The notes under the pieces: model-generated
The model's database searches: none
Told to the model about the DNA's origin: nothing
What the model saw: only the letters and a program-made list of their open reading frames with translations
In this document: in pieces, positions 1 through 64,000 of the stretch
Position numbering within the stretch: the stretch's first letter is position 1
How the letters are laid out: each line of letters starts with the position of its first letter
Made by a program: the position numbers and the translations under genes
IMG/VR virus record: IMGVR_UViG_3300033146_000857
Location: 1 to 64,000 of that record
DNA length: 64,000 nucleotides
Reading direction: 5' to 3' (one strand)
Source: a virus

Positions 1-21
1 TTTTCTTTATAGGAGAAAGCC

Positions 22-603
22 ATGGAATTAATTAGAGAACCAGGAGCTATATTTAGACGAGAATGCTGGAGAGATAGTTTAACTTTAAACTATGAGCGTG
101 GTGAGTTTATCTATAGACGCAATGGAAATAAAGAAGGTAGACCTTCAAGTACAATGCTTAAGGTTGGAGATTTTATAAGACTAGATAAAAAAATTGGAGA
201 AACAAAAATGAAAGATTTAAACTACATTGGAAAAGACTACTCATTAGTAACACTATCTGGAAGAAATACATTTCATAAGGCGGACATTAGTCTTGATCTT
301 AAAGAGGGTGACTTAGTTGTTGTAGAGTTTAACTCTGGTTTTCAAGTTTGTAAGATTAAAAATATCTGTGGAGAACTTATAGACAATCTTGAAGACTATA
401 CTGACGGTAAGTCTTGGGTAGTGGATAAAGTGTCTACAGAAGCTCATGAACTTCGTAAGAGTAATACAGAAAGAAAGAATTTAATTCTTAGAGAACTTCA
501 TAGACGTAAGAAAGAAACTAGTGAGATAGAGCTTTTTGAGGTAATGGCTAGTTCAGACAATGTGGCTAAGAGTCTATTAGCCGAATTTAAGAAACTTATT
601 TAA
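22..603 (+). CDS. hypothetical phage protein
   Basis: 193-aa ORF with AGGAG RBS; a second RBS and ATG near 208 may be the true start. Confidence 0.6.
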   Translation: MELIREPGAIFRRECWRDSLTLNYERGEFIYRRNGNKEGRPSSTMLKVGDFIRLDKKIGETKMKDLNYIGKDYSLVTLSGRNTFHKADISLDLKEGDLVVVEFNSGFQVCKIKNICGELIDNLEDYTDGKSWVVDKVSTEAHELRKSNTERKNLILRELHRRKKETSEIELFEVMASSDNVAKSLLAEFKKLI

Positions 604-615
604 TAAGGGAATAAT

Positions 616-1101
616 GTGAGACAACTAATTGCCTTACTAATGTTAATTCAATTTACACACGGATCAGATTTGGAGTCACTACAAGCTGCGTATAGTCAAT
701 TTAGTGCTAAACAAAAAGGTGTTTTAAAAAAATCTTATGCCTATGGCAAAGAGTTTAACTTAGGTTATACTCTTTCAGCTATAGCTTGGATAGAGTCTTC
801 AGCCGGTTTATACAAGATTAATCTAGGTTCTAAAGACTGTGGTACTTATCAAAAAAATATGCCATACTACCTTAAATCTCAAGATATACTTAAAACAAGT
901 TTCAACTATAATAGACTTTGCCAAAGATTTGTTGATGATCAGGAGTTTGCCGCAGCAGTAGCCGTTACGGACTTGCTTTACTGGAAAAGAGGCAACACTT
1001 GGTGGACCACTTGGAAAAGCTATCATTGCGGCTATGGCCAATGTCATAGCTATGCTAAAGAAATCTGGCTTAGAATTCAGGTACTTAAGAAAGTTTTGTA
1101 A
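616..1101 (+). CDS. exported lysozyme-like / SLT transglycosylase
   Basis: Signal-peptide-like N-terminus; AIAWIESS catalytic-Glu motif, a DCGTYQ segment and a late YHCG motif typical of SLT folds. Confidence 0.65.
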   Translation: MRQLIALLMLIQFTHGSDLESLQAAYSQFSAKQKGVLKKSYAYGKEFNLGYTLSAIAWIESSAGLYKINLGSKDCGTYQKNMPYYLKSQDILKTSFNYNRLCQRFVDDQEFAAAVAVTDLLYWKRGNTWWTTWKSYHCGYGQCHSYAKEIWLRIQVLKKVL

Positions 1102-1799
1102 TGGCTGAATTTATAGACCTATTTGAACTAACTAAAGATATGGACTGTAAGTTCAACTTTACCTTACCTGAGGCTTCTAAGTGGATTGAGTCAGATGTTT
1201 ACTGCTTTCTATATGGTAGAGCTGCCTTAAATCAGTCTAGTCCTAGATGTACGCAAGATTGGAGAGAGACTAAGACTTTAAAACATGGAAGAAACACAAT
1301 AAAGAAAAGACTAAAAAGACAAGATGCTGTTAAACCTGTTAAGACTAGGCAAGATTGGAGAACAAGTAGAAACTACCAGCCAGGATATAGAACTCTAGCT
1401 GAAAAAGGTATTAAAGATTGGAGAAAAACCAAAGTTAAGCTTCCTGGAGAAAAAGAAAAAAGTGTTCTAATGCCCTATGGATACAGGGGAGCAGACTTTA
1501 AGCCCGTGGTTGGATTTAATCCTGTCTATGCAGCTAGAAAACAGGCTTACTGTTACTACTTTGCAGGAGAGTTCTATTGTTTTGGCTGGGCTAGAGCTCG
1601 AAACTTCATAGATGTTACTGACGTGCTAATGGGCCGCTGTGACTGGCCAATAGACTTAAGATCAATAATGTATGACTTTAACCTAGATTTAAGTTACCTT
1701 GGGGCTTATCCTTTTTTAGCTTACTGTGTAAGAAAACACATAAGAATACTTAAGTATCAACACTATGTTGATTACTTATCAAAAGGGTTTGCACTATGA
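1101..1799 (+). CDS. hypothetical basic protein with three DWR repeats
   Basis: 232-aa ORF coupled to neighbours by TAATG/ATGA overlaps. Confidence 0.6.
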   Translation: MAEFIDLFELTKDMDCKFNFTLPEASKWIESDVYCFLYGRAALNQSSPRCTQDWRETKTLKHGRNTIKKRLKRQDAVKPVKTRQDWRTSRNYQPGYRTLAEKGIKDWRKTKVKLPGEKEKSVLMPYGYRGADFKPVVGFNPVYAARKQAYCYYFAGEFYCFGWARARNFIDVTDVLMGRCDWPIDLRSIMYDFNLDLSYLGAYPFLAYCVRKHIRILKYQHYVDYLSKGFAL

Positions 1800-3148
1800 T
1801 AGAAACTTCACCTAGAACACCATTACCAAGCTTACCAGACATTTTAGACGGTAATCTAGACCTATGGGAGCCTCAACAGCTGAAATACTTAGATGGTAAT
1901 AATAGCTGGCCTAGTCTGGTCAATGAGCCGATAAGCTATGTTGTAGCCTATAGAGAAATTCCATTTGTAGAAGCCTATCATTTTGAGGACACTGGAGCTT
2001 TGATTGAAAGTTCTAATACGGTTGACTTTAATATAAGTCTAGGAAAGTTCTACTATAAGGGAACAGAAATAGACTTAAGTAAAGATTTTCAACTTATGGA
2101 GGATGAACTTATAATACTTAAAGCTAGAACTCCCGGCTATTACGTTTGGACAAGAATTAACGACTTTGGGGATTTTAAGATAAATAATGGAAAATTAACC
2201 AATCGTAAGTCTATGGCTGGTACAGATGAGACTTTTATTAGTCTATGGCCAAAGAATAGAGACTATAGTTTAACTAGTTCTATTGAGGATAAGGTTTTCA
2301 GCTCAGCAGCTATACCCGTGTCTGGATTTTTAAAAACTACCGAAGATAGGCCGCTTACTTATCCTGAGTACACCCTTACAGATGAGGAAAGACTCATATT
2401 AGAAGAAAGTAACAGTTTTCTTGACTATAAGGATTCTTTTCCTTATAATAGTAGCGATGGTCAAGTAGTTACAATAGCACAAGAGTTTGAAAGACTAAAA
2501 GCTTTTGTTCTTTGGAACAATGTGTTCTACTGGTGTAATCTGTCATTTAAAAAAAGACATTATACTGAAGAAGCTATACCAGACGTACCTTGGGCTGGTA
2601 TTAGAGAAATAATATTCTCAAGGGTAGACAGTACTCCAGATCCAAGTAACCCTGAGGTTAATATAGCTTATATTTGGGTAGAGGCCAGTTCAGTTAACAG
2701 ATATTTAAGTTTTTTTTGTGACTCTGCTGGGTCGTATAATCAAAATAGAGTTACTATATCTTTTAATGGAACTACACGGTCAACTGATTACTCTGGCCAT
2801 ACTGGGATATATTCTAGTGCTTCCGGATGGTTAGAGATTAAACAGGCTTACCCAAATGCTATATTAACAGGCTTAAGACAAGTCAGTACTCATAGACATA
2901 AACTCAGATCTTATGAATATGGACACTATGATCAGTTAGTTTCCAGTTTTGGACAACTAAGAACAATGCCTCTTTTGGACTATCCATCTAAGAGAATACC
3001 AGCCTTTAAGACTATAAAAAATTATACTCAAGAAATAGACTATAACATAGACACTAAGTCTATAACCCCTACAGGTAGAGTTAAATCTTGGGGAACAAAA
3101 TTACTACCAGTTAAAAAGTTTAATAAGCATGCAGAAGAGTCAGTCTAA
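1796..3148 (+). CDS. hypothetical protein, possibly virion-associated
   Basis: 450-aa aromatic/beta-rich ORF with no recognised motif. Confidence 0.55.
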   Translation: MIETSPRTPLPSLPDILDGNLDLWEPQQLKYLDGNNSWPSLVNEPISYVVAYREIPFVEAYHFEDTGALIESSNTVDFNISLGKFYYKGTEIDLSKDFQLMEDELIILKARTPGYYVWTRINDFGDFKINNGKLTNRKSMAGTDETFISLWPKNRDYSLTSSIEDKVFSSAAIPVSGFLKTTEDRPLTYPEYTLTDEERLILEESNSFLDYKDSFPYNSSDGQVVTIAQEFERLKAFVLWNNVFYWCNLSFKKRHYTEEAIPDVPWAGIREIIFSRVDSTPDPSNPEVNIAYIWVEASSVNRYLSFFCDSAGSYNQNRVTISFNGTTRSTDYSGHTGIYSSASGWLEIKQAYPNAILTGLRQVSTHRHKLRSYEYGHYDQLVSSFGQLRTMPLLDYPSKRIPAFKTIKNYTQEIDYNIDTKSITPTGRVKSWGTKLLPVKKFNKHAEESV

Positions 3149-3163
3149 AGTTCATTTAATCGT

Positions 3164-3177
3164 ACTTAGTATATAAT
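3164..3177 (+). promoter_or_regulatory. putative promoter, ACTTRNKATATAAT class
   Basis: acttagtatataat, intergenic, upstream of the AAGGAG RBS of 3200; motif recurs elsewhere. Confidence 0.6.
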
Positions 3178-3199
3178 AATAAACTTAAAGGAGATTACA

Positions 3200-3838
3200 A
3201 TGGCTGATACAGGTATACTACTTCGTGGTAGTACTCATGAAGACATAATGGCAGATAAGCCAATACACAGAGAGGTCTGTGTAACCGAGAAAGGTCTAGT
3301 CATAGGCTATGACAGTGGCTCTGGTATTGATGTTAAGACCTTAAATTTAGAAGTACTAGCTAAGATAGGTAAGGTGGCTGAAGATGGGGCTGTAGAAGAA
3401 GGCTTGAAGACTAGTCAAATACCAATTATTTTTGATGGTCTAGGCGATATAAAAGTTACTGATGATTTTCTTACTCTTAGAGACTCTCATAAGCTTTCAA
3501 CAACTCTTAGATTTATCAAAAGTGTTTCTTATAATGGTATTACCCTTACAGACTTAGGTGATCCAGAGACTACTAGGTATGTTTCTTGGAAAGCTCTAGA
3601 AGCTATTTCAGGCTTAGCTTCTCCAGAACTGAATTTACCAACGACCACTAAGGTCAACATTGATCAAGTAGTAGGCACAGTTGAAGTTGTTGATGAGGCT
3701 GAACTTTCCTTGGGAACTTTAACAGCCATAGGCGAGCTAACCTTTAGTACTCCTCAAATAGTAGGTGCTAAGATATATGCTTATAACATAGATGAACATA
3801 AAAATAAATCAAATAGAGTATCAATACTGATACCATAA
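3200..3838 (+). CDS. putative fibre/structural protein with Mtd-N-like N-terminus
   Basis: ILLRGS...HREVCVTEKGLVIGYD resembles the N-terminal RG...GE...L.IG.G motif of phage fibres; weak similarity. Confidence 0.35.
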   Translation: MADTGILLRGSTHEDIMADKPIHREVCVTEKGLVIGYDSGSGIDVKTLNLEVLAKIGKVAEDGAVEEGLKTSQIPIIFDGLGDIKVTDDFLTLRDSHKLSTTLRFIKSVSYNGITLTDLGDPETTRYVSWKALEAISGLASPELNLPTTTKVNIDQVVGTVEVVDEAELSLGTLTAIGELTFSTPQIVGAKIYAYNIDEHKNKSNRVSILIP

Positions 3839-3847
3839 GGAAACAAG

Positions 3848-4201
3848 ATGAAGAAAGAAAATGCTTATACTAAGCTAGCTGATGGGTTTACTCAGATAGG
3901 TCAAGCTTTTAATGACATAAATGAAGATACAGAGAACCCACCTTCAGTAAAGATTATAGTTATGCAGATAGCTAATAAAATGAACTTGGGTGATGCAGAG
4001 TTAACAGAGCTTATTGGTTTTTTACAATACTGTACAGCTAATGATGACCTGGATATGAAAAAGTTAACTAAAGAGTTATCTACAGGTGCTGCTGAGGAAG
4101 AGGCTAAGGAAACTTTAGAAACTAAAGAGTTATCTACAGGTGCTGCTGAGGAAGAGGCTAAGGAAACTTTAGAAACTAAACCAGACACAACTGAAGAGTA
4201 G
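3848..4201 (+). CDS. hypothetical acidic protein with a duplicated 18-aa segment
   Basis: 117-aa ORF with RBS. Confidence 0.65.
   Translation: MKKENAYTKLADGFTQIGQAFNDINEDTENPPSVKIIVMQIANKMNLGDAELTELIGFLQYCTANDDLDMKKLTKELSTGAAEEEAKETLETKELSTGAAEEEAKETLETKPDTTEE
4066..4180 (+). repeat. perfect 54-bp tandem duplication (2 units + 7 bp)
   Basis: aactaaagagttatc...aactttaga starts at 4066 and 4120; encodes TKELSTGAAEEEAKETLE twice. Confidence 0.95.
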
Positions 4202-4205
4202 CTGT

Positions 4206-4448
4206 ATGAACATATTTGAGCTTTGTCCTAAAGGTATGGTTACTGGAGAAAATTGTAAAAAACTTATTTGCCAGTACAAAAATACGAGAGGGCAATGCTC
4301 ACTTATGGGAGCTACAGAAGATAGAGAATACTCTATCGAAGAGATTGCTGAAATTCTTCAAATATCTAGACATAGAGTCTGGAGAATTTACAACAATGTC
4401 TTGGATAAGTTAAAGACCGTCACAAATGAATTTAACTGGGGTAACTAA
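4206..4448 (+). CDS. stand-alone sigma-70 region-4.2-type HTH with an N-terminal 4-Cys segment
   Basis: YSIEEIAEILQISRHRVWRIYNNVLDKLK matches the sigma region 4.2 pattern TLEEIG..L.ISRERVRQI...AL.KL. Confidence 0.7.
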   Translation: MNIFELCPKGMVTGENCKKLICQYKNTRGQCSLMGATEDREYSIEEIAEILQISRHRVWRIYNNVLDKLKTVTNEFNWGN

Positions 4449-5182
4449 TGCCTCGGTTAAATCTACCTTTATTAGAAATTCCTGAAAATAGAATTGTTAC
4501 TAGTCCTACTAATAAAGGATTAACCCCTAGTGTTAATCTAACTGGACTCAACTTGTTTAAGCCTTTTGGTGAAGACATAGTTGATCTAGGAGTACTCTTC
4601 ACTGAAAAACGCTATGAGGTTATAGGCGAAAAAGAACAAACCTCAGAGTGTTCTGATAAATGTCCAGAAGGTATGTATTGGGATTGCTCGGAAGGTCGAT
4701 GTAAGGCATACTCGAGCTATACGGCCACAAAGATTATAGACACCTATGAAGTTATTTTTGAGACTGGAGATGGAACTAAGGCCTATAATATAGAAGGTCT
4801 AAGAGGGTCAATAGATCCTTATGACTTTGGGTATGGACCTCCACAGCCTTGGTCAAGAACAACTCCAACATTAGAAGAACTTTTCTTTATAAATACTACT
4901 GAACAAAGATGTCATGACGTTTCTCCATCTGAAGAGCACCTAGCTCATGGAGCTCAGCCTGATGCGATAGCCTTAAGTACAGAAAGCTTAAATAGCTCTA
5001 GTTACGAGCTAGTAGTAGATAATTTTGGTTATGAGTATAATAGATGCTATGTTGGGTCTGCTTGGGACTATATGAATTTTAGTATGAATATAACTATTCC
5101 AGGAGAAGAGGGCCATAATGGGTCAAATGGTATATATAAGTATACTCATAGATTTAGTGTAACAGTCAAGGGCAATAAATAA
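4448..5182 (+). CDS. family-1 paralog A (constant N-terminus, Cys hinge, variable C-terminus)
   Basis: Shares TNKGL, FKPFG and CSDKCPEGMYWDCSEGRCK with 5182..5988; C-termini unrelated. Confidence 0.75.
   Translation: MPRLNLPLLEIPENRIVTSPTNKGLTPSVNLTGLNLFKPFGEDIVDLGVLFTEKRYEVIGEKEQTSECSDKCPEGMYWDCSEGRCKAYSSYTATKIIDTYEVIFETGDGTKAYNIEGLRGSIDPYDFGYGPPQPWSRTTPTLEELFFINTTEQRCHDVSPSEEHLAHGAQPDAIALSTESLNSSSYELVVDNFGYEYNRCYVGSAWDYMNFSMNITIPGEEGHNGSNGIYKYTHRFSVTVKGNK
4649..4706 (+). repeat. 58-bp perfect direct repeat, copy 1 (copy 2 at 5377-5434)
   Basis: tgttctgataaatgtccagaaggtatgtattgggattgctcggaaggtcgatgtaagg is identical in both genes. Confidence 0.95.
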
Positions 5183-5988
5183 TGCCTAGTATAATATTAC
5201 CTCCATTCACCTTAGATGATGACCTTGTAGTAACCTCTAACACGAATAAGGGGTTAATTATACCTCCCACAATGCCAAATATCTTCAAACCTTTTGGAAA
5301 AAATCCAACTAGACTTAATATCAAGTATGCTACTAGTAAGTATGAAATTTTGGGTGATGTTCCAGATACTACTAAATGTTCTGATAAATGTCCAGAAGGT
5401 ATGTATTGGGATTGCTCGGAAGGTCGATGTAAGGAATACAGTAGTTATGTTTATTCTTTTACAGAAACTAGGATATGCTTAAAAGCTGTAAGTGTGGAGT
5501 GGACAGGCGGATCATACTCTGGAGAAGGAGAAATTCAGGAAGATAACGAAACTTATGGCTATGCTTATGAACAAGTGGATAAAACAGTCACTATGCCTGG
5601 ACATTACACGGATTTTATGATGATCGGGTATAAACCTGTTCCAGACCACGTACGTAGCGCCGTTCCAGACTTTTCACAGTCGGGTATGTTAACACTACTA
5701 GATATCTATGACTATCACTATGACCCTAGAGACTATCTTACCTATGGCTTAGTAGAGCTACCAGAGTTTCTTTTGGGCAAAGATATTACTCCTGGTAGTC
5801 AACCTGGAGCCCCACTAGCTAAAGGTGTCTATCAACAGACTGTAGATAAATTTAGTGTTGCTGGGCTACCTTTATATGAATGTGAACAAGGCGGAGATGA
5901 CCTATTCTCTGAGTATTGCTCAGGACCCCTGACCTGGGCAGCTAAAATACAAAATAACTGGCTTTTTAATGTCTATGGAGTCAAATAA
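5182..5988 (+). CDS. family-1 paralog B
   Basis: See paralog A; TAATG coupling. Confidence 0.75.
   Translation: MPSIILPPFTLDDDLVVTSNTNKGLIIPPTMPNIFKPFGKNPTRLNIKYATSKYEILGDVPDTTKCSDKCPEGMYWDCSEGRCKEYSSYVYSFTETRICLKAVSVEWTGGSYSGEGEIQEDNETYGYAYEQVDKTVTMPGHYTDFMMIGYKPVPDHVRSAVPDFSQSGMLTLLDIYDYHYDPRDYLTYGLVELPEFLLGKDITPGSQPGAPLAKGVYQQTVDKFSVAGLPLYECEQGGDDLFSEYCSGPLTWAAKIQNNWLFNVYGVK
5377..5434 (+). repeat. 58-bp perfect direct repeat, copy 2
   Basis: Identical to 4649-4706. Confidence 0.95.
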
Positions 5989-6178
5989 TGCCCCGTATAA
6001 CATTACCTCCATTCACCCTAGATGATGACTTAATAATAGCCTCTAACATGAATAGCTATTCATACACCAACTTTACTTAGGGTGTTTAAACCTTTTGGAA
6101 ATAAACCAAACTAGACTTAATATCAAGTATGCTACTAATAAGTATGAACTTTTGGGTGATGTTCCAGATACTACTAAT
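5988..6178 (+). pseudogene. family-1 paralog C, degraded
   Basis: Starts MPRITLPPFTLDDDL like paralog B; indels give an early TAG; 6112-6178 is nearly identical to B 5310-5375 and similarity ends just before the Cys hinge. Confidence 0.8.
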
Positions 6179-6311
6179 TTTCCCGCCTATGCACAGGTTA
6201 GTACTATGAGTTTAAGTATGACTCAAATAACCTTTTCACCTAATGCTGTTGGACCAAATTGTTAGCAATAACTTGTTCTAGCCTTAAGAAGATTTAAGAT
6301 CCCAGTCACAA

Positions 6312-6325
6312 ACTTGTTATATAAT
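6312..6325 (+). promoter_or_regulatory. putative promoter
   Basis: acttgttatataat preceded by spaced TTAAG boxes; identical core at 12598. Confidence 0.7.
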
Positions 6326-6351
6326 TAGAGTATCAAAAATAAGGATATAAG

Positions 6352-7080
6352 ATGATAACAGACTTAGACAGTGCTAACAATACGGAGCATAACCGTTCTG
6401 GGAGCTATAACCTGATTAACACAGATGATGTACTTAGTAAACTTACAGATACTGGCTGGACAATAGCATCGGCCTCTGAAAAGATGGTAAGAGTTATGGA
6501 AAACATTGGTAAACAATTTCACATTATTAAACTAGAACACCCCGACTTGTATGTTGGTGATGATCCTATAAACTTAGTGTTTTCAAATAGTCATGATGGC
6601 AAGAACGCTGCTAAGTTTAGACTTGGGCTATTTAGAATGGTTTGTAGCAATGGCCTGGTCGCGGGCGATGAACTAGTTCCTAGTATATCAGTACCTCATG
6701 CACAAAAACAAATTTCAAAAGCCATAGACATGGTAATAAATTACATGATTAGTAAAGCCTCAGATATGCACGAGGTGGTTCAGGTAATGCAAAAGACAAA
6801 ATTACTTGAAGACCAAAAGAAGCAGCTAGCACGTGAAGCTCTTATGATTAAGGGTTTTAAGGATGTTAATGACTTTCAAATTGACAGTGTTCTTATAGCC
6901 AACAGACCTGAAGATGAGGGAGATGACTTATGGAGAACTTACAACACGGTTCAAGAGTCAATTGAAAATGGCCTGTACATGCTTGATGAGGCTGGCAAGG
7001 GTCGTGTTATAAAGAGTGAAGTCAAGAAGCTTGATTTTAATACCAAGTTATTTGATACTGCAGTAAGGCTGGCTGCATAA
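6352..7080 (+). CDS. DUF932/DUF945-family protein
   Basis: NSHDG...GLFRMVCSNGLV and DLWRTYNTVQE motifs. Confidence 0.85.
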   Translation: MITDLDSANNTEHNRSGSYNLINTDDVLSKLTDTGWTIASASEKMVRVMENIGKQFHIIKLEHPDLYVGDDPINLVFSNSHDGKNAAKFRLGLFRMVCSNGLVAGDELVPSISVPHAQKQISKAIDMVINYMISKASDMHEVVQVMQKTKLLEDQKKQLAREALMIKGFKDVNDFQIDSVLIANRPEDEGDDLWRTYNTVQESIENGLYMLDEAGKGRVIKSEVKKLDFNTKLFDTAVRLAA

Positions 7081-7217
7081 TGTTCATACTTATTGCCGAT
7101 GGTTCTGTTATAGCCTCTGGTTCATTAGATAAACTAGAGGCCTTACAAACTGAGACTAAATTTTATACTATAGAGGACTCAAAAGGCTGTATAGTAAGTT
7201 ATAAGGATAGAAGATAA
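7080..7217 (+). CDS. small hypothetical protein (45 aa), not in the ORF track
   Basis: MFILIADGSV...KDRR; TAATG overlap at both ends. Confidence 0.55.
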   Translation: MFILIADGSVIASGSLDKLEALQTETKFYTIEDSKGCIVSYKDRR

Positions 7218-7627
7218 TGTATATATGTAAGAATTGTAAAACAGAGATGACTTGTCTAAAGAATGGCTTTGGTGCTAGATGGCATGAAGCTCATTACTAT
7301 GCTGGAGATCTTTATAAGTGTAAAAGATGTGGTACTGAAATTATAGCTACCGATTCTACACCTATACAAAGTACTGATGACCCTGGGATAGACATGACAA
7401 GTCCTATAGCTTACCATGAACCTGAAGAGAGCGTTTATAATCTTGGTGAAAAAATATACATTCGTGTAGGAGCTTATGGTATTGATGATATAGAAATAAC
7501 TGAGTCTATGCCTATTAATGTTAAGTTGGCTAATGGTAGAAGTTATCCAAATTTACAAACAGCCTATGAAAAAGAGAATAGAATCTGGATATTACAAGAA
7601 GAGCTGCAGGAGTTAGTAAATGAGTAA
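7217..7627 (+). CDS. zinc-ribbon protein
   Basis: CKNC and CKRC pairs; C-terminal part resembles 7843..8043. Confidence 0.65.
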   Translation: MYICKNCKTEMTCLKNGFGARWHEAHYYAGDLYKCKRCGTEIIATDSTPIQSTDDPGIDMTSPIAYHEPEESVYNLGEKIYIRVGAYGIDDIEITESMPINVKLANGRSYPNLQTAYEKENRIWILQEELQELVNE

Positions 7628-7850
7628 AATGGCTAAAACTGACTCAGACTGGGAGAGAAAACTTCTAGAAGTAGAGGAACTACTAATCAAGTTTAATATC
7701 GTTATATCAGTTAAAGATATATCGATAGACGGAATGGATTTTAATTTAGTAGGTCCAGAAATTGGCTCCGGTTACAATGATCATACTGAGGACCTGCCTA
7801 GATGGTCAGACGATATAAGACTATATTTAAAGGAGTCGGAAGATGACTAA
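7620..7850 (+). CDS. hypothetical protein
   Basis: ORF with RBS, overlapping its neighbours. Confidence 0.6.
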   Translation: MSKMAKTDSDWERKLLEVEELLIKFNIVISVKDISIDGMDFNLVGPEIGSGYNDHTEDLPRWSDDIRLYLKESEDD

Positions 7851-8043
7851 CCTACATGCACCACTAGCCTGGCAGTACACTGAGAATGGAAAGAGATACA
7901 TAAAGATAGGTCCAAGGAAACAGTTTGACCTTGAGTATGTTTCTAACTGTTTAGGTGAAGCTATTATAGTGCAGACTAGAAAGAGATACAAGTCTTTAGA
8001 AGAGGCTTATGAGAAAGAGAACTTAGTTTACCAACAAAAATAA
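7843..8043 (+). CDS. hypothetical protein
   Basis: ORF with AAGGAG RBS; ends ..AYEKEN.. like 7217..7627. Confidence 0.6.
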   Translation: MTNLHAPLAWQYTENGKRYIKIGPRKQFDLEYVSNCLGEAIIVQTRKRYKSLEEAYEKENLVYQQK

Positions 8044-8079
8044 ATTAAGTATAAATCACAAATAATTCAAGGAGACCAA

Positions 8080-8316
8080 ATGACAGAACAAGATTTACAC
8101 TTGTTTGATACTTATGAAAGTACAAAACACGGAGAAGTTGTTTTAAGAGACATAGGAATATACGATGGAATAAAATCATACCATTTCTTTTCACTGGGAT
8201 ATAATGAGCATCTATACTGGGGTAAAAAACAACTCAAGAGTAATCTTAAAGAGTTTGAGTTTGAAGATACTAGAAAGAAAAAAGACTGGGTAAAACCAAC
8301 AACAATGGAGGCTTAG
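8080..8316 (+). CDS. hypothetical protein
   Basis: ORF with AAGGAG RBS. Confidence 0.6.
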   Translation: MTEQDLHLFDTYESTKHGEVVLRDIGIYDGIKSYHFFSLGYNEHLYWGKKQLKSNLKEFEFEDTRKKKDWVKPTTMEA

Positions 8317-8317
8317 C

Positions 8318-8497
8318 ATGTATGTTTTAATCATGTTCTTGTCTTTGTCCAGTTGGGAAGCTGGTGGAGTGTCTATGCAGGAGTTTAATACTTATGAAAG
8401 TTGTATTTCAGCAAAGCAACAGGTTCTTAAACAGATTGAGGTTCCTAGAAGAGGCAGTAAAATTACGGTAAAGATACTTACCTGTGTTAAAAAATAA
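8318..8497 (+). CDS. small exported/membrane protein (59 aa), not in the ORF track
   Basis: MYVLIMFLSLSSW...ESC...TCVKK; GGAGG RBS; hydrophobic N-terminus and two Cys. Confidence 0.6.
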   Translation: MYVLIMFLSLSSWEAGGVSMQEFNTYESCISAKQQVLKQIEVPRRGSKITVKILTCVKK

Positions 8498-8507
8498 AGG
8501 ATAGAAA

Positions 8508-8714
8508 ATGGCAGCAGTACAGAGTAGTAATATCAGCGATATTACTTACATAGAGTCAGAGCAAGAGTTATCAGTAGAGTTCAATAGTGGTTCTACGTAT
8601 GTATATCAAAAAGTACCTTCTGAAGTTCATGAAGCTTTAATGGAAGCTGATAGTCATGGTAAGTACCTAAATAGCCATATTAAGGGCAATTATGACTTTG
8701 AGAGACTAGATTAA
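8508..8714 (+). CDS. KTSC-domain protein
   Basis: VQSSNI..I.Y...L.VEFNSG.TY.Y..VP...LM.A.S.GKY pattern. Confidence 0.9.
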   Translation: MAAVQSSNISDITYIESEQELSVEFNSGSTYVYQKVPSEVHEALMEADSHGKYLNSHIKGNYDFERLD

Positions 8715-8953
8715 TGATTAGACTATCATCTAATGATAATAATAAGTTTATCTCTGGCAAGATAGTGATAGTAAAATTAACTCTTTCTTATCTAGAAGAT
8801 AACAAAGGGTTAATGATTGACGATATAGTCAAAGTCGGCTATACCAATCAAGATACACTAATGGGCACTATAGTCAGTCGTCATTTAATAGAGGACCATG
8901 AAACCACAGATCAATTTACAATAGCTTTAACTATCAAGAAAAATGAATGTTAG
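8714..8953 (+). CDS. hypothetical protein
   Basis: Coupled ORF. Confidence 0.5.
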   Translation: MIRLSSNDNNKFISGKIVIVKLTLSYLEDNKGLMIDDIVKVGYTNQDTLMGTIVSRHLIEDHETTDQFTIALTIKKNEC

Positions 8954-9237
8954 AGTTATCTTGGGTAGAGGATGCTAGGCCTGTAGATAATTTTTTAGGC
9001 ATAAAAGAATGCTCAGAGTACATTTTGGTTTTAAACGGAACTGATGTGGGGATCTTAGAAGCCAAAATAACAGCTAGTGAAATATATATCTTTAATGTTA
9101 TGCTAGAGGCTGAATTTCAAGGACATGGTTATTTTCAAGCATGGCTTGAAGCTCAAGGTAAAAAGATAATAGCTTTTTGGCCAAAAGAGGGTGTTAAAGA
9201 ATATTGGGGCCGAGTGGCTGATGAAGTTATATTTTAA
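8947..9237 (+). CDS. minimal GNAT-like acetyltransferase
   Basis: IYIFNVML..EFQGHGY acetyl-CoA motif A, followed by ..EYW. Confidence 0.55.
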   Translation: MLELSWVEDARPVDNFLGIKECSEYILVLNGTDVGILEAKITASEIYIFNVMLEAEFQGHGYFQAWLEAQGKKIIAFWPKEGVKEYWGRVADEVIF

Positions 9238-9246
9238 AGGAATATT

Positions 9247-9645
9247 ATGCTAAATAAGATACTAAATGCTGGAGTTTTACTAGGCAGTAGAGCTTTTGAC
9301 TGTTCTGTGACTGAGAGTGACTATGACATAGGCATAACTGAAGAGAAACTAACTAGTCTTGAGCTTAAAGGTTTTACACTTATGACTGTAAAGTCAAATT
9401 ATCACCCTGAAGTATATGGAGATGACTTATCAAGACTATTTTGCTTAGTTACTCCAAATGGCGAGAGCATAGACCTGTTTGTTTTCAACTCTGCAGATTC
9501 TATACAAAAGCTTAGTAAAGCTAACGATATAATGAGAATGTTTATACCAGATATATATCACAAGGCTTTTAGAATTCATCAATGGCGTATAACTTTATAC
9601 TTAGTTGGGTTATCAAAAGAATACATATCTTATGAAGCAGATTAA
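9247..9645 (+). CDS. minimal pol-beta-family nucleotidyltransferase
   Basis: GSRA....ESDYDI motif and a third Asp in SIDLF. Confidence 0.7.
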   Translation: MLNKILNAGVLLGSRAFDCSVTESDYDIGITEEKLTSLELKGFTLMTVKSNYHPEVYGDDLSRLFCLVTPNGESIDLFVFNSADSIQKLSKANDIMRMFIPDIYHKAFRIHQWRITLYLVGLSKEYISYEAD

Positions 9646-10546
9646 AGATAAAGAGACTGGCGAGACCTTTGAAGCTTACGACTTTGGGGGTCCAGATGTT
9701 TTTCAAGTTGATAGCTATTGGATCTATGGGCAAAAAAGACTAAACTATACTGGAGTTAATAAGACTAAAAACAGTATTACTCTTAATCCTTTTAATCTTA
9801 CCATTGACCTTATGGATGACAATCCTTGGGAAGTAATAGACTATGGAAATCCAGATAGCTGTACTTGGCGAATAACTGTTAAACACCTAGGCACCGGACA
9901 AGAAATTTCTGGTGTCTATCCGTTTAATCTAGAAGGGACTGTTTATCAACTTCCTTGTGGAGGGGAAGAGTGGGTCATGGCCAGTTGTGGAGGGTTAGAG
10001 ATCTCTGAAGGGGATGGAAGTCCTATTTGCTATACTCTTGTTGGGACTGGTGAGACAATAAGACTTGTTAATTTTAGGACCTATGGCAGGAAATACATAA
10101 GGCTACTGACTCCGATGTCCTGGTCGCATGCTCCGAGGGCTGACTTTCCTGTTGAGTATCAAACTATGACTTTTCAATGGTTTGAAGATACAAATGGAGG
10201 AGTTAAGAACTGGATATTTGGTGACATTATCGTTTCTGTAGAACACGTACCAACAACAGACTATTACCCATATGAGACTACAAATGATGCCGGGCTAGCC
10301 TTGATATTGGCAAAAGCCATAGAGAGCTACCCCTTGTTTATTGAACGTTACCTTTATACAAGTTGGATTTATCTTTCACACGAAGCTTACGACTATGTTG
10401 CGGTATTCGATAATCATCACACTCCTATGACTGATGAGCTCTATGAGCATACATTTATTCTAGGCAGTTCCGTGATAGTCCAAGTGCCTAGCGGTACACC
10501 TCATGGGTTAGTTATTGCGTGGGTAAGGGCAAATAATGGTGTTTAG
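9632..10546 (+). CDS. family-2 paralog A (constant N-terminus, Cys hinge, variable C-terminus)
   Basis: Start at 9632 inferred from alignment with the 11641 copy; shares about the first 140 aa including CGGEEWVMASCGG. Confidence 0.75.
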   Translation: MKQIKDKETGETFEAYDFGGPDVFQVDSYWIYGQKRLNYTGVNKTKNSITLNPFNLTIDLMDDNPWEVIDYGNPDSCTWRITVKHLGTGQEISGVYPFNLEGTVYQLPCGGEEWVMASCGGLEISEGDGSPICYTLVGTGETIRLVNFRTYGRKYIRLLTPMSWSHAPRADFPVEYQTMTFQWFEDTNGGVKNWIFGDIIVSVEHVPTTDYYPYETTNDAGLALILAKAIESYPLFIERYLYTSWIYLSHEAYDYVAVFDNHHTPMTDELYEHTFILGSSVIVQVPSGTPHGLVIAWVRANNGV

Positions 10547-10635
10547 CCTAAAATGAACTACCAGCTGGAACTTACTAAGACCAAAGTTCCAAAGACAAAA
10601 CTCAAAATATAATATGCAAAATTAAGGAGCATTAA

Positions 10636-11622
10636 ATGAAATTAAAAATGGCATCACAGATACCCGAGGCTTTCAAGCCTAAAGAAGACTTTGAATATGA
10701 CTTTGCTAAAGCTAAGAAGTCAATAACTTTACCATTACTAAGTAAGCATGACCCAGAGACCACTATCATAGAAGAGAAATATGATGGCTCAAGATACGGA
10801 GGAGTTATTACTGATACAGTTGGAATTATTTCTAGAAATGGCATAGACAGAGCCAAGAACGTTCCCTATTTATGCAAGGTTTTAAAAGAGGTATTTCCAG
10901 CAGGCTCAATAGTTGATGGCGAGGTCGTGCATATAAATGAACCAAGACGTGTTAGATGGGAATTGGCTCGTTCAGTAATGGGTACAAAAGAGTTCAATGC
11001 TAGTGTAAAACCTGCACAATATGTTATATTTGATATTCAATACTTAGGTGGTGAATGTCTTAGAGATAAAACGCTATCTGAGAGAAGAAAGATCTTACAG
11101 AACTTGCTTGCTAGTAAGCTACCTGAAGGTTTAGTTAAACTAGAAACAACTTTAGCTACCAGTACTCTATGTATGCCAAGACAGTTTCCATTAAGCATGG
11201 GTGAAGAACTTTATGTTAGTATTCTTGCTGATAAGGGTGAAGGTATCATGATTAAGTCTGTAAATGAAAAGTATGCTAAGTCATGGACTAAGCTTAAAAA
11301 AGTGTTCACTATTGATGCTTTTATTACTGGTATCGAAAAAGGCAAAGGTAAGTTTCAAGGACTAATAGGGGCTCTAAAACTGGGCGTTATGCAAGGTGAT
11401 ACTAAGATTGATATTGGTAAGTGCTCAGGTATGACTGACGATGAGAGAAAAGAACTTACACAGATGGCCCTAGACGGTGAATTACTTCATAAAGTAGTAG
11501 AAGTTAAAGCTAATGAGGTCACTAAGAACTATAAGCTTAGACATCCAAATTTTGTTAGAGCTAGATATGACAAAGATATGTCAGAGTGTCTTAAATCACA
11601 GCTAGAAGAACATTTAAAGTAA
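10636..11622 (+). CDS. ATP-dependent DNA ligase
   Basis: EEKYDGSR, DGE, FDI, EGIMIK and LRHPNF motifs. Confidence 0.95.
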   Translation: MKLKMASQIPEAFKPKEDFEYDFAKAKKSITLPLLSKHDPETTIIEEKYDGSRYGGVITDTVGIISRNGIDRAKNVPYLCKVLKEVFPAGSIVDGEVVHINEPRRVRWELARSVMGTKEFNASVKPAQYVIFDIQYLGGECLRDKTLSERRKILQNLLASKLPEGLVKLETTLATSTLCMPRQFPLSMGEELYVSILADKGEGIMIKSVNEKYAKSWTKLKKVFTIDAFITGIEKGKGKFQGLIGALKLGVMQGDTKIDIGKCSGMTDDERKELTQMALDGELLHKVVEVKANEVTKNYKLRHPNFVRARYDKDMSECLKSQLEEHLK

Positions 11623-11640
11623 GGACTTTCAATGAGCAGG

Positions 11641-12569
11641 ATGAAAATAGTCAGGGATAAGAAACCGGTACGACCTTTGAAGCTCACGACTTTGGAGGCC
11701 CTGATATCTTTCAAGTTGACGGCTATTGGATCTATGGTCTTGAGAACCTAACCTATTCCGGGGTTACAAAAAATAAGGATAGTATAACACTTGATCCTTT
11801 TAATCTTACTTTAGAACTAGAAGAGCCCAGTTGGGAGATAGTAGACTATGGGAATGTTGGAACTTGTGATTGGAGAATAACTGTTAGGCATAAGATTACA
11901 GAACAGGTAATTAGTGGTGTATACCCATTTAATCTTAACGGTAATGTATATCAACTTCTGTGTGGCGGAGAAGAATGGGTCATGGCCAGCTGTGGAGGAA
12001 CAGAGATAGCTCCTGGTACTGGGGATATATGCTATATTTTGATAGGCACTGGTGAGGTTATCAATGAAAGACTTAGAGCCTATAATTTACACACCCATAA
12101 CAGCTTTGATACCGTAGATATTACTCCATCAGACGTGTCTATTGCAGACTCCACTGTGACTGCTGGAAATTATGCTGGAACCTACCCTTCAGTGTTTGTA
12201 GGTTCTCCAATAATAGACGACTTTTACTTTTCTGGAGGTTTAAGCATCTTTACTGGGCTAAATGAGCCAGAATGTTCTAAGTTTATAAATTTACTAGCTG
12301 GCCAAAGTGTTGAACCCGCGCCTGGTCCAGTAGAGGGACTAATTAACCCAATTCCTAGTATTGGAGACTCTTTTAGAGGAGGAACTGTAATGGGCTATGG
12401 TGCTAAAACTCAGTCGTGGGAAAATTATTCACATGGATATTCTAACGTAGCCGATTTACCCGATAGCCAAAGACCTATGAACTATGAACATGCTCATTAT
12501 AGTAGTATACTAACGTGGGTACAGAGAAGAATAACTAAGAGGGCAGTAATATATTATCTTTTACCTTAA
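11641..12569 (+). pseudogene. family-2 paralog B with a 1-nt frameshift near codon 7
   Basis: MKIVRDK in one frame; ETGTTFEAHDFGGPD continues in the -1 frame, open from 11661 to 12569; the ORF track shows only 11982..12569. Confidence 0.75.
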
Positions 12570-12597
12570 GACTAATCTTATAAGCCTCTAGATCAAT

Positions 12598-12680
12598 ACT
12601 TGTTATATAATTAATTTCAATTCAGATGATACTATTATTAAGAAGCCTTAAAGTCATTTTAATGTTACTTAAGATATAAT
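12598..12680 (+). promoter_or_regulatory. tandem putative promoters
   Basis: acttgttatataat (12598-12611) and acttaagatataat (12667-12680). Confidence 0.7.
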
Positions 12681-12718
12681 ATTATTCTGAAACAAATCAA
12701 ACCCAAAAAGGAGCCAAG

Positions 12719-13198
12719 ATGAGCATGAACAAAACTCAACTTATTGCAGCAGCAGCTAAACTAGACGTAGAGATAGGCGACAAGCCCACAAAAGAGACTC
12801 TAATCGAGAGTATCGCAAACTTCCATAACGAAGCAGGTAACACAGAAGAGTTGAAAGCATTCTTAGAAGAGAATGGTTTTACACTAAATGAAGAAGGTGA
12901 AATTGTTAAAGCTAAAAAAGTTAAAAAACTTGGAGAGAATCCAAACACTAAAGCTTATCATACAATCAAAGTTCTTCAAGATGAGAGCCTTGCTGGTCTT
13001 TCTTACAAAGAACTTAAAGACTATCTAGCTGAGTCTGAAGGTATTGAGACAACTTCTTCAAGCATCGCTTGGTATGCTAACTGGATGAAACAAAAAAATA
13101 TGAACCCAGTTCCCAGAGCTAAAAAGCCTAAGGCTGAGAAACCAGCTAAAGACGAAGCTCCAGTAGAACCTGGTGAAGATACAGAAGACGCTGAGTAA
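12719..13198 (+). CDS. putative abundant DNA-binding protein
   Basis: Rho-N/HeH-like N-terminus, helical C-terminal domain and Lys/Pro then acidic tail; strong RBS; own promoters and terminator. Confidence 0.5.
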   Translation: MSMNKTQLIAAAAKLDVEIGDKPTKETLIESIANFHNEAGNTEELKAFLEENGFTLNEEGEIVKAKKVKKLGENPNTKAYHTIKVLQDESLAGLSYKELKDYLAESEGIETTSSSIAWYANWMKQKNMNPVPRAKKPKAEKPAKDEAPVEPGEDTEDAE

Positions 13199-13236
13199 AA
13201 TCAGTTAATCAAGATTTAGCACCTTGATTGAGTAAT

Positions 13237-13263
13237 TGACAGGGCATGGTCCCTGTCATTTTT
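13237..13263 (+). terminator. intrinsic terminator
   Basis: tgacaggg-catggt-ccctgtca followed by ttttt. Confidence 0.8.
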
Positions 13264-13320
13264 ATTTACTACTGGGTTCACTTCACTTCAACCTAATATT
13301 AAGTAAAACAAAGGGCAAAC

Positions 13321-13875
13321 ATGAAAGAAATATACAATAGACAGGTTAATTTTCAGAAGCACATGAAGTCTAACAGTGATGTTATGTACAAGGCACTGGT
13401 AGAAGAAATTGGTGAGTGGGTAGCAAGCTTTGGATATGCTGATTGGAAAGAGACAGAGCGTGATGAAGAGAACATTCTAGTTGAAGCTATGGATATATGT
13501 ATATTTGCGATGAACCTATGCTACTATGATTATGTACCTTTTTGGTCTACAACTAGTTTTGACAAAGATTCCAAGACCAAAACGGCCGATATATACTTAG
13601 TTAAGAACGTTAATAAGCTATTGAGTTTAAATAAGTATGCAGATATAGTCTATTATCTTTTCTCTAACTATCCTGAGCTCAAGAGTAGAATAATTTGTAA
13701 GCAAGCTCTAAACACCTTTAGACAGGATAATGGCTATAAGATTGGAAAATATACAAAAATTTGGAATGGCAAAGAAGATAACGTAACAGCCATGGAGTTA
13801 ATAGAAGCTGACCCTGAGCTAAGCTTTGAGGACTTATATACAGCCTTAGATGAAAGGTACTCATGTATCCAATAG
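13321..13875 (+). CDS. dut: dimeric all-alpha dUTPase (Campylobacter type)
   Basis: EEIGE, WK, VEAMD and KQALNTFRQDNGYK.GKY.KIWNGKEDN motifs. Confidence 0.85.
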   Translation: MKEIYNRQVNFQKHMKSNSDVMYKALVEEIGEWVASFGYADWKETERDEENILVEAMDICIFAMNLCYYDYVPFWSTTSFDKDSKTKTADIYLVKNVNKLLSLNKYADIVYYLFSNYPELKSRIICKQALNTFRQDNGYKIGKYTKIWNGKEDNVTAMELIEADPELSFEDLYTALDERYSCIQ

Positions 13876-14099
13876 AAACTGTAGAAGAGCTAACTGGCTA
13901 TTCTAAAAATACTTTATACAATCTCACTAGTGAGCTAAACATAAAGCCTTTTAAGAATAGAGTTGTTGGTAATCCTTCTAAGGGAGTTTATGACAGCAAA
14001 GCTCTTGATGCTTTACTTCTATATAGGAAGTTGACTCAAGAGGACCAACTAAAGAAAAAAGAAGCTTTAGTGGTGGTGCTAGATGCTAAAATACTATAA
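13863..14099 (+). CDS. small HTH (MerR/excisionase-like) protein
   Basis: IETVEELTGYSKNTLY HTH pattern. Confidence 0.55.
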   Translation: MYPIETVEELTGYSKNTLYNLTSELNIKPFKNRVVGNPSKGVYDSKALDALLLYRKLTQEDQLKKKEALVVVLDAKIL

Positions 14100-16758
14100 G
14101 GGCAATGGACAGGCACAATGGAAATTGTCCGACGAGCATAGTCCTGTAAATAATGCAGTATTTGAAACAGTACTTGCGCTAGACAGAAATCCAAATGATA
14201 TAGAGACTAGTTTAGAACAGAGCTATTGGGGTCCTTTTTACATTGATATTGATGATGATAAAGACTTTGCTAATGCTCATAGTATCACTAAACAAATTCT
14301 TAGATACCTAGTTAAGTCTTATAATCTAAATGTAGACACAGACATACAAGTGTTTGCTACAGGTAAAAAAGGTTTTCACATACTACTTAATCCATATTTA
14401 TTCATGGACCATAAGCCAAAGAAACAATTAGCTTACAGGTATAAGTTAATGGCAGCTATGATTCAAACTAATCTAGAAGTTAAGTTAGACATGGTTGTTT
14501 ACTCTGGTAAGAAAGGTAGAATGTGGAGAATACCTAATGTAGTTAGAGAAGATAATGGTAAATTTAAAGTTCAACTAACTTTTCTTGAGGCTATATCAGA
14601 AGACTCTAAGTATATTATAGACACACTTTGTCTAGAGCCTAGGACTGGTTTAAATACTGGTTGGACTAAAATACCTAGAAATCCCCTAGCTGTATCTTGG
14701 TTTAAAGCTTGTGAGATTCCAGTTATACAAAACAAGATGATAATAGAGGAAGAAGATCTAAGAAACCAGGAGATACCTGAGGGTATAAGTAAACTAGCCG
14801 CTTTGAAAGATATAAATATAAATGCTAGATTTAACTTGTTGATCCTTAATGCTGCAGTCTATGGAGCTAGAGCTGGTTGGACAGAAGCTGATACACTAAA
14901 GTATTTTACTAAGACACTAACTTATGATTCTTCTGTCTATACGACTAAAGATTCGAAGATTGATCATTTTAGAAATGTTTTTGGCTTTGTTAGAGAAAAC
15001 AAAGACTACAAGTTTGATTGTCATTTTTTATCTACTGTTGTAGACAAAATAGACTGTAAGAAAATAGCTGCTTCAACAGATGGAGCTGATGACTATGACG
15101 AAGATTTCGGGATCTACTCAAAAGATTTTAACTACTACCTAGGTAGTGACACTGGTCCTAGAAGGCTTACCGGCTTTACTATGACTATCCTACATGACGT
15201 AGCTGATAAGGATAAGATATCTTATGAGATTCGTCTTAAGAATGCTAGAAAGAGAGTTAAGACTATTATAGTCCCAGAGAACAGCTTTGCAACCAAAAGT
15301 GGGTTTGCAAAGTTTCTATCTCCAGATTACCCACTATTTTGTTCAGAAAAGGAGTTCGCCATGATTGCTTGGCATATAAGAAAAGATGAGCCAAACATTC
15401 AAATTGGTAGAGACTTTATTGGGTTACACTATCAAGATAAAAAGTGGCATTATGCAAATGCTGAAGGGTCTATATCTTTAGACAACGACATAGACAGGAT
15501 CAAAGTTAATGCTAAGTCATTGACCATTGTTAATACCAAGCTAGATTATAACTGGCCTGATGTTACCAAAAAGCAATTAAAAGACTCAATTGTTCCTTTA
15601 ACTTCTTTTAACCAGCCACAGATAGTAGTTCCAATGATTAGTTGGTTCTTTGGTAGTTTCTTTAAGCCACATTATAATGAAGCTTTTAGTCAGTTCCCAC
15701 TGCTATTTATCTTTGGTGAAGCAGGGGCTGGAAAAACAGCTACCGGTTTAAAACTTAGAAGATTATTTGCTATGGAAGATAAAGCTCTTAAGTCTATTAC
15801 AGACGTTACTCAGTTTAGTCTGATGGCTGCTTGTAATAGTTCAAACTTAATTCCTTTAATCCTAGATGAGTACAAACCAATGATGATGAAAGAGGCTCAA
15901 ACACATTTAGTGTCTAGACTGATAAGGGGGGCATACAATGCTTCAAGAGGTGAAAGAGGTACAGCTTCTCAAGAGATCATAGCTTATTACTATAGAGCCC
16001 CAATAGTTCTTTTAGGAGAACAGTCTATAATTGAAACAGCTGTTCAGCACAGAGTTATCGAAGTTCAGCTGTCAAGACAGTTTATTCAAAGTGGTAAGTA
16101 TACAAAGAATTTTAACAAGATAGATGATTTAGCTTTAGAGTCTATTGGTAAAGGCTTTTTAACCTTAGCTATGTCAATCAGTCCTGCAGAAGTAAAGGAA
16201 AGAACTAATAAGCATTTGTCCTATTTACAGACTCAGATAAAGCTCCCAGAAAGACCTATGTTTAACTTAGCTGTTGTTAGAGTATCTTTAGACTTTATTA
16301 CTGAGTACTACGCGCAGCATGGGATTAACATCAAGACTACTATTGATGACCTATTTGATGACTATTTTGAGCATTTAAAGAAAGGCAATGGTGTCATAGA
16401 CAGTATAGCCAATAAGAATGATATTATTAAGATAATTGAGACATTTAGTCAAATGGCAGACTTCAATGCAAGTCCCGTACCTATAACTAATAATGTACAC
16501 TATGTGCATAAAGATGGTCAAATTCATCTTAATATACAAGCTATCTATCCTCTGTTTTCTAAGTATAATAGAGACTATAGTTTAGGCATATTTGATCCAG
16601 GTTATATAAGTTTCTTAAAGATGCTTCAAAAGGAACCTTTTTGTACTGATGTTAAGAATACTACCTTGATTAGTAGGTCTAAAAACTTAACTGTTTCACT
16701 TGGAGTTAAGGCGCTTCAAGATAGAGACATACAAATTAGTCGATTTATTGGAGAATAA
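14083..16758 (+). CDS. AEP primase fused to a P-loop helicase
   Basis: FYIDIDD, TGKKGFH and RIPN primase motifs; Walker A GEAGAGKT, Walker B LILDE. Confidence 0.85.
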   Translation: MLKYYKGNGQAQWKLSDEHSPVNNAVFETVLALDRNPNDIETSLEQSYWGPFYIDIDDDKDFANAHSITKQILRYLVKSYNLNVDTDIQVFATGKKGFHILLNPYLFMDHKPKKQLAYRYKLMAAMIQTNLEVKLDMVVYSGKKGRMWRIPNVVREDNGKFKVQLTFLEAISEDSKYIIDTLCLEPRTGLNTGWTKIPRNPLAVSWFKACEIPVIQNKMIIEEEDLRNQEIPEGISKLAALKDININARFNLLILNAAVYGARAGWTEADTLKYFTKTLTYDSSVYTTKDSKIDHFRNVFGFVRENKDYKFDCHFLSTVVDKIDCKKIAASTDGADDYDEDFGIYSKDFNYYLGSDTGPRRLTGFTMTILHDVADKDKISYEIRLKNARKRVKTIIVPENSFATKSGFAKFLSPDYPLFCSEKEFAMIAWHIRKDEPNIQIGRDFIGLHYQDKKWHYANAEGSISLDNDIDRIKVNAKSLTIVNTKLDYNWPDVTKKQLKDSIVPLTSFNQPQIVVPMISWFFGSFFKPHYNEAFSQFPLLFIFGEAGAGKTATGLKLRRLFAMEDKALKSITDVTQFSLMAACNSSNLIPLILDEYKPMMMKEAQTHLVSRLIRGAYNASRGERGTASQEIIAYYYRAPIVLLGEQSIIETAVQHRVIEVQLSRQFIQSGKYTKNFNKIDDLALESIGKGFLTLAMSISPAEVKERTNKHLSYLQTQIKLPERPMFNLAVVRVSLDFITEYYAQHGINIKTTIDDLFDDYFEHLKKGNGVIDSIANKNDIIKIIETFSQMADFNASPVPITNNVHYVHKDGQIHLNIQAIYPLFSKYNRDYSLGIFDPGYISFLKMLQKEPFCTDVKNTTLISRSKNLTVSLGVKALQDRDIQISRFIGE

Positions 16759-16760
16759 CC

Positions 16761-18212
16761 ATGGCTGAGTTCAAAATGGAACCTTTTGGATACCAAATGG
16801 AAGATGCAAAGTTTATCCTATCAGACAAACGTGTAGGAATATTACACGAACCTGGTGTAGGTAAGACTTTTGGGGTACTTATAGCAGCTGTATATCTCGC
16901 TGAAAAGCATAACTTACAGACTTTAGTTGTAGTGCCTCCTATTTTAATTGAAGAATGGATAGACAAAGCCAATGCCTACTTTGATCACTCCTTAACCTTG
17001 GTAGCTTACAAGGGTTCTCCTAAGGAGAGAACTAATTTCAAATTGGCAAAGGCAGACATAGTTATCTGTTCATATAATATACTGCAACGAGAAGGTTATT
17101 CAAATGCAAAAGGTAAATCTATATTTGAAAGAATGCCTAGACTTGGTATGTTAGTTGGTGATGAGACTAAATTTATAAAAAATCCAAAGTCTAAGGCTTT
17201 TAAGGCTTTTCAGTCTATAAAACATAGAACTAAGTATTTAGCCTTGATGAATGGTACACCAGTGGTTAAAAACCCAGGAGATATCTTCTGTATTATACAA
17301 CTGATTAACCCAAATAGGTATGTTACGCATAAAAACTTTATGACCCATCATGGTAAGTACATAAAGAATGATGAAGGCTTTCCACTACTAATTGGTTGGA
17401 AAAGACTGGATGATATAAAAGCCTTTTTAGACGTTAGCTGTAGGCGACTGATAAAGAAAGATGTTCTAGACTTACCTCCTAAGCAGTTGATAGTTAAGAT
17501 GTTTTCTTTAGAACCAAAGCATTACTCAGTTTTAAAGAGGTACTGGGAGACTGGCTTAATAGAACTGACTGAAAATGGAATTGATCTAGTCGGAAGACCT
17601 TTAGAAGTAATCTTTGACCAGGCTATGTCATTAGCCATGAAAGTTAGACAAGCTCTGTTTGACCCAAGTATTCTTGGTTTAGACATGGAATCAATCTATT
17701 TTGAACATTTAAGACACCAATTAGACGAACTAGGAGATGAGCAAACTATTATTTGTACTCACTTTCATAATACTTTAAGCATGGTCAAAAAAGTAATAGA
17801 AGAACGTGGAGGTACCTATAGTGAAATACATGGACAAATAAGCGCTGTAAAGAAAGAGAAGGCTAAAAAAGATTTTAAGTCTGGAAAAGTTCAATACCTA
17901 TTAGGTAATCCTAAGAGCATGGGAGTTGGGCTTGACTTTCAGCAATGTAGAAATATGATATTCTTTGAACAAGACTACGAAGTGGATTCTTTTTGGCAAG
18001 GTCAAGATAGAATACATAGACCTGGACAAGACAGAGACGTAAGATACTATGTGTTCTTAGCTAAGAAAACAATAGCTATAGACCTAATGAAGTCTATAAT
18101 GACTAATGCTGATTTTGTTAAAAAGCTCCTGGACAAACAGTCTAGCTCAGAGTTTTTTGATAATAGTATAACTGAAGATGAGGTTGCAGCATGGCAAAAG
18201 AAGATGAACTAG
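16761..18212 (+). CDS. SF2 (SNF2-like) helicase
   Basis: PGVGKT, DE.K, GTP, GVGLDFQ and QGQDRIHRPGQ motifs. Confidence 0.9.
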   Translation: MAEFKMEPFGYQMEDAKFILSDKRVGILHEPGVGKTFGVLIAAVYLAEKHNLQTLVVVPPILIEEWIDKANAYFDHSLTLVAYKGSPKERTNFKLAKADIVICSYNILQREGYSNAKGKSIFERMPRLGMLVGDETKFIKNPKSKAFKAFQSIKHRTKYLALMNGTPVVKNPGDIFCIIQLINPNRYVTHKNFMTHHGKYIKNDEGFPLLIGWKRLDDIKAFLDVSCRRLIKKDVLDLPPKQLIVKMFSLEPKHYSVLKRYWETGLIELTENGIDLVGRPLEVIFDQAMSLAMKVRQALFDPSILGLDMESIYFEHLRHQLDELGDEQTIICTHFHNTLSMVKKVIEERGGTYSEIHGQISAVKKEKAKKDFKSGKVQYLLGNPKSMGVGLDFQQCRNMIFFEQDYEVDSFWQGQDRIHRPGQDRDVRYYVFLAKKTIAIDLMKSIMTNADFVKKLLDKQSSSEFFDNSITEDEVAAWQKKMN

Positions 18213-18754
18213 TAACAACCCATCTATACATAGCTAAATACCTGGCTCGTAGGTACTCTAGAAGCAGTGCACCTTTTGACGATCTATACCAAGAAGGCTG
18301 CATAGGCCTTATAAAAGCTAGTAAAAAATTCGAAGTCGAGCGTGGCTTTAAATTCTCTACTTATGCTACCTGGTGGGTAAGACAAGCTATACTAAGTTCG
18401 CTAACCACTAGTACTAGAACAATAAGACTACCTAGCCATATTGTTCAACTTAAGCTTAAAATATTTAGATTTAGTGAAGCTTACTTAAATCAACATGGTA
18501 AGGAACCTAGTCTAGAGGAAATTGGTACAGAAATAGACCTAGAAGTTCATAAGGTTGAAAAAATCTTGAACCTGCAACTAGAGGTGGACATAGACAACTT
18601 TGAAGCCTTCATGACTAAAGATGAAGATAACGAACTAGAGAAACTTGAAAAGGAGGAAGAGCATGACCATGTGGTAAATAAGTTAACAAACTTGACCCTA
18701 AAAGAGAAGATTGTTATAGGCCTACAGTATGGCCTATTAAGTAAAATTAAGTAA
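18191..18754 (+). CDS. sigma-70-family factor lacking region 4.2
   Basis: DLYQEGCIGLIKA..KF...RGFKFSTYATWWVRQAI (region 2), RTIRLP and region 3; stops after LTLKEKIVIGLQYGL. Confidence 0.9.
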   Translation: MAKEDELVTTHLYIAKYLARRYSRSSAPFDDLYQEGCIGLIKASKKFEVERGFKFSTYATWWVRQAILSSLTTSTRTIRLPSHIVQLKLKIFRFSEAYLNQHGKEPSLEEIGTEIDLEVHKVEKILNLQLEVDIDNFEAFMTKDEDNELEKLEKEEEHDHVVNKLTNLTLKEKIVIGLQYGLLSKIK

Positions 18755-18770
18755 AAGTATCTAGTTAAAG

Positions 18771-18784
18771 ACTTGAGATATAAT
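18771..18784 (+). promoter_or_regulatory. putative promoter
   Basis: acttgagatataat upstream of 18827. Confidence 0.65.
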
Positions 18785-18826
18785 TATTTAACATTTGAGA
18801 GAATGAAATTAAACTAAGGATTAGAA

Positions 18827-19477
18827 ATGGCAAAAGCAAAGATTGAAGATATGGAATTAGAAGCACCTACAAAGAATGTTAAGACAGCAGTAGCTTCAGA
18901 TGAAGAGGTAATTGAAACAGAAGTTTCTGGAAACTCAGCAGTAGCTGTTAGAGGGGCTTCAGCAGTAGCTTCATTAAACACAGGTTTTGAGGGTATAGCC
19001 ACTATAGCTAACTTCATGCCTTATTTTATACTCGATGGTACTGAGCTTTTAAATAAGGTTTCTGAAGAGTCTCATAAGACTATTGAAGTAGTCATTACTG
19101 GTGGAAAGCCTGTATGGCAATTATGGAACATGGAACAAGCGTTGGTAGCTGAAAGTTCTGACGGTGTAACTTCTACTGATGGAGTTAACATGCAGCAGGC
19201 TTTAGCCGAGACAAAGGCTAAGTATCCTGGCCAAGAAGAGAAGATTAAAATTCAAGGTAGATACGATTTATACTTTGACTGGGACTATCCTGAGGATGGA
19301 TCAAAGCTTACTAAAATAAGTTTAAGTCCTTCTAGTAAGTATGCTTTTAGTGCTTATTCACAAGATCTAGCAAAACAAGGCCTAGGTGTAGACAAGGTAA
19401 CTACTTGTATTGGTGCAAAACGTACTGTTTCTAAGCAAGGCTATAGATATTCTTTAGCTACTTTTGAGCAGGCTTAG
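18827..19477 (+). CDS. putative single-stranded DNA-binding / annealing protein
   Basis: Position in the replication block, acidic N-terminus and beta-rich C-terminal half; context-based call. Confidence 0.45.
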   Translation: MAKAKIEDMELEAPTKNVKTAVASDEEVIETEVSGNSAVAVRGASAVASLNTGFEGIATIANFMPYFILDGTELLNKVSEESHKTIEVVITGGKPVWQLWNMEQALVAESSDGVTSTDGVNMQQALAETKAKYPGQEEKIKIQGRYDLYFDWDYPEDGSKLTKISLSPSSKYAFSAYSQDLAKQGLGVDKVTTCIGAKRTVSKQGYRYSLATFEQA

Positions 19478-19479
19478 TC

Positions 19480-19887
19480 ATGAATAAGATAGCTGAAACT
19501 ATCTTAAGTAATCTCCAGCTTAAAGCTGGAGATCTAAATGAAGATGGTAAGTTTTTAAAGGTTGTAGAAGCCTATGAAGGTATTCTAGACAAGCTTGTGG
19601 TTTATGCTGATACTCTAAGTAAGAACCACCGATGTGGCGGATGTGGTAAACATAAGACAGCTATCAGCCATGAGGAAGTGTACGCCTCAGACAGGGCTAG
19701 CTATGCTTCTGAGATCCCCGAGCCTGAAGCTAGACCTTATGCCCAGCCTGAGCATAAAGAGTTTATTGGGCCTATAGATGATCCAGAACCAGGCTTTGTA
19801 CGAGTAAGTACTGAAGTTTCTAGCCCTACCTTAAGTACCCCAGATGGACTTCCTCAGCCAAAAGCCTATCCTAGAGGTGAAAAATAA
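19480..19887 (+). CDS. hypothetical protein
   Basis: 135-aa ORF with a Pro-rich tail. Confidence 0.55.
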   Translation: MNKIAETILSNLQLKAGDLNEDGKFLKVVEAYEGILDKLVVYADTLSKNHRCGGCGKHKTAISHEEVYASDRASYASEIPEPEARPYAQPEHKEFIGPIDDPEPGFVRVSTEVSSPTLSTPDGLPQPKAYPRGEK

Positions 19888-20271
19888 ATGTCTGAGTTTA
19901 TGAAAGACTCTTTGGTAAATTCAAAGCCTAAAATGGCTTTGATACCTCCAGAGTTTAAAATTGATCTAGCTAAACTGCTAACTTTAGGTGGCTATAAGTA
20001 TAACTTTAACAACTGGAAGTTAGCTGCAGAAGATCAGGTAGAAGAATACAGAGATGCTCTAGAACGACACTTGTTAGCTCGTGATTCCGGAGAATACATA
20101 GACAAAGATACAGGTATGCCTCACATAATCTGTGTAGCTTTTAATTCTATGGCTTTACACTATTTTGACCATAAGTTCAAAAATGTAAACGTAGATGAGG
20201 AGTCTTATATAACAAGACTTAAAAATTATAAGGAAAAGAAAAATGCAAGAGACAAAGACCGTATTAGTTGA
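19888..20271 (+). CDS. dATP/dGTP diphosphohydrolase-like protein (DUF5664)
   Basis: KPKMALIP..LT.G..KY...NW...DALERHL....GE..D..TGMPH....FN pattern. Confidence 0.85.
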   Translation: MSEFMKDSLVNSKPKMALIPPEFKIDLAKLLTLGGYKYNFNNWKLAAEDQVEEYRDALERHLLARDSGEYIDKDTGMPHIICVAFNSMALHYFDHKFKNVNVDEESYITRLKNYKEKKNARDKDRIS

Positions 20272-20983
20272 CGTTAATAACTACTTGAAAAGAATCTACC
20301 ATGGTGGTGGAGACCCTTATAGCCTTTTTACTGGTTTAATGAACAAGAATTTATCAAATGAAGTAACTCTTGTTTGTGACACATTTTCATCTAGAAATCA
20401 TAGAAAAAATATTTTAAATACCTATAAGGCTGGTAGACCCCAAGGTGATGATCCTATCTACTGGGAGCTCTATAACAATGCCATAACTATAGGCAGGCAT
20501 TACCCAAATGTAACAGTCATAAATGTGACTGACGGTGAAGCCGATGACTATATCCTATTAAACGCTAAGGCTGGAGATGATGTAATTTCAAATGATAAAG
20601 ATCTATGGCCTTTAATAGCCAAAGACGTGAATATCTTATTAAACGCAACTTCTAAAGTTGATAGACAATTAATAGAAACTAAATTTTATTACCCGGACCC
20701 AGAGTTAATAGTTGCTTATAAATGTCTTGTTGGAGACTCTAGTGATAAGATAATTGGTAAGTACAGATTTGGTATTGCAGCCTATAAAAAATTATCCATA
20801 GATGAACTAAAGTTCTTTCTAGCTTGCCTAAAGAGTGGTATGGAACATGACTTAATTGATGAAAATGTAAAGACTAGTTATGCACTAGTTAAAACATTTC
20901 ACGACATCTCTTATGAGGCTATGGAGCCTTTAGAATTTAGTGACTTAAATAGTTTTTACTCTTCTAAAGGAATAATATGCTAG
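20243..20983 (+). CDS. 5'-3' exonuclease (flap/RNase H type)
   Basis: YKAGR, EADD, SNDKD and GDSSDKI motifs. Confidence 0.9.
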   Translation: MQETKTVLVDVNNYLKRIYHGGGDPYSLFTGLMNKNLSNEVTLVCDTFSSRNHRKNILNTYKAGRPQGDDPIYWELYNNAITIGRHYPNVTVINVTDGEADDYILLNAKAGDDVISNDKDLWPLIAKDVNILLNATSKVDRQLIETKFYYPDPELIVAYKCLVGDSSDKIIGKYRFGIAAYKKLSIDELKFFLACLKSGMEHDLIDENVKTSYALVKTFHDISYEAMEPLEFSDLNSFYSSKGIIC

Positions 20984-22890
20984 TTACATCTAAAAACATA
21001 CAAGAAGCTTTGGATATACTAAAAGAAGACGAAGATGTGATATGGTCTATAGACCTTGAAACATTTTGTCCCATGGATAACTTTGCGCAGATAACAGGTA
21101 AGACTAAGCCTCTAGATAGAATAAACTCTAAGATAGCTTCTTTACAGATAACTACGGCTAAAGAGCATAACTTATATTTTAACTTTGCTCATCTAGATGG
21201 AGACCTAGATTATAAGTATCTTAAAGATATCTTTGAACTAAAACAATCTAACCTACATCTTATAGCTCATAACTTTAACTTTGAGTGGACACTGTTATAC
21301 CTACATGGAGTTGACTTAACTAGGTTTACTTTATGGGATACTATGATAATGGGCTGGTTGAGAAATGAGAATGAGCCTCAAGGACTTAAGCCTAGTATTA
21401 AGAAATATTTTGGGTATGAAATGGCAAGTTATAAAGCTACTGTTGGCGAAGGAACAATGGCTATGATAACTGGAGAAGAAGGTTATGACTATGGTATGGA
21501 TGATGCTATATGGACACTTAAACTTTTCGATTTATACTATGAGTCTATAGATGTTAACTATTATTTAACTTTTGATGAGCCTATAATAAAGTATATAGCT
21601 ATGCACCATGTAAAAGGGCAGCAGGTTAATACTGATATTATAGCTCAGTTTGTAGTAGATGATGAGTCAAAAGCCCAAAAACTACTTAGTGAATTCCCTG
21701 TCTTAAGAGGAGTTAACTTAAATAGTCCAAAACAAATGGCTAACTTACTCTTTAATGAGATGAAACTTCCTCCAGTTAAAGTATCTAGAAAAACTGGTAA
21801 TCCTAGTACAGACAAAGAGACTTTAAATACTCTTATACTAGAACATTCCAAGACTAACCCAGAGTTAGAAGCTTTTGCTGAGATAAAAAAGATAGAAACT
21901 AAGAAAAAATTATACTACAAGCCTTACCCTAGACTAGTTTATCCAGATGGCAGATGGCATAGTGAGATTAGACACTCTGGAACGGTCACTGGTAGATTTA
22001 GCATGAGTAGTCCAAACTTACAACAAATGGCTAAACGTGGTGAGAGTGTTAAAGTGCGAAGAGTCATTGTGCCTAATAAAGAACATGAGTTTATACTGTG
22101 TATTGACTGGTCTCAAATTGAGCTAAGAATGGCTGCTCACATGTCACAAGATCCAAAATTGTTAGACGCCTATAGAACTGAGAAAGACTTACATACGGTT
22201 TCTGGTACTAATATTCTTAACTGCTCTTATGAAAAAATGAAAGAACTACTAGAGACTGGTGACCTAGAAGCCAAAAAGGCTAGGCAAAAGGGTAAAACAC
22301 TAAACTTTGCTGCTCTATATGGCGCAGCTGCAGGTAGACTTAGTAAGTATGATCTATTAGACTGTTCAGTCGGTGAAGCGGAATATTTTTTACAGGCACA
22401 TAAAGAAGGTTATTCTAAGTACTTCTACGACTTTGTTAATGACACTTTAATTGAGGCTAGAAATAAACTTTTTGTAGAAACTATATTCAAGCGTAAGAGA
22501 AGACTTCCAAATTTGACTTCACCTATAAAAGCTCTAAGAATTGATGCTGAACATCAGGCTGTTAATGCTAGAGTTCAAGGTTCTTGTGGAGAACTAATGA
22601 AACTCAGCTTTGCTAGACTTGGTGATGAAGACTTACTATACAATGGTGAATTAGAATTTGTATGCCCAGTACATGATGAATTTGTGTATTCTACTACTCG
22701 TGAAGGAGTACATAAGTATCTAAGACGCATAAAGGAAATAATGGAAATGACTCCTAAAGGTTTCTCAGTTCCTATCATTGCAGCAGCCTCTGTTGGGGTT
22801 AACTTTGCTGACCAAATAGAAATAGAAGATTTAGACAACTTAGACAAGTATCTAGATGAAGCTTTAGCTTATCAATCAAAAGGAAACTAG
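20977..22890 (+). CDS. family A DNA polymerase with 3'-5' exonuclease
   Basis: DLET, AHN, TGRFSMSSPNLQQ, DWSQIELR, KTLNFAALYG and VHDE motifs. Confidence 0.95.
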   Translation: MLVTSKNIQEALDILKEDEDVIWSIDLETFCPMDNFAQITGKTKPLDRINSKIASLQITTAKEHNLYFNFAHLDGDLDYKYLKDIFELKQSNLHLIAHNFNFEWTLLYLHGVDLTRFTLWDTMIMGWLRNENEPQGLKPSIKKYFGYEMASYKATVGEGTMAMITGEEGYDYGMDDAIWTLKLFDLYYESIDVNYYLTFDEPIIKYIAMHHVKGQQVNTDIIAQFVVDDESKAQKLLSEFPVLRGVNLNSPKQMANLLFNEMKLPPVKVSRKTGNPSTDKETLNTLILEHSKTNPELEAFAEIKKIETKKKLYYKPYPRLVYPDGRWHSEIRHSGTVTGRFSMSSPNLQQMAKRGESVKVRRVIVPNKEHEFILCIDWSQIELRMAAHMSQDPKLLDAYRTEKDLHTVSGTNILNCSYEKMKELLETGDLEAKKARQKGKTLNFAALYGAAAGRLSKYDLLDCSVGEAEYFLQAHKEGYSKYFYDFVNDTLIEARNKLFVETIFKRKRRLPNLTSPIKALRIDAEHQAVNARVQGSCGELMKLSFARLGDEDLLYNGELEFVCPVHDEFVYSTTREGVHKYLRRIKEIMEMTPKGFSVPIIAAASVGVNFADQIEIEDLDNLDKYLDEALAYQSKGN

Positions 22891-22891
22891 C

Positions 22892-23707
22892 ATGAGCGCC
22901 TTTGACCTAGTCTATAAAAATGCTCTAGACCACGTGCTAAACACTGGAGTTAAGACCAAAAATAAGCGTACTGGAAGTATCATGTTAGAAACACATGGAT
23001 ATTCATTTGACTACGACATGAGTGTCTTACCAAGGCTGTTCATAAGAAAAACCTGGATTAGTTCTGCTGCGGCTGAGCTAGCTTGGTTTTTATCTGGTAC
23101 AAAAGATGCTACATGGGTAAACAGTCGTACTAATATCTGGAAAGATTTTACTGACCAAGATGGGAATATTCCCACTGCTTATGGCTACAGATGGTCACAC
23201 CTATGGGGATACGACCAAGTTAGCAACATCTTAGTTAAACTTAGAGCTGACCCAACTTCTAGACAACAAGTTTTGTTAACTTGGGATCCTATGAACGACA
23301 ACAGAATAGGCTCTAAGAATATTCCTTGTCCATTTGTCTACGTGGTGAATACTGTAGGAAACAGGCTGAATTTACACTTAACTGTTAGATCAAACGACAC
23401 TTGGTTAGGCTTACCTTATGATGTAATGACTGCTTGTTTGCTTGGTAGAGCTTTAGCCAACAGTTTAAACATTGACCTGGGCAGCTTGCATTATTCAGTG
23501 GCTAATCTACATCTGTATGAAAATCAGTTTGAATTAGCCAAAGAAGCTGTTGATATAGAAATACTACATGATGTGTCTGTGCCTAATGAGTCTTTAAAGA
23601 CTATCTTAGATATAAGATCAGACATGGACAGCTACCATGAAAGCTTCAAATGCCTAGATGAGTATAACTTCTCTGGTTGGAAACCAAAAGTTAATGTGGT
23701 CAAATAA
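22892..23707 (+). CDS. thymidylate-synthase-family enzyme, possibly dCMP-specific
   Basis: ELAWFLSG, AYGYRW, catalytic PC, RSND..LGLPYD (Asp where ThyA has Asn) and HLYEN. Confidence 0.9.
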   Translation: MSAFDLVYKNALDHVLNTGVKTKNKRTGSIMLETHGYSFDYDMSVLPRLFIRKTWISSAAAELAWFLSGTKDATWVNSRTNIWKDFTDQDGNIPTAYGYRWSHLWGYDQVSNILVKLRADPTSRQQVLLTWDPMNDNRIGSKNIPCPFVYVVNTVGNRLNLHLTVRSNDTWLGLPYDVMTACLLGRALANSLNIDLGSLHYSVANLHLYENQFELAKEAVDIEILHDVSVPNESLKTILDIRSDMDSYHESFKCLDEYNFSGWKPKVNVVK

Positions 23708-24128
23708 TTTCTGGATGGACCTAGTCTATAAGTTTGCTACTCAAAGTTACGCTAAGAAGAAAAAAGTAGCTTGTATCTTAGTGAAGAACAAGCATTTTGT
23801 CTCGGCTGGAGTTAACGGAACTTTAAGTGTTTTATCTAACTGCTGTGAAGATAAGCAGGGTAGAAGCATGCACGATGTAGTCGTGCATGCTGAAATGAAT
23901 GCAATAGCCAATGCTAGCAACAAAAATGATATAGCTGGAAGTACTGCTTATCTAAACTATGGACCTTGTGAAAACTGTGCAAAAACCCTCTTACAGTTTG
24001 GAATAAAAAAGCTCTATATAAAAGGGGATATAAAATATCCTGAAGTGATCCAAACGTGTATAGATTATTTAGGAGTAGAAAATGTTGAAATTGAAGAGCC
24101 CTGTGAAGAAGACAGAGACTGGTGTTAG
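23658..24128 (+). CDS. dCMP deaminase
   Basis: HAEMNAI and PCENC zinc motifs; the true start may be 23694. Confidence 0.9.
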   Translation: MSITSLVGNQKLMWSNNFWMDLVYKFATQSYAKKKKVACILVKNKHFVSAGVNGTLSVLSNCCEDKQGRSMHDVVVHAEMNAIANASNKNDIAGSTAYLNYGPCENCAKTLLQFGIKKLYIKGDIKYPEVIQTCIDYLGVENVEIEEPCEEDRDWC

Positions 24129-24393
24129 CAATAAAATAGTTAATAAGCCTTTAAAAATGAGCTTTGGTAGCTCAAAAGAAGTAGATCAAAGCTATAAGAT
24201 TGACCAAATGAAAAATCCTTACATAGAAGAGGCAAAAAGAATGAGTTTGGTTAGGCTGGTAGATATCTGGAAAATAGCCTTTGAAAGGTTGAAAGATAGA
24301 AGACTATTAGGAGATGACCTACTTAGGTATAAGGCTGTAAAATCTATACTAACGTTTAAACACAGAGTCGAACTACCTAAAGATGGTAAATAA
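24082..24393 (+). CDS. hypothetical basic protein
   Basis: ORF with AGGAG RBS. Confidence 0.55.
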   Translation: MLKLKSPVKKTETGVSNKIVNKPLKMSFGSSKEVDQSYKIDQMKNPYIEEAKRMSLVRLVDIWKIAFERLKDRRLLGDDLLRYKAVKSILTFKHRVELPKDGK

Positions 24394-24439
24394 GATTCTA
24401 TGCTTAATCTTGTAGTATAATTTATGAATAGGATATGAA

Positions 24440-24913
24440 ATGGTAGGCTTAATGTTAGCTAATCAACTAAACATAGTTGCTGGCAAAGATGGCAAGATAA
24501 TAGAAGGACCTGTAGAAGATAAGAAGTGGCTTAGAGAAACAATAGCTTCTAAGGTAGTGGTAGTTGGTAAGACTACCTGGGATAAAGATATATCTAAATA
24601 TCCTAAGTTAGTCGAACAAGCACTACTCTGGCTGGTATTGACTACTAAAGCATACCAGCCTGCTGGACACATAAATGTTAAATTTGTGTCCGCCAAAGAA
24701 CTTAAAATCTATAAGGTTAAATACTGCCTAGGAGGTCCTAAGACAATAGAAATACTAAAGCCGGATCGTTTGATAATTCATAGAGTTGTGGATAAAACCA
24801 CTAAAGGAACAAAGATCAACCTTGAGGATTATCTCCTAACTAAATGTAGACGGAGAGACTCTTATACTCAAGAATACTATGATCTAATTAAGGATAAAAA
24901 TGCCAAAGCTTAA
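24440..24913 (+). CDS. divergent dihydrofolate reductase
   Basis: G.DGKI, EDKKW, VVVGKTTW, LVLTT and CLGGPK motifs; weak promoter copy at 24408-24421. Confidence 0.75.
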   Translation: MVGLMLANQLNIVAGKDGKIIEGPVEDKKWLRETIASKVVVVGKTTWDKDISKYPKLVEQALLWLVLTTKAYQPAGHINVKFVSAKELKIYKVKYCLGGPKTIEILKPDRLIIHRVVDKTTKGTKINLEDYLLTKCRRRDSYTQEYYDLIKDKNAKA

Positions 24914-25343
24914 TGATGGTATGGCTAGTCAGAGAATATACCTAGAATTACTAAAGGACGAAATGAAATTTGATATAAACTTTGTAGTGTCAGAATTTGT
25001 GGACACTAGAAAGGCTAGAAATTTTGTTGCCGCAAACCCTTCAGACTTATTTGCATGCTATAAGGCTGCTCCGTGGTTAATAGAGGTTAAATCAACTATC
25101 GATAGAGCTAGATTTCCTATGAAAAATATCAAAGGAACTCAATTTGGTATAGGACGTAGATATAGGTTATCTGGATGGAACTACATGTTTGTTATTCATC
25201 ATGTCTCTTGGGATACTTGGTATTTCGTACCCTTTGACTTTATGTATGAGAAGTCTACCTCTGGTATAAAGTCTTTAAAATGGGAAGACTTAAAGGTGTT
25301 CGCTAAGAACAAAGATCATAAATTTTGGAGTATACATGAGTGA
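24900..25343 (+). CDS. RecU-like PD-(D/E)XK Holliday junction resolvase
   Basis: PSDLF...LIEVKST...FP..NI...Q pattern. Confidence 0.75.
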   Translation: MPKLNDGMASQRIYLELLKDEMKFDINFVVSEFVDTRKARNFVAANPSDLFACYKAAPWLIEVKSTIDRARFPMKNIKGTQFGIGRRYRLSGWNYMFVIHHVSWDTWYFVPFDFMYEKSTSGIKSLKWEDLKVFAKNKDHKFWSIHE

Positions 25344-26235
25344 AACAATTATTATAGGTGATTTACACCTAGACAAGATTAGAAAAGTGACTTACGGTGA
25401 GGCCTCTCTATGGAACGAGCGCCCTTTTAAACTACTGGAGACTATTATAAAAAAGGAGTCTCCAAAGAATATAATCTTTCTTGGTGATATCTTTGACAAG
25501 CATAAGCCAGATAGCCTATCAGTAGTGAAATTTTTAGCTTTACTGAAGGGGATTAATATCTTTATAGTCGAAGGTAATCATGATAGACCAAAAATGGAGC
25601 AAGACTACTGTTTTCAAGAACTAGACAAGTTGGGTAGCATAAACATAATCAGCCGTAATGAGATTAGTTGTTTTATGCCAAACTTTTATGGCCTTGGCTG
25701 GTGTGATACTCAAGAGATGTTTTTATCTAAGTTAGAACTAGTAGTTGATGAAATAGCTGAAGATAGTATTCTATGCTTGCACTGTAATCATAGCGATTGG
25801 CGTAATGAGATGGACAATTACATACCAAATAGTATAATAGAAAAACTTGATGATAAGGGCGTAACTATATTTGCTGGTCATGATCATAGTCATTTTGTAG
25901 CTAAAAATTTTATTAGTCTTGGTTCTATAATGCCTAATAACATAGGAGAACTAGGTGAGAAAAAGTATTGGACTATAAAAGATGGTCTAATTAATATAGA
26001 CCATAGAGTTGGAACTCACAAAGAAGACTTGGTACTACTACTTAGAGAAGAACCAGTTGGTATTATAGAGACAAAAGCCTACTACATAAAGTCTTCAGGA
26101 ACTATAGACACAGAAGATCTTAAGCTTCAGGCAAAGGACCTTCATGTAGACATTTTAGCTGATTTCAATAGAGAAGCTCAAAAAGCAGGCTATGACCTGG
26201 AGTACGTGTCAAAATTTCTAGGAGGAATAGCATGA
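25336..26235 (+). CDS. Mre11/SbcD-like nuclease
   Basis: GDLH, GDIFD, GNHD and GHDH metallophosphoesterase motifs. Confidence 0.9.
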   Translation: MSETIIIGDLHLDKIRKVTYGEASLWNERPFKLLETIIKKESPKNIIFLGDIFDKHKPDSLSVVKFLALLKGINIFIVEGNHDRPKMEQDYCFQELDKLGSINIISRNEISCFMPNFYGLGWCDTQEMFLSKLELVVDEIAEDSILCLHCNHSDWRNEMDNYIPNSIIEKLDDKGVTIFAGHDHSHFVAKNFISLGSIMPNNIGELGEKKYWTIKDGLINIDHRVGTHKEDLVLLLREEPVGIIETKAYYIKSSGTIDTEDLKLQAKDLHVDILADFNREAQKAGYDLEYVSKFLGGIA

Positions 26236-28178
26236 TAAGTAGAGTAATACTAAGTAACTATAGATCTTATGAGTCTCTTGATAGAACTTTTAAAGATGAT
26301 CTTAATGTTATACAAGGCAGAAATGCCACAGGAAAGTCAACTATAGTTGAAGCTATAGGCTATGCCTTACAAGGGAGCTCCCTACAGAAAGGAACTGCTA
26401 CTTCTTGGATAAAAACAGGCTGTTCTGATGGCCTAGTTACTCTTTACATAGATGACTTTATTATTGCTAGAGGTAACAAGAAGCAACTGGTAAAGGACAT
26501 AGAAGGCAATATTCTAGCTCGTGGTCATACGGGCATAAATGAATGGGTACTAGGTCAATATGGCCTTATGCCAGAGTTATATAAAACGTCCTTTCATATT
26601 GCTCAAAAAGAAATAGCTTCATTTGCGGCTTTAGGTCCAATGGAGAAAACAAAAAGAGTAGAGAAACTTCTCAAACTTGACGTAATAGATAAAATTAAGA
26701 TTGCTGCTCTTTCAGATAGAAAAACCTTGGTCACAGCTGTTAGCCGTCTAGAGTCTAAGCTAGTAGACGTAAAGAGCTATACTGAAGAAGACTTAAAAGA
26801 CTATCAAGAACAATTAGAAAAGTCTAATGAAGATTTAAGCCTACTTAGAGGCAAAGAATTAGCTCAGGCTCAATTGGTGATTAAATATGAAAAAGAACTT
26901 GACTTATGGAATAAAAAAATATCTCTAAGACAACGTTTGATTGACCCTAAAGCAATTTTAGAAACTGTGGAAGATAGAATAGCAACCACCGAAGCCGGGA
27001 TAAAATCTAATGAAGCTCTAGAACAAAACTTGGCTTTATATAGGAAAAAACAACAGTTAGAGAATAAAATTGCTAACTTAGATATTAACAAAGAATATTT
27101 CACCATACGTATAGAAGATGCAATGGATCTTAAGAACAGTCTTGTTAAAAGCGATAATGCCAAAAAGATACTAACTGAAGACTATAGTACTTTTGATTAT
27201 AGTAAAATTGACTTTGATTTAACCAAAGAAGACATACTAGGCTTAGAAAAAGACCTTTATAGTCACACCCAAAACTTGGCTGATTTAGAGGCCCTTCCAA
27301 GTTGCTGTCCTACTTGTAAGCAGGACATGCCTGACATGTCAAAAGAGATACTCATTCTGGGTAAAAAGGTAGCTAAGAAGAGAAAAGACTTAGAGGCTAA
27401 GAAAACTATCCTAGCTGTTTCTAGCTTAAATAACCAGTTATACAAGGGTAAGCATACCCTAAAAGTAGTAGAATCTATGTTAGTATCTATAGTGAACAAA
27501 GAAACTTATCTTAGTCTACAAGAAATGACTGAGGTTACTGAGCCGGAAAAAAGTACTGTTAGTACTAGTTTTCTTAAAAGTCAATTAGTTGATCTTAAGT
27601 TTGATCTTGGTATGTTAGGACGACTAGACGAATATTCAGATGTAACTCAACCGGAGAAAGTTGCCTTTATAGATTATAAGCGTTCTATAAGAGTGCTCTC
27701 AGGTAAAATAGAATCTCTTAGAGTAGACGTAAGTACAATAGAAAACTCTTTAGCCGTTTTAGCTGAGTATAAAAAAGACTTAGACGCAACTTTAGAAGAA
27801 AAAGAAACTCTTGATGCGTTTATAAAATTTATTGGAGAATACAGAGCTGCCTTTAGTGCTAAGATAATACCAATGCTTGAGGAAAATGCAAATAAGATAA
27901 TAAATTATCTGTCTGATGGTAAGCTTAAAAAACTTAACCTAGACTCAAGCTATATAATTCAAGGATATGACTTATATAGTGGCTCTGAAGAGGACGCAGC
28001 CAATTTTGCTCTAAGATTGGCTATAGCTCAGATATCTCGTATAGGTAGTTATAACACTATAATACTAGACGAAATAGCTGCAAGTTATGACTCTGTAAGA
28101 GAAGACAGACTTCTTGAGGTCTTAAAGGCTACGGAAATGCAAATAATTTATATCTCTCATGGAGATATAAACTACTAA
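26232..28178 (+). CDS. Rad50/SbcC-like ATPase
   Basis: GRNATGKST, coiled coil, CPTC hook, YSGSE signature and IILDE. Confidence 0.92.
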   Translation: MISRVILSNYRSYESLDRTFKDDLNVIQGRNATGKSTIVEAIGYALQGSSLQKGTATSWIKTGCSDGLVTLYIDDFIIARGNKKQLVKDIEGNILARGHTGINEWVLGQYGLMPELYKTSFHIAQKEIASFAALGPMEKTKRVEKLLKLDVIDKIKIAALSDRKTLVTAVSRLESKLVDVKSYTEEDLKDYQEQLEKSNEDLSLLRGKELAQAQLVIKYEKELDLWNKKISLRQRLIDPKAILETVEDRIATTEAGIKSNEALEQNLALYRKKQQLENKIANLDINKEYFTIRIEDAMDLKNSLVKSDNAKKILTEDYSTFDYSKIDFDLTKEDILGLEKDLYSHTQNLADLEALPSCCPTCKQDMPDMSKEILILGKKVAKKRKDLEAKKTILAVSSLNNQLYKGKHTLKVVESMLVSIVNKETYLSLQEMTEVTEPEKSTVSTSFLKSQLVDLKFDLGMLGRLDEYSDVTQPEKVAFIDYKRSIRVLSGKIESLRVDVSTIENSLAVLAEYKKDLDATLEEKETLDAFIKFIGEYRAAFSAKIIPMLEENANKIINYLSDGKLKKLNLDSSYIIQGYDLYSGSEEDAANFALRLAIAQISRIGSYNTIILDEIAASYDSVREDRLLEVLKATEMQIIYISHGDINY

Positions 28179-29449
28179 ACCTCTATAGGTATACTAGGGT
28201 CTAGATAACCTTGGTATACCGCGTATACATAGGCGTCTCCAGATATAAGCCACTTAACTTGCTCACTGTACAGATCATAGTTTTCTTGTAAAGCTAAAAC
28301 ATCTAACCCTTCTTTATATATACTAGGAATAAAATTATTTGTAAACTTAAAATACCTAGTTACTTTTATACTACTACTAGTAACATGAGTTTTTATAGTA
28401 ACATAAGAGCTAGGCTTAGTATAGAAATACCCGTTGTGCGTAGCCATCTTAACTGGTCTATCCCAGTCAAACTTTGTAGTTGTTAAAGAGGGCAAGATTG
28501 TTAATAGCACAGCTAGATCCAGCATACCTCCCCTGTAGGCCTGAGCTTGAGGCAGATCCATGTCTAGGTATTTTAAAGCTATAAAAGTGAATAAGTCTAC
28601 GGTCTTTGTTACATGCCCATCAGTATAGGCCTTTAGTTGTATATAGTCAAATAAGTTTAAAAGATTTATTCTCATACTACGTGGATGCTCTGAGTAGTCT
28701 GAAGGGAAATGTGCCACTATGGTTCCATTGTGTAATAGTTCAAACTCTTCCATAGAGCCTATACCTTGGTTAAAAAGGTAATAACCTTGTGAGTCAGTCT
28801 CTAGAATTTTTCCTAGGTCTAAGGGAGTTAGTAAGTAGTCTATGGCCTCTTCTGAAGCTATGATAGTTTCTGGAAAGTTTAAAAAATCTAGCGGGTGTTG
28901 CTTAGGTGTGTAACTTCCATCCTTGAGTATACACCCATACTCAGTACACACGTAGCCTGTTTCACAACCGTCAACTATGTTTGATACATCACCCATTGGG
29001 GCGTCTAGGCTTGAACCAGTACATGGATAAAGTTCCTCTCCTTTATAGATAAACTTTTCACAGAAAGACAGGGTTCTACCAAAGTCTTCTGGAAGGTTAT
29101 AGCAGGGGATAGAATCGCACTCTGTTAGATGTCTAAATGGAATTACTTGTTTCTTTGAATACTTTCCAGCTTTTAAAATTAGTTCTAACCCCGTAGTTCC
29201 TTTTATTAGAGCAAGTTCGGGTTTTAAGTCCGTCGCAGCCCCTAGTAGTTTAACTTTTCTTAGCCTAAAAGCACTATTAGACAAAGTTTGACTTATTGGA
29301 TCATAAGTAGTTTCAAAGAAAAAAGGGTTCCTTAGTATTAATAAATTTTTAACTCTGTCATAGCAGTCTACAATATCGGATAGAAACGTAGCATAAGTAA
29401 GCTTACACTGTTCTTGTTTTACAAGATCAAGTCCTGAGTAATTTGGCAT
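28175..29449 (-). CDS. hypothetical virion-associated protein with a central Cys-rich segment
   Basis: Last gene of the structural arm; GCETGYVCTEYGC; start at MPNYS preferred over 29467. Confidence 0.55.
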   Translation of the reverse strand: MPNYSGLDLVKQEQCKLTYATFLSDIVDCYDRVKNLLILRNPFFFETTYDPISQTLSNSAFRLRKVKLLGAATDLKPELALIKGTTGLELILKAGKYSKKQVIPFRHLTECDSIPCYNLPEDFGRTLSFCEKFIYKGEELYPCTGSSLDAPMGDVSNIVDGCETGYVCTEYGCILKDGSYTPKQHPLDFLNFPETIIASEEAIDYLLTPLDLGKILETDSQGYYLFNQGIGSMEEFELLHNGTIVAHFPSDYSEHPRSMRINLLNLFDYIQLKAYTDGHVTKTVDLFTFIALKYLDMDLPQAQAYRGGMLDLAVLLTILPSLTTTKFDWDRPVKMATHNGYFYTKPSSYVTIKTHVTSSSIKVTRYFKFTNNFIPSIYKEGLDVLALQENYDLYSEQVKWLISGDAYVYAVYQGYLDPSIPIEV

Positions 29450-29450
29450 T

Positions 29451-30584
29451 TTATTCCGGCTCCACAATAGTTACATTATTATTATCAAATAACGGTTTAA
29501 GGTCTAGAGGTGTTAGCACGTCTGACCCGTCGTAGTTTACTAGACCAAGTAGTTTAGTTCTTTCATCAGGCTTAAGCCCATTATACAGACTTAACAGTTT
29601 GGTTCTTTCATCAGCTAATAGTCCATTTAGTAGACTGAACAATTTAACCCTTTCATCAGCTTTTAACCCTGTAGGTGTGGAAGTATCTAAAGACATTAAG
29701 TGGGCTCTCTCAGTAGGAGTTAAGCCTGGAGCACTGGTTAAAGTTCTGTCAGAATGATCCCATATTTTAGAGACTAACTTTGTTAAGCAGCTTGGTACCA
29801 CTTGTGTAGCTATTTGTTCCATTATGTACCCCTCAGTAGCATAGCCTACTTCTACGTATCTACCAGTAGACCCTGGAGCACTTCCTTGAGCAAAACCTGG
29901 AGCTACATAGCCTACTTCTACGTAATTTCCTATAGGTAGTCCTACGTAACCTGGAGCTGTATACCCTTCTAGTCCATAAGTTTCAACACTACCAGAGCCC
30001 ACGTAACCTGGATCTACGTAGCCTGGAGATAAGTATAGTATTTCATTTACTGTACCTTCAATTATTTTATCCTCACATAACTCTTTCACTATATCAGCTG
30101 CTGACGGTAAGCTTAGTAATTTATCTTTTTCATCTTCAGTTAACCCAGAACCACTCTGGTTTGTAAGACTCATAAGTTTTGTATGTTCTTCAGAAGTCAG
30201 TCCAGAACCCACACCAGTACCACCTGATACTATAGTAGTTTCAGACTTGATAGGTAGGACTGAATTTATGGTTATCCTAAACATACCAATAGTATCAACG
30301 AACACTTCAGATTGATCTTCTGTGAGCAATGTTCCAATAACATTGAGTTTATGATTAGCTTCTTGAGGACGAACTCTCCAGCCATTTGTTAGAAAGTAAT
30401 AGGCTGTGATAAAAGTATCTTCTAGAATAGGATTTCCGCCGACTATAGAAAAAGCGTCTAAGTATTTTGCATTATCTGACTGCACCATCCAATGTTTCCA
30501 TAGGCTATATAGCTTTTTAACATCAAGCTCTACAGTACCAGGGTTACATAGGATTAACTTATTTGCTCCATCAAAAGTTACCAT
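29451..30584 (-). CDS. tail/appendage protein with internal repeats
   Basis: N-terminal domain shared with 37233..38627; YV.PGYV and GLT..E..KL.SL repeats. Confidence 0.6.
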   Translation of the reverse strand: MVTFDGANKLILCNPGTVELDVKKLYSLWKHWMVQSDNAKYLDAFSIVGGNPILEDTFITAYYFLTNGWRVRPQEANHKLNVIGTLLTEDQSEVFVDTIGMFRITINSVLPIKSETTIVSGGTGVGSGLTSEEHTKLMSLTNQSGSGLTEDEKDKLLSLPSAADIVKELCEDKIIEGTVNEILYLSPGYVDPGYVGSGSVETYGLEGYTAPGYVGLPIGNYVEVGYVAPGFAQGSAPGSTGRYVEVGYATEGYIMEQIATQVVPSCLTKLVSKIWDHSDRTLTSAPGLTPTERAHLMSLDTSTPTGLKADERVKLFSLLNGLLADERTKLLSLYNGLKPDERTKLLGLVNYDGSDVLTPLDLKPLFDNNNVTIVEPE

Positions 30585-30592
30585 CTAAGAAC

Positions 30593-30754
30593 CTATATGA
30601 TTACACGATGGCCATTTTTAGCGTAGACCTTTTTACCGTTTTTGCCCTTTAAGTGTACATACCCATCTGCAAGAAGTTTTTCTTCTAAGTTCAAAACCGG
30701 TGGGTCTATTTCTTTTTTCTTAGTCTTAAATAGTTTAGTAATAAAATTTATCAT
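30593..30754 (-). CDS. small basic protein (53 aa), not in the ORF track
   Basis: MINFITKLFK...HRVII; ATGA overlap with the upstream gene and GGAG RBS. Confidence 0.55.
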   Translation of the reverse strand: MINFITKLFKTKKKEIDPPVLNLEEKLLADGYVHLKGKNGKKVYAKNGHRVII

Positions 30755-31233
30755 ATGTTTCTCCCAGATTTGTCTATTCTAGAGTAGCTTCCAGCTGTCA
30801 TTAGTTGTAAAGACCCCTGAGAAAAATTCCACTCATCTTTAAAAGTAAAAAGTTTAAGTTCTTGGTTATATTCAAAAGGAAGGCTAACTTTCATTAGCTT
30901 ACCAGCTAAATTCCATTCGCTCTTAAGCACGTTGAAAAGTTCTTCGTAAGTACATTTTATGCCTATTAATATTTCCTTTGTCTCAAAAAAGATCTCTAAA
31001 TTCTTATTTATAACTAGAGAAGGCACTTTAGTCTCTTCAGGTGTTATATCTTGTAAAGTTAGACACCAGTCTGGATTAACTAGGACTAGAATTGGTCCAT
31101 TTTGAGTTATACTAAAGGTTCCTCCAAGAACCTTAATCTCAGTTCCTATAGAGTCATCTTCTAAAACTAAGTTTATTTCAATGCCCATAAGCTCTTGTCT
31201 ACTTGATCCTTGCACTTTATATTTTCTATTCAC
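30751..31233 (-). CDS. protein whose C-terminal half resembles the N-terminal domain of 37233..38627
   Basis: ELFNVLKSEW...K..LPF...FTFKDEW versus AVYSYLKEEW...KFPFPM...FEFVDGW. Confidence 0.6.
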   Translation of the reverse strand: MNRKYKVQGSSRQELMGIEINLVLEDDSIGTEIKVLGGTFSITQNGPILVLVNPDWCLTLQDITPEETKVPSLVINKNLEIFFETKEILIGIKCTYEELFNVLKSEWNLAGKLMKVSLPFEYNQELKLFTFKDEWNFSQGSLQLMTAGSYSRIDKSGRNI

Positions 31234-31299
31234 CTAAGCTCCTTTAAGATTAAACACTATTTATATCTAACACCTATAGAAGCTTTTGGTTACCTACTG

Positions 31300-33978
31300 C
31301 TAAGCTGGATTACTATAGCTATAGTCTTTTTCCTGAGTTATGGGTATAAGAGTATCTCCTGAAGTTTGAATATCATAAATCTGTAATAGCTTATAGTTAT
31401 CAGCTATGACCACTAGGTCTATGCTTAAGGCTAAAATTGAGAAACCATAGCTCCCTGAGCTACTCTCTGTACTAGATAATAAATCACCGGTTAAGTGGTC
31501 AAAAGCTACTATTTTAGACCCCTCGGCTGCTCCTGTTATTACTATGTGTTTATAATCTTTAACCAAGATAGTTCCTCCATAAGGAGCTGAACATTTTGAT
31601 AATTTACAGTCACTACCATTAGTATTAAGCAATGTTAGTTGTCCAGACTTAGCTGTAGATTGTATATGTATTGAACAACGGTCATCAAAAGTTATCCCAC
31701 CAAGACTAAGACTAAAATTAGCCTTATCTAGGCACTTTGGAATAGTTAATGCCAACACTTCATCAGAATAACCTTTTGCACCAAGAGTGTCTAACTGGGC
31801 TTGTAACTCAGCTTCTGTACCGGCTGTTAGGCTATCTAGGGTCTTTGCGCCTTTTTCAAAAAGTTCAACTCTGATAGTCTCAGCGCTTAAAGGTGCTCCA
31901 CCGCCTATTTCTGACCAAGTAGCAAAATGGCTTATTAACGTTCCAGGAGCCCCTGGATAAGCTATGTCTGTTCCACCTGTATCTAGGCTACTATCTGGTT
32001 TACCGTAAGACCAGTTACCTGAGTGTAACGACATATTAGCATCTGTGATTGGATTGCCATCTGTTTTAACTACCTCTAGTCCGTCTATAAACATAGTAAA
32101 TCTGCCTTCACCACTAGAGTCTTCATATTTTAGTATTACATGGTAGGGCCTATTAATGCTTAGTTTTATATCAGAGTAAGCTTGGACCTTAAAGTCTGGC
32201 GTACCACTAGAATCAGCTATGTTACCTAAGAGAGTATTTCCAAAGCCAACAACCATATAAATGTTATTAATTCCCCCGCCCTCCTCATAGATACCAGAAG
32301 GAACCAAATGAACCCTGTCTAGTTGTATCCATCCGCCTACGTATCTTTTAGCATGTTTGTTTGTAATATTAGTATAATCTGAGTCACTCATGACTATCCT
32401 TGAGTTATTATCATTAACAGACCAACTGTGCGTAGAAGATAAAGCTATTGGAGTAGCTTTAAAACTAACTGATCCAGTTGTTGATTGACTATTGGCATTA
32501 GCCTCTCCCATTACATCTACATAGGTATTATTAAAAGTATGGTATATGTCTGGGTTAAGATTTTTGATTAACAGATCATAGGCTACGGCACCAATGGTTA
32601 CTTTAAAACTACTAGAACGATTGCCTAAGTCATCAGTAATGAATATATACCCAAAGCCATTGGCTATCCCAGTTAAGTCTACGTTAAATACTATGGCTAT
32701 GTCAGTCCAGTTAGTTGTTACTTGAGTAACTTTGGTAGCACTAGCATAGTTCATTGAATCAGCTAGTTCTATTTTGCCAGTTCCTTTTAGAGCTCCAAAA
32801 CCTGTGCCGTTTATTTTCTCATTAGTATCTCCTGTATCAAGTTGTGTGTCATTATCTAGACTAGATATTTTTACCGAAGATACAAAAAAGTTTATTATTT
32901 GAGCCCTACTCTGAACGGTATTTCCTGTTCTATGGGCCCACACATTGGCTTGAGTAAGTGAATTTAACTTTATATTTCCCCAACCTCTACCATAGGCTGT
33001 ACCATTACCACTAGAGTTTCTACTTAGTATTGGTAAAGACTGTCCTAGGTCTGATAGTCCAGCTGTAGATATGTCTAAGTCTGTGCTTATAGCTCCAGCA
33101 TCGTTTATTACATGTCTGGTCACAGATATGTCTGTGTGTTCTACTATATGAACAAGATGATTACCAGAGTCATCTCCAGAGGTTATGCTATCAACATGGT
33201 CTGAATGAAATTTAAACGTAACCGTGCTAAGATCTTTAGGATAGTATACTGCTGAAGTATCTGATATTGCATCATCTACACCGTTTGCATTGTTAGCTTT
33301 GAACTGATGAACTATAAAAGCTTTATCCCAAGTAGTCACAGACTTACTAGTTCCACCAAGACCATCTGCGGCTGTTCTTAGGTTAATATCTCCTGTGTCA
33401 CTGTTATCCTTAACTAGACCATGTCCTATGCTCCAGTTAGACCCAGTAAACTCCACTACGGAGACAAACACTTTGACAGTGTTATTAGAAGCGCTACCTC
33501 TTTTTACATTTAGAGTACCATTAGTCATCCAGGCCATAGCTGTTCCACTGTCAGCACCATCTACTGTTGAGTTACTATGCACACCAGTTATGAAAGGTAC
33601 ACAGTTGTCTATGTTAGATATGCCACTAACGGCTTGAGTCTGTGACTCAGAGGACAAATCTAGTTCATAGGTGCCTCTAACTATAAATTCATCTAGGCCA
33701 CTAGCCGTCCCTGTATATTCTAGTATGGCCCACGGTATAGTCTGACTCTTAGTTGCTAACTGCTTTTTGGCTACCACTGTTGTACTGTTTAGTATTTCAA
33801 TACTACCAGACATTTCAGCTACATCTTGGTTACCACTGTCACCAACTGGTCCCCCACCCATGTATCTATTATTAAGGTTTACTACAAAAGCTTTTGTAAG
33901 ATCAACGGTTGTTATGGTAGTATTGTCTGTTAAGCCTGTAAAAGTGCTCTCACCGTGCTGGATTTTTATAAATGACAC
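31300..33978 (-). CDS. large tail fibre/appendage protein with a LamG-like domain
   Basis: Ser/Thr/Gly-rich beta repeats, an IPT-like segment and GWIQ...YHVIL...MFIDG; architecture parallels 33991..37179. Confidence 0.7.
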   Translation of the reverse strand: MSFIKIQHGESTFTGLTDNTTITTVDLTKAFVVNLNNRYMGGGPVGDSGNQDVAEMSGSIEILNSTTVVAKKQLATKSQTIPWAILEYTGTASGLDEFIVRGTYELDLSSESQTQAVSGISNIDNCVPFITGVHSNSTVDGADSGTAMAWMTNGTLNVKRGSASNNTVKVFVSVVEFTGSNWSIGHGLVKDNSDTGDINLRTAADGLGGTSKSVTTWDKAFIVHQFKANNANGVDDAISDTSAVYYPKDLSTVTFKFHSDHVDSITSGDDSGNHLVHIVEHTDISVTRHVINDAGAISTDLDISTAGLSDLGQSLPILSRNSSGNGTAYGRGWGNIKLNSLTQANVWAHRTGNTVQSRAQIINFFVSSVKISSLDNDTQLDTGDTNEKINGTGFGALKGTGKIELADSMNYASATKVTQVTTNWTDIAIVFNVDLTGIANGFGYIFITDDLGNRSSSFKVTIGAVAYDLLIKNLNPDIYHTFNNTYVDVMGEANANSQSTTGSVSFKATPIALSSTHSWSVNDNNSRIVMSDSDYTNITNKHAKRYVGGWIQLDRVHLVPSGIYEEGGGINNIYMVVGFGNTLLGNIADSSGTPDFKVQAYSDIKLSINRPYHVILKYEDSSGEGRFTMFIDGLEVVKTDGNPITDANMSLHSGNWSYGKPDSSLDTGGTDIAYPGAPGTLISHFATWSEIGGGAPLSAETIRVELFEKGAKTLDSLTAGTEAELQAQLDTLGAKGYSDEVLALTIPKCLDKANFSLSLGGITFDDRCSIHIQSTAKSGQLTLLNTNGSDCKLSKCSAPYGGTILVKDYKHIVITGAAEGSKIVAFDHLTGDLLSSTESSSGSYGFSILALSIDLVVIADNYKLLQIYDIQTSGDTLIPITQEKDYSYSNPA

Positions 33979-33990
33979 TGTTTAGTCCTT

Positions 33991-36900
33991 TTATTCATTT
34001 TTATAATTCCTATCATAAAATTGTTCAACTTTTATAGAAGTGTTCTTGTCTATATCAAGGGCCTTAAAAAAAATATTCTTATACTTAACTGATACTACTT
34101 TTATGTCTACTATTTGACCTTCTATAGAAGTACTAAAGGTACCTGTAGTATTCTCTTGACCGGCTATTTCTATAGAGGTATTATGCTTGTAAACCCTAAT
34201 CTCTGAATTAGCCTGTAGATTAGTTAGTTCAAGGACGTAAGGATTTATAAGATTAATAAGTCCTCCTCCAAGGTTACTAATTTTTGTTGCATTTGAGCCA
34301 TTAAGATTAGTCCAGTTTAATGTTCCAGAGCCTAGCCATTGAATATGTATAGTGCTTAGAGTATCAAAAGTAACATTGTCGGCTACCAAGTCTAAGTTTG
34401 TTCCAGTTAAGCTTATACAGCAAGGAGCATTAGCTCTATGAGTACCAGCAATATCATCTAGGTCTGATTGAGAAGTGACAGATATGTCAGACAGTACTCC
34501 TTTTTCAAACAGTTTAAGTTTAATATCTTGGTCTGTTATTAAGCTATTGTGCCACATACACCAATTATTATAATACCCATTAACACTGGCTACTAAGAGT
34601 ATTTGTGTGCCCCCTAAGGCCACATTAGCACCGCTTTTGCCAAAGGCTGCTGGAGACCTGGCGGGTAGAGTGATTATATTAGGAACTACATTAGCACTCT
34701 CTAATTGCTTGACCCCGTCGATAAAAGCACTGAATTCATTATTACCTCCAGAGCCATCAAACTTTAGAGTCAAATGATATATTCTATCTTGAACTAAAGA
34801 CACATCTCCATAGATTTGTAAAGTTACCGCATCACAATCTAGCTCGAATAGAATGTTATTACCAAAGCCTAGTATAAAAGCTAATGAGTTTGTTACCCCA
34901 CCTTCCCCATAGACTCTACAAGGAGGCTGCTGTATCTTGCTAGTCTTAAACCAGCCAGCAATTACTCTTTGAGTTTGATCAGAATTTGACACTGTAGTTA
35001 CTTTACCTAAGTCTACAGTGTCTGCAGTAGAACTTGAAAAGATACTTTTAGTCACTCCTGAACATAAGGCTGGTCCTGTAGCTACACAACCAGTATTTGT
35101 GCCATGGGCTGTTCCATAGTCATCAGTATAAACTCCATCAAAAGTGTATAAATGATTTGGTCCTAGAGCCTGAATTGTTTGTTTGTAGTCTAGTCCTGAG
35201 TCATTGTCTGTTATGGTTCCTGTAGCTGTGACCCCTCCGATAATAAGCGTATAAGTCTCAGTTGGCTCTGGAATAGTATCGTCTACTACCTGTACAATCA
35301 CGCTGAAAGAACTAACTCCTGATGGGACACTAAGAGTATCTAGGCTAAGGGTTACTCCGTTAGAATAGCTTACCGTTCCAATATCCGAGCCGGTAGTTTC
35401 ATTGTGAGTCAGGCTCATTAGGTATGTTTCAGTAGCTTCTGTAGCATGACTAAGGGTTACTAGATGAACTAGGTTTAAGTTCTCAAGGTTACTATCATTA
35501 CTAACAGTTGAGACCGTAGGCTTAACATAAGCGGCTATTATACTTGTGGAATAGCCTGATCCACCAATTCTTCCAGCTGCTGTCTCTACATATAGATAGA
35601 CAGTTCCAAGAGACAATGTATCTTGAATACATCTTATGTTTATTTCTGTGTCATTCCAAGTATTAACTGTTTGTTCTACTAAGATCCCAGAACTGCTAGC
35701 TTCAGCATAAGTGTTTTTATTTCCAAGCCATATCTTACCTTGAGCAGCATCAAAAGTAGTACCAGTGACCATTAGGTTACTTTCGTTGTTAAAGATATCC
35801 CCATCAGCAAAGGCTGTTGTTATTGGTTCTATGTCATCGTTTATAACAGTTCCAGTACCGTAAGTACTATCAATGTTTAGTCTAAAAGTCTCATTAGTCT
35901 CTTGAATTACATCTTGATTAATTCCTAGGGTAATACTAAAAGTTGTAACTCCATCTGGGACGTTTAAGGTTCCTACTGGACTCTCAGTCACTCCGTTTGA
36001 AAAACTAAACCCAGCGTAGTCTTCCGAGTCAAAACCAGAACTAAAGGTATTCATTGAAATAGTGTACGTTTCTACCCCTTGGGTAGCATGAGTTAGACTT
36101 ACACCAAATACTAAGCCTGTTCCTTCATTTTCTGATGGACTACTTATTGAATCAATTGTAGGTTTTACGTAGGGAAGGACTAAATTGAATTGAATGGCCT
36201 CAGCATAGGCCGATCCATTGTGACTTTCCTTACTCCAAGTTATTTTAGTGTTTGACACCAAGTCATACCTAGTTGACCTACAAGATACGTCCCAAGCTTT
36301 ATTATACTCAGAACTATTATTATGTGCCATCATATGTCCAGCATGAGCTACTGTTCTGTTTAGATCTACGGCTGTACCAAGGTTTAAATCTCCTGATGAC
36401 CCAGTGTTTCTAACTACAGCTCCTCTTTGTACTAACAGAGAACTATCTGTTATAACCTGCCAGTAATATGTATGACTACCCGAGGTATAGCCTGTAGACA
36501 CTTCTAGGTTTGTACTAGTAGTTATCCTACCTGCGGAATTACCCTCGTCCTCATATTGATCTTCTATAGTGGTATCAGACAGGACTAAAAAAGACTTTGC
36601 TGTGTCTATAGAGCTAAGAGTTATATTAGCCGGTGAGGCATCACTAGGGGTTACTCCTCTTTGAACTGTCAAAGTATTATGACTTATCGTATACCAGTGT
36701 CCCGATTGAGCCACTCCAGAAGTGTTAACATTAAAAGCTATATTAGTGGTTGTACTTAACCTAGAACTTAGGTTTACTTGCCTTGGGGCTTTTAGGCTTC
36801 CATCTGTGGTCTTTACAAAATGCCAACAGAATGAATTAGCCAATGTTAAAGCACTTAAACTTACATTTTTTGATGTGTCTGAAGTAGTGAAATCAAAAGT

Positions 36901-37179
36901 TCCTTTTTGAACAAGGACATCCGCTGCAAGTTCAATAACATAAACAACAACAATAGCTGAAACAGCACTAGCTACTCTAGAAACTTTTACACTAGGACCA
37001 GCTAGTATCTCTACATCAAAGTTACCATCTTGAGACAATTGTGTGTCGCCACCAAGGCTAGCTGACGCTGTAAAAGGAACTATTTGAGCTAGGCTAGTAA
37101 AACCAGTTAAGCTAGCTGTTTTTGTTGTCTCTGAAGTGCTTAAGTTTAATATTACCTTTTCTAGCTTAACTATATTCAT
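33991..37179 (-). CDS. large tail fibre/appendage protein with two Calx-beta/Ig-like repeats and a LamG-like domain
   Basis: Repeated YVKPT...E....L...V.L.HAT...ETY...FSNGVT...VP.GV..F...E..ET..L...GT..D.D units; GWFK...YHLTL...AFIDG. Confidence 0.75.
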   Translation of the reverse strand: MNIVKLEKVILNLSTSETTKTASLTGFTSLAQIVPFTASASLGGDTQLSQDGNFDVEILAGPSVKVSRVASAVSAIVVVYVIELAADVLVQKGTFDFTTSDTSKNVSLSALTLANSFCWHFVKTTDGSLKAPRQVNLSSRLSTTTNIAFNVNTSGVAQSGHWYTISHNTLTVQRGVTPSDASPANITLSSIDTAKSFLVLSDTTIEDQYEDEGNSAGRITTSTNLEVSTGYTSGSHTYYWQVITDSSLLVQRGAVVRNTGSSGDLNLGTAVDLNRTVAHAGHMMAHNNSSEYNKAWDVSCRSTRYDLVSNTKITWSKESHNGSAYAEAIQFNLVLPYVKPTIDSISSPSENEGTGLVFGVSLTHATQGVETYTISMNTFSSGFDSEDYAGFSFSNGVTESPVGTLNVPDGVTTFSITLGINQDVIQETNETFRLNIDSTYGTGTVINDDIEPITTAFADGDIFNNESNLMVTGTTFDAAQGKIWLGNKNTYAEASSSGILVEQTVNTWNDTEINIRCIQDTLSLGTVYLYVETAAGRIGGSGYSTSIIAAYVKPTVSTVSNDSNLENLNLVHLVTLSHATEATETYLMSLTHNETTGSDIGTVSYSNGVTLSLDTLSVPSGVSSFSVIVQVVDDTIPEPTETYTLIIGGVTATGTITDNDSGLDYKQTIQALGPNHLYTFDGVYTDDYGTAHGTNTGCVATGPALCSGVTKSIFSSSTADTVDLGKVTTVSNSDQTQRVIAGWFKTSKIQQPPCRVYGEGGVTNSLAFILGFGNNILFELDCDAVTLQIYGDVSLVQDRIYHLTLKFDGSGGNNEFSAFIDGVKQLESANVVPNIITLPARSPAAFGKSGANVALGGTQILLVASVNGYYNNWCMWHNSLITDQDIKLKLFEKGVLSDISVTSQSDLDDIAGTHRANAPCCISLTGTNLDLVADNVTFDTLSTIHIQWLGSGTLNWTNLNGSNATKISNLGGGLINLINPYVLELTNLQANSEIRVYKHNTSIEIAGQENTTGTFSTSIEGQIVDIKVVSVKYKNIFFKALDIDKNTSIKVEQFYDRNYKNE

Positions 37180-37200
37180 TAATGGCTCCTGTATGCTTAA

Positions 37201-37224
37201 TAGAACTCTCCGTAGAGAATTCTA
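37201..37224 (-). terminator. stem-loop with cUACGg tetraloop
   Basis: Minus strand tagaattctc-tacg-gagagttcta just after the 37233 stop; weak U tract. Confidence 0.55.
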
Positions 37225-37232
37225 TAAGATTA

Positions 37233-38627
37233 CTACAATGGGTTAGAGTAGTTTCTTTCTAAACTGGCAACCAAAGATACTGAGTTAGCATTTGATCTAC
37301 CAATAGCTGAAGTAGCTTTTACATACTGAGCTTTATCAAGCCCAATTGCTACAACTGTAATAGCAGCGTCTTGAGCTGCTGTTCTTCCACCTTGAACATT
37401 TCCATCATAGTCAAATGTAAAGGATATACTTCCAGAAGCGATAACTCCAGAGATATCAACACCGGCATTATCTTTAACAATTAGAGCATCAGAGTCACCA
37501 AAGTTATTTCCATTAGCATCTGTAAAGAACATTCTATAGACTGCTCCAGAGTCATCTACCAAGTTCTGATTGAAGTTTATAGTTCCCGCTGCCATGAATG
37601 GGAACGTTCTTTTAGTGTTAGTTGAGTCATAAAACTCGATTCTATTGATATCCGTACTTGAGAAGTCATCTATAAATACTCCTTGAGAAGTAACTAAAGT
37701 ATCACCTACGAACTTAAGTAAACTATCAGCTGTGTTACCTGAGACACTACCAGCACCTGCGTCTATATCAGAAGTCTGTCTTAGTGAATACTGTACATAT
37801 TCATAAATTTCCTCTGCAGTAGGCAAGCTACCATTGTCGGCTACATCAGCATCAATTATAACATCAAAGTCATAGCTTGAAGCTCCAATGGTTCTACTTT
37901 GAGCTGTACTGTAGTAAGTAATGTTCATGTCTGTATAAGGCAAGTTACCGGCTACAGCAACATCATTGTTTGTAATCTTAAGATCAACACTATTTTGAAG
38001 AGGAAAACGATACGCTTGGTAGTTGAACTTTGTAAGACCAATGTCTGAAAGCTGTGACTGAGCGTATTGTTTTTGATACTCACGAACGAATATTTTAAAA
38101 TAGTCACCAGTAGCTGAACTAGTTGCGTTGTCTATACCATGTCCACCACCATCTCCAAAATACTTGACGCACTGATTAACAACACCAGTTAATACTATGT
38201 TAGTAGAACTTCCATCAGCTACTTGTTGAAAGTAAACTTGATCACTACCCCCTAGAGCACCTAGAGTAATAACTCCTGCGTATTCTTCAGCTGATGAACC
38301 ATCACCATTCTTTATAGCATACCCACCATCTCTAAACAAATCTGATGTATTCTTACTAGCTGGTGCCCAGCCGTCAACAAATTCAAATTGCTCTGGTGTA
38401 ATTGCTACCATAGGGAAAGGAAATTTAATCAGATTTGCATCAGATTTCCATTCCTCTTTTAAGTATGAGTATACTGCTTGTAAACTTACACCATCTGTTG
38501 TTAATGCTCCATGTGCTGCTAAAGAAACACTTAAAGCTGTTGTGTCTATCCAGATACTCCCGTCTGTGCCTAACTGTCCTGAGGTAGAACTTCTAACTAG
38601 ACTATCTGGGTCGGTTATTTTTGACAT
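37233..38627 (-). CDS. putative abundant structural (appendage) protein
   Basis: Strong RBS, downstream hairpin; C-terminal ERNYSNP shared with neighbours (DRNYKNE, DYSYSNP). Confidence 0.6.
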   Translation of the reverse strand: MSKITDPDSLVRSSTSGQLGTDGSIWIDTTALSVSLAAHGALTTDGVSLQAVYSYLKEEWKSDANLIKFPFPMVAITPEQFEFVDGWAPASKNTSDLFRDGGYAIKNGDGSSAEEYAGVITLGALGGSDQVYFQQVADGSSTNIVLTGVVNQCVKYFGDGGGHGIDNATSSATGDYFKIFVREYQKQYAQSQLSDIGLTKFNYQAYRFPLQNSVDLKITNNDVAVAGNLPYTDMNITYYSTAQSRTIGASSYDFDVIIDADVADNGSLPTAEEIYEYVQYSLRQTSDIDAGAGSVSGNTADSLLKFVGDTLVTSQGVFIDDFSSTDINRIEFYDSTNTKRTFPFMAAGTINFNQNLVDDSGAVYRMFFTDANGNNFGDSDALIVKDNAGVDISGVIASGSISFTFDYDGNVQGGRTAAQDAAITVVAIGLDKAQYVKATSAIGRSNANSVSLVASLERNYSNPL

Positions 38628-38711
38628 CTTTTTCTCCTTTTTAGTTTCTAATTTATATCCTGAAACCTAACTTAGACTGTCTAGTTAAGCGGCTAGTTTG
38701 TCCTCCTAGTG

Positions 38712-39809
38712 TTAAAATGTGTAACTCAGCTTTATCAACACATGTTTATGGTCTGTTCTGTGTCCAAGAGGGCTTAAACCTGTACTTTCTAAATATTCTA
38801 GATGAACTCTTGATCTCTTATTGTATACGAAGTCTGAATAAATTTTATAAGATATCTTATCTGTCCCAAAAGAATTATAGTCATTCTCCCATAGATCTCC
38901 AAAGATAAAAGATGTATAGTCTTCGTAAGTTTTAAACTGTTCAACACCGATAGACACTTCCTGAAGCCATATCTCTGTGTAATATTTTAGGCCTATTAGA
39001 CTTGAGTAACCTGTGAGGTTATCTTTAAGAGCTGGTAAAGGTACTGTGTTATCTAGTAGTTTTCTATGGCTATACCCTAGTACTGTATAGCCAATAAAAC
39101 CTGAGTTTAAAGAGTCATCAAATGAGTAACCAAGTCCTATAAGTTCTGTTTTAAACAATTCTTTAGGTCCCCCAAAGTTAGGTATAGCTAATTTAACTTT
39201 AGTTAAAGCTTCTATGTAGTTTAGTTCAAAGAAATGCCTTCCATAGGAATATTCAAGCGCCGAGAATAGCCCTCCTGAACCGTCGAATTCATCAGATATC
39301 TTAGTCGTTCTGCCTAGAGTATCTTGGTCTACAAAGGCCTTTCCTATTTTAAACCTCAAATCTTCATAGGATATGACTATGAAGCCTCCTAGGCCTGTGG
39401 TGTCTATTAGCGTAAACAACATATTTCCTTGTATTTCGTCTGACTTTGAGTATTGCTTAAAGTTTCCTCCAGCTAGCTGTATTACTCCATAGACAAGATC
39501 AACACTAAGCTTACCTTTGGTTAAGACCCTTCCTTGTAAGTAAAGTCTGGTTAGCATTAGCTCACTTTTTTCACGACTGCCATGCATGGAATAAAGACCA
39601 GTAGCATAAGAAGAACTAGTAGTCCTAGCTTCGAAACTCCCCTTAAGACTGAGCCTACCAGCTTGTATGTCTGTATGATTTCTTAAACCTGCGGAGTAGA
39701 ACTGCTGCCCATTAAAGGCTCTATAGGCTGAGAATATCTCCGACTCTGAGGTTAATTCTGCGAATAGACTAGTATAGCCTAAGATTAAGCATATAAGTAT
39801 TTTATTCAT
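38712..39809 (-). CDS. outer-membrane beta-barrel protein
   Basis: Signal peptide ending SLFA, amphipathic strands and the C-terminal Bam signal IKLSYTF. Confidence 0.75.
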   Translation of the reverse strand: MNKILICLILGYTSLFAELTSESEIFSAYRAFNGQQFYSAGLRNHTDIQAGRLSLKGSFEARTTSSSYATGLYSMHGSREKSELMLTRLYLQGRVLTKGKLSVDLVYGVIQLAGGNFKQYSKSDEIQGNMLFTLIDTTGLGGFIVISYEDLRFKIGKAFVDQDTLGRTTKISDEFDGSGGLFSALEYSYGRHFFELNYIEALTKVKLAIPNFGGPKELFKTELIGLGYSFDDSLNSGFIGYTVLGYSHRKLLDNTVPLPALKDNLTGYSSLIGLKYYTEIWLQEVSIGVEQFKTYEDYTSFIFGDLWENDYNSFGTDKISYKIYSDFVYNKRSRVHLEYLESTGLSPLGHRTDHKHVLIKLSYTF

Positions 39810-39815
39810 CTCTTT

Positions 39816-40064
39816 TTACCTCATTTTTCTGTTATTAGTATTTTTGGCTAAGTCTTTTAGCTCTTCTAGGTATAATTCTAGTTCTATACTATTAAGTTCT
39901 ATAGAATATGTCTGTCTTTTTGAAGGACTTGATAGTACCCTTGCCCAACCTAAGTAGGTTTTGCTACCTAGATCAAGCCCTTCTAGGGCTAGCCTTTCTT
40001 TAATAGCTGTTACTCCTGAAGCGTTACAGAAAGTTAACAGTATGATTATAAACAGCTTTTTCAA
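39816..40064 (-). CDS. small exported protein
   Basis: TTG start with AGGAG RBS; MKKLFIIILLTFCNA signal peptide. Confidence 0.65.
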   Translation of the reverse strand: MKKLFIIILLTFCNASGVTAIKERLALEGLDLGSKTYLGWARVLSSPSKRQTYSIELNSIELELYLEELKDLAKNTNNRKMR

Positions 40065-40065
40065 C

Positions 40066-41355
40066 TTAACTCCTTTTTACAGGTATTATAATACTGACTA
40101 CAGTACCAGTAATACTAGTCTTGATTATATTTATGTCTCCGCCTATAGAAGTTACTAAATGTTTATTCAAATACATCCCATTACCTCTGGTTATCATAGA
40201 ACCACTTTCTTTTGTACTATAGTTTGGCTCAAATATTTTATCTACTATATCTTCTTTTATACCATTACCATTGTCCTCTAGGTTAAAGGTTAGGTACCTA
40301 CCTCGCAGGCTAACAAAGATTATCTTTATGTCCGTAGCACACGCTTCAAGAGAATTTTTCAAATGGTTAATTAAAATACTTCTTAAACCACTAGCCCTTA
40401 GATCCTTGCTGTCTAGGTCGAACACTTTGAGTCTTTCGTCTACTGAATATTTAAAAAGATTATTAGAAATAGCTACCATGCCAAAAGAGTCCGTTACTGA
40501 GTCATAGACATTTTTTGCTCCACTGTTTAGTCTAATCTGTTTAAACTTACGCATTTTGCCAAGAACTCCGAAGATTTGATCTATGGATAATTTTATAAAC
40601 TCAAAGTCTTTTTCTAAACCTACAAGTTTTTTATTAAGCGCTAGTCTGTCGGCTGATAAGGGTCTAAAACCATTCTCTTTGTCTTCTAAGATTAGGTATC
40701 TATTTATTAGTCTGTGTATTTTTTCTATTTTGTTTTCGACTACTTCTATGGGCGTGTTCATTTCATGATGAGCATGCTCTGTCATTAAAGATATAGACTT
40801 GTTGTTTAATAGAGCCTCAGACCCAGATAGTTGGACTAAAAGTTCCAATCTTTCTTTTTCAAAAGCACTTCTCATTACTCTTAGAAAGATAAAAAATACA
40901 AAGACTGAAACTATAGCATACATATAGAACAGGTTTATAAGATAGTTTGTAAAAGTTAGCCTAAAGAAAATATGCTTATCAGTTTTGTTAAAATCATCTA
41001 TTTGGATTAATATACTATTTTGGTTGTAGTAGAGTCCATCGGTTATTCTTAGAAGGTCTATTTTTCCTAGGTTAATTGGTCTAAGTACACTAGCTACATT
41101 TCTATACCTAGCTATCATCTTTCCACTCTTACGGTCTATGATTAACACTTCTTCACAGTCAACTAGTCTACATAGGTATTCTATGTCAACTATTTCAAAC
41201 TCATAGGAGTAATCCTGTAGTTGTTTTATTGCAAATAGACTATAAGAGTATATAGTATTACCTATGTTAAGAATAAAGGTTAGAAATAGTAATGTTGCTA
41301 CACTGAGCAAGGCTTTAAGGTGCTTTCTAAACAGCCATCTTAGGTAATCTTTCAT
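40066..41355 (-). CDS. membrane sensor histidine kinase
   Basis: Two hydrophobic segments around an extracytoplasmic domain; H box HHEMNTP, N box NHLKNSLEA, EDNGNGI, IFEPNYSTK and RGNGMY. Confidence 0.92.
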   Translation of the reverse strand: MKDYLRWLFRKHLKALLSVATLLFLTFILNIGNTIYSYSLFAIKQLQDYSYEFEIVDIEYLCRLVDCEEVLIIDRKSGKMIARYRNVASVLRPINLGKIDLLRITDGLYYNQNSILIQIDDFNKTDKHIFFRLTFTNYLINLFYMYAIVSVFVFFIFLRVMRSAFEKERLELLVQLSGSEALLNNKSISLMTEHAHHEMNTPIEVVENKIEKIHRLINRYLILEDKENGFRPLSADRLALNKKLVGLEKDFEFIKLSIDQIFGVLGKMRKFKQIRLNSGAKNVYDSVTDSFGMVAISNNLFKYSVDERLKVFDLDSKDLRASGLRSILINHLKNSLEACATDIKIIFVSLRGRYLTFNLEDNGNGIKEDIVDKIFEPNYSTKESGSMITRGNGMYLNKHLVTSIGGDINIIKTSITGTVVSIIIPVKRS

Positions 41356-41359
41356 AAAT

Positions 41360-41938
41360 TTAGTCTTTGAACAGAGTTGCGTGTATGTAGGCTCTTCTAG
41401 GATCCATGGTTATTTCTGTTTTGTAAAGAACCTTGTCCTCTAGATTAAGCTTTGTCACCTGGTTATACTGGTCTATAATATTTTTTATAGGATTAATTGG
41501 ATCACTGATAAGATTTCCAGTATAAAAGAAATACTTAACTAGTGGGTTAATCTCATGTAGTACCTCAAAAACGTCCATGCCTGTAAGTCTGATGTTACCC
41601 TCTGGGGTTAGGATGCTTCCACCAAGTGTTAGATCTATTATAGCATAGTCTATGTTTAAATCAGCATGCTCTTTAACTAGGGTTAAAAATTCATACACTG
41701 CGTGTTCTCCAACGAAAGATAATATATTATACTTTGATTCATCCATGTCATAGTCTTCAAAAATAGTCTCTAGGTCATCTTCTAAAAAAGAGACTATGCC
41801 TGCATTATCGTCTATCAAGAGTATAGTTTTGTTATTAAAGTCAAAATCACTAGGTAACTCTCTAGTATATTCTAAGTCTGATGGCCTTAGGCTTTCATCG
41901 CCTAGTTTAAACACTAGGTCTAAAGGTGATAGTTTCAT
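41360..41938 (-). CDS. single-domain response-regulator receiver
   Basis: LLIDD acidic pair, AIIDLTL phospho-Asp, TGMDV, FYTG and conserved Lys (LYK); no output domain. Confidence 0.85.
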   Translation of the reverse strand: MKLSPLDLVFKLGDESLRPSDLEYTRELPSDFDFNNKTILLIDDNAGIVSFLEDDLETIFEDYDMDESKYNILSFVGEHAVYEFLTLVKEHADLNIDYAIIDLTLGGSILTPEGNIRLTGMDVFEVLHEINPLVKYFFYTGNLISDPINPIKNIIDQYNQVTKLNLEDKVLYKTEITMDPRRAYIHATLFKD

Positions 41939-42447
41939 TTTGGGACTCCTAAAAGAATATTCATGACTGTAAGTAGTGTTGGCCCAGCCAGTACTAACAC
42001 GATGCTCACACAGACTGTTATTACTGTGATAAACAATAGCTTAGAACTAGTGATTAAAGCATACACTTTACCAAAACTTGGTAAAGACTTTTTCTTTGGT
42101 TTTAAGAGCTGTTCAAGCATTTCTTTAGTAAGGCTAAGATCTGAGCTAGTGGTTTTTCTAGCTTCTAGATCTTTGATCAACTTGTCCATTAAAGCTCTTT
42201 TTGTTTCTATGATCTCTTTTAGAGTATCATACACTAAGTCTCTAAAATGGCTATTCTTAGTTTCTAGCTTGTCATTTATAGCCACAATAAACTGAATAAT
42301 TTCTTTCTGTTCAGAATGGTCACTCATAAGGGCCATTAATGCTTTATGAAAGGTAGCTTGATCAGACCTACCAAGTTTACTCATTTGAACGTCTAAAGTT
42401 TTTAGGGCACTAGATAGTCTAACATCTAGTTGTTGAAGTTCTTTCAT
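41935..42447 (-). CDS. coiled-coil protein with C-terminal membrane anchor
   Basis: Helical cytoplasmic part and hydrophobic C-terminus; ATGA overlaps on both sides. Confidence 0.65.
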   Translation of the reverse strand: MKELQQLDVRLSSALKTLDVQMSKLGRSDQATFHKALMALMSDHSEQKEIIQFIVAINDKLETKNSHFRDLVYDTLKEIIETKRALMDKLIKDLEARKTTSSDLSLTKEMLEQLLKPKKKSLPSFGKVYALITSSKLLFITVITVCVSIVLVLAGPTLLTVMNILLGVPK

Positions 42448-43061
42448 ATTTGTACCTTAGCACTTTTTTGATATCTTCTGCTCATTGCTTTGTCTGAAAA
42501 CCAGAATGAAATTACTGTAGAAGCTGCAAATAGTATCAGTTGTAAAGCTGGTTTAATCACGGCTAACATTAAGTTCTCTGTTCCAAAGTCGTCAAGTAGG
42601 TATTCCTCTAGGGCTGTATCTATAATTACCATTACATACCATACTATGCCTATTGTAAGCACAGGTCTTATAAGACCTCTTATAGCGTCCATAGCCAGTA
42701 AGTGTAAGTAGATTAAAGGTCTAAATACTAGCCCTATCTTAGTTTTATCACTTATCATCATCTTAACTACATCGTCTTTAAGGTACTTGCCAGTTAGTCT
42801 CTCTATAAGTCCTGCTCTATTAGTAGCTTCAGCTGTGTCTGCTGCTGCTTCCTCTAGGCTTATGGCTCCTTCAGTTATTACTTTATCAACTTCTATTTGA
42901 GCTTTTATTTCATTTAAGTTAGCTTCACTTTCGGCTTTGAACTTCTTTAGTTCAAACTCGTTCTGTTCTTTCTGTTGTTTATAGCCGAACCAAGTGGCAA
43001 AAATAGAAGTAACTGATCCTAAAAGGCCTCCACTTAGTATGTTAGTAAAAAAGTCCATCAC
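42444..43061 (-). CDS. putative holin (3TM GTA-holin-like)
   Basis: N-terminal hydrophobic helix, coiled coil, IRPVLT-TM and TM-SFWFS.K; follows the putative endolysin. Confidence 0.6.
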   Translation of the reverse strand: MMDFFTNILSGGLLGSVTSIFATWFGYKQQKEQNEFELKKFKAESEANLNEIKAQIEVDKVITEGAISLEEAAADTAEATNRAGLIERLTGKYLKDDVVKMMISDKTKIGLVFRPLIYLHLLAMDAIRGLIRPVLTIGIVWYVMVIIDTALEEYLLDDFGTENLMLAVIKPALQLILFAASTVISFWFSDKAMSRRYQKSAKVQI

Positions 43062-43067
43062 ATCCCC

Positions 43068-43508
43068 TTATATGTTTGATATTATGAGCTTAAATGGCTC
43101 ATTTTTTGTTAGTTTATTCATCTCTCTTATTGCTTGTCTACTTCTAAACACGCATCTTTGCATTTTTCCGTGTTTGTTTTTAGCTCTTCCAATAGCTTTA
43201 CCTAGAGTTATACACCCCTGTAGGTGCGTCTGCCACCCAAGCTTAGCGTCTCCTGCAAAGTTAGCCCCGTGAATAAGTATAAAACTTCTTTTAGACACTT
43301 CTTGTATATGGTATAACTTTTTCTTAAAGTGCGGAGAATATCTTAATTTTACGTGGTACTCTCCAGTAGGAATACAACTTAGGTTAGGCTTATTGTCTCT
43401 ATCTGGTAGTTCTAATGAATTCCAAAACATACCATTGTTAGCCAGTATACCAAAAGTCCCCTCTTGAGTACTTTGTAGTCTATATAAGTATAACGTTTTC
43501 ATACACAC
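43068..43508 (-). CDS. DUF5675-family protein, putative endolysin
   Basis: TFGIL, SLELP, SCIPTGEY, SPHF, ILIHGAN and GCITLG motifs (His/Cys pair as in L,D-transpeptidase-like folds). Confidence 0.8.
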   Translation of the reverse strand: MCMKTLYLYRLQSTQEGTFGILANNGMFWNSLELPDRDNKPNLSCIPTGEYHVKLRYSPHFKKKLYHIQEVSKRSFILIHGANFAGDAKLGWQTHLQGCITLGKAIGRAKNKHGKMQRCVFRSRQAIREMNKLTKNEPFKLIISNI

Positions 43509-43570
43509 CCCAGGTTTAATTATTTGAACTTAAACAGTTATAAGTTTATATATGGCTTTATCCTCAAGGG

Positions 43571-44437
43571 TTATCTGGTAATAGTTAAACTCTTAGTAAA
43601 GACATTCCCATCTTCCTCTACTCTTATGGTAAAGTTGTTAATGCCCCTATTAAGTATTTTAGTATAAAGTATTTCTTTATTTGGGTCTAGAACTCTAAGA
43701 GGTATGTGTATCCATGGGCGAGTACAGGTAGTTCCTGATATATTTGGAACAATCATTCTAGAACCAGGAGTCGGATTATATGTAAAACTAAGAGTATCTT
43801 TATCAGTCTTAAGGTCTATTGTATCTCCTATAGAAGCTTTTAGCTCTATCACGTGGCTTAGAGATATACTTGTTGGAGAATTACCACTAAAATAGTCCAT
43901 ATTAGTTGGTTCTACTAAGTTTGGTAGTTCACTCACATTTAGGACTATTTCAGACCTATTGAATAGCCGTTGTTCCTCTAGAACATTCCAGAGACTAGTG
44001 GTGTTAACATTGTCTGGACGCTGTTTAAACAGTTTCTTCCATAAATAGTCTGAGTCAAAGTAGTACGGATTAAAGAAAAACCTTGACTTAAAGGTCTCTT
44101 CCCAGCTAAGTATTTTTTCTGGACTTAAGTATAAAAACTTATCATCAGACTGTCTTTTTATAAATACTTTATTGGTGGGTCCAAAGATCACCCTGTTTAG
44201 CTCTAGTGTGTAATCTTGCAGTGTTCCAGAGTAAATTAAGTCTAGTACTTCCTGGTCTGAGAGCTGTTTTTTATTTGTTGTAAATAGTATCTTATCAGTA
44301 TAAGATACATTTGGTGAAGCTATTTCTTGTAGGTTGCTATTAACATAGATGGCCACGTTTGTAGAATCACTATTTATGCAGGCTATATTATAAGGATACT
44401 TTATATCTTGGTTATACACATGTGAGTAAGTTAACAT
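43571..44437 (-). CDS. putative tail-tip protein
   Basis: Position in the tail operon. Confidence 0.5.
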   Translation of the reverse strand: MLTYSHVYNQDIKYPYNIACINSDSTNVAIYVNSNLQEIASPNVSYTDKILFTTNKKQLSDQEVLDLIYSGTLQDYTLELNRVIFGPTNKVFIKRQSDDKFLYLSPEKILSWEETFKSRFFFNPYYFDSDYLWKKLFKQRPDNVNTTSLWNVLEEQRLFNRSEIVLNVSELPNLVEPTNMDYFSGNSPTSISLSHVIELKASIGDTIDLKTDKDTLSFTYNPTPGSRMIVPNISGTTCTRPWIHIPLRVLDPNKEILYTKILNRGINNFTIRVEEDGNVFTKSLTITR

Positions 44438-44438
44438 T

Positions 44439-45104
44439 CTAGTCTCCTTTAATTACCACTAAAGCTTCGTAGTTAATCCCAGAGTCTCTTAGGACTACTG
44501 AGGTTATTAGAAGTTTTAACTGTCTGTCTGAAATAGCTATTACTGTGCCTTTTGGTAAATATTCTGCCATTGTAAAGGTTGCCTTGCCCTTAAGGTTAGC
44601 AAATTTAAAATGTTGTAAGAAAAACTCTTTTACCTCAGCTATGTTGGCGGTTATCTTTGTGTCTATGGCCGTGTTAGCTGTATGACCAAAGGGCTTATAT
44701 ATAGACCTTTCTCCTTGGTAAGCAAAGTCTTGATAAGCAAGCAACATATCATCTGTAAATTTTAGTGGTTTGAATAAAAAAGTCTTCTTAAGATCAACTG
44801 TTGTTAGTCTTGTAAACTTATCAAAAGAATACTCAAAGTCTATACTTAGTTTACTTAGATTTTTAAGTTCATTAAACTCACCAAAGACTGGTTCTAATGC
44901 GTGTACTCCAAGGAAATATAGGAAAAACTGTTGTAATTTTTGAAACTTAAGATTCATTCCCCAAGGCTCTCCATTGTCATTGACTACTTCTAAGGCTGTA
45001 CATGACATAGAGTAACTTACCTCGTTTAAAATGTCTAATGAGTCAATAGACTCGAGTCTAGAAGTGAACTTAGCTCTCGTGTCTAGTAGTACTGAAATAT
45101 TCAT
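44439..45104 (-). CDS. putative tail-tip/hub protein
   Basis: Position; ATGA coupling to the hub gene. Confidence 0.5.
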   Translation of the reverse strand: MNISVLLDTRAKFTSRLESIDSLDILNEVSYSMSCTALEVVNDNGEPWGMNLKFQKLQQFFLYFLGVHALEPVFGEFNELKNLSKLSIDFEYSFDKFTRLTTVDLKKTFLFKPLKFTDDMLLAYQDFAYQGERSIYKPFGHTANTAIDTKITANIAEVKEFFLQHFKFANLKGKATFTMAEYLPKGTVIAISDRQLKLLITSVVLRDSGINYEALVVIKGD

Positions 45105-47365
45105 GATACCATGTCCTCTGCTCTTATTAAGAATTCTATCTCTGGAACTTTAAAACCGCTCCCTAGAGGTAAGTCTATAAATTCTACCATAGACAGGTAA
45201 GGATAGTTATTTGCTTCCTCAACATTAAGCCCCTGGGTAGCGTCTGGATTGTTATCTTCTATAGGAACTAAAGTTCCTTGTAAAGTAGCTTTAAGGTAGT
45301 ATTTCAGATCTTTAGATGTTATGACTTCACCAGCTATTAGACTAGATGAGTTAGTTAGACTAACTATCTCTTTCTGCAAAAATGCTTCAGTACTGTCTTT
45401 GTCTAGGTCTGGCTTTGATAAGTCTATAGCATTTAGACTGGCTGTTCCAAGATTTATTATCTCATCAACTGTGTTGTCTAAGGGCTTATAGCCTTTGAAT
45501 AGATAAAGTGCTGTGTCAGTGCCTTCTGAAGAAGGGTCCTTTAACAGTTTAGTGAATAGGCCTGAATATTTGTTTGCCTTAAAATTATGGTACTTATTCA
45601 TGGTTGGGCAGTAAGGTTGGTCTGGTGTCCCGGGATAGATATATAGTTCTAACTCTTTAAGGTTACTGTTGTTAGCAACGTCTGGAAATAGTTTAAACTT
45701 AATCTTGTACCTGGTACACCCAGAGTCTGATATGCCAGTTACTACTTCACCGTCTAAATTTGTAAGACTATCAGTGTTATAAATAGCACCATTTATGCGT
45801 ATAGAGTATATATTTGTTAGCTTGCCATAGCCTAACGCATAGGCAACATTAGCAAAATAGTACCTTCCAGAGTCTTTAAAACTTCCCCCTAAGTTAACTT
45901 CAGTAACAGGCTTGGCTGTAAGTCCTAGAATGCCTTGAAGTCTTCCGTACAAAGAACTAAGGTTTACTAATATTTGATTTCCAGTTGATGAATAAAAAGT
46001 ATCTAGTTGCTTCTCAGCAACTGTACTACCTAGGGTATTAACAAATGATCTAACTGAGTTAAATGATCCGTCTACATTTGCTGCTTGATCTATCAAAAAC
46101 ACTATATCTGAGTTTAAATTTTCAGCTTGATTAAAGAAACTTCTTGGTGATGTGGCCCATAGCCATTTAGTTGTTGTGTATAAATCGTATATAGCTATCT
46201 TTTCTTTTAATTCGGCTATCTTTTGTGAACCATTACTTTGCGTATAGAGCTCGTGAATTTTTGTAAGTATAATACTAACTAGATTATATCTTTCAAAAAT
46301 AAAACTTAAAGCCAGGTCTGTGTTTAGTCTTACATGCTCTTCTGAATCAACTAGCTTGACTTCAGGAACATAAGCAAAAGTGTTCAATAATTTTATAGCT
46401 ATTGAGCAATTATTTTGAACAGATATATATCCAGAAGTTTTTCTATACTGAGTCATATACTCAGCCAAGGTGTCTAACTCTGTGTAGTATTGAAAACTTA
46501 CCCAATTTTCGTGTTCATTCACATGGGTGTTAATTACTGTTATTACATTGCTATTAAGCTTATCTATTTCTGTTTGAAGTTCAGTTCTATTTGGCATAGT
46601 CTGGAATACAGCTGTTGGAATACTAACTACTAAGTCTAGATAGGGTGTGCCTTTAGCTACCTGCAGTATATCAGTATATATTTGAACCCAGATATCATGT
46701 ACAGCTAGAATATCAGTAAGACTCTCTGCTGCTTCAAGTGCTTTTGGTCTGAGATTATCATAGTTGCCATTTGAACTTATTAAGTTGCCTATGGCATCAC
46801 AGTTAGCTAATACAGTCTGGTACTGATTGTTTAGCCTAATAGTGTAGTTTTTAAAATTGTATATTAGAGATTCAAGAATACAAGCTTTGTCTGTAAGATT
46901 ACATCTCTCAGGACATTTTACAGGAATTCCGGCTAAGTATCCATGAGCTGGATCACAGAGATTTTCTTGAGTTTCGTTAGAAGGTAGACTAATACTGTTT
47001 AGTACTACTAAAGGTTTGTCCTCTAAGCCTAGGTCTGTAAGGTCCATAAGAGGTAACATTGGTTTGGCTGCCACGTCTAGGCATCTAAATTTAACTTGGC
47101 CATAATCATTCTTTTGAAGTACCCTAACGGCCGTATCAGATAGTGCTATAGGCTGGCCGGTAACATAGGTTTTACCCTCAAGGTAGGATATATCCCCTTT
47201 TGTAATCAAACCTGCATTAGTAGTTAGCAACGCTTCAGCTCTATCATTCATGTAAGGAAGAAATCTAAGATTATTCAGTATGCAGGTAGAATAATTCTCA
47301 TCTCCAAGAGTACCTTTACAAAGGTTATCGGCATGTGAATAGGACACTATTCTATTTTCACTCAT
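45101..47365 (-). CDS. tail-tip hub-like protein
   Basis: YFANVAYALGYG...I.ING, YPGTPDQ and YPYLSMVEF.DLPLG...VPEIEF resemble the N-terminal part of GTA/siphovirus tail-tip proteins. Confidence 0.6.
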   Translation of the reverse strand: MSENRIVSYSHADNLCKGTLGDENYSTCILNNLRFLPYMNDRAEALLTTNAGLITKGDISYLEGKTYVTGQPIALSDTAVRVLQKNDYGQVKFRCLDVAAKPMLPLMDLTDLGLEDKPLVVLNSISLPSNETQENLCDPAHGYLAGIPVKCPERCNLTDKACILESLIYNFKNYTIRLNNQYQTVLANCDAIGNLISSNGNYDNLRPKALEAAESLTDILAVHDIWVQIYTDILQVAKGTPYLDLVVSIPTAVFQTMPNRTELQTEIDKLNSNVITVINTHVNEHENWVSFQYYTELDTLAEYMTQYRKTSGYISVQNNCSIAIKLLNTFAYVPEVKLVDSEEHVRLNTDLALSFIFERYNLVSIILTKIHELYTQSNGSQKIAELKEKIAIYDLYTTTKWLWATSPRSFFNQAENLNSDIVFLIDQAANVDGSFNSVRSFVNTLGSTVAEKQLDTFYSSTGNQILVNLSSLYGRLQGILGLTAKPVTEVNLGGSFKDSGRYYFANVAYALGYGKLTNIYSIRINGAIYNTDSLTNLDGEVVTGISDSGCTRYKIKFKLFPDVANNSNLKELELYIYPGTPDQPYCPTMNKYHNFKANKYSGLFTKLLKDPSSEGTDTALYLFKGYKPLDNTVDEIINLGTASLNAIDLSKPDLDKDSTEAFLQKEIVSLTNSSSLIAGEVITSKDLKYYLKATLQGTLVPIEDNNPDATQGLNVEEANNYPYLSMVEFIDLPLGSGFKVPEIEFLIRAEDMVS

Positions 47366-48231
47366 AGTTCAACTCCAAAGATATGATTATCACTAGTGCA
47401 CTCTTCCTGAGGTTCTCCAGGCTCTCCACAGTAAGTAAGCGCTTCAGAAGTGAATATGTTATAGTTTTTACTTTGTTTACCTAGATTGGCAAACCCATAA
47501 AAATGTTTAGTATTACCAAATTTTGCATGACACCCTCCATAAGTCTTATCACAGGATAATATTATATTAAGATCAAAAGTTAGCATGTCGTCTATAAAGT
47601 TTAAGTCTATGGCTAAGTGGCTAGCAGTTACCTTCAGTATCTTTGACCTAAAAGACCCCCCTAGGTCTATAAAAGCTAGGTTATAGTTTCTCATGGTCTT
47701 AAACTTTTCTTTACCTACTAGACTAATTGTTTTCCCGCCTAGTATAATCTCATCGTCTGAAAGGCTATATGGAATTAAGCCTGTGAGTGTATCTATAGGA
47801 ATACTAGTACAGGCTAAAGTATTATTAACTTCTTGAGCTCCACATAGTTCTGAGTATACCTGTAGTTGGCAAACGTTCTCTATTCGAGGTAAAAATAATT
47901 GCTTCATATAAAAAGAAGCCTTAGAGCCTATGTTTAGAGTTATATTTTGACTTACTGTGCTACTTATAGTTAAGATTATACCATCTAGTACTGTCTTAAA
48001 TTCATCCCCAGTAAAAATACTAACTCTAACAGAATAACCATTGGTTAGGTATATTAGAGGGTTTATGCCTCTTAGTACACTCCTAGGCATTGAGACACTT
48101 ATGGTGTCTTCGGCTAGTCCACTCTTAATATTCATAGATTTTAATTCTAATGAGCTAATAAAAGTTACCTCTGGGTCTTTGTTATGGTTACCTATCTTAA
48201 TGCTATTAGCAATCTCTAAAGTTACTAGCAC
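47362..48231 (-). CDS. DUF2163/BR0599-like baseplate hub protein
   Basis: C...VYS..CG and CDKTYGGCHAKFGNTKHFYGF motifs. Confidence 0.8.
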   Translation of the reverse strand: MLVTLEIANSIKIGNHNKDPEVTFISSLELKSMNIKSGLAEDTISVSMPRSVLRGINPLIYLTNGYSVRVSIFTGDEFKTVLDGIILTISSTVSQNITLNIGSKASFYMKQLFLPRIENVCQLQVYSELCGAQEVNNTLACTSIPIDTLTGLIPYSLSDDEIILGGKTISLVGKEKFKTMRNYNLAFIDLGGSFRSKILKVTASHLAIDLNFIDDMLTFDLNIILSCDKTYGGCHAKFGNTKHFYGFANLGKQSKNYNIFTSEALTYCGEPGEPQEECTSDNHIFGVEL

Positions 48232-48778
48232 TAGATGCTCCTATTTGTTGGTTAACTAAGACTGTTGGTTGAAAATATTCCTTGAACTTAGCACTAAGTT
48301 CAAAAAAGTTGTTAAACTTATGGTCTAATTTTAAAGTTCCATCCAGATAATGAACTCTGTGGGGTATTCTTAAACCGCTTGAAAGTATACTACTAGTAGT
48401 AATATCGAAAGTATTATTTTCATAAACTAGGTTATTTCCAAGTAAACTATGAGATAGCCTTCTATTTATGTCAAAGGTGTTTTCACCATAGAACTTTGCC
48501 TCATGAGGGTACTTATAAGATAGTCTATCACCAGTTTGGTCATAGACTAATTTCATACTAGGATGAATTTGAGTAACAAGATCAAAAGACTCTTCCTCAA
48601 CCAGTAGTTCTTCTAGGTAGTTCTTAAACTCATGATCGATCAGTCCAAAGTTTATCTCCCACTCTACATAGGGTACAGTAGTGTAATTGTCTACTTTTAC
48701 TCCGTCTACTAATAAAGGATTTTTACCCATATTTATCGTATATCTTAGATCTGAGTATAAAAATGTGTCTATCACCAT
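48206..48778 (-). CDS. putative distal tail protein
   Basis: Immediately downstream of the tape measure gene. Confidence 0.5.
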   Translation of the reverse strand: MVIDTFLYSDLRYTINMGKNPLLVDGVKVDNYTTVPYVEWEINFGLIDHEFKNYLEELLVEEESFDLVTQIHPSMKLVYDQTGDRLSYKYPHEAKFYGENTFDINRRLSHSLLGNNLVYENNTFDITTSSILSSGLRIPHRVHYLDGTLKLDHKFNNFFELSAKFKEYFQPTVLVNQQIGASSASNFRDC

Positions 48779-51700
48779 TACAGGTACTCCTCGAAAACTT
48801 TTTTAACTCCATTTGCTATCATAGGAAGATTTCTTTCTATTGAAGCTAAAGAAGCATCTGGAGCCACTGGGATGGTAATGTTAAAATTATTACCACTGTC
48901 CTGACTCACTTGATTGTTACTACTGCTTATAGTGTTTATATTAACCTTTGGTATACTCATGGTTGATTTATTTAGACCATTAAAATAGTCCGCACCTAAA
49001 GCTCTAACAGTCTCTTTTCTTACTACGGCTTCTCCGTCCTCCAATAACGTAGGTCTTCTGTCTCCTCCGCCGTAGCCTGGTAAAACTCCTCCAGTAGACA
49101 TGCCGACACTACTACTATGTCCAGCTATGTTACTACTGGCTGCTATTGTTCTTGCAGCTCTTGCTGATGCTGCTCTTGCTCTGGCCAAATCTCTATTTAA
49201 GCTAGCCATAGCTTGACTCACGGATCTGGTCATGGTTCTGGCTGCCTCGTTAGCTCCCTTAGTAACGTCTCTCCCTACAGAGCTAAAACCTCGGTTTATT
49301 GAAAGAGTACTAGTTTTTAAACTTCTAGTTAGCCAGTCTGCTTGTTTAGTAAGTTCTGCCGCCATTGGCTTATAGAAATTTTTATTCTTAATGGCTTGAG
49401 TAGTCTTTTCTCCAGTTTTGTCTACTAGATCAACTACTGCTTTGGAAGTTTCATCACTAGTCTTAGATAGTCTTTTTACTAGGTTTTCTTTTATGTCTTT
49501 TAACTTTATGGTCCCTTTTTCAAGTCCTGCTATAAGTTGTTCAGCTGTTGTGGCCCCTAGGTCATTAGCCACTTTTTGTAGCATTTCGTTATTAAAAAGA
49601 TTTTGAAACACAGATTGCATTTTGTCATTGATATTCTCAGTATTAACGTCTACCTTTTGTAGGGTAGTTTGTATAGAGTCTTCTATTTTTTGTTGCAGAA
49701 TAACAGCATCAAAAGTAGCTACTTTCATAGAGTCTCTAAAAGACTCTTCATATTTATTGGCCATAGCTATGGCGTCAAAGGTAGCTAATGCTACTGCATC
49801 AATTTGACTTTGTTCTAAGGCCTCTTTAGACTGTTCAACGTCTATAGCTAGTGTATTAAGCATTTCAGTTAGTTGTCTGCCTAGGGCCGCACTTAGTCTA
49901 TCAGAGTTAATCTCCATGCCTTCTAGGTTAAAACTCAACGCCCTAGCTAAATCAGCTTTAGCATCTGCTGCATGAATTGCTATCTGTCTAAATGAGTCTC
50001 TAACAGAGTCTGCTATCTTAGTCATATTTTCTGAGAAAGAAATGCCTAGTTCTTCTAGTTGTCTAGCTGTATTTCTATTAATGTCTTCTATGCCCTGCTC
50101 AAACCCGCGAGCTATGTCCTCTAAACCAAAGCTTTTGCCAATGCCAAGTTCTTCAGTCTTTATGTCTTTGTTTATTTGAATATCTTGCATGGACTCAGCT
50201 AATTTTATACTTAAGTCTTCTAAGGCTCTTTGAAAGTCTAAAGACAATTTTGTCATATTTCTGTTAAATTGAGTAGCTATGTCAGAAAGATCTCTAGAGT
50301 ACTTTCTATGAGCATCCTGTAGATCATAGGCTAATTTTATTCCAGCGTCTCTTATACTAAGGTCATATTTTAACATGGCTGTTTGTAAGTCAAATAAAGC
50401 CGCGCCCATTTCTCCTTTAGCCCCTGTTACATCTCCAACTGTGGTAGTAGTTCTGTAAGCTCCATTAGCTGCTCCATAGAGCAAGTCTACTAGCTGTTCT
50501 ATAGACACTGAGTTTCCAGTTGCTGCAGATGCTGCTGTAGGTGCAGTCTCTGGGGCTGCTACCATTTCCTTCATATACTCTGGGTCTGTTAGAGCTCTAG
50601 TTGCATCAAAACTGAACCCAGCTTGAGCCTTGGTTACTCCCTGATCAACGATTACGTCTATAAGCTTGTCTGAGTTTTTATCCATATAGTCTAGATAAGT
50701 CTTATTAAAGATTTCACTGTTTACGTCTCCACCAGCCACTTTGTAAGCTTCTTTATAAGCTTCTTTTACCAGATCTTCTTTTGTTTTGTTTATATTTATC
50801 CACTGTTTAATCGCAGAAGTATTTTCACTAAGTTTAGCTTTATTAGCATCCATAGCTAGACTAATATTTGACATCTTATCAGCTAAGCCTAAGAGAGTAT
50901 CAGCATTTACAGTAAGCACAACTGGCTTTTGTAAGTTTCGGCTAAATAGCGTGTTAGTGTCGGCTATAGCTCTGTTTATAGCCGCAAGAGTTCTACCGTA
51001 GTTTCTGTTTAGGTCATTAACTTGCCTAGCATAGTTCTTTCTAGCATCATGTCTAGCTTGGTTAGTGCTAGTCTTTAAGTCTGCTACTGATCTTCTAAAG
51101 TTTATCCCAACTTGTTTAAGACTTCTAGCATAGTTTAATAGTGCACTAGCTTGTTGGTTTTGAACACTTCTATCTAAAGCTTGTATGTTTCTATTATAGT
51201 TTCTATTATTAGCTTCTACTTTTCTTTCTTTAGATATGCCTAAGTCTTCTACAGAATACTCTTTTGAACGACCAATTTTTTGCCCAGAAAAGCCTACATC
51301 TCTACGTAGGTTTCTCTCTGAAGAAACTCTATTGATGGTAACGTCTCTCCTGGATCTGTCTGTATTAAGATTAAGCTTATCTAGATTAAATCTGTACTGC
51401 CTTACTGCGTCTTCACGTTTGTTTCTAGCACTTATGTTAAGTTCTTGCTGTTGGAATGCAACCTGACGTATCTTAGCTTCCTTAATGTTAGCTGTTCTTA
51501 TGTCTAGATTTTTAATAGCTATCTGCTTAGTTAGTGTCTGTCTATTTCTGTAATCTTCGCTCATATTATTGGCTAGCCCTGACCTATCGGTCATGTTAAC
51601 TATGTCTGAGGTACTCATACTACTAACTGTCTTAAAGCTGTCTTTGGCTATGTTAGCATTTCTAAGAGTTCTATTAAGACCTTCTGCAAATCTATAGTTC

Positions 51701-54700
51701 TTAAGATCTTTAGCTTTTGTTATGTCTCTTTCTAGGCTTAAGTTATCTACAAAGTCACTAATAGCTGTAAGTTTAGCTATGTCCATTTTTCCAAGTTTAG
51801 TAGCTAGTTCTTCCATTGGCTTAAGCATTGTTACTCCACCGGCTGTCTTCACGGCCTCTGGATCTTCATTAGATAATACTTGCTTGTGTAGTTTGTCTGG
51901 GTCTGCTTGACTTAGTAATTTTCTGTACTGTTTATCTCCACCTAGTCTGTCATCTAGAACACTCGCAAAGGTATCTCCAATGCTCTTACTAAAACTTTGA
52001 TCATTTGTAAAAGTATCCGCAGCAAGCTTATTAGCAAATTCTGACAAGTCTCCTCCAAGAGACCTGTTTAGGCTTGTAAAAGTAGACCTTATCTGACTGT
52101 CCATTTGTTTCAAAGGAACTTGCATAACTTTACCAAGTTTATCAGCTAAGTTTTCTAGCTCTCCTTTGTCCGAGAGTAGTTTTGTATATCCCCCTTTGTC
52201 AGCTAAGACTGTATCGGTTCTTTCAGATATCTCTTTACGATTTGCATAGAACACAGACTCTTTACCATTTGACGCTATATCTTTCTGTACCTGACCTAGA
52301 ATCTCTAGGTCATTGGTTGCTAATACAGCTACATTTGCTAGATGCTTATAAGATTTTTGCATGTTTGTGATAACACTTTTTAATTCTTTATCACTTAGCT
52401 TATCTTTATCTTTTGTCTTATTATTAAAGCTTATAGCTTTATCAGATATTGCTTGGTCAAAATTTTGTTTATTCTCTGTGGCTGCAATTGGGTTAAGCCT
52501 AACAATCTTGGCTATTGCCTTTGGTAAAGCACCAGTTAAAAGGATACTTTCTACTGATGCTTTATTAGTTACTTTGTCTACCTCTTCTTGTTTAGCTACT
52601 GAGTATAATTTTAAACCACTTAAAAAATTATCCTTAACACTAGTTGTATTGGCTTTTGCACTTAGCTCTTTGAACTCTTGTATATTTTTTAGTAGTTGTT
52701 TTTGATTATTCCCAGCTAAGTCTAGTCCTTTTATAAAAGAGAAATTTTCATCTAAGTAGTTATTCAGGTCTGCTATCTCAGAACTGTACTGTTTCTCCAT
52801 TTCTAGGGCTTTTTTACGGGATATTAGGTTCTTTTGAGCATTACCTGCCTCTATTTCAGAATTCTCGGCTAAAACACTCTTTAGCTCTTCTCCTGATAAG
52901 TCTGTAGTATTCTTTGTCTTTTTTAAGACTAGGGCTTTATCTTTAGATATTCCTGCATAAGTTTTACCTAAGTTACTTTGAAGTTCCGAATAAGCCTCTG
53001 CAGTAGTTGCCATGTGCTCGAATACTTGTTGAGAATTAAACCCAGCATCTTTTTCTGCACTTAGAGCTACGCTTCTATCTATACTGTCGTTTACTCCAAG
53101 TCCTTCTGATATCATTCCAGCACTTAGGCTACCAAGGACTGCTGCTACGGGTATACCAAGTCCAGTTGCTCCTGCCATAGTTGCACCAGCACCAGCTAAA
53201 ACTCCACCAATAATACTTGGTGCTGCTTTAAGCATTGAGGCCCAGAAAACAGAACTTTCAACGTCCTCGTTTTCTGTTTCTTCATAGGCTTTTTTACCTA
53301 AGCTCCATGACTGAGCCGCTGTAGTTAATACAGCCAATGCTGGTAGTTTTGGTATTTTACTTGTCCACTTGCCTACGAAACCTGTGAAAGTCTTTATAGA
53401 AGGAGTTAGTTTTCCAACAGCCTCACCTAATGATTTAGTCAGCCCTGGAGCCATTTTAGCCATCTTATCTCCAGCAGTTATACCAGCCAAGCCTACACCA
53501 GTGCTTAAAGACCCCTTAGATAAGTAATTTGCCCCATAGATTCCGGCTGCAGTTAAGCCTAGCATTAAGCCACTGGTCTCACCTTCTGGAGGTCTAAAAG
53601 ATTCTAAGTAGTCTTCTTTTGACTTGGCATACATTGGCTTCTTTTTTACATCTCCTTCTAAGGTTAGTTGTTTAAATAGATCTCCTGAGCCATCTAGAGA
53701 ACTTTCTAGTTGTGAATAAAAGCCTATTGACCAGCTATTTATCATGTTCTTAAATCTGTTCTTTGTTGAGCTAAGTTGAATTTCATTTGCATCTTCTGCA
53801 GCTGATGTGCCTATTATGCTAGACCTAAAAGCATCTGCTTTGTCTATCTGGTTTGATATGGCTGCATAGGCAGTTCTTTCTCTAACTTCCATACCTCTTG
53901 TGGCGTGCTGAAAAGTGTACCCAGAGTCTTTCATAAACTTAAAGACTCCAATTACTCCCTCATCATTAAAAACCTTATTAAAGTCTTTAAGAGAGATATT
54001 AGCTGCTTTCAATGATTTAGCAAATTTTGCTGAAGGAGCTATAATGTCAGAAAATAACATTCTTTGTCCAGTACCTAGAGTAGAACCTCTCTTTATACCT
54101 GCGTCTTTCATAAGAGACGTAAGTGTTAGTACATCTTCTACAGGTATATTACCTTGAGCTGCGATGTTACCTGAATATTGTAAGGCAAGTCCTAGTGAAT
54201 TTATATCAAGTTTAGACTTGTTAACTGCTGCTGTAAATTGATTAGCCACTACTTCTGACTCAGAGAAAGACTTATCCCAAATGGTTAAAGCTGATGTAAT
54301 AGTCTGAGTAGAATCTTCTAGAGATGAACCTGTTGCTGTTGCCAGTTTAACTACACCACCAAGTGACCCACTAATACTGTTAGCTGTATAGCCTGCTTGT
54401 CCGAGAATAGTCGCTGCATCTGAGATCTCTGAGGCCGAAAACTTAGTAGTCACTGCTACTTTTTTTACAGAGTCTGTTAGTAATCCCATTTCTGTACTAG
54501 ATGACCCAGTTATGGCTTGTAGGTTCTTTAGCCTGTCTTGAAACTCTACAGCACTACCGAGGGTTCCGGTTATTAAGGCTGTGCCTGCTCCAAGTGCTGC
54601 GTATGATCCCATGAAAACTGCATTGTTCATCATCTGCTCTTTAAAGTTATCAACCCTGTTAGCTGCTTGAGCTTGTAAGTTTTTCTTACCAGAGTAAACA

Positions 54701-57700
54701 TCTCTTGTAGCATTTAGTTTATCTTTACTTTGTTGAGAGTTATTTAATTCTTGGTCTATAGATTGTATATGACCTAGGGCACCCAGCACTTGAGTAGTCT
54801 CCCCAGCCCCTTTTGTTTGATAAGTCTTAGCTTTACCTATGTCAGCAGATAGAGATGCTATTTGTTTTTTGTCTAGGCTTAATTTAGTTCCATATTTTTT
54901 AGTAAACTCTTTTTCATTAAGACCTGTAAGCTTTCTAACAGGCTCTAAATTTTCATTAAGCGCATTTATCTCTTTTGAAAGATCTTTTAGAGGTTTAAAC
55001 ACTTTAGATAATTCTTGAGTAGCTATAGACGATCCAAGTTGGTTTGATACTGCATTTTTCTCTGTCCCGCTAAGTTTGTTATATTTATCTACAGTAGTCT
55101 GCTTGACAGTCTCCCCAGCTATTCCTGAATTAAACACTTCTTCTATGACTGCTTTAGCCGGATTATTTTCTTCAAAAGCACTAACTATTAAATCTTTCTG
55201 AAGCTTAAATAATTCTTTCTGCTGCTTTGTCCCTGCAGTCATAAACATAGCACTCTGGTTTATATTTGACACACTTTGGCGCCTATCTGAGTGTGTTGAT
55301 ATATTTTTTGGGTCTATAAGTCTTTTACCCCTTAAGTGTCCTTTAATGTCCCCTTCGCCCACGATTTCTGAATAACTGCTAATTTGTTCTCTTCCAGCCT
55401 GTTCTAATGTTTCGTTTATATTCTGCTTAGCATCTGCTTTACTTTTATTCTCTGTAGTTTTACCTTTGTCTCCATTTTTCTTCTTTTGTGAGGCTATTAA
55501 GTCTTCTTTTTTCTCTGATTCAGACAGATAGTTATCCATAAGTTTTGTAACATCATTAAGCATGTCGTTAGGATCTAGGTCTAGGGGTCTAAAGGTGTAT
55601 TTTGACTTGTCTTTCTTAACTTGTTCTGTCCAGTCTTTCCAACCGGTAACCAAGCCTCCAGTTTCATATTTGCTAAACTTACCTTCCGCTGCGGCCGATT
55701 GAAATCTGTCAAAAGAAGCTTTATCAGTTATGCCTAGACTTTTTGTTGTCTTCTGGTTTAGGACCGACTCACCTTTCATTAGAAGTGCTGGTACTTCATC
55801 TTTAGTTGACTTACCAGGAATAAACCCTCCCTTAGCGAATTTTAATACCCCTCTAGACCTAAATGGAATTTTACCTTTAAGACTCTTATATTTAGCTTGT
55901 GGAAGAACTCTATGCCAGTTGTTATATATTAAATTATCTTCATCGTCTAGTAGGGTTCTTAGAAACTGTTGTTTTCTTTTAAAAGCTGTCTGTTTACTAA
56001 CATCTTTAAGTTCTTCTTTGACATTACTAAGTTTTATCGCTTCCAATCTAGTATTTTTACTGGCCTTAGTTTCAGTAACTAAACTGTTAAATTTTGCATA
56101 GGCTCTATCAAGTGTTTCTTTTGTTGCTTCTGGTTGATAGTTAGCCTTAAAGTAGTCATTGAAACTTTCTCGTTTCTTTAGTCTTTTTTCTTTTTCCAGG
56201 TTAATTTTATCAAGTTTATTTCTGTCTTCTCTTGTTTTTCTCTCTTTAAAGAGTTCATCCGTATTTGTCACTACCGTTGGATCTAGCTTTGTATTACTTG
56301 AAGCTTGAGTCTTATGTTTAGCTAAAGTCTCATCACTGAGAGTTCCTGCTTTTTTATTTACGCCCTCTCTACCGGGTCTTAGCGCACTAGTCTCTTCAGA
56401 ATTTATAAGCTCTTCCATAGAAACCATCTTACCTCTTACGGCTCTTTTCTTATACTTATCCTCTATGTTTATCTGGCCTATTCGTTCATTTAACTCCTCA
56501 GAATAACTCTCTCCTAGTACATGATTAGCTTTTGACTTAGTATGATACTCTCCTAAGCCTGTCTTAGCTAATCTTTCATTTAAGCCATGGTTAAAAGCAC
56601 TAGATATTTGCCTAATCTCATTTGTGCTGTACTCAAGATTACTATCTAAGTAAGGAGTCATACCTTTAAAAGTTTCCTTAGTATTCTGTCTTAGAGCTTT
56701 TCTATACATATTAGCTATAGTTTTCTTAGGATCTTTCCATACTCTTTTTAGCGTCTTAGCTTCTTTACCATCAGTCAGTCTCTGTGTGTAACTGTTTACT
56801 TGGTCTATTACTCTTAAAGCCGCCGCTTGTTGTATAGGATCTTTGTGTAGGTCTTTTGCCATGCTTGCAATAGCCTTTGCCATTATAGGTATCTGTACTC
56901 TATCAACCCCCATACTAGGGCCTATGGCCTGTAGCTTTTGCATCACTCTGCTATATTTTGTAACAAATCTGCCCATTTGGTCTCTGTCCGACATACCCTC
57001 AAGTCCCAGACTCTCAGTTGCTGCTTTTAGTTGTTCTTTCTTTCCTCTAGCTGAATTGGCTTGTTGCTCATATTCTATTTTTCTAAGATATGAACCTTTA
57101 TATTTTTTAGTTTTATAAGTATCCTTGTCTATGAGCCCTGGGTTAGTTGGAACTATGTAGTCTTCTGGATGTCTATTCTCAAATAGACTCTTTCCAAGTT
57201 GTAAAGAGTCTATGTCATCAAAAGGTACGTTAGCAATTCCACCATGAGCTCTTATAAGACTCTCTACTTTATTAGCTTGTATATATTCCTCTTTAGTTAG
57301 ACTTTTCAGCTCTGTATACTTTCCTGATGCTTCTTTTGATAGTTCTGTTTGAGGGCCTCTTAACCTTTTTAGTTGTTCTGGATGCTGAGTTTTTATTTGC
57401 TCGTTTTCAAGAGTATAAAAATCTGCCATTTCTGAGGCATATCCAATTTTATTTCTACTTAAAGCTTGAACTAAAGCATTACGTTTTTGCCATGCCCAGT
57501 CGTCCTTATAATTTTCTCCATTCCAATGATTAAACCTTACTCTTCCAGAACTACCCTTTAAGCCCCCAAGATTTGATGTACCTTGACCTTTTGCGTAGTC
57601 TTCAGCTATCTTAGCTTGTGCTATAAATTTACCTGAGGTTCCTTGATTACTTGTAGATACTGTATTCCAATCTTTGTTATAATCGTAATTTGCCTGTAGG

Positions 57701-60219
57701 TCATAGAGCTGACTAAATAGGCTTTTATAAAAAGTGGTTCCAAGTTTATCTTGCCCAGGTGATGAGGTCATTCCTAACGCTTTTCCTAGATTAACTAATT
57801 TTAGTATTTCTGAAGTATTTGCCTCTTTACTTCTAACTTTACTTATCAGCCTCTCTAGGGCTGTTTTTGACTGTAACTTTCCATTCTTGTCTCTAGTAGT
57901 ATCTTTCTTTAGTAGCTTTTCTAGCTCTCCCTTGCGTATACCTTTAGTTTCAGCATCTCCAGTTAGCACACTGTCTAAATAACTATCTTCTGGACCACTA
58001 TTAGTAGTTAGTTGATAACCAAGGCTATTTGTGTCACTATCTTTCATGTGAGTTATTTCTTTTTCTATCTCAAAAGAGTCTAACCCATAGCCTTCAAGTT
58101 TTTTCCTTTGCTTATCATACTTAGCATCATCGGCCATATTTTTTAAAGACTCTTTAGATCCTAGTAGTCCATATTCTGAACTACTACTAATCTCAGTAGC
58201 TTTATTTAGTTCATCTTGAAATGTAACTACTCCTGAAGGTGAAGAAAAGGAATTCTCCATAGTTTTAGCTATTTGAGGATTAGCTGTTGTAAAGCCGTCT
58301 TCTATGGACCCTCCTATAGAGGTTAATAATCTACTGTATTTTCTTTTAAATAAAGTTGGATAGGCGCTATCAGACACATGCTTCAGCCTTCCAGTAAACA
58401 TTAGATCTTTTTGTAATGTTTCAAAAGTATCTTGGTCTAGCATCCCGCCTATAGTTTTGAAAGTTTTGTCTAACTTCATGTCTTTAAACTTGGTTTTGTT
58501 ATTTTGTCCATAACCCATTATGTTATTCAGAAGTTTCTGCTCAGGACTAGTAGTTACCCTTCTTCGACTATCTTCGTACTCAGCTCTCTTAGCTCTTACT
58601 ACTTTTGATAGTATTGACTGCATGAAATCTTTTCTAGTATTTCCTTGTAGATTGGTCATTCCTTCTTGTAAGAAAGGTTCAAAACCTTTAGGTATCCCAT
58701 TCTTTAGTATAAAAGATGCTGCTTTGGCTGGATTATCCATTGTGTATAGGTTTAGTAGTTTTTTAACACTAGAACTATCTTGACCAAAAGTTTTTACCGC
58801 TTGTCTAAGTGCTCCCTTATGGTTTATGCCTAGACTATTGCTATGTTTTACATCCTTAGCTCTTTGACTCATGTTATGGATTGTTCTAAAAGTATCTTGT
58901 GTAGGTCTATTATTATCTCTTGTGTTAAATATCTCTTCTTTCATACTGTCTGTTAAACTTCTACCAGTAAGTTTTTCTAGTTTATTTATCTCAGCTAGCA
59001 TAAAAGAATTTTCTCTTATTCTAGACCCTTTTCGCCTGTCTAGTTTTATGTCAGCCATCTCTCTAGTGGGTAATGCTTTGTATACTGACACCTCATCGTC
59101 TATTATGTAGTCTTCAAAAGAAGTCTTAAAATCTTTTGAGCTAAGTCTGCTTATATGTTTAAAATCTCCAACTGTAGTAGCTTTTAACTTTGCAGTTGCC
59201 TCATCTGGTGACATACCACTAGTTAGTTCAGAGGCTATTTTACGAAGTTCATTCTGGTATCTAAGTTTCATACCAGCTTGATCAGTCTCAAATTTGCTTA
59301 GGCTGACTCCCAGGTTAGCTGTTCTATATTCTGTAGGTGAACCAATATTTTTTAATAGTGGTAAATTTCTAAGAACTGGAGACTCTCCTTCAAAAGAATT
59401 TCCTAAGTTATTTAAGGTTTTTTCTAAATTTTTATCTAAAGTTCCTCCCAGGGACACAGTTGAAAGACTAGACTCCTTTTCTCTATATCCCACCCTCTGT
59501 CTATCAGCTTGGGCTATTCTTGTTATGCTCTTAGAACCTTTTGGACTAACAAAGGATATATTGTTCATGTCTTTGTGCATGTGAAGTAATGACATAGCTA
59601 ACTTACTTGGTTTAGTGGTATCAAAGCCTGTTGTTGTTGGAATTATAAACTGCTTGGTATCTCTGTTATAAACAAAGCTATCCGCAGTTTTTGCTGCCCC
59701 TCCACTAATTGGACTACTAAGTTGTCTTACTTCTAAGCTCCCGTCAAAAGACCCTGGAGTACTAAGACCCATTTTCTCTATAGTACCTCTTATTCTATTT
59801 TTTAGCTTATGTGTAACATTTCTAGCTTGTGAGTCTGTTATGTTATAGCCTGCTATGAAGCTTTTCCAACTTTTATCAAAACTTTGAGGCTTTTTAACTT
59901 GATGGATGATAAAATCATTAGCCATTTCATCAAAGTTATTTCCTATGTCTAGATTACTAAGTAATTTCTTAGTTCTCTGAGCTGTACTGTTTACTCTCTT
60001 TGGATAGGCCGCGGCTGAAAACTCTTCTAATTTTTCTCTGCCCTCTGAAGGGCTAAATAAATGTTTAAGATCTTTATTGGTGGTTATATGTTTGTACAGA
60101 CGTGCTTTTGTTTTATGTATCTTCTTTGATACTGCGTCTAAAGCTTCAGAGCTATCTGGAGCATCTGGGCTGTTAAGTTCAAGGTTTAGTAAATCATTTA
60201 TGTCATCTATATTAGGCAT
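48778..60219 (-). CDS. tape measure protein (3813 aa)
   Basis: TP901-type core (TTKFSASEI..A..LGQAG, ..GTGQR) near aa 1890-2150, a hydrophobic Gly/Ala segment and 11-aa periodic repeats; follows the chaperone genes. Confidence 0.9.
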   Translation of the reverse strand: MPNIDDINDLLNLELNSPDAPDSSEALDAVSKKIHKTKARLYKHITTNKDLKHLFSPSEGREKLEEFSAAAYPKRVNSTAQRTKKLLSNLDIGNNFDEMANDFIIHQVKKPQSFDKSWKSFIAGYNITDSQARNVTHKLKNRIRGTIEKMGLSTPGSFDGSLEVRQLSSPISGGAAKTADSFVYNRDTKQFIIPTTTGFDTTKPSKLAMSLLHMHKDMNNISFVSPKGSKSITRIAQADRQRVGYREKESSLSTVSLGGTLDKNLEKTLNNLGNSFEGESPVLRNLPLLKNIGSPTEYRTANLGVSLSKFETDQAGMKLRYQNELRKIASELTSGMSPDEATAKLKATTVGDFKHISRLSSKDFKTSFEDYIIDDEVSVYKALPTREMADIKLDRRKGSRIRENSFMLAEINKLEKLTGRSLTDSMKEEIFNTRDNNRPTQDTFRTIHNMSQRAKDVKHSNSLGINHKGALRQAVKTFGQDSSSVKKLLNLYTMDNPAKAASFILKNGIPKGFEPFLQEGMTNLQGNTRKDFMQSILSKVVRAKRAEYEDSRRRVTTSPEQKLLNNIMGYGQNNKTKFKDMKLDKTFKTIGGMLDQDTFETLQKDLMFTGRLKHVSDSAYPTLFKRKYSRLLTSIGGSIEDGFTTANPQIAKTMENSFSSPSGVVTFQDELNKATEISSSSEYGLLGSKESLKNMADDAKYDKQRKKLEGYGLDSFEIEKEITHMKDSDTNSLGYQLTTNSGPEDSYLDSVLTGDAETKGIRKGELEKLLKKDTTRDKNGKLQSKTALERLISKVRSKEANTSEILKLVNLGKALGMTSSPGQDKLGTTFYKSLFSQLYDLQANYDYNKDWNTVSTSNQGTSGKFIAQAKIAEDYAKGQGTSNLGGLKGSSGRVRFNHWNGENYKDDWAWQKRNALVQALSRNKIGYASEMADFYTLENEQIKTQHPEQLKRLRGPQTELSKEASGKYTELKSLTKEEYIQANKVESLIRAHGGIANVPFDDIDSLQLGKSLFENRHPEDYIVPTNPGLIDKDTYKTKKYKGSYLRKIEYEQQANSARGKKEQLKAATESLGLEGMSDRDQMGRFVTKYSRVMQKLQAIGPSMGVDRVQIPIMAKAIASMAKDLHKDPIQQAAALRVIDQVNSYTQRLTDGKEAKTLKRVWKDPKKTIANMYRKALRQNTKETFKGMTPYLDSNLEYSTNEIRQISSAFNHGLNERLAKTGLGEYHTKSKANHVLGESYSEELNERIGQINIEDKYKKRAVRGKMVSMEELINSEETSALRPGREGVNKKAGTLSDETLAKHKTQASSNTKLDPTVVTNTDELFKERKTREDRNKLDKINLEKEKRLKKRESFNDYFKANYQPEATKETLDRAYAKFNSLVTETKASKNTRLEAIKLSNVKEELKDVSKQTAFKRKQQFLRTLLDDEDNLIYNNWHRVLPQAKYKSLKGKIPFRSRGVLKFAKGGFIPGKSTKDEVPALLMKGESVLNQKTTKSLGITDKASFDRFQSAAAEGKFSKYETGGLVTGWKDWTEQVKKDKSKYTFRPLDLDPNDMLNDVTKLMDNYLSESEKKEDLIASQKKKNGDKGKTTENKSKADAKQNINETLEQAGREQISSYSEIVGEGDIKGHLRGKRLIDPKNISTHSDRRQSVSNINQSAMFMTAGTKQQKELFKLQKDLIVSAFEENNPAKAVIEEVFNSGIAGETVKQTTVDKYNKLSGTEKNAVSNQLGSSIATQELSKVFKPLKDLSKEINALNENLEPVRKLTGLNEKEFTKKYGTKLSLDKKQIASLSADIGKAKTYQTKGAGETTQVLGALGHIQSIDQELNNSQQSKDKLNATRDVYSGKKNLQAQAANRVDNFKEQMMNNAVFMGSYAALGAGTALITGTLGSAVEFQDRLKNLQAITGSSSTEMGLLTDSVKKVAVTTKFSASEISDAATILGQAGYTANSISGSLGGVVKLATATGSSLEDSTQTITSALTIWDKSFSESEVVANQFTAAVNKSKLDINSLGLALQYSGNIAAQGNIPVEDVLTLTSLMKDAGIKRGSTLGTGQRMLFSDIIAPSAKFAKSLKAANISLKDFNKVFNDEGVIGVFKFMKDSGYTFQHATRGMEVRERTAYAAISNQIDKADAFRSSIIGTSAAEDANEIQLSSTKNRFKNMINSWSIGFYSQLESSLDGSGDLFKQLTLEGDVKKKPMYAKSKEDYLESFRPPEGETSGLMLGLTAAGIYGANYLSKGSLSTGVGLAGITAGDKMAKMAPGLTKSLGEAVGKLTPSIKTFTGFVGKWTSKIPKLPALAVLTTAAQSWSLGKKAYEETENEDVESSVFWASMLKAAPSIIGGVLAGAGATMAGATGLGIPVAAVLGSLSAGMISEGLGVNDSIDRSVALSAEKDAGFNSQQVFEHMATTAEAYSELQSNLGKTYAGISKDKALVLKKTKNTTDLSGEELKSVLAENSEIEAGNAQKNLISRKKALEMEKQYSSEIADLNNYLDENFSFIKGLDLAGNNQKQLLKNIQEFKELSAKANTTSVKDNFLSGLKLYSVAKQEEVDKVTNKASVESILLTGALPKAIAKIVRLNPIAATENKQNFDQAISDKAISFNNKTKDKDKLSDKELKSVITNMQKSYKHLANVAVLATNDLEILGQVQKDIASNGKESVFYANRKEISERTDTVLADKGGYTKLLSDKGELENLADKLGKVMQVPLKQMDSQIRSTFTSLNRSLGGDLSEFANKLAADTFTNDQSFSKSIGDTFASVLDDRLGGDKQYRKLLSQADPDKLHKQVLSNEDPEAVKTAGGVTMLKPMEELATKLGKMDIAKLTAISDFVDNLSLERDITKAKDLKNYRFAEGLNRTLRNANIAKDSFKTVSSMSTSDIVNMTDRSGLANNMSEDYRNRQTLTKQIAIKNLDIRTANIKEAKIRQVAFQQQELNISARNKREDAVRQYRFNLDKLNLNTDRSRRDVTINRVSSERNLRRDVGFSGQKIGRSKEYSVEDLGISKERKVEANNRNYNRNIQALDRSVQNQQASALLNYARSLKQVGINFRRSVADLKTSTNQARHDARKNYARQVNDLNRNYGRTLAAINRAIADTNTLFSRNLQKPVVLTVNADTLLGLADKMSNISLAMDANKAKLSENTSAIKQWININKTKEDLVKEAYKEAYKVAGGDVNSEIFNKTYLDYMDKNSDKLIDVIVDQGVTKAQAGFSFDATRALTDPEYMKEMVAAPETAPTAASAATGNSVSIEQLVDLLYGAANGAYRTTTTVGDVTGAKGEMGAALFDLQTAMLKYDLSIRDAGIKLAYDLQDAHRKYSRDLSDIATQFNRNMTKLSLDFQRALEDLSIKLAESMQDIQINKDIKTEELGIGKSFGLEDIARGFEQGIEDINRNTARQLEELGISFSENMTKIADSVRDSFRQIAIHAADAKADLARALSFNLEGMEINSDRLSAALGRQLTEMLNTLAIDVEQSKEALEQSQIDAVALATFDAIAMANKYEESFRDSMKVATFDAVILQQKIEDSIQTTLQKVDVNTENINDKMQSVFQNLFNNEMLQKVANDLGATTAEQLIAGLEKGTIKLKDIKENLVKRLSKTSDETSKAVVDLVDKTGEKTTQAIKNKNFYKPMAAELTKQADWLTRSLKTSTLSINRGFSSVGRDVTKGANEAARTMTRSVSQAMASLNRDLARARAASARAARTIAASSNIAGHSSSVGMSTGGVLPGYGGGDRRPTLLEDGEAVVRKETVRALGADYFNGLNKSTMSIPKVNINTISSSNNQVSQDSGNNFNITIPVAPDASLASIERNLPMIANGVKKVFEEYL

Positions 60220-60220
60220 T

Positions 60221-60804
60221 CTACCCTCCGATTAAAAAGTTTTCAAAACTTGCAAAACCTGCTTCAGGGAGTTTCTTCTTATTAGTGCTCTTTTTACTAG
60301 AGTCTAACTTATGCCCATTTGCTTTTGCTGTCAGTATAAACATATCATATAGGTTTGAGTTGGTAACCCTCAGTCTAAGCTGGGAGGCGTGAATTAAGCT
60401 ATCCTTAGTTAGTATAAAAGCTACTTTCATAAGGTCTACTTCTCTAAAGTCATACAGCCATAAAAAGAGATCATTTAGGTCTAAGTCTGAGACGGTTTCT
60501 ATGATTTCGAAGCTGTCTCCTCCATCCTCTGATTTATCTTCTTCGTTCTCTCTTGGTTTTGGAAAAAAAAATCTGTAAAATAGTCTGAGACTTCCTCTAA
60601 GTATTCTTTACACTGCTCCATACTAAGACTGTCTGTATTAAAGGGTAAAGTTATTTTGCCCAGATCATCTCTTGGTGATAGTACTATTTGTAGTACTTTT
60701 TCATCAAAAACCGGATCATAGAATAATCTTGCAAAGTTGTCTTGGTCTTCTAGGAATAAAGAGTATAATTCTCTGTGCAATCCCCAGGTTATTGTTAGTT
60801 TCAT
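60221..60804 (-). CDS. tail assembly chaperone G-T fusion made by a -1 frameshift
   Basis: T9 run (GAT TTT TTT TTC, 60563-60571); the -1 frame is open through to and in frame with 60221..60430. Confidence 0.8.
60499..60804 (-). CDS. tail assembly chaperone (G-like)
   Basis: Between the major tail and tape measure genes; AGGAG RBS. Confidence 0.8.
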   Translation of the reverse strand: MKLTITWGLHRELYSLFLEDQDNFARLFYDPVFDEKVLQIVLSPRDDLGKITLPFNTDSLSMEQCKEYLEEVSDYFTDFFFQNQERTKKINQRMEETASKS

Positions 60805-60858
60805 AGTTGGCTCCTATTAGTATTAGAAGAGACCAGGAGCCATGGCCTCATCTAATAC

Positions 60859-60884
60859 TAATAGTGTCCCTAAGGACACTATTA
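60859..60884 (-). terminator. stem-loop after the major tail gene
   Basis: taatagtgtcc-ttag-ggacactatta, 11-bp stem. Confidence 0.6.
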
Positions 60885-60893
60885 TTTTGTTGA

Positions 60894-61727
60894 CTAGCAC
60901 CCTGCACTAGACAGTTTCTTAGCCAATCTTCCCATTGGGAATTTCTTGATTAGCGCCTTTGTTACAGCATCTGCACCAAACTTACCACCGTTAATATCAC
61001 AAGCAGTTGGTTGTAAAGGCTCTATTGTAAACGATAATGCACCAAAAGCATCAGTAGTTGAAGCTACCTCAGCTGAGCCAGAAATTGTACCTTTCCAAAT
61101 GTCATATACGAATGGACTATTATCAAGAGGCATAACACCAACAACTTGAATAGTCAATGGTGGAACGTTATCTTCAGAACCAAGTTTAATAGCTGTTACT
61201 TTAGCTACCTTGAAATCTGCTGAAACACTTCTAGGAATGTTCTGAGTAAATGTTAAAGTGTTAGCCGCGATAGAACCTATCTCAAGAACAATAACATCAT
61301 CAGGAGCATATTTATCATAGACATAGACTACATCATCAGCTAAAAAGCCTGTTGCGTCTGCTATTGTTAGTTCCATGCCAGGTGTTGCCACATCATAAGG
61401 TGTTGATACAGTAGACTCAGCCGAACTTGCTGATACTGCCTCTGCTAGAGCTGCGTTATCACCATAGATCATTGCGAGGTTACTGATACTATACTCATTC
61501 AAGTTTCCTTCAACTGTCATCTCTCTAGAAGTTACTGCTGTCGCATAAGTCTTCTGAGGAAAACCTGCTTGAAGTTTACTTTGGTTAGTAGTCATAGATA
61601 CTTTCGCATCTTGTAAAAGACCAATAGTGTCTTCAGGGCCTAGTTTGCCGGCTTTTGACAAATCGCTTGAAACACGAATGTCTAAATCGCCCATGAAAAA
61701 TTCTTGGGTCTTTGCTGTGTTAGCCAT
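60894..61727 (-). CDS. major tail (tube) protein
   Basis: Tube-like beta pattern with an inserted Ig-like segment; canonical position. Confidence 0.75.
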   Translation of the reverse strand: MANTAKTQEFFMGDLDIRVSSDLSKAGKLGPEDTIGLLQDAKVSMTTNQSKLQAGFPQKTYATAVTSREMTVEGNLNEYSISNLAMIYGDNAALAEAVSASSAESTVSTPYDVATPGMELTIADATGFLADDVVYVYDKYAPDDVIVLEIGSIAANTLTFTQNIPRSVSADFKVAKVTAIKLGSEDNVPPLTIQVVGVMPLDNSPFVYDIWKGTISGSAEVASTTDAFGALSFTIEPLQPTACDINGGKFGADAVTKALIKKFPMGRLAKKLSSAGC

Positions 61728-61773
61728 ATTTTATCCTTTATAATTTTGTTACTCTAAGTTATTAGTTGTTAAG

Positions 61774-62250
61774 CTAGCATAGATGGCCTATAAAAGTGAT
61801 CTTCAAGGAATTAAAGTTACTCTGTAATTGACCAGCACCAAGTGTTTCTTGTTCTAGGTCTTGAATAACCAGCTTAGTTCCAGTCGGGTTCAAAACTGTA
61901 GTTGTTGCTTCAAGTCCTGCTGCTTCATAAATAGGTATTGCTGAGTATTTTTTATAGAGTACTTCAAAGGCTGAAAATACTTTTAATGTTAGCATAGCAT
62001 TCAAATCTTTTGTAGTAGCGAACGAAGGAACTAAGTTATAGACTATAGTATTAAACTTATTCTTCTCAGTTTTTGACTTTTGCATTACCACTATCTTATC
62101 CGTTTCAGTGTCTAAAAGCGCTGCTGTAGCCTCAAGAGACGTCGTACTTGTAAAATCAAAGTCTGGTAATGAAGAATCACTCTTTAGTTCTTGGATAAAT
62201 GTATTGAATAGATAGTATAAACTAGCTACTGCGTCTATATGTGTTGCCAT
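61774..62250 (-). CDS. putative tail terminator
   Basis: Size and position upstream of the tail tube gene. Confidence 0.5.
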   Translation of the reverse strand: MATHIDAVASLYYLFNTFIQELKSDSSLPDFDFTSTTSLEATAALLDTETDKIVVMQKSKTEKNKFNTIVYNLVPSFATTKDLNAMLTLKVFSAFEVLYKKYSAIPIYEAAGLEATTTVLNPTGTKLVIQDLEQETLGAGQLQSNFNSLKITFIGHLC

Positions 62251-62846
62251 TATTGCTCCCTAGTTACTTGTAGTACAGTAGCTCCAGAGGTTACTCCTAG
62301 AGTTTTCTGTTTATATCTTAGTCCTTGGTAATAAACTATATAGCTTTTGTTAAGCTTTATAGGTAATCTTGTTGGTATTAGAAAAATTAACCTTGTAGTG
62401 TCTACTACTTGGCTTGTATCTGTAGCCAGACTATCTTTCACGTGTACAGGAAAAATACCATCTATAATATGTAGGTCATCACCATCAAGCTTATCTTTGT
62501 TGCCGTCTGTAGTCATAACTACTGACCCTCCGATAGCATTCTTAGAAGCAATTATTTCTCTAAGATGAATAAACTCTGACATAAATAAAAGATCATAGGC
62601 CCACTGATGTTTACTCTGAGGTTCTATGAGTCTTTTATATACTAGATACTTTTGACCTTCAACCTCTATATACCGTCCTTCTAGGTCCGGATTAGTCTTA
62701 GATGTAATAAAAAGCTGTATATTATTGGCAGTTGTCGTGTCCTGCTGTAAGCTGTAACGCAAATGAATTTTTTTGTTAGTATAATTGCTACTTACAAAAA
62801 AATCCACTTTTTTCTGAAACCTAGACCTAACTGATCTTACATCCAT
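62250..62846 (-). CDS. putative head-closure protein
   Basis: Synteny only. Confidence 0.45.
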   Translation of the reverse strand: MDVRSVRSRFQKKVDFFVSSNYTNKKIHLRYSLQQDTTTANNIQLFITSKTNPDLEGRYIEVEGQKYLVYKRLIEPQSKHQWAYDLLFMSEFIHLREIIASKNAIGGSVVMTTDGNKDKLDGDDLHIIDGIFPVHVKDSLATDTSQVVDTTRLIFLIPTRLPIKLNKSYIVYYQGLRYKQKTLGVTSGATVLQVTREQ

Positions 62847-62849
62847 AGC

Positions 62850-63254
62850 TTATCCTTGAGTCACTGGATCTACAGCCGCTGGTACTACGGTTAATAGCTC
62901 ATAGTCTGCTGTTCCAGTATCTGGGTTCTCAATCTGAGCTACAAAGTTATCTGCATGTTCAAATAGTCCTTCTATAGAATCAAATCTAGTGAAAGAGTTA
63001 AAGTTATCTTTCATTGTCTTTGGCATAGCAATAAGTATAGCTCTTCTAAGTAAAGAAATAGCCTTATAGGCCATATAGTCTAGTTGTGTAAATGCTTCAG
63101 TTGTAGGATTATCTTCGTCTAGTTCGACAACGGTCTCGAAAAACCGTTGTCTAAGTAGTTTGACCTTTGGTATTATCTTAGAGTTATCTAAGATATCATC
63201 TGAAAGCTCTGCCTCAGTTAAGCCACAGAGGCTTCTGATGTAATCATTGGTCAT
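62850..63254 (-). CDS. putative head-tail adaptor
   Basis: Helical 134-aa protein (IRSLCGLTEAELSDD) downstream of the capsid gene. Confidence 0.55.
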   Translation of the reverse strand: MTNDYIRSLCGLTEAELSDDILDNSKIIPKVKLLRQRFFETVVELDEDNPTTEAFTQLDYMAYKAISLLRRAILIAMPKTMKDNFNSFTRFDSIEGLFEHADNFVAQIENPDTGTADYELLTVVPAAVDPVTQG

Positions 63255-63268
63255 GTTAGTCCTTTAGA

Positions 63269-63535
63269 CTATTTTGCAGCTTTGGCTATTGCTGCCGCTT
63301 TGGCTATTGCTGCCGCTTTTTTCTCAGCCGCTTTTTTCTCAGCGTCTGTAGGTTCTTTGACTGGTTCAGCTACTTCTACTCTAGCTGGTTCAGAAACTTC
63401 AACTATTAGACCTTCAGCGATTGCTTCACGTATAGTTGATGTAACTTTAACGTTCACGGCTTTTTTGCCATGGACTACTTTTCCCTGCTCTGCACAGTAT
63501 ACAACTCTTCTAGGATCTTTAGCTTTGACTCTCAT
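63269..63535 (-). CDS. small capsid-linked protein with Ala/Lys tail
   Basis: 88-aa ORF directly after the capsid gene. Confidence 0.6.
   Translation of the reverse strand: MRVKAKDPRRVVYCAEQGKVVHGKKAVNVKVTSTIREAIAEGLIVEVSEPARVEVAEPVKEPTDAEKKAAEKKAAAIAKAAAIAKAAK
63279..63344 (+). repeat. short tandem repeats (2x18 bp + 2x15 bp)
   Basis: gctttggctattgctgcc x2, then gcttttttctcagc(c/g) x2; encode the AEKKA and AAIAKA repeats. Confidence 0.85.
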
Positions 63536-63544
63536 GGCTTACCC

Positions 63545-64000
63545 CTAGTCTAGTTCAAGCATCATTATAGCATCATCAAAAATCTTAGAGATTTCGTCAG
63601 AGATACTAATAACTACGCTTGTGAACTGTTGAGTTATAATCTTTTCAGTTTCTTGAAGGTCAGTTCCAGCTTGAATAACTCTCTCAAGAGCATATCTTCT
63701 ATCTAGTGTTAGAATGAAGTCATCAGGAAGTGTATTGTCTGTGAATGGGAAAATTGTTACATTCTTCCATAAGCCTCTACCCATCTGAATTTCTTGAGTT
63801 ATTGGACCTCTTTCAAGTGCTGCCATCATAGCTACTGGATCAACATTTGGCTTCTCCATCATGATAATCTTAAGAGCTGTATCAACGCTACAGTAGTAAG
63901 TATCAGGCGCATAAGGAGCAAAACTTGCAGTCCACTTTAACCAAGCTTCATAGTTTAGTTTATGGTCTCCACTAGAAATAGCTGTAGATAATGTTGATGC
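63545..64000 (-). CDS. major capsid protein, 3' part (runs off the window)
   Basis: Position before the head-tail genes; C-terminal pattern LDRRYALERVI...ETEKIITQQF; frame appears to extend past 63862. Confidence 0.65.
   Translation of the reverse strand, partial: ASTLSTAISSGDHKLNYEAWLKWTASFAPYAPDTYYCSVDTALKIIMMEKPNVDPVAMMAALERGPITQEIQMGRGLWKNVTIFPFTDNTLPDDFILTLDRRYALERVIQAGTDLQETEKIITQQFTSVVISISDEISKIFDDAIMMLELD

Follow-up and report, generated by a model that had tools for sequence, protein, structure and literature searches.

The DNA analysed here, a stretch of 64,000 nucleotides referred to throughout as the window, belongs to a complete phage genome of 96,471 bp with direct terminal repeats. 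Directly downstream of a family-A DNA polymerase gene it carries a cassette consisting of a ThyA-family gene, a deaminase gene, a small open reading frame and a DHFR-like gene. The features to which we refer are as follows.

13321-13875, plus strand: all-alpha NTP pyrophosphohydrolase (dUTPase_2; PF08761, 26 bits against a cut-off of 22.9; phrog_173, 4e-7)
19888-20271, plus strand: PF18909 protein (dATP/dGTP diphosphohydrolase N-terminal, MazZ-like; 78.5 bits; phrog_801)
20243-20983, plus strand: 5′-3′ exonuclease, upstream of the cassette (PF02739, PF00476 and PF01612 matched over 20243-22890)
20977-22890, plus strand: family-A DNA polymerase, directly upstream of the Thy gene
22892-23707, plus strand: predicted deoxycytidylate C5-methyltransferase (5mdCMP synthase) of the ThyA family, 271 aa (PF00303)
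Key codons within 22892-23707: Asn143, 23318-23320; Cys146, 23327-23329; Pro147, 23330-23332; Asp177, 23420-23422
23694-24128, plus strand: zinc deaminase of the dCMP-deaminase family with HAE and PCxxC motifs (PF00383, 65 bits; phrog_174)
24157-24393, plus strand: small conserved ORF between the deaminase and DHFR-like genes (open from 24082, start uncertain)
24440-24913, plus strand: putative dihydrofolate reductase, a DHFR-fold protein of highly divergent sequence (AlphaFold2 and Foldseek)
24900-25343, plus strand: resolvase/nuclease-like protein after the DHFR-like gene (phrog_843, 1.5e-12)

The product of 22892-23707 matches PF00303 at 151.8 bits (cut-off 24.3) and is the sole ThyA/ThyX homologue of the phage, as neither a second ThyA nor a ThyX is present in the complete 96,471-bp genome. 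An earlier, sequence-only reading of this DNA had described a ThyA homologue with Asp in place of the usual Asn and PCP in place of PCH, and direct reading of the codons bears this out: Pro145-Cys146-Pro147 is encoded by CCT-TGT-CCA (23324-23332), and residues 166-177, RSNDTWLGLPYD, end with Asp177 (GAT). Alignments with E. coli ThyA set Pro147 opposite His147 and Asp177 opposite Asn177. Asp177 is found in all 15 of the closest homologues and in 43 of 43 members of the clade described below, and Pro147 in nearly all of the same 15; because they are conserved in this way among homologues and clade, the two residues are real and not a sequencing slip. The catalytic residues R21, E58, W80, Y94, R126, C146, R166, S167, D169, H207 and Y209 are all kept, and the C-terminal tail has the length typical of ThyA. 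Arg127 is replaced by Gln, as it is in RDJL Phi 1 and in many other clade members.

The surroundings of the active site follow one known enzyme closely. Across the 12 residues that lie within 6 Å of C5 (list from PMC13326640), the window protein has W Y K N C P V S N D G D and the Xp12 enzyme W Y K N C P L S S D G D, an agreement at 10 of 12 positions that includes Asn143, Pro147, Asp169 and Asp177. According to published criteria, hydroxymethylases are marked by Asp or Glu at position 143 and the 5-hydroxy-dCMP synthases (RB69 gp48 / DLP3 gp80) by Asn169; Asp143 occurs in T4 gp42, in SPO1- and ViI-like dUMP hydroxymethylases and in approximately 90 gp42-like metagenomic proteins (PMC13326640). 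The window protein has Asn143 and Asp169, both as in Xp12. More broadly, its combination of Asp177, Asn143, Pro147 and Val165 differs from the canonical ThyA set (Asn177, Leu143, His147, Gln165) as well as from the gp42-type set (Asp/Glu143, Thr147, Met165). The canonical synthases sampled all have Asn177 and Leu143 (seven of seven), mostly together with His147 and Gln165.

Phylogenetic placement agrees with these residues. The sequence-only reading had suggested a tree with ThyA and hydroxymethylases, and in the maximum-likelihood tree from IQ-TREE the window protein groups with Xp12, AXL1, PaMx74, Donnerlittchen and RDJL Phi 1 in a clade of 43 members (SH-aLRT/UFBoot 93.5/96). The node that unites the window protein with Xp12 is supported at 98.6/100, and the clade is sister to the canonical synthases (98.8/100), with the hydroxymethylases outside; FastTree concurs on the placement (0.914). 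These final trees include seven canonical ThyA and two dUMP-hydroxymethylase references, and an earlier IQ-TREE run with only one canonical ThyA gave a polytomy. BLAST scores of the window protein are 140-166 bits against Xp12-type enzymes, 93 against E. coli ThyA and 45 against T4 gp42. With the characterised Xp12-type enzymes, however, the window protein shares only 31-37% identity, and it belongs to a separate subclade. The clade also holds a protein from Parcubacteria (P0015).

The overlapping deaminase that had been noted from the sequence is likewise present. Its reading frame is open from 23658, alignment with relatives makes the ATG at 23694 the likeliest start, and from that start it overlaps the Thy gene, which ends in TAA at 23705-23707, by 14 nt. 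A deaminase match lies within or just past the Thy gene at 15 of 17 related loci. The best match among solved structures, 4P9C (E 7.6e-18), is an ordinary dCMP deaminase; 7FH4 is another solved relative. The layout is of the mSCD type, in which a single-domain PF00383 zinc deaminase adjoins an Asp177 ThyA homologue, and we predict that the window deaminase acts on 5-methyl-dC nucleotides. Selectivity for 5mC is reported to be polyphyletic among deaminases and has no published sequence signature from which it could be predicted.

The sequence-only reading had also named a DHFR, a claim that stands at the level of fold: the product of 24440-24913 scores only 15.5 bits against DHFR_1 (PF00186), below the Pfam cut-off of 25, and only 4 of the 14 members of its family have any DHFR_1 match. 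These 14 relatives came from an exhaustive search, a word-indexed search having returned two, including the window's own protein, and it is the larger set that allows a confident prediction of a DHFR fold. The AlphaFold2 model has a pLDDT of 91.6 and a pTM of 0.86; every one of the Foldseek matches listed (ranks 1-50) is a DHFR (TM 0.63-0.77), and in the PDB the family profile matches DHFR-containing chains only. Asp27 (the catalytic acid) and the NADPH-binding positions Gly43/Thr46 and Gly95-Gly96 are kept, and the position of Trp22, which is retained in many relatives, is occupied by Glu. The modelled fold and these residues lead us to predict a dihydrofolate reductase that would recycle the dihydrofolate made by the methylase. 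A distant counterpart, the DHFR of AXL1, is functional and raises the trimethoprim MIC of E. coli from <1 to >256 µg/mL. Between the deaminase and DHFR-like genes, the small ORF at 24157-24393 encodes approximately 80-100 aa, and four related loci (L010, L013, L014 and L015) conserve its last ~55 residues; it has zero matches in Pfam, PHROG and the protein Atlas, and the sequence-only reading did not mention it.

The genes around the cassette add to this picture. The order exonuclease, polymerase, cassette is repeated in the same four loci, drawn like the other neighbourhoods of relatives from IMG/VR (contigs of ~44-76 kb), and these loci also conserve the ORF at 24900-25343, for which BLAST against the gene that follows frd in Xp12-type phages gave only E values of 0.07-0.4 and hence no link. 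The order thy-cd-frd is found in all five named phages checked (Xp12, AXL1, PaMx74, RDJL Phi 1 and Donnerlittchen) and is common to uncultured relatives as well. Two genes further upstream are candidates for roles in the nucleotide pool. The product of 13321-13875 is a candidate dCTPase/dUTPase that may supply dCMP and exclude dCTP, and the PF18909 protein is a candidate partner in nucleotide-pool editing; in a further related locus (L022) the gene that directly precedes the Thy homologue encodes a PF18909 domain fused to PRA-PH. When all ORFs were scanned for Walker-A motifs, only primase/helicase-like, SbcC-like and tape-measure proteins emerged and no phage dNMP kinase was identified, and approximately 30 other ORFs of the early region mostly gave no match in Pfam or PHROG. 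Megablast of positions 15000-35000 (20 kb) against 50,697 phage records returned zero matches, and thus the phage has no cultured near relative.

It is useful to set these observations beside published work. Viromes and IMG/VR have already been searched for Asp177 ThyA homologues with an adjoining PF00383 deaminase, and a number of these put to experimental test: the Xp12 enzyme and five of seven metagenomic homologues yield 5mdC in vivo, and the domains that most often accompany such deaminases include DNA_pol_A and its exonuclease (bioRxiv 10.1101/2024.12.05.627091). In the same study mSCD-B5, the one deaminase characterised in vitro, converted 5mdCTP to dTTP, with 99% of 5mdCTP deaminated in 30 min versus 4% of dCTP and with 5mdCMP not a substrate. 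Both a 5mC genome and a methylate-then-deaminate synthesis of thymidine have been proposed there for Xp12-type phages. Two earlier studies (Hardy & Nalivaika 1992; Liu & Santi 1992), as cited in later papers, showed that the Asn-to-Asp change turns the E. coli and L. casei synthases into dCMP methylases. The idea that the sequence-only reading put forward is supported but already published, the association of the two genes being known, and the window gene is a new, divergent member of the described Xp12-type system. Its proposal that the enzyme makes 5-methyl-dCMP agrees with the residue signature, the phylogeny, the synteny and the lack of another ThyA or ThyX in the genome, all of which are established here together with the DHFR-like fold; every sequence-level test supports an Xp12-type dCMP C5-methyltransferase. 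The suggested route by methylation and then deamination matches the published proposal, but the bypass of dUMP may operate at the triphosphate level, because the substrate of mSCD-B5 is 5mdCTP rather than 5mdCMP.

We think it likely that this is an Xp12-type dCMP methylase cassette that serves DNA in which 5mC replaces C, with part of the pool deaminated to thymidine nucleotides. We infer substrate, product, level of deamination, the roles of the pyrophosphohydrolases and the modified virion DNA along the following lines. Because the base-reading Asn177 is Asp, the enzyme would bind dCMP rather than dUMP; it would keep the reductive chemistry of thymidylate synthase, taking in methylene-THF and releasing 5-methyl-dCMP and dihydrofolate, and the DHFR-fold protein would regenerate tetrahydrofolate. 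With no second ThyA and no ThyX, this reductase has no other phage-encoded client. The 5mdCMP would then be phosphorylated, probably by host kinases since no phage kinase was found, and the phage family-A polymerase would incorporate the resulting nucleotide to give DNA with 5mC in place of C. The deaminase, putatively coupled in translation to the Thy gene, would turn some of the pooled 5-methyl-dC nucleotides into their thymidine counterparts (by analogy with mSCD-B5, 5mdCTP into dTTP), so that the phage would not need a dUMP-dependent thymidylate synthase. The proteins encoded at 13321-13875 and/or 19888-20271 may hydrolyse dCTP, both supplying dCMP and keeping C out of the DNA.

Several other readings of the same genes deserve weight. 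It may be that 5mdCMP is merely an intermediate, essentially all of it being deaminated to thymidine nucleotides in a phage whose DNA contains ordinary cytosine. This would suit the single ThyA/ThyX homologue, the tight coupling of deaminase and Thy genes, the presence of the Parcubacteria protein in the clade and the result of the genome search, in which neither a PRA-PH domain nor, with it, the clear PRA-PH-type dCTPase of Xp12-type cassettes was found. We nonetheless judge it unlikely, given that the cultured clade members Xp12 and PaMx74 replace C with 5mC (bioRxiv 10.1101/2024.12.05.627091), that AXL1 DNA is resistant to enzymes with G/C in their sites, and that two NTP pyrophosphohydrolase-like genes could remove dCTP here. 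A variant pathway in a deeply separate lineage is distinctly improbable in our view; it might proceed wholly at the monophosphate level (dCMP to 5mdCMP to dTMP) or use a folate-cycle partner whose substrate or inhibitor properties are altered, either way perhaps with the conserved ~80-aa protein as a new component of the complex. What invites this reading is the deep separation from the Xp12 group, the extra small ORF and the DHFR-fold protein that has no Trp22.

It is also conceivable that we are dealing with a dCMP hydroxymethylase of the T4 gp42 kind, or with an enzyme that modifies C5 in some other way, for instance to 5-hydroxy-dCMP, as the opening step toward a hypermodified cytosine: Asp177 is common to gp42, ThyA homologues are chemically versatile (PMC13326640), and of the seven Asp177 homologues assayed in the published work, two produced no 5mdC (bioRxiv 10.1101/2024.12.05.627091). 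The residues make this very unlikely, with Asn rather than Asp or Glu at position 143, Asp rather than Asn at 169, and Pro147 and Val165 where gp42 and its relatives have Thr147 and Met165; neither IQ-TREE nor FastTree places the protein among the hydroxymethylases, it retains the ThyA-length tail, and the genome search found neither Tet/JBP nor a C5 DNA methyltransferase. Furthermore, hydroxymethylation leaves folate unoxidised, yet a DHFR is conserved alongside the enzyme. An ordinary dUMP-methylating or dual-substrate synthase, served by a dCMP deaminase of the usual sort and a DHFR in the manner of T4 cd/td/frd, would accord with a gene order like that of the classical dTMP cycle, with the annotation of related phage records and with the dCMP deaminase that is the best solved relative. 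We consider it the most improbable of these readings: canonical Asn177, Leu143, His147 and Gln165 are all absent, the Asn-to-Asp change, according to the 1992 studies cited above, makes dCMP methylases of two ordinary synthases, and the Xp12 homologue, which shares the signature, yields 5mdC.

If the window does hold an Xp12-type cassette, an uncultured lineage of 96-kb phages would join the predicted replacers of cytosine with 5-methylcytosine, and the thy-cd-frd cassette, with its co-varying signature of Asn143, Pro147, hydrophobic 165 and Asp177, would be valid well beyond cultured siphophages of the Xp12/PaMx74 type. What is known about the workings of such phages would stay as it is. On the practical side, genes of this sort are routinely mislabelled "thymidylate synthase", the linked deaminase belongs to a class now employed for enzymatic 5mC sequencing, and the very divergent DHFR may be a reductase insensitive to trimethoprim.

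Compared with known systems, the cassette stands apart from T4 gp42 despite a common superfamily and Asp at the specificity position. The likeness extends to serving cytosine replacement at the nucleotide level, but gp42 has Asp143, Thr147 and Met165, has no ThyA-like C-terminal tail and lies outside the clade, and T4, unlike the window phage, possesses in addition a canonical td, which draws on the T4 frd and cd. The engineered N177D E. coli and N229D L. casei synthases show the same one-residue retargeting from dUMP to dCMP with reductive methylation kept; the natural Asp177 clade has the co-varying changes L143N, H147P, Q165V/L/I and W83F, which these point mutants do not. Metavirome screens (PMC8670742, Yang et al. 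2021, eLife; bioRxiv 10.1101/2024.12.05.627091) describe PF00383 together with PF00303 and Asp at N177, exactly the configuration in the window, with positions 147 and 177 as the top discriminators and with DNA_pol_A and exonuclease co-localised, as here. Closest of all is the Xp12 module (ThyA homologue QNN97214.1, deaminase QNN97213.1, DHFR QNN97212.1). The window phage, of 96 kb with direct terminal repeats, is unrelated to the Xp12 group phages, has an extra small ORF between cd and frd and a far more divergent DHFR, and carries separate PF18909 and dUTPase_2-like genes instead of a PRA-PH pyrophosphohydrolase directly upstream of thy. Yet both have one ThyA homologue, a nearby family-A polymerase and a gene of ~150 aa after thy-cd-frd, and both bear the common signature of Phe83, Asn143, Pro147, hydrophobic 165, Asp169 and Asp177.

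The complete virus record, whose first 64 kb make up the window, comprises 96,471 bp with direct terminal repeats (estimated completeness 100%), and the G+C content of the window is about 36%. A megablast search of the 20-kb segment 15000–35000 against 50,697 phage records found no near relative. The ThyA homologue gene (thy) lies within a plus-strand replication block, together with genes for a deaminase (cd) and a DHFR-like protein (frd). The features considered here are:

13321–13875, plus strand: dUTPase_2/phrog_173 all-alpha NTP pyrophosphohydrolase
19888–20271, plus strand: PF18909 domain protein, first gene in the order of the block
20243–20983, plus strand: 5′–3′ exonuclease
20977–22890, plus strand: family-A DNA polymerase
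22892–23707, plus strand: ThyA homologue
23658/23694–24128, plus strand: dCMP-deaminase-family protein
24082/24157–24393, plus strand: small ORF between the deaminase and DHFR-like genes
24440–24913, plus strand: DHFR-like ORF
24900–25343, plus strand: resolvase-like ORF
After the resolvase-like ORF, plus-strand block: Mre11/SbcC-like genes

The ThyA homologue matches PF00303 with 151.8 bits. Specifically, nucleotides 23324–23332 (CCT TGT CCA) encode Pro145-Cys146-Pro147 and nucleotides 23420–23422 (GAT) encode Asp177, inside RSNDTWLGLPYD; in alignments with solved synthases (HMMER) and with E. coli ThyA (MAFFT), Pro147 falls at His147 and Asp177 at Asn177. Among the 15 closest homologues Asp177 never varies and Pro147 hardly does, so these residues characterise the family and do not reflect an error, and the sequence-only reading of Asp at the Asn177 position and PCP for PCH is borne out by the DNA, the alignments and the homologues alike. 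All residues of the catalytic set are present (R21, E58, W80, Y94, R126, C146, R166, S167, D169, H207, Y209), Gln replaces Arg127, a change shared by many relatives, and the C-terminal tail has the length of that of ThyA. Published work identifies residues 147 and 177 as the two best discriminators between modified and unmodified viral contigs. At residue 177, Asp selects dCMP and Asn selects dUMP; at residue 143, Asp or Glu leads to hydroxymethyl products and Leu to methyl products; and Asn at residue 169, where the window protein keeps Asp, marks 5-hydroxy-dCMP synthases (PMC13326640).

Table. Residues at positions 143, 147, 165 and 177, from alignments.
Canonical synthases (n=7): Leu; mostly His; mostly Gln; Asn
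SPO1-like and ViI-like dUMP hydroxymethylases: Asp; Asn; Asn; Asn
T4 gp42 and about 90 metagenomic relatives: Asp; Thr; Met; Asp
Xp12, AXL1, PaMx74, Donnerlittchen, RDJL Phi 1: Asn; Pro; Leu/Ile; Asp
Window protein: Asn; Pro; Val; Asp

The window protein also shares Phe83 with the proteins of Xp12 and the four phages grouped with it (Xp12-type), and it agrees with Xp12 at 10 of the 12 positions lying within 6 Å of C5. Its BLAST scores are 140–166 bits against Xp12-type proteins, 93 against E. coli ThyA and 45 against T4 gp42. The phylogeny with ThyA and the dCMP/dUMP hydroxymethylases that the sequence-only reading had called for (IQ-TREE, LG+G4, 66 sequences, 274 columns; SH-aLRT/UFBoot) joins the window protein and Xp12 in a common ancestor with support of 98.6/100. 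All 43 Asn143/Asp177 proteins form one clade (93.5/96), sister (87.6/98) to the single clade of canonical synthases (98.8/100), with the hydroxymethylases outside both; the subclade holding the window protein has 15 members (91.7/98), and FastTree agrees with this placement. Within the Xp12-type clade, P0021, P0022 and P0027 form a small subclade combining Asn143 and Asp177 with canonical-like His147 and Gln165, by these residues an intermediate signature. Another clade member, P0015, is labelled “thymidylate synthase [Candidatus Parcubacteria bacterium]” and carries the Xp12-type signature (Phe83, Pro147, Ile165, Asp177). The roughly 90 metagenomic homologues P0029–P0099, many on contigs of about 40 kb, have the Asp143/Thr147/Met165/Asp177 of T4 gp42 and are marked out by the C-terminus LWRxNN; this is probably an extensive family of dCMP hydroxymethylases in uncultured phages.

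Alignment with relatives makes ATG 23694 the most likely deaminase start, 14 nt before the end of thy (stop TAA 23705–23707), confirming the overlap of the two genes noted earlier. The small ORF (24082–24393, likely 24157–24393) has no match in Pfam, PHROG or Atlas; its C-terminal ~55 residues, with the pattern W-K ... Y-K ... L-P-K, are kept in four related IMG/VR loci, and the ORF may be a part of the cassette that has gone unrecognised. In PaMx74 (locus L007), the 400-bp stretch that separates cd from frd (4287–4688) carries no annotation but holds a 141-aa open frame in the same position; no similarity in sequence to the small ORF was seen. The DHFR assigned to 24440–24913 by the sequence-only reading falls short in Pfam (15 bits, under the cut-off of 25) but holds up on fold and profile matches. 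A profile of 14 family members, collected by exhaustive HMMER search, matched no PDB chains other than DHFR-containing ones (65 with E <= 1, the best at 0.0017); the AlphaFold2 model has a pLDDT of 91.6 and a pTM of 0.86, and the Foldseek matches listed (ranks 1–50) are all dihydrofolate reductases (TM 0.63–0.77). Asp27, Gly43, Thr46 and Gly95-Gly96 are conserved, and at residue 22 this protein and its closest relatives have Glu, where many others have Trp.

Each of the five named phages checked (Xp12, AXL1, PaMx74, RDJL Phi 1, Donnerlittchen) has thy-cd-frd followed by a gene of ~150 aa and directly preceded by a PRA-PH pyrophosphohydrolase gene. This genome, in contrast, contains no PRA-PH domain and has the dUTPase_2/phrog_173 protein in its stead, a possible candidate dCTPase/dUTPase. 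The PF18909 protein, a stand-alone MazZ-like dATP/dGTP diphosphohydrolase N-terminal domain, is encoded three genes upstream of thy. Because a PF18909–PRA-PH fusion (L022:3905-4957) immediately precedes an Asp177 thy homologue in another locus, the arrangement suggests that PF18909 belongs to the cytosine-replacement toolkit. IMG/VR relatives (contigs of about 45–76 kb) have the order exonuclease, PolA, thy, cd, small ORF or gap, frd-like, resolvase-like, Mre11 and SbcC, and a deaminase match lies within or right after thy in 15 of 17 loci. Apparent splits or truncations affect the genes for polymerase, Thy and deaminase in the closest relative (L010, IMGVR_UViG_3300003177_000121; 69% identity), with lengths of 400 + 267 aa, 212 aa and 128 aa; frameshifts or assembly errors may account for this.

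From the observed sequence features, fold, phylogeny and synteny we infer the activities of the cassette, all of them. dCTP would be converted to dCMP, perhaps by one of the pyrophosphohydrolase-like proteins, and the Thy homologue would methylate dCMP at C5 with methylene-THF to give 5mdCMP and DHF (the enzyme-classification entry for dCMP C5-methylation, EC 2.1.1.54, gives dihydrofolate as the co-product). The DHFR-fold protein would restore THF from DHF; kinases, probably the host's, would raise 5mdCMP to 5mdCTP for incorporation by the phage polymerase, and the coupled deaminase would yield thymidine nucleotides from some of the 5-methyl-dC pool. A Walker-A scan of the genome's ORFs turned up no small P-loop kinase, and searches of the genome no Tet/JBP dioxygenase or C5 DNA methyltransferase. 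Outside the window, a 795-aa protein (genome 90331–92718; L029:10331-12715) shows a match to the insertion domain of B12-dependent ribonucleotide reductase; going by that domain match only, it is probably a class II RNR of the phage.

The active-site residues, the tree, the synteny and the presence of neither a second ThyA homologue nor ThyX in the genome support the original interpretation, namely dCMP methylation serving a 5mC genome or a thymidine bypass. That the same genes supply thymidylate only, in a genome lacking modified cytosine, is unlikely, if still worth some weight. It is decidedly improbable that the enzyme, for all that it shares Asp177 with T4 gp42, is a hydroxymethylase or performs other C5 chemistry, as residues 143, 147, 165 and 169, the tree and the conserved DHFR all speak against this; an ordinary dUMP synthase is very unlikely, and the least credible of these.

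It is informative to consider the predicted dCMP methylation by this cassette in light of the published Xp12-type systems. All C in Xp12 DNA is replaced by 5mC, the Xp12 ThyA homologue with T4 dNMP kinase yields 5mdC in E. coli DNA, and five of seven deaminase-adjacent metagenomic Asp177 homologues do so as well (bioRxiv 10.1101/2024.12.05.627091). The IMG/VR screen of that study used exactly the configuration found in the window. Of the dCMP-deaminase genes on modified-cytosine contigs, 70% were within 3 kb of a thymidylate-synthase gene, versus 6% of those on unmodified contigs, and DNA_pol_A and its exonuclease domain were among the commonest neighbours. In the same work, mSCD-B5 deaminated 99% of 5mdCTP versus 4% of dCTP in 30 min, with no activity on dCMP or 5mdCMP, and the authors propose that such deaminases convert 5mdCTP to dTTP, so that a dUMP-dependent synthase is not needed (bioRxiv 10.1101/2024.12.05.627091). 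AXL1 DNA is resistant to restriction enzymes whose sites contain G/C, and the AXL1 DHFR raises the trimethoprim MIC of E. coli from <1 to >256 ug/mL (PMC9206674). The cassette of the window phage is a divergent instance of this known system.

Follow-up and report, generated by a model that had tools for sequence, protein, structure and literature searches.

Classical HisKA two-component systems, such as HK853-RR468, are built around a kinase with a DHp and CA core carrying H, N, G1, F and G2 boxes, and receivers such as Spo0F, CheY, DivK and CpdR share a (beta-alpha)5 fold with a DD/D/T/K set of residues. When a receiver consists of a single domain, its output must go through protein contact. 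In the lysis inhibition of phage T4, which involves the holin T and the antiholins RI and RIII, a periplasmic cue shifts the firing of the holin via small inner-membrane proteins of the phage. VHS1-like Vibrio siphophages (e.g., vB_VhaS_R21Y, ORF73/ORF74) carry a pair of genes for a DUF5675 protein and a membrane protein, which is only a putative lysis pair there too. In regard to signalling genes in phages, the Clostridioides phage phiCDHM1 carries agrB, agrD and agrC (PMC7790227).

The locus presented here belongs to a complete 96-kb genome of an uncultured phage and lies in the window, i.e. the whole analysed stretch of 64,000 nucleotides. All seven genes that the first-pass annotation had described as a co-oriented block are present as minus-strand open reading frames, and the tight spacing claimed for them was confirmed by reading the junctions base by base. 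ATGA overlaps join g2 to g3 and g3 to g4, and the remaining junctions are gaps of 6, 4, 1 and 6 nt (with the ATG start used by the g2 homologues, the g1/g2 spacing becomes 9 nt). The block is one operon in which two independently moving modules are fused. Module A (g1 and g2; 43068-43508 and 42444-43061) encodes a DUF5675 peptidase and a multi-helix membrane protein, and module B (38712-42447) comprises five genes, g3 to g7, for a tail-anchored coiled-coil protein, a receiver, a kinase, an exported protein and a barrel. The start of module B overlaps the stop of g2 within the window, again as ATGA. The notion of a conserved seven-gene synteny had to be abandoned, as the DUF5675/g2 pair occurs without the signalling genes and the cassette occurs without the pair, and no homologue of g1 or g2 was found adjoining any other cassette locus.

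The product of g1 (43068..43508, minus strand) is a DUF5675 (C82/YkuD-like) peptidase of 146 aa and a putative endolysin, related to phrog_1501. It belongs to DUF5675 by its match to PF18925 (E 6e-25; 87.8 bits at a cut-off of 26.7), the Pfam search additionally returned a weak match to Tlde1, and His80 and Cys99 sit within the stretch IHG...QGCITLG. A preprint places DUF5675 among C82-like domains and lists it as a candidate lysin. Searches of the entire 96-kb genome for seven classical endolysin families found none, and module A is the sole endolysin/holin candidate found in the genome of the window phage. The second gene, g2 (42444..43061, minus strand), encodes a membrane protein of 205 aa, a holin candidate, for which hydropathy indicates a Gly-rich N-terminal hydrophobic stretch, a charged coiled region, two to three C-terminal helices and a basic tail, and whose homologues form 28 clusters. 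Its membrane helices, its charged C-terminal tail and the position of its gene beside the endolysin candidate are all as expected of a holin. The earlier label of g2 as holin-like therefore stands as regards topology and position, from which it is entirely drawn since no function has been assigned to phrog_6637, the family of g2, but not as regards membership of a characterised holin family: no Pfam holin matched, and no similarity was found to the GTA-type holin that lies beside the cassette at L015.

In L064-L066 and L068, g2 always comes directly after the DUF5675 gene, and the contig of L067 ends inside g2; the pair stands alone in five other viral contigs (one with a partial g2) and in cultured Vibrio siphophages, 11 Vibrio phages being counted with it. 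The VHS1-like siphophages have homologues of g1 with about 40% identity and of g2 with 24-28%. As in the window phage, the two genes are adjacent, and there they close the tail module, but what follows them is an AAA ATPase and replication genes, with no signalling cassette. Judged by sequence and gene position, module A is probably a lysis pair, with g1 as the endolysin and g2 as the holin.

In module B, the stand-alone receiver g4 (41360..41938, minus strand; 192 aa) is extended at its N terminus and carries, after the phospho-Asp, a beta-hairpin insert of roughly 9 residues. Its AlphaFold model (pLDDT 87) displays the alternating strands and helices of a (beta-alpha)5 flavodoxin-like fold, and the top Foldseek matches are Spo0F and other CheY-like receivers (TM by target 0.6-0.75). 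Profile searches gave no Pfam match for g4 at E 0.1, no match to PF00072 in the whole genome at E 1, and weak in-register receiver matches only in the PDB (E about 0.4). Going by its model, g4 is a divergent CheY-fold receiver lying below the Pfam Response_reg threshold. The family conserves the DD/D/T/K residues noted at first sight (D43, D44, D102, T140 and K173): all five are invariant in the first alignment of eight sequences, D44 and D102 are invariant and D43 and K173 kept in at least 90% of 129 diverse members, and T140 is kept in at least 90% of a 31-member alignment. The codon of Asp102 (GAT, 41633..41635, minus strand), invariant in the 129 members, marks the predicted phosphorylation site. 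The family counts 346 representatives in metagenomes.

The gene that follows, g5 (40066..41355, minus strand), encodes a HisKA-type sensor kinase of 429 aa. Hydropathy places membrane helices at 13-31 and 139-157, the layout of a two-helix sensor with an extracytoplasmic domain, which here is a periplasmic loop of about 105-107 aa with a Cys62/Cys67 pair, followed by DHp and CA. HATPase_c was matched with E 9e-13 (49 bits, Pfam cut-off 26), no match to the Pfam HisKA model was reported, and the g5 profile aligns with HK853 over DHp and CA. The H, N, G1, F and G2 boxes are, as initially read, invariant or nearly so across 35 homologues: H197 and E198 of the H box HHEMNTP (196-202) are invariant and P202 is kept in at least 90%, and in CA, N330, N334, D361, G391 and G393 are invariant, with G363, G365 and F375 in at least 90%. 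The His197 codon (CAT, 40765..40767, minus strand), likewise invariant in the 35 homologues, is the predicted autophosphorylation site. With the catalytic residues of both partners conserved, the kinase/receiver pair is complete and looks catalytically intact.

Module B opens with g3 (41935..42447, minus strand), a tail-anchored protein of 170 aa with a helical/coiled-coil domain at 1-135, a single membrane helix at 137-155 and a short tail. The long domain is predicted to face the cytoplasm, where the receiver is, because a Lys-rich stretch precedes the C-terminal helix. The 36-sequence family alignment has no invariant column, with F53, N58, D59 and K83 kept in at least 90%; the g3 gene is found immediately upstream of the receiver gene in nearly all loci. 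No matches to g3 were found in Pfam, PHROG, PADLOC or the PDB. An i-spanin was considered and rejected, as the helix is C-terminal after the Lys-rich stretch and not N-terminal with a periplasmic coiled coil. PBSX XhlA (PF10779), a tail-anchored lysis accessory protein, resembles g3 in its cytoplasmic coiled coil, its one C-terminal membrane helix and its gene position beside holin-like genes, but g3 has double the length of XhlA and conserves an F-x4-N-D motif of its own. The assignment to XhlA was also rejected, since the PF10779 profile matched neither g3 (genome search, E 10) nor its homologues, and in 15 related records it returned only coiled-coil noise away from the cassette.

The last two genes encode envelope proteins. 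A Sec-exported protein of 82 aa with a TTG start is encoded by g6 (39816..40064, minus strand); it has an N-terminal signal-like hydrophobic helix in the hydropathy profile and a predicted mature part of about 60 aa, and K35, G39, W40 and R42 are invariant in its family of 20 sequences. Since the family does not conserve the Cys that follows the signal peptide, g6 is not a lipoprotein, and on the same grounds its candidacy as an o-spanin was dismissed. The final gene of the operon, g7 (38712..39809, minus strand), encodes an outer-membrane porin-like barrel of 365 aa, modelled by AlphaFold with 16 strands (pLDDT 81, pTM 0.81) and matched by Foldseek to OmpM1, Omp36, MOMP, PorB and AlgE (E about 1e-11 to 1e-10). 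A signal peptide, an even number of strands and an invariant C-terminal Phe agree with a porin-type barrel, as do its Atlas neighbours, which are porins, and its feature and structure neighbours Porin_O_P, Porin_4 and OprB; no named porin family was matched in Pfam. In all 19 loci with a g6-bearing cassette the kinase has a periplasmic loop of 92-115 aa, and the cassettes whose kinase loop is shorter than 90 aa (9/9) are without a g6-type exported protein (Fisher p 4e-4, with lineages that are not independent). Neither exported protein nor barrel is present in about half of the cassettes, and in L028 and L030 the exported protein is present and the barrel absent.

Dozens of contigs, viral and metagenomic, carry module B with an unchanged gene order. 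The order g3-receiver-kinase is fixed in about 40 distinct loci, with exported protein and barrel, where present, coming after the kinase, and the flanks of the cassette loci are homologous neither to the window nor to most of the other loci. A host chromosomal operon, which the first-pass annotation had named among the findings that would speak against its reading, is not what the block represents: 185,579 bacterial species genomes yielded a single match to the cassette, on a 5.8-kb binned contig. Module B is absent from 50,697 deposited GenBank phage genomes. As far as its sequence distribution indicates, module B is a mobile, virus-only signalling cassette. Most copies form opposite-strand islands among replication genes, surrounded by genes for an AAA ATPase, exonuclease, nuclease, DNA polymerase and DnaB.

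The cassette is located directly behind endolysin or holin candidates in four independent lineages, including that of the window phage. In G002/L004, the only M15_4 and M15_3 peptidases of the record are immediately upstream, in G014/L016 the only M15_4 endolysin and an 84-aa membrane protein, and in G012/G013 (L014/L015) a GH108 lysozyme and a GTA-type holin, so that three unrelated sets of lysis genes lie beside the cassette across the four lineages. The cassette is thus adjacent in 4/5 independent lineages having any recognisable lysis gene, with a chance adjacency of about 2-5% per lineage, a statistic drawn from few lineages because the lysis genes of most cassette-bearing records went unrecognised. 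In G011 and G015, which form one lineage, 24 and 17 kb, respectively, separate the GH108 endolysin from the cassette. By gene content, the link between cassette and lysis genes recurs in several lineages, not in all: the expected linkage in relatives is seen in the four lineages, but not in the replication-gene islands that make up most loci, nor in the lineage with the distant endolysin.

From what is observed here, namely the gene anatomy, the folds, the conserved catalytic residues, the fixed order of the genes, their confinement to viruses and the repeated location of the cassette beside lysis genes, we infer the phosphotransfer, the nature of the cue, the target of the receiver and the effect on lysis as follows. 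Tentatively, with confidence somewhat short of even, module B may be read as an envelope-sensing phosphorelay that acts at the inner membrane through protein contact and probably affects the timing of lysis. The kinase would reside in the inner membrane, its periplasmic domain reading a cue in which the exported 60-aa protein and the porin of the phage take part; it would autophosphorylate at His197 and transfer the phosphoryl group to Asp102 of the receiver, which lacks an output domain and would work by protein contact on the cytoplasmic face of the inner membrane. The most likely target would be the cytoplasmic domain of g3; alternatively, g3 could be an accessory regulator of the kinase and not the receiver target. 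The most probable outcome would be that holin-dependent lysis is delayed or triggered, in functional analogy to T4 lysis inhibition. The observation behind the earlier interpretation is upheld, and its envelope-circuit and lysis reading is supported in part. A less likely possibility is that the envelope is sensed with an output other than lysis, e.g., superinfection exclusion, envelope remodelling or host takeover, and that the cassette comes to lie by lysis genes owing to the tolerance of module boundaries and accessory regions for insertions. Such a possibility would suit the autonomy of most copies, which keep their own orientation inside replication modules, the movement of the cassette between phages without detectable homology in the flanking genes, and the 17-24 kb to the endolysin in G011 and G015. 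Exclusion genes typically alter the cell surface, as a porin and an exported protein made by the phage would do. On the other hand, three unrelated lysis-gene sets adjacent in four lineages exceed the expectation of random placement, the cassette is translationally coupled to g2 in the window, and PADLOC found no component of known defence systems, with two marginal matches only (E 0.001-0.006). Prophage-type exclusion is less likely for the window phage because no tyrosine integrase was found in it.

Communication between phages, in which the exported 60-aa protein would be a diffusible signal, the porin its passage across the envelope and the kinase a gauge of its concentration, so that infected cells count one another before commitment to lysis, seems distinctly improbable. 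The co-occurrence of an exported protein, a barrel and a long periplasmic sensor domain is in its favour, as are the non-lipoprotein nature of g6 with a conserved K-x-x-x-G-W-x-R core, as a ligand would have, the general-porin-like channel of g7, and the precedent of signal-production genes in phages, e.g., agrB, agrD and agrC of phiCDHM1 (PMC7790227). However, the exit of g6 from the periplasm is an assumption, and the cassettes without exported protein and barrel, together with L028 and L030, which are without the barrel only, do not fit such a role. A folded 60-aa protein is also a large cargo for a 16-strand porin. Interference with host signalling through cross-talk of the phage kinase or receiver with two-component systems of the host, e.g., with the receiver serving as a phosphate sink that silences the envelope-stress response of the host in infection, is very unlikely. 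Single-domain receivers are established as phosphate sinks in bacteria, the receiver of the cassette has no output domain, and the kinase retains the H-E-x-x-N/T motif of bifunctional kinase/phosphatases; nevertheless, receiver and kinase are always co-encoded, highly divergent from cellular ones and almost without cellular homologues, so an insulated cognate pair fits better than mimicry, and the fixed partner g3 would be left unexplained.

Compared with the described systems, the g5 kinase shares with classical HisKA systems the DHp and CA core with its H, N, G1, F and G2 boxes, and g4 shares with Spo0F, CheY, DivK and CpdR the (beta-alpha)5 fold, the DD/D/T/K residues and the need for an output through protein contact. 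Unlike classical two-component systems, the pair is encoded by viruses only (with the one bacterial-genome match); in the receiver, a beta-hairpin insert follows the phospho-Asp and the conserved Lys is not followed by Pro, and the receiver comes with a fixed tail-anchored partner, often joined by an exported protein and a porin. T4 lysis inhibition is alike in concept, as the signalling genes of the cassette lie directly behind holin/endolysin genes in four lineages; however, no relation in sequence or fold was found, His-Asp phosphotransfer is proposed instead, and the link to lysis is putative and not universal among the cassette loci. Likewise, phiCDHM1 brings a membrane histidine kinase and exported-signal genes together in one phage (PMC7790227), but it has no receiver and its agr genes are derived from a Gram-positive host, whereas in the cassette both kinase and receiver are present, virus-specific and accompanied by an outer-membrane porin.

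The window covers the first 64 kb of a viral record (96,471 bp) that carries direct terminal repeats and is rated complete. The replication genes of this phage, namely primase, helicase, family-A polymerase and an SbcC-like protein, are located on the plus strand, and its tail genes, including a 3,813-aa ORF and a tail assembly protein, on the minus strand. A search of the complete 96-kb genome for a tyrosine integrase was negative, and the window holds no tRNA genes that could hint at the host. ORF calling placed seven minus-strand genes exactly at the positions given in the first-pass annotation: a DUF5675 peptidase (g1, 43068-43508), a membrane protein (g2, 42444-43061), a tail-anchored protein (g3, 41935-42447), a receiver (g4, 41360-41938), a histidine kinase (g5, 40066-41355), an exported protein (g6, 39816-40064) and an outer-membrane barrel (g7, 38712-39809). 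Base-by-base reading revealed ATGA overlaps at the g2/g3 and g3/g4 junctions and gaps of 1-6 nt at the remaining ones, and g1-g7 form a single tightly coupled operon. It is flanked by tail genes on one side (43571 onward) and by fibre-like genes on the other (37233-38627 and 33991-37179), and a blastn search with the whole block against GenBank phages gave zero matches.

In regard to its origin, the block is a fusion of a lysis-type pair (g1 and g2) and a mobile signalling cassette (g3-g7), as each of these modules recurs without the other. The seven-gene synteny was therefore not found to be conserved as a unit. The g1-g2 pair is present alone in five other viral contigs, one of which ends inside g2, and also in cultured Vibrio siphophages of the VHS1-like group. 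In vB_VhaS_R21Y the homologous pair (ORF73/ORF74) constitutes the end of the tail module, and the genes behind it are those of an AAA ATPase and of replication, with no signalling cassette. Likewise, no g1 or g2 homologues were observed beside any other cassette among the fetched loci.

The cassette itself is widespread in large uncultured phages. A search of 1.84 billion proteins with the receiver profile retrieved 346 cluster representatives, and several of the cassette-bearing records are phages of 125-222 kb. In viral and metagenomic loci the order of tail-anchored protein, receiver and kinase is near-constant, and about half of them extend this trio with the exported protein and the barrel. 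The flanks of these loci show no BLAST similarity to the window and little similarity to one another outside a few sub-lineages. An origin as a host chromosomal operon was rejected, as the only match among 185,579 bacterial species, each represented by one genome, comes from a binned Guaymas MAG, where it lies on a 5.8-kb contig that has an identical counterpart among metagenome contigs. A known defence system was also rejected with PADLOC. The receiver and the kinase had no match in GenBank phages, and a scan of viral contigs with the kinase as a single protein gave none either. Three loci hold an additional gene of about 200 aa between receiver and kinase (L008:8916-9512, L016:8483-9094 and L026:1492-2094), with one helix at either end and no family match, and their cassettes are devoid of both exported protein and barrel. 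In a 105-kb record, a ParB-like partition protein near the cassette (L013:10561-11484) points to possible persistence of some carriers as plasmid prophages.

Within the lysis-type pair, g1 is a DUF5675 protein (Pfam E 6e-25), with His80 and Cys99 arranged as IHG...QGCITLG, as in cysteine peptidases of the YkuD/C82 type. DUF5675 was grouped with C82 peptidases in a 2026 preprint, which presented one such protein as a lysin candidate. Profile searches of g1, g3 and g6 against the PDB gave no meaningful match. The partner g2 begins with a hydrophobic Gly-rich stretch, continues with a charged middle part and ends in two to three helices followed by a basic tail, and its only family match is phrog_6637, a PHROG without assigned function. 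Its start is more likely the ATG at 43058 than the GTG at 43061, since homologues begin with MDF and the database copy has 204 aa. None of seven classical endolysin families (among them lysozyme, Amidase_2, Amidase_3, SLT, M15_3 and M15_4) was detected in the complete 96-kb genome, and DUF5675/g2 is the sole lysis candidate there. The present locus strengthens the case for DUF5675 and a membrane partner as a lysis pair.

The kinase and the receiver are divergent members of classical families. The kinase g5 has two membrane helices flanking a loop of about 107 aa with a conserved Cys pair; its H box (HHEMNTP) is kept across 35 homologues, as are the N, G1, F and G2 boxes, and the family profile aligns with HK853 across the DHp and CA domains. 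The receiver g4 had no match in Pfam, its score lying below the Pfam threshold, and was confidently folded as a receiver (model from an 8-sequence alignment, pLDDT 87), with Foldseek matches to Spo0F, RcsB, PorX, CheY and similar receivers. Residues D43, D44, D102, T140 and K173 are conserved, and two traits set the family apart: about nine residues inserted as a beta-hairpin behind Asp102, and the absence of Pro after Lys173. Most receiver homologues (L003-L060) are also extended at the N-terminus by a segment with a CxxC...C...C pattern that may be a zinc ribbon; its cysteines are absent in g4 and in the closest relative of g4. In the third member of the trio, g3 (170 aa), a long helical domain is followed by a Lys-rich stretch and, at the C-terminus, by a single helix, so that the long domain should be cytoplasmic. 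An Atlas search with g3 yielded only leads below threshold, and co-folding of g3 (residues 1-135) with the receiver, at a score of 0.00, speaks neither for nor against binding. The layout of g3 resembles that of XhlA, but the profile was not matched; a g3/g6 spanin pair was likewise rejected, on the hydropathy-derived topology of g3 and the non-conserved Cys of g6.

On the input side, g6 consists of a signal peptide and about 60 residues in which K, G, W and R are invariant; a lipoprotein was ruled out by the lack of conservation of the Cys that follows the signal peptide. The model of g7 is a 16-strand barrel with a C-terminal Phe, resembling general porins and AlgE. Wherever the exported protein is present (19 cassettes), the periplasmic kinase loop measures 92-115 aa, and all nine kinases with loops below 90 aa lack both exported protein and barrel (Fisher p 4e-4 for exported protein versus loop length, the lineages not being independent). 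This co-occurrence links both g6 and g7 with the sensor domain. In the kinase loop, Cys62 and Cys67 (window 41155-41172) make up a conserved L-C-x4-C pair and may form a disulfide or act as a redox-sensitive element. The barrel gene of L010 (10052-11185) is split into two ORFs of 129 and 244 aa, likely due to a frameshift or because the copy is decaying.

The first-pass annotation proposed a circuit from barrel or peptide through kinase and receiver to the holin or its coiled-coil partner, which would time lysis or sense superinfection. Its link to lysis stood in part. Whole records were searched for six to eight lysis families, and in four of five independent lineages unrelated lysis genes adjoin the cassette, where random placement would account for a few per cent in each. 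Immediately upstream of the cassette are DUF5675/g2 in the window, the only M15_4 and M15_3 peptidases of record G002, the only M15_4 endolysin and an 84-aa membrane protein in G014, and a GH108 lysozyme with a GTA-type holin in G012 and G013. The M15_3 peptidoglycan peptidase of G002, the second one in its locus (L004:8835-9320, minus strand), lies between the M15_4 endolysin and the cassette on the opposite strand, and more likely displaces a 127-aa plus-strand ORF call. On the other hand, the GH108 lysozymes of G011 and G015 are 24 and 17 kb from the cassette, the only recognisable lysis genes not immediately upstream of it, and in the largest locus group the cassette is a plus-strand island amid minus-strand replication genes (AAA ATPase of phrog_4339, exonuclease, nuclease, guanylate kinase, DNA polymerase and DnaB). 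Given so small a sample, and with lysis genes recognised in only a minority of records, the association reads as real but not obligatory. A 181-aa "hydrolase" (phrog_3668, no Pfam match) directly upstream of and co-oriented with two further cassettes (L044:4478-5023 and L018:3136-3681) may be another cell-wall enzyme.

We tentatively favour, at somewhat less than an even chance, an envelope-sensing phosphorelay with contact-based output, probably on lysis timing. The kinase would read a periplasmic cue in which g6 and the porin take part, and phosphorylate the receiver, steps that draw on conserved catalytic anatomy. The receiver, having no output domain, would then act through contact, with g3, invariably co-encoded and with its long domain facing the cytoplasm, as the best candidate for target or scaffold, and the outcome would be an effect on the timing of holin-dependent lysis. 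Envelope sensing with another output agrees with the replication-gene islands and the distant lysozymes, less so with the adjacency in four lineages, and is possible, if rather unlikely. A phage-phage communication loop, in which g6 would be the exported component, present in only part of the loci, is quite improbable, and interference with host signalling is very improbable. The most far-reaching reading is itself improbable: a self-contained virus-encoded loop for Gram-negative hosts, with its own exported signal or co-sensor, porin, kinase, receiver and tail-anchored effector, through which the phage would monitor the envelope for superinfection, neighbouring infections or damage and time lysis accordingly.

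Phage lysis timing is thought to rest on holin clocks and a few known add-ons. The compact cassette, with receiver clusters in records of up to 222 kb and clear phospho-site residues, makes it directly testable whether viruses sense the envelope of the infected cell and how they use this information, and its tail-anchored partner, its exported protein and its divergent receiver each represent a new protein family. We found no paper describing the cassette, and no complete virus-specific two-component system in the literature or in the deposited phage genomes searched. Among the auxiliary genes reported for Alteromonas phage V22 are single CheY-like genes, and the closest precedent for phage signalling genes is the agr set of phiCDHM1 (PMC7790227). 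Functionally, the closest analogy is T4 lysis inhibition, and the self-contained sensing loop, if true, would be a phosphorelay counterpart of it or of arbitrium-type communication.
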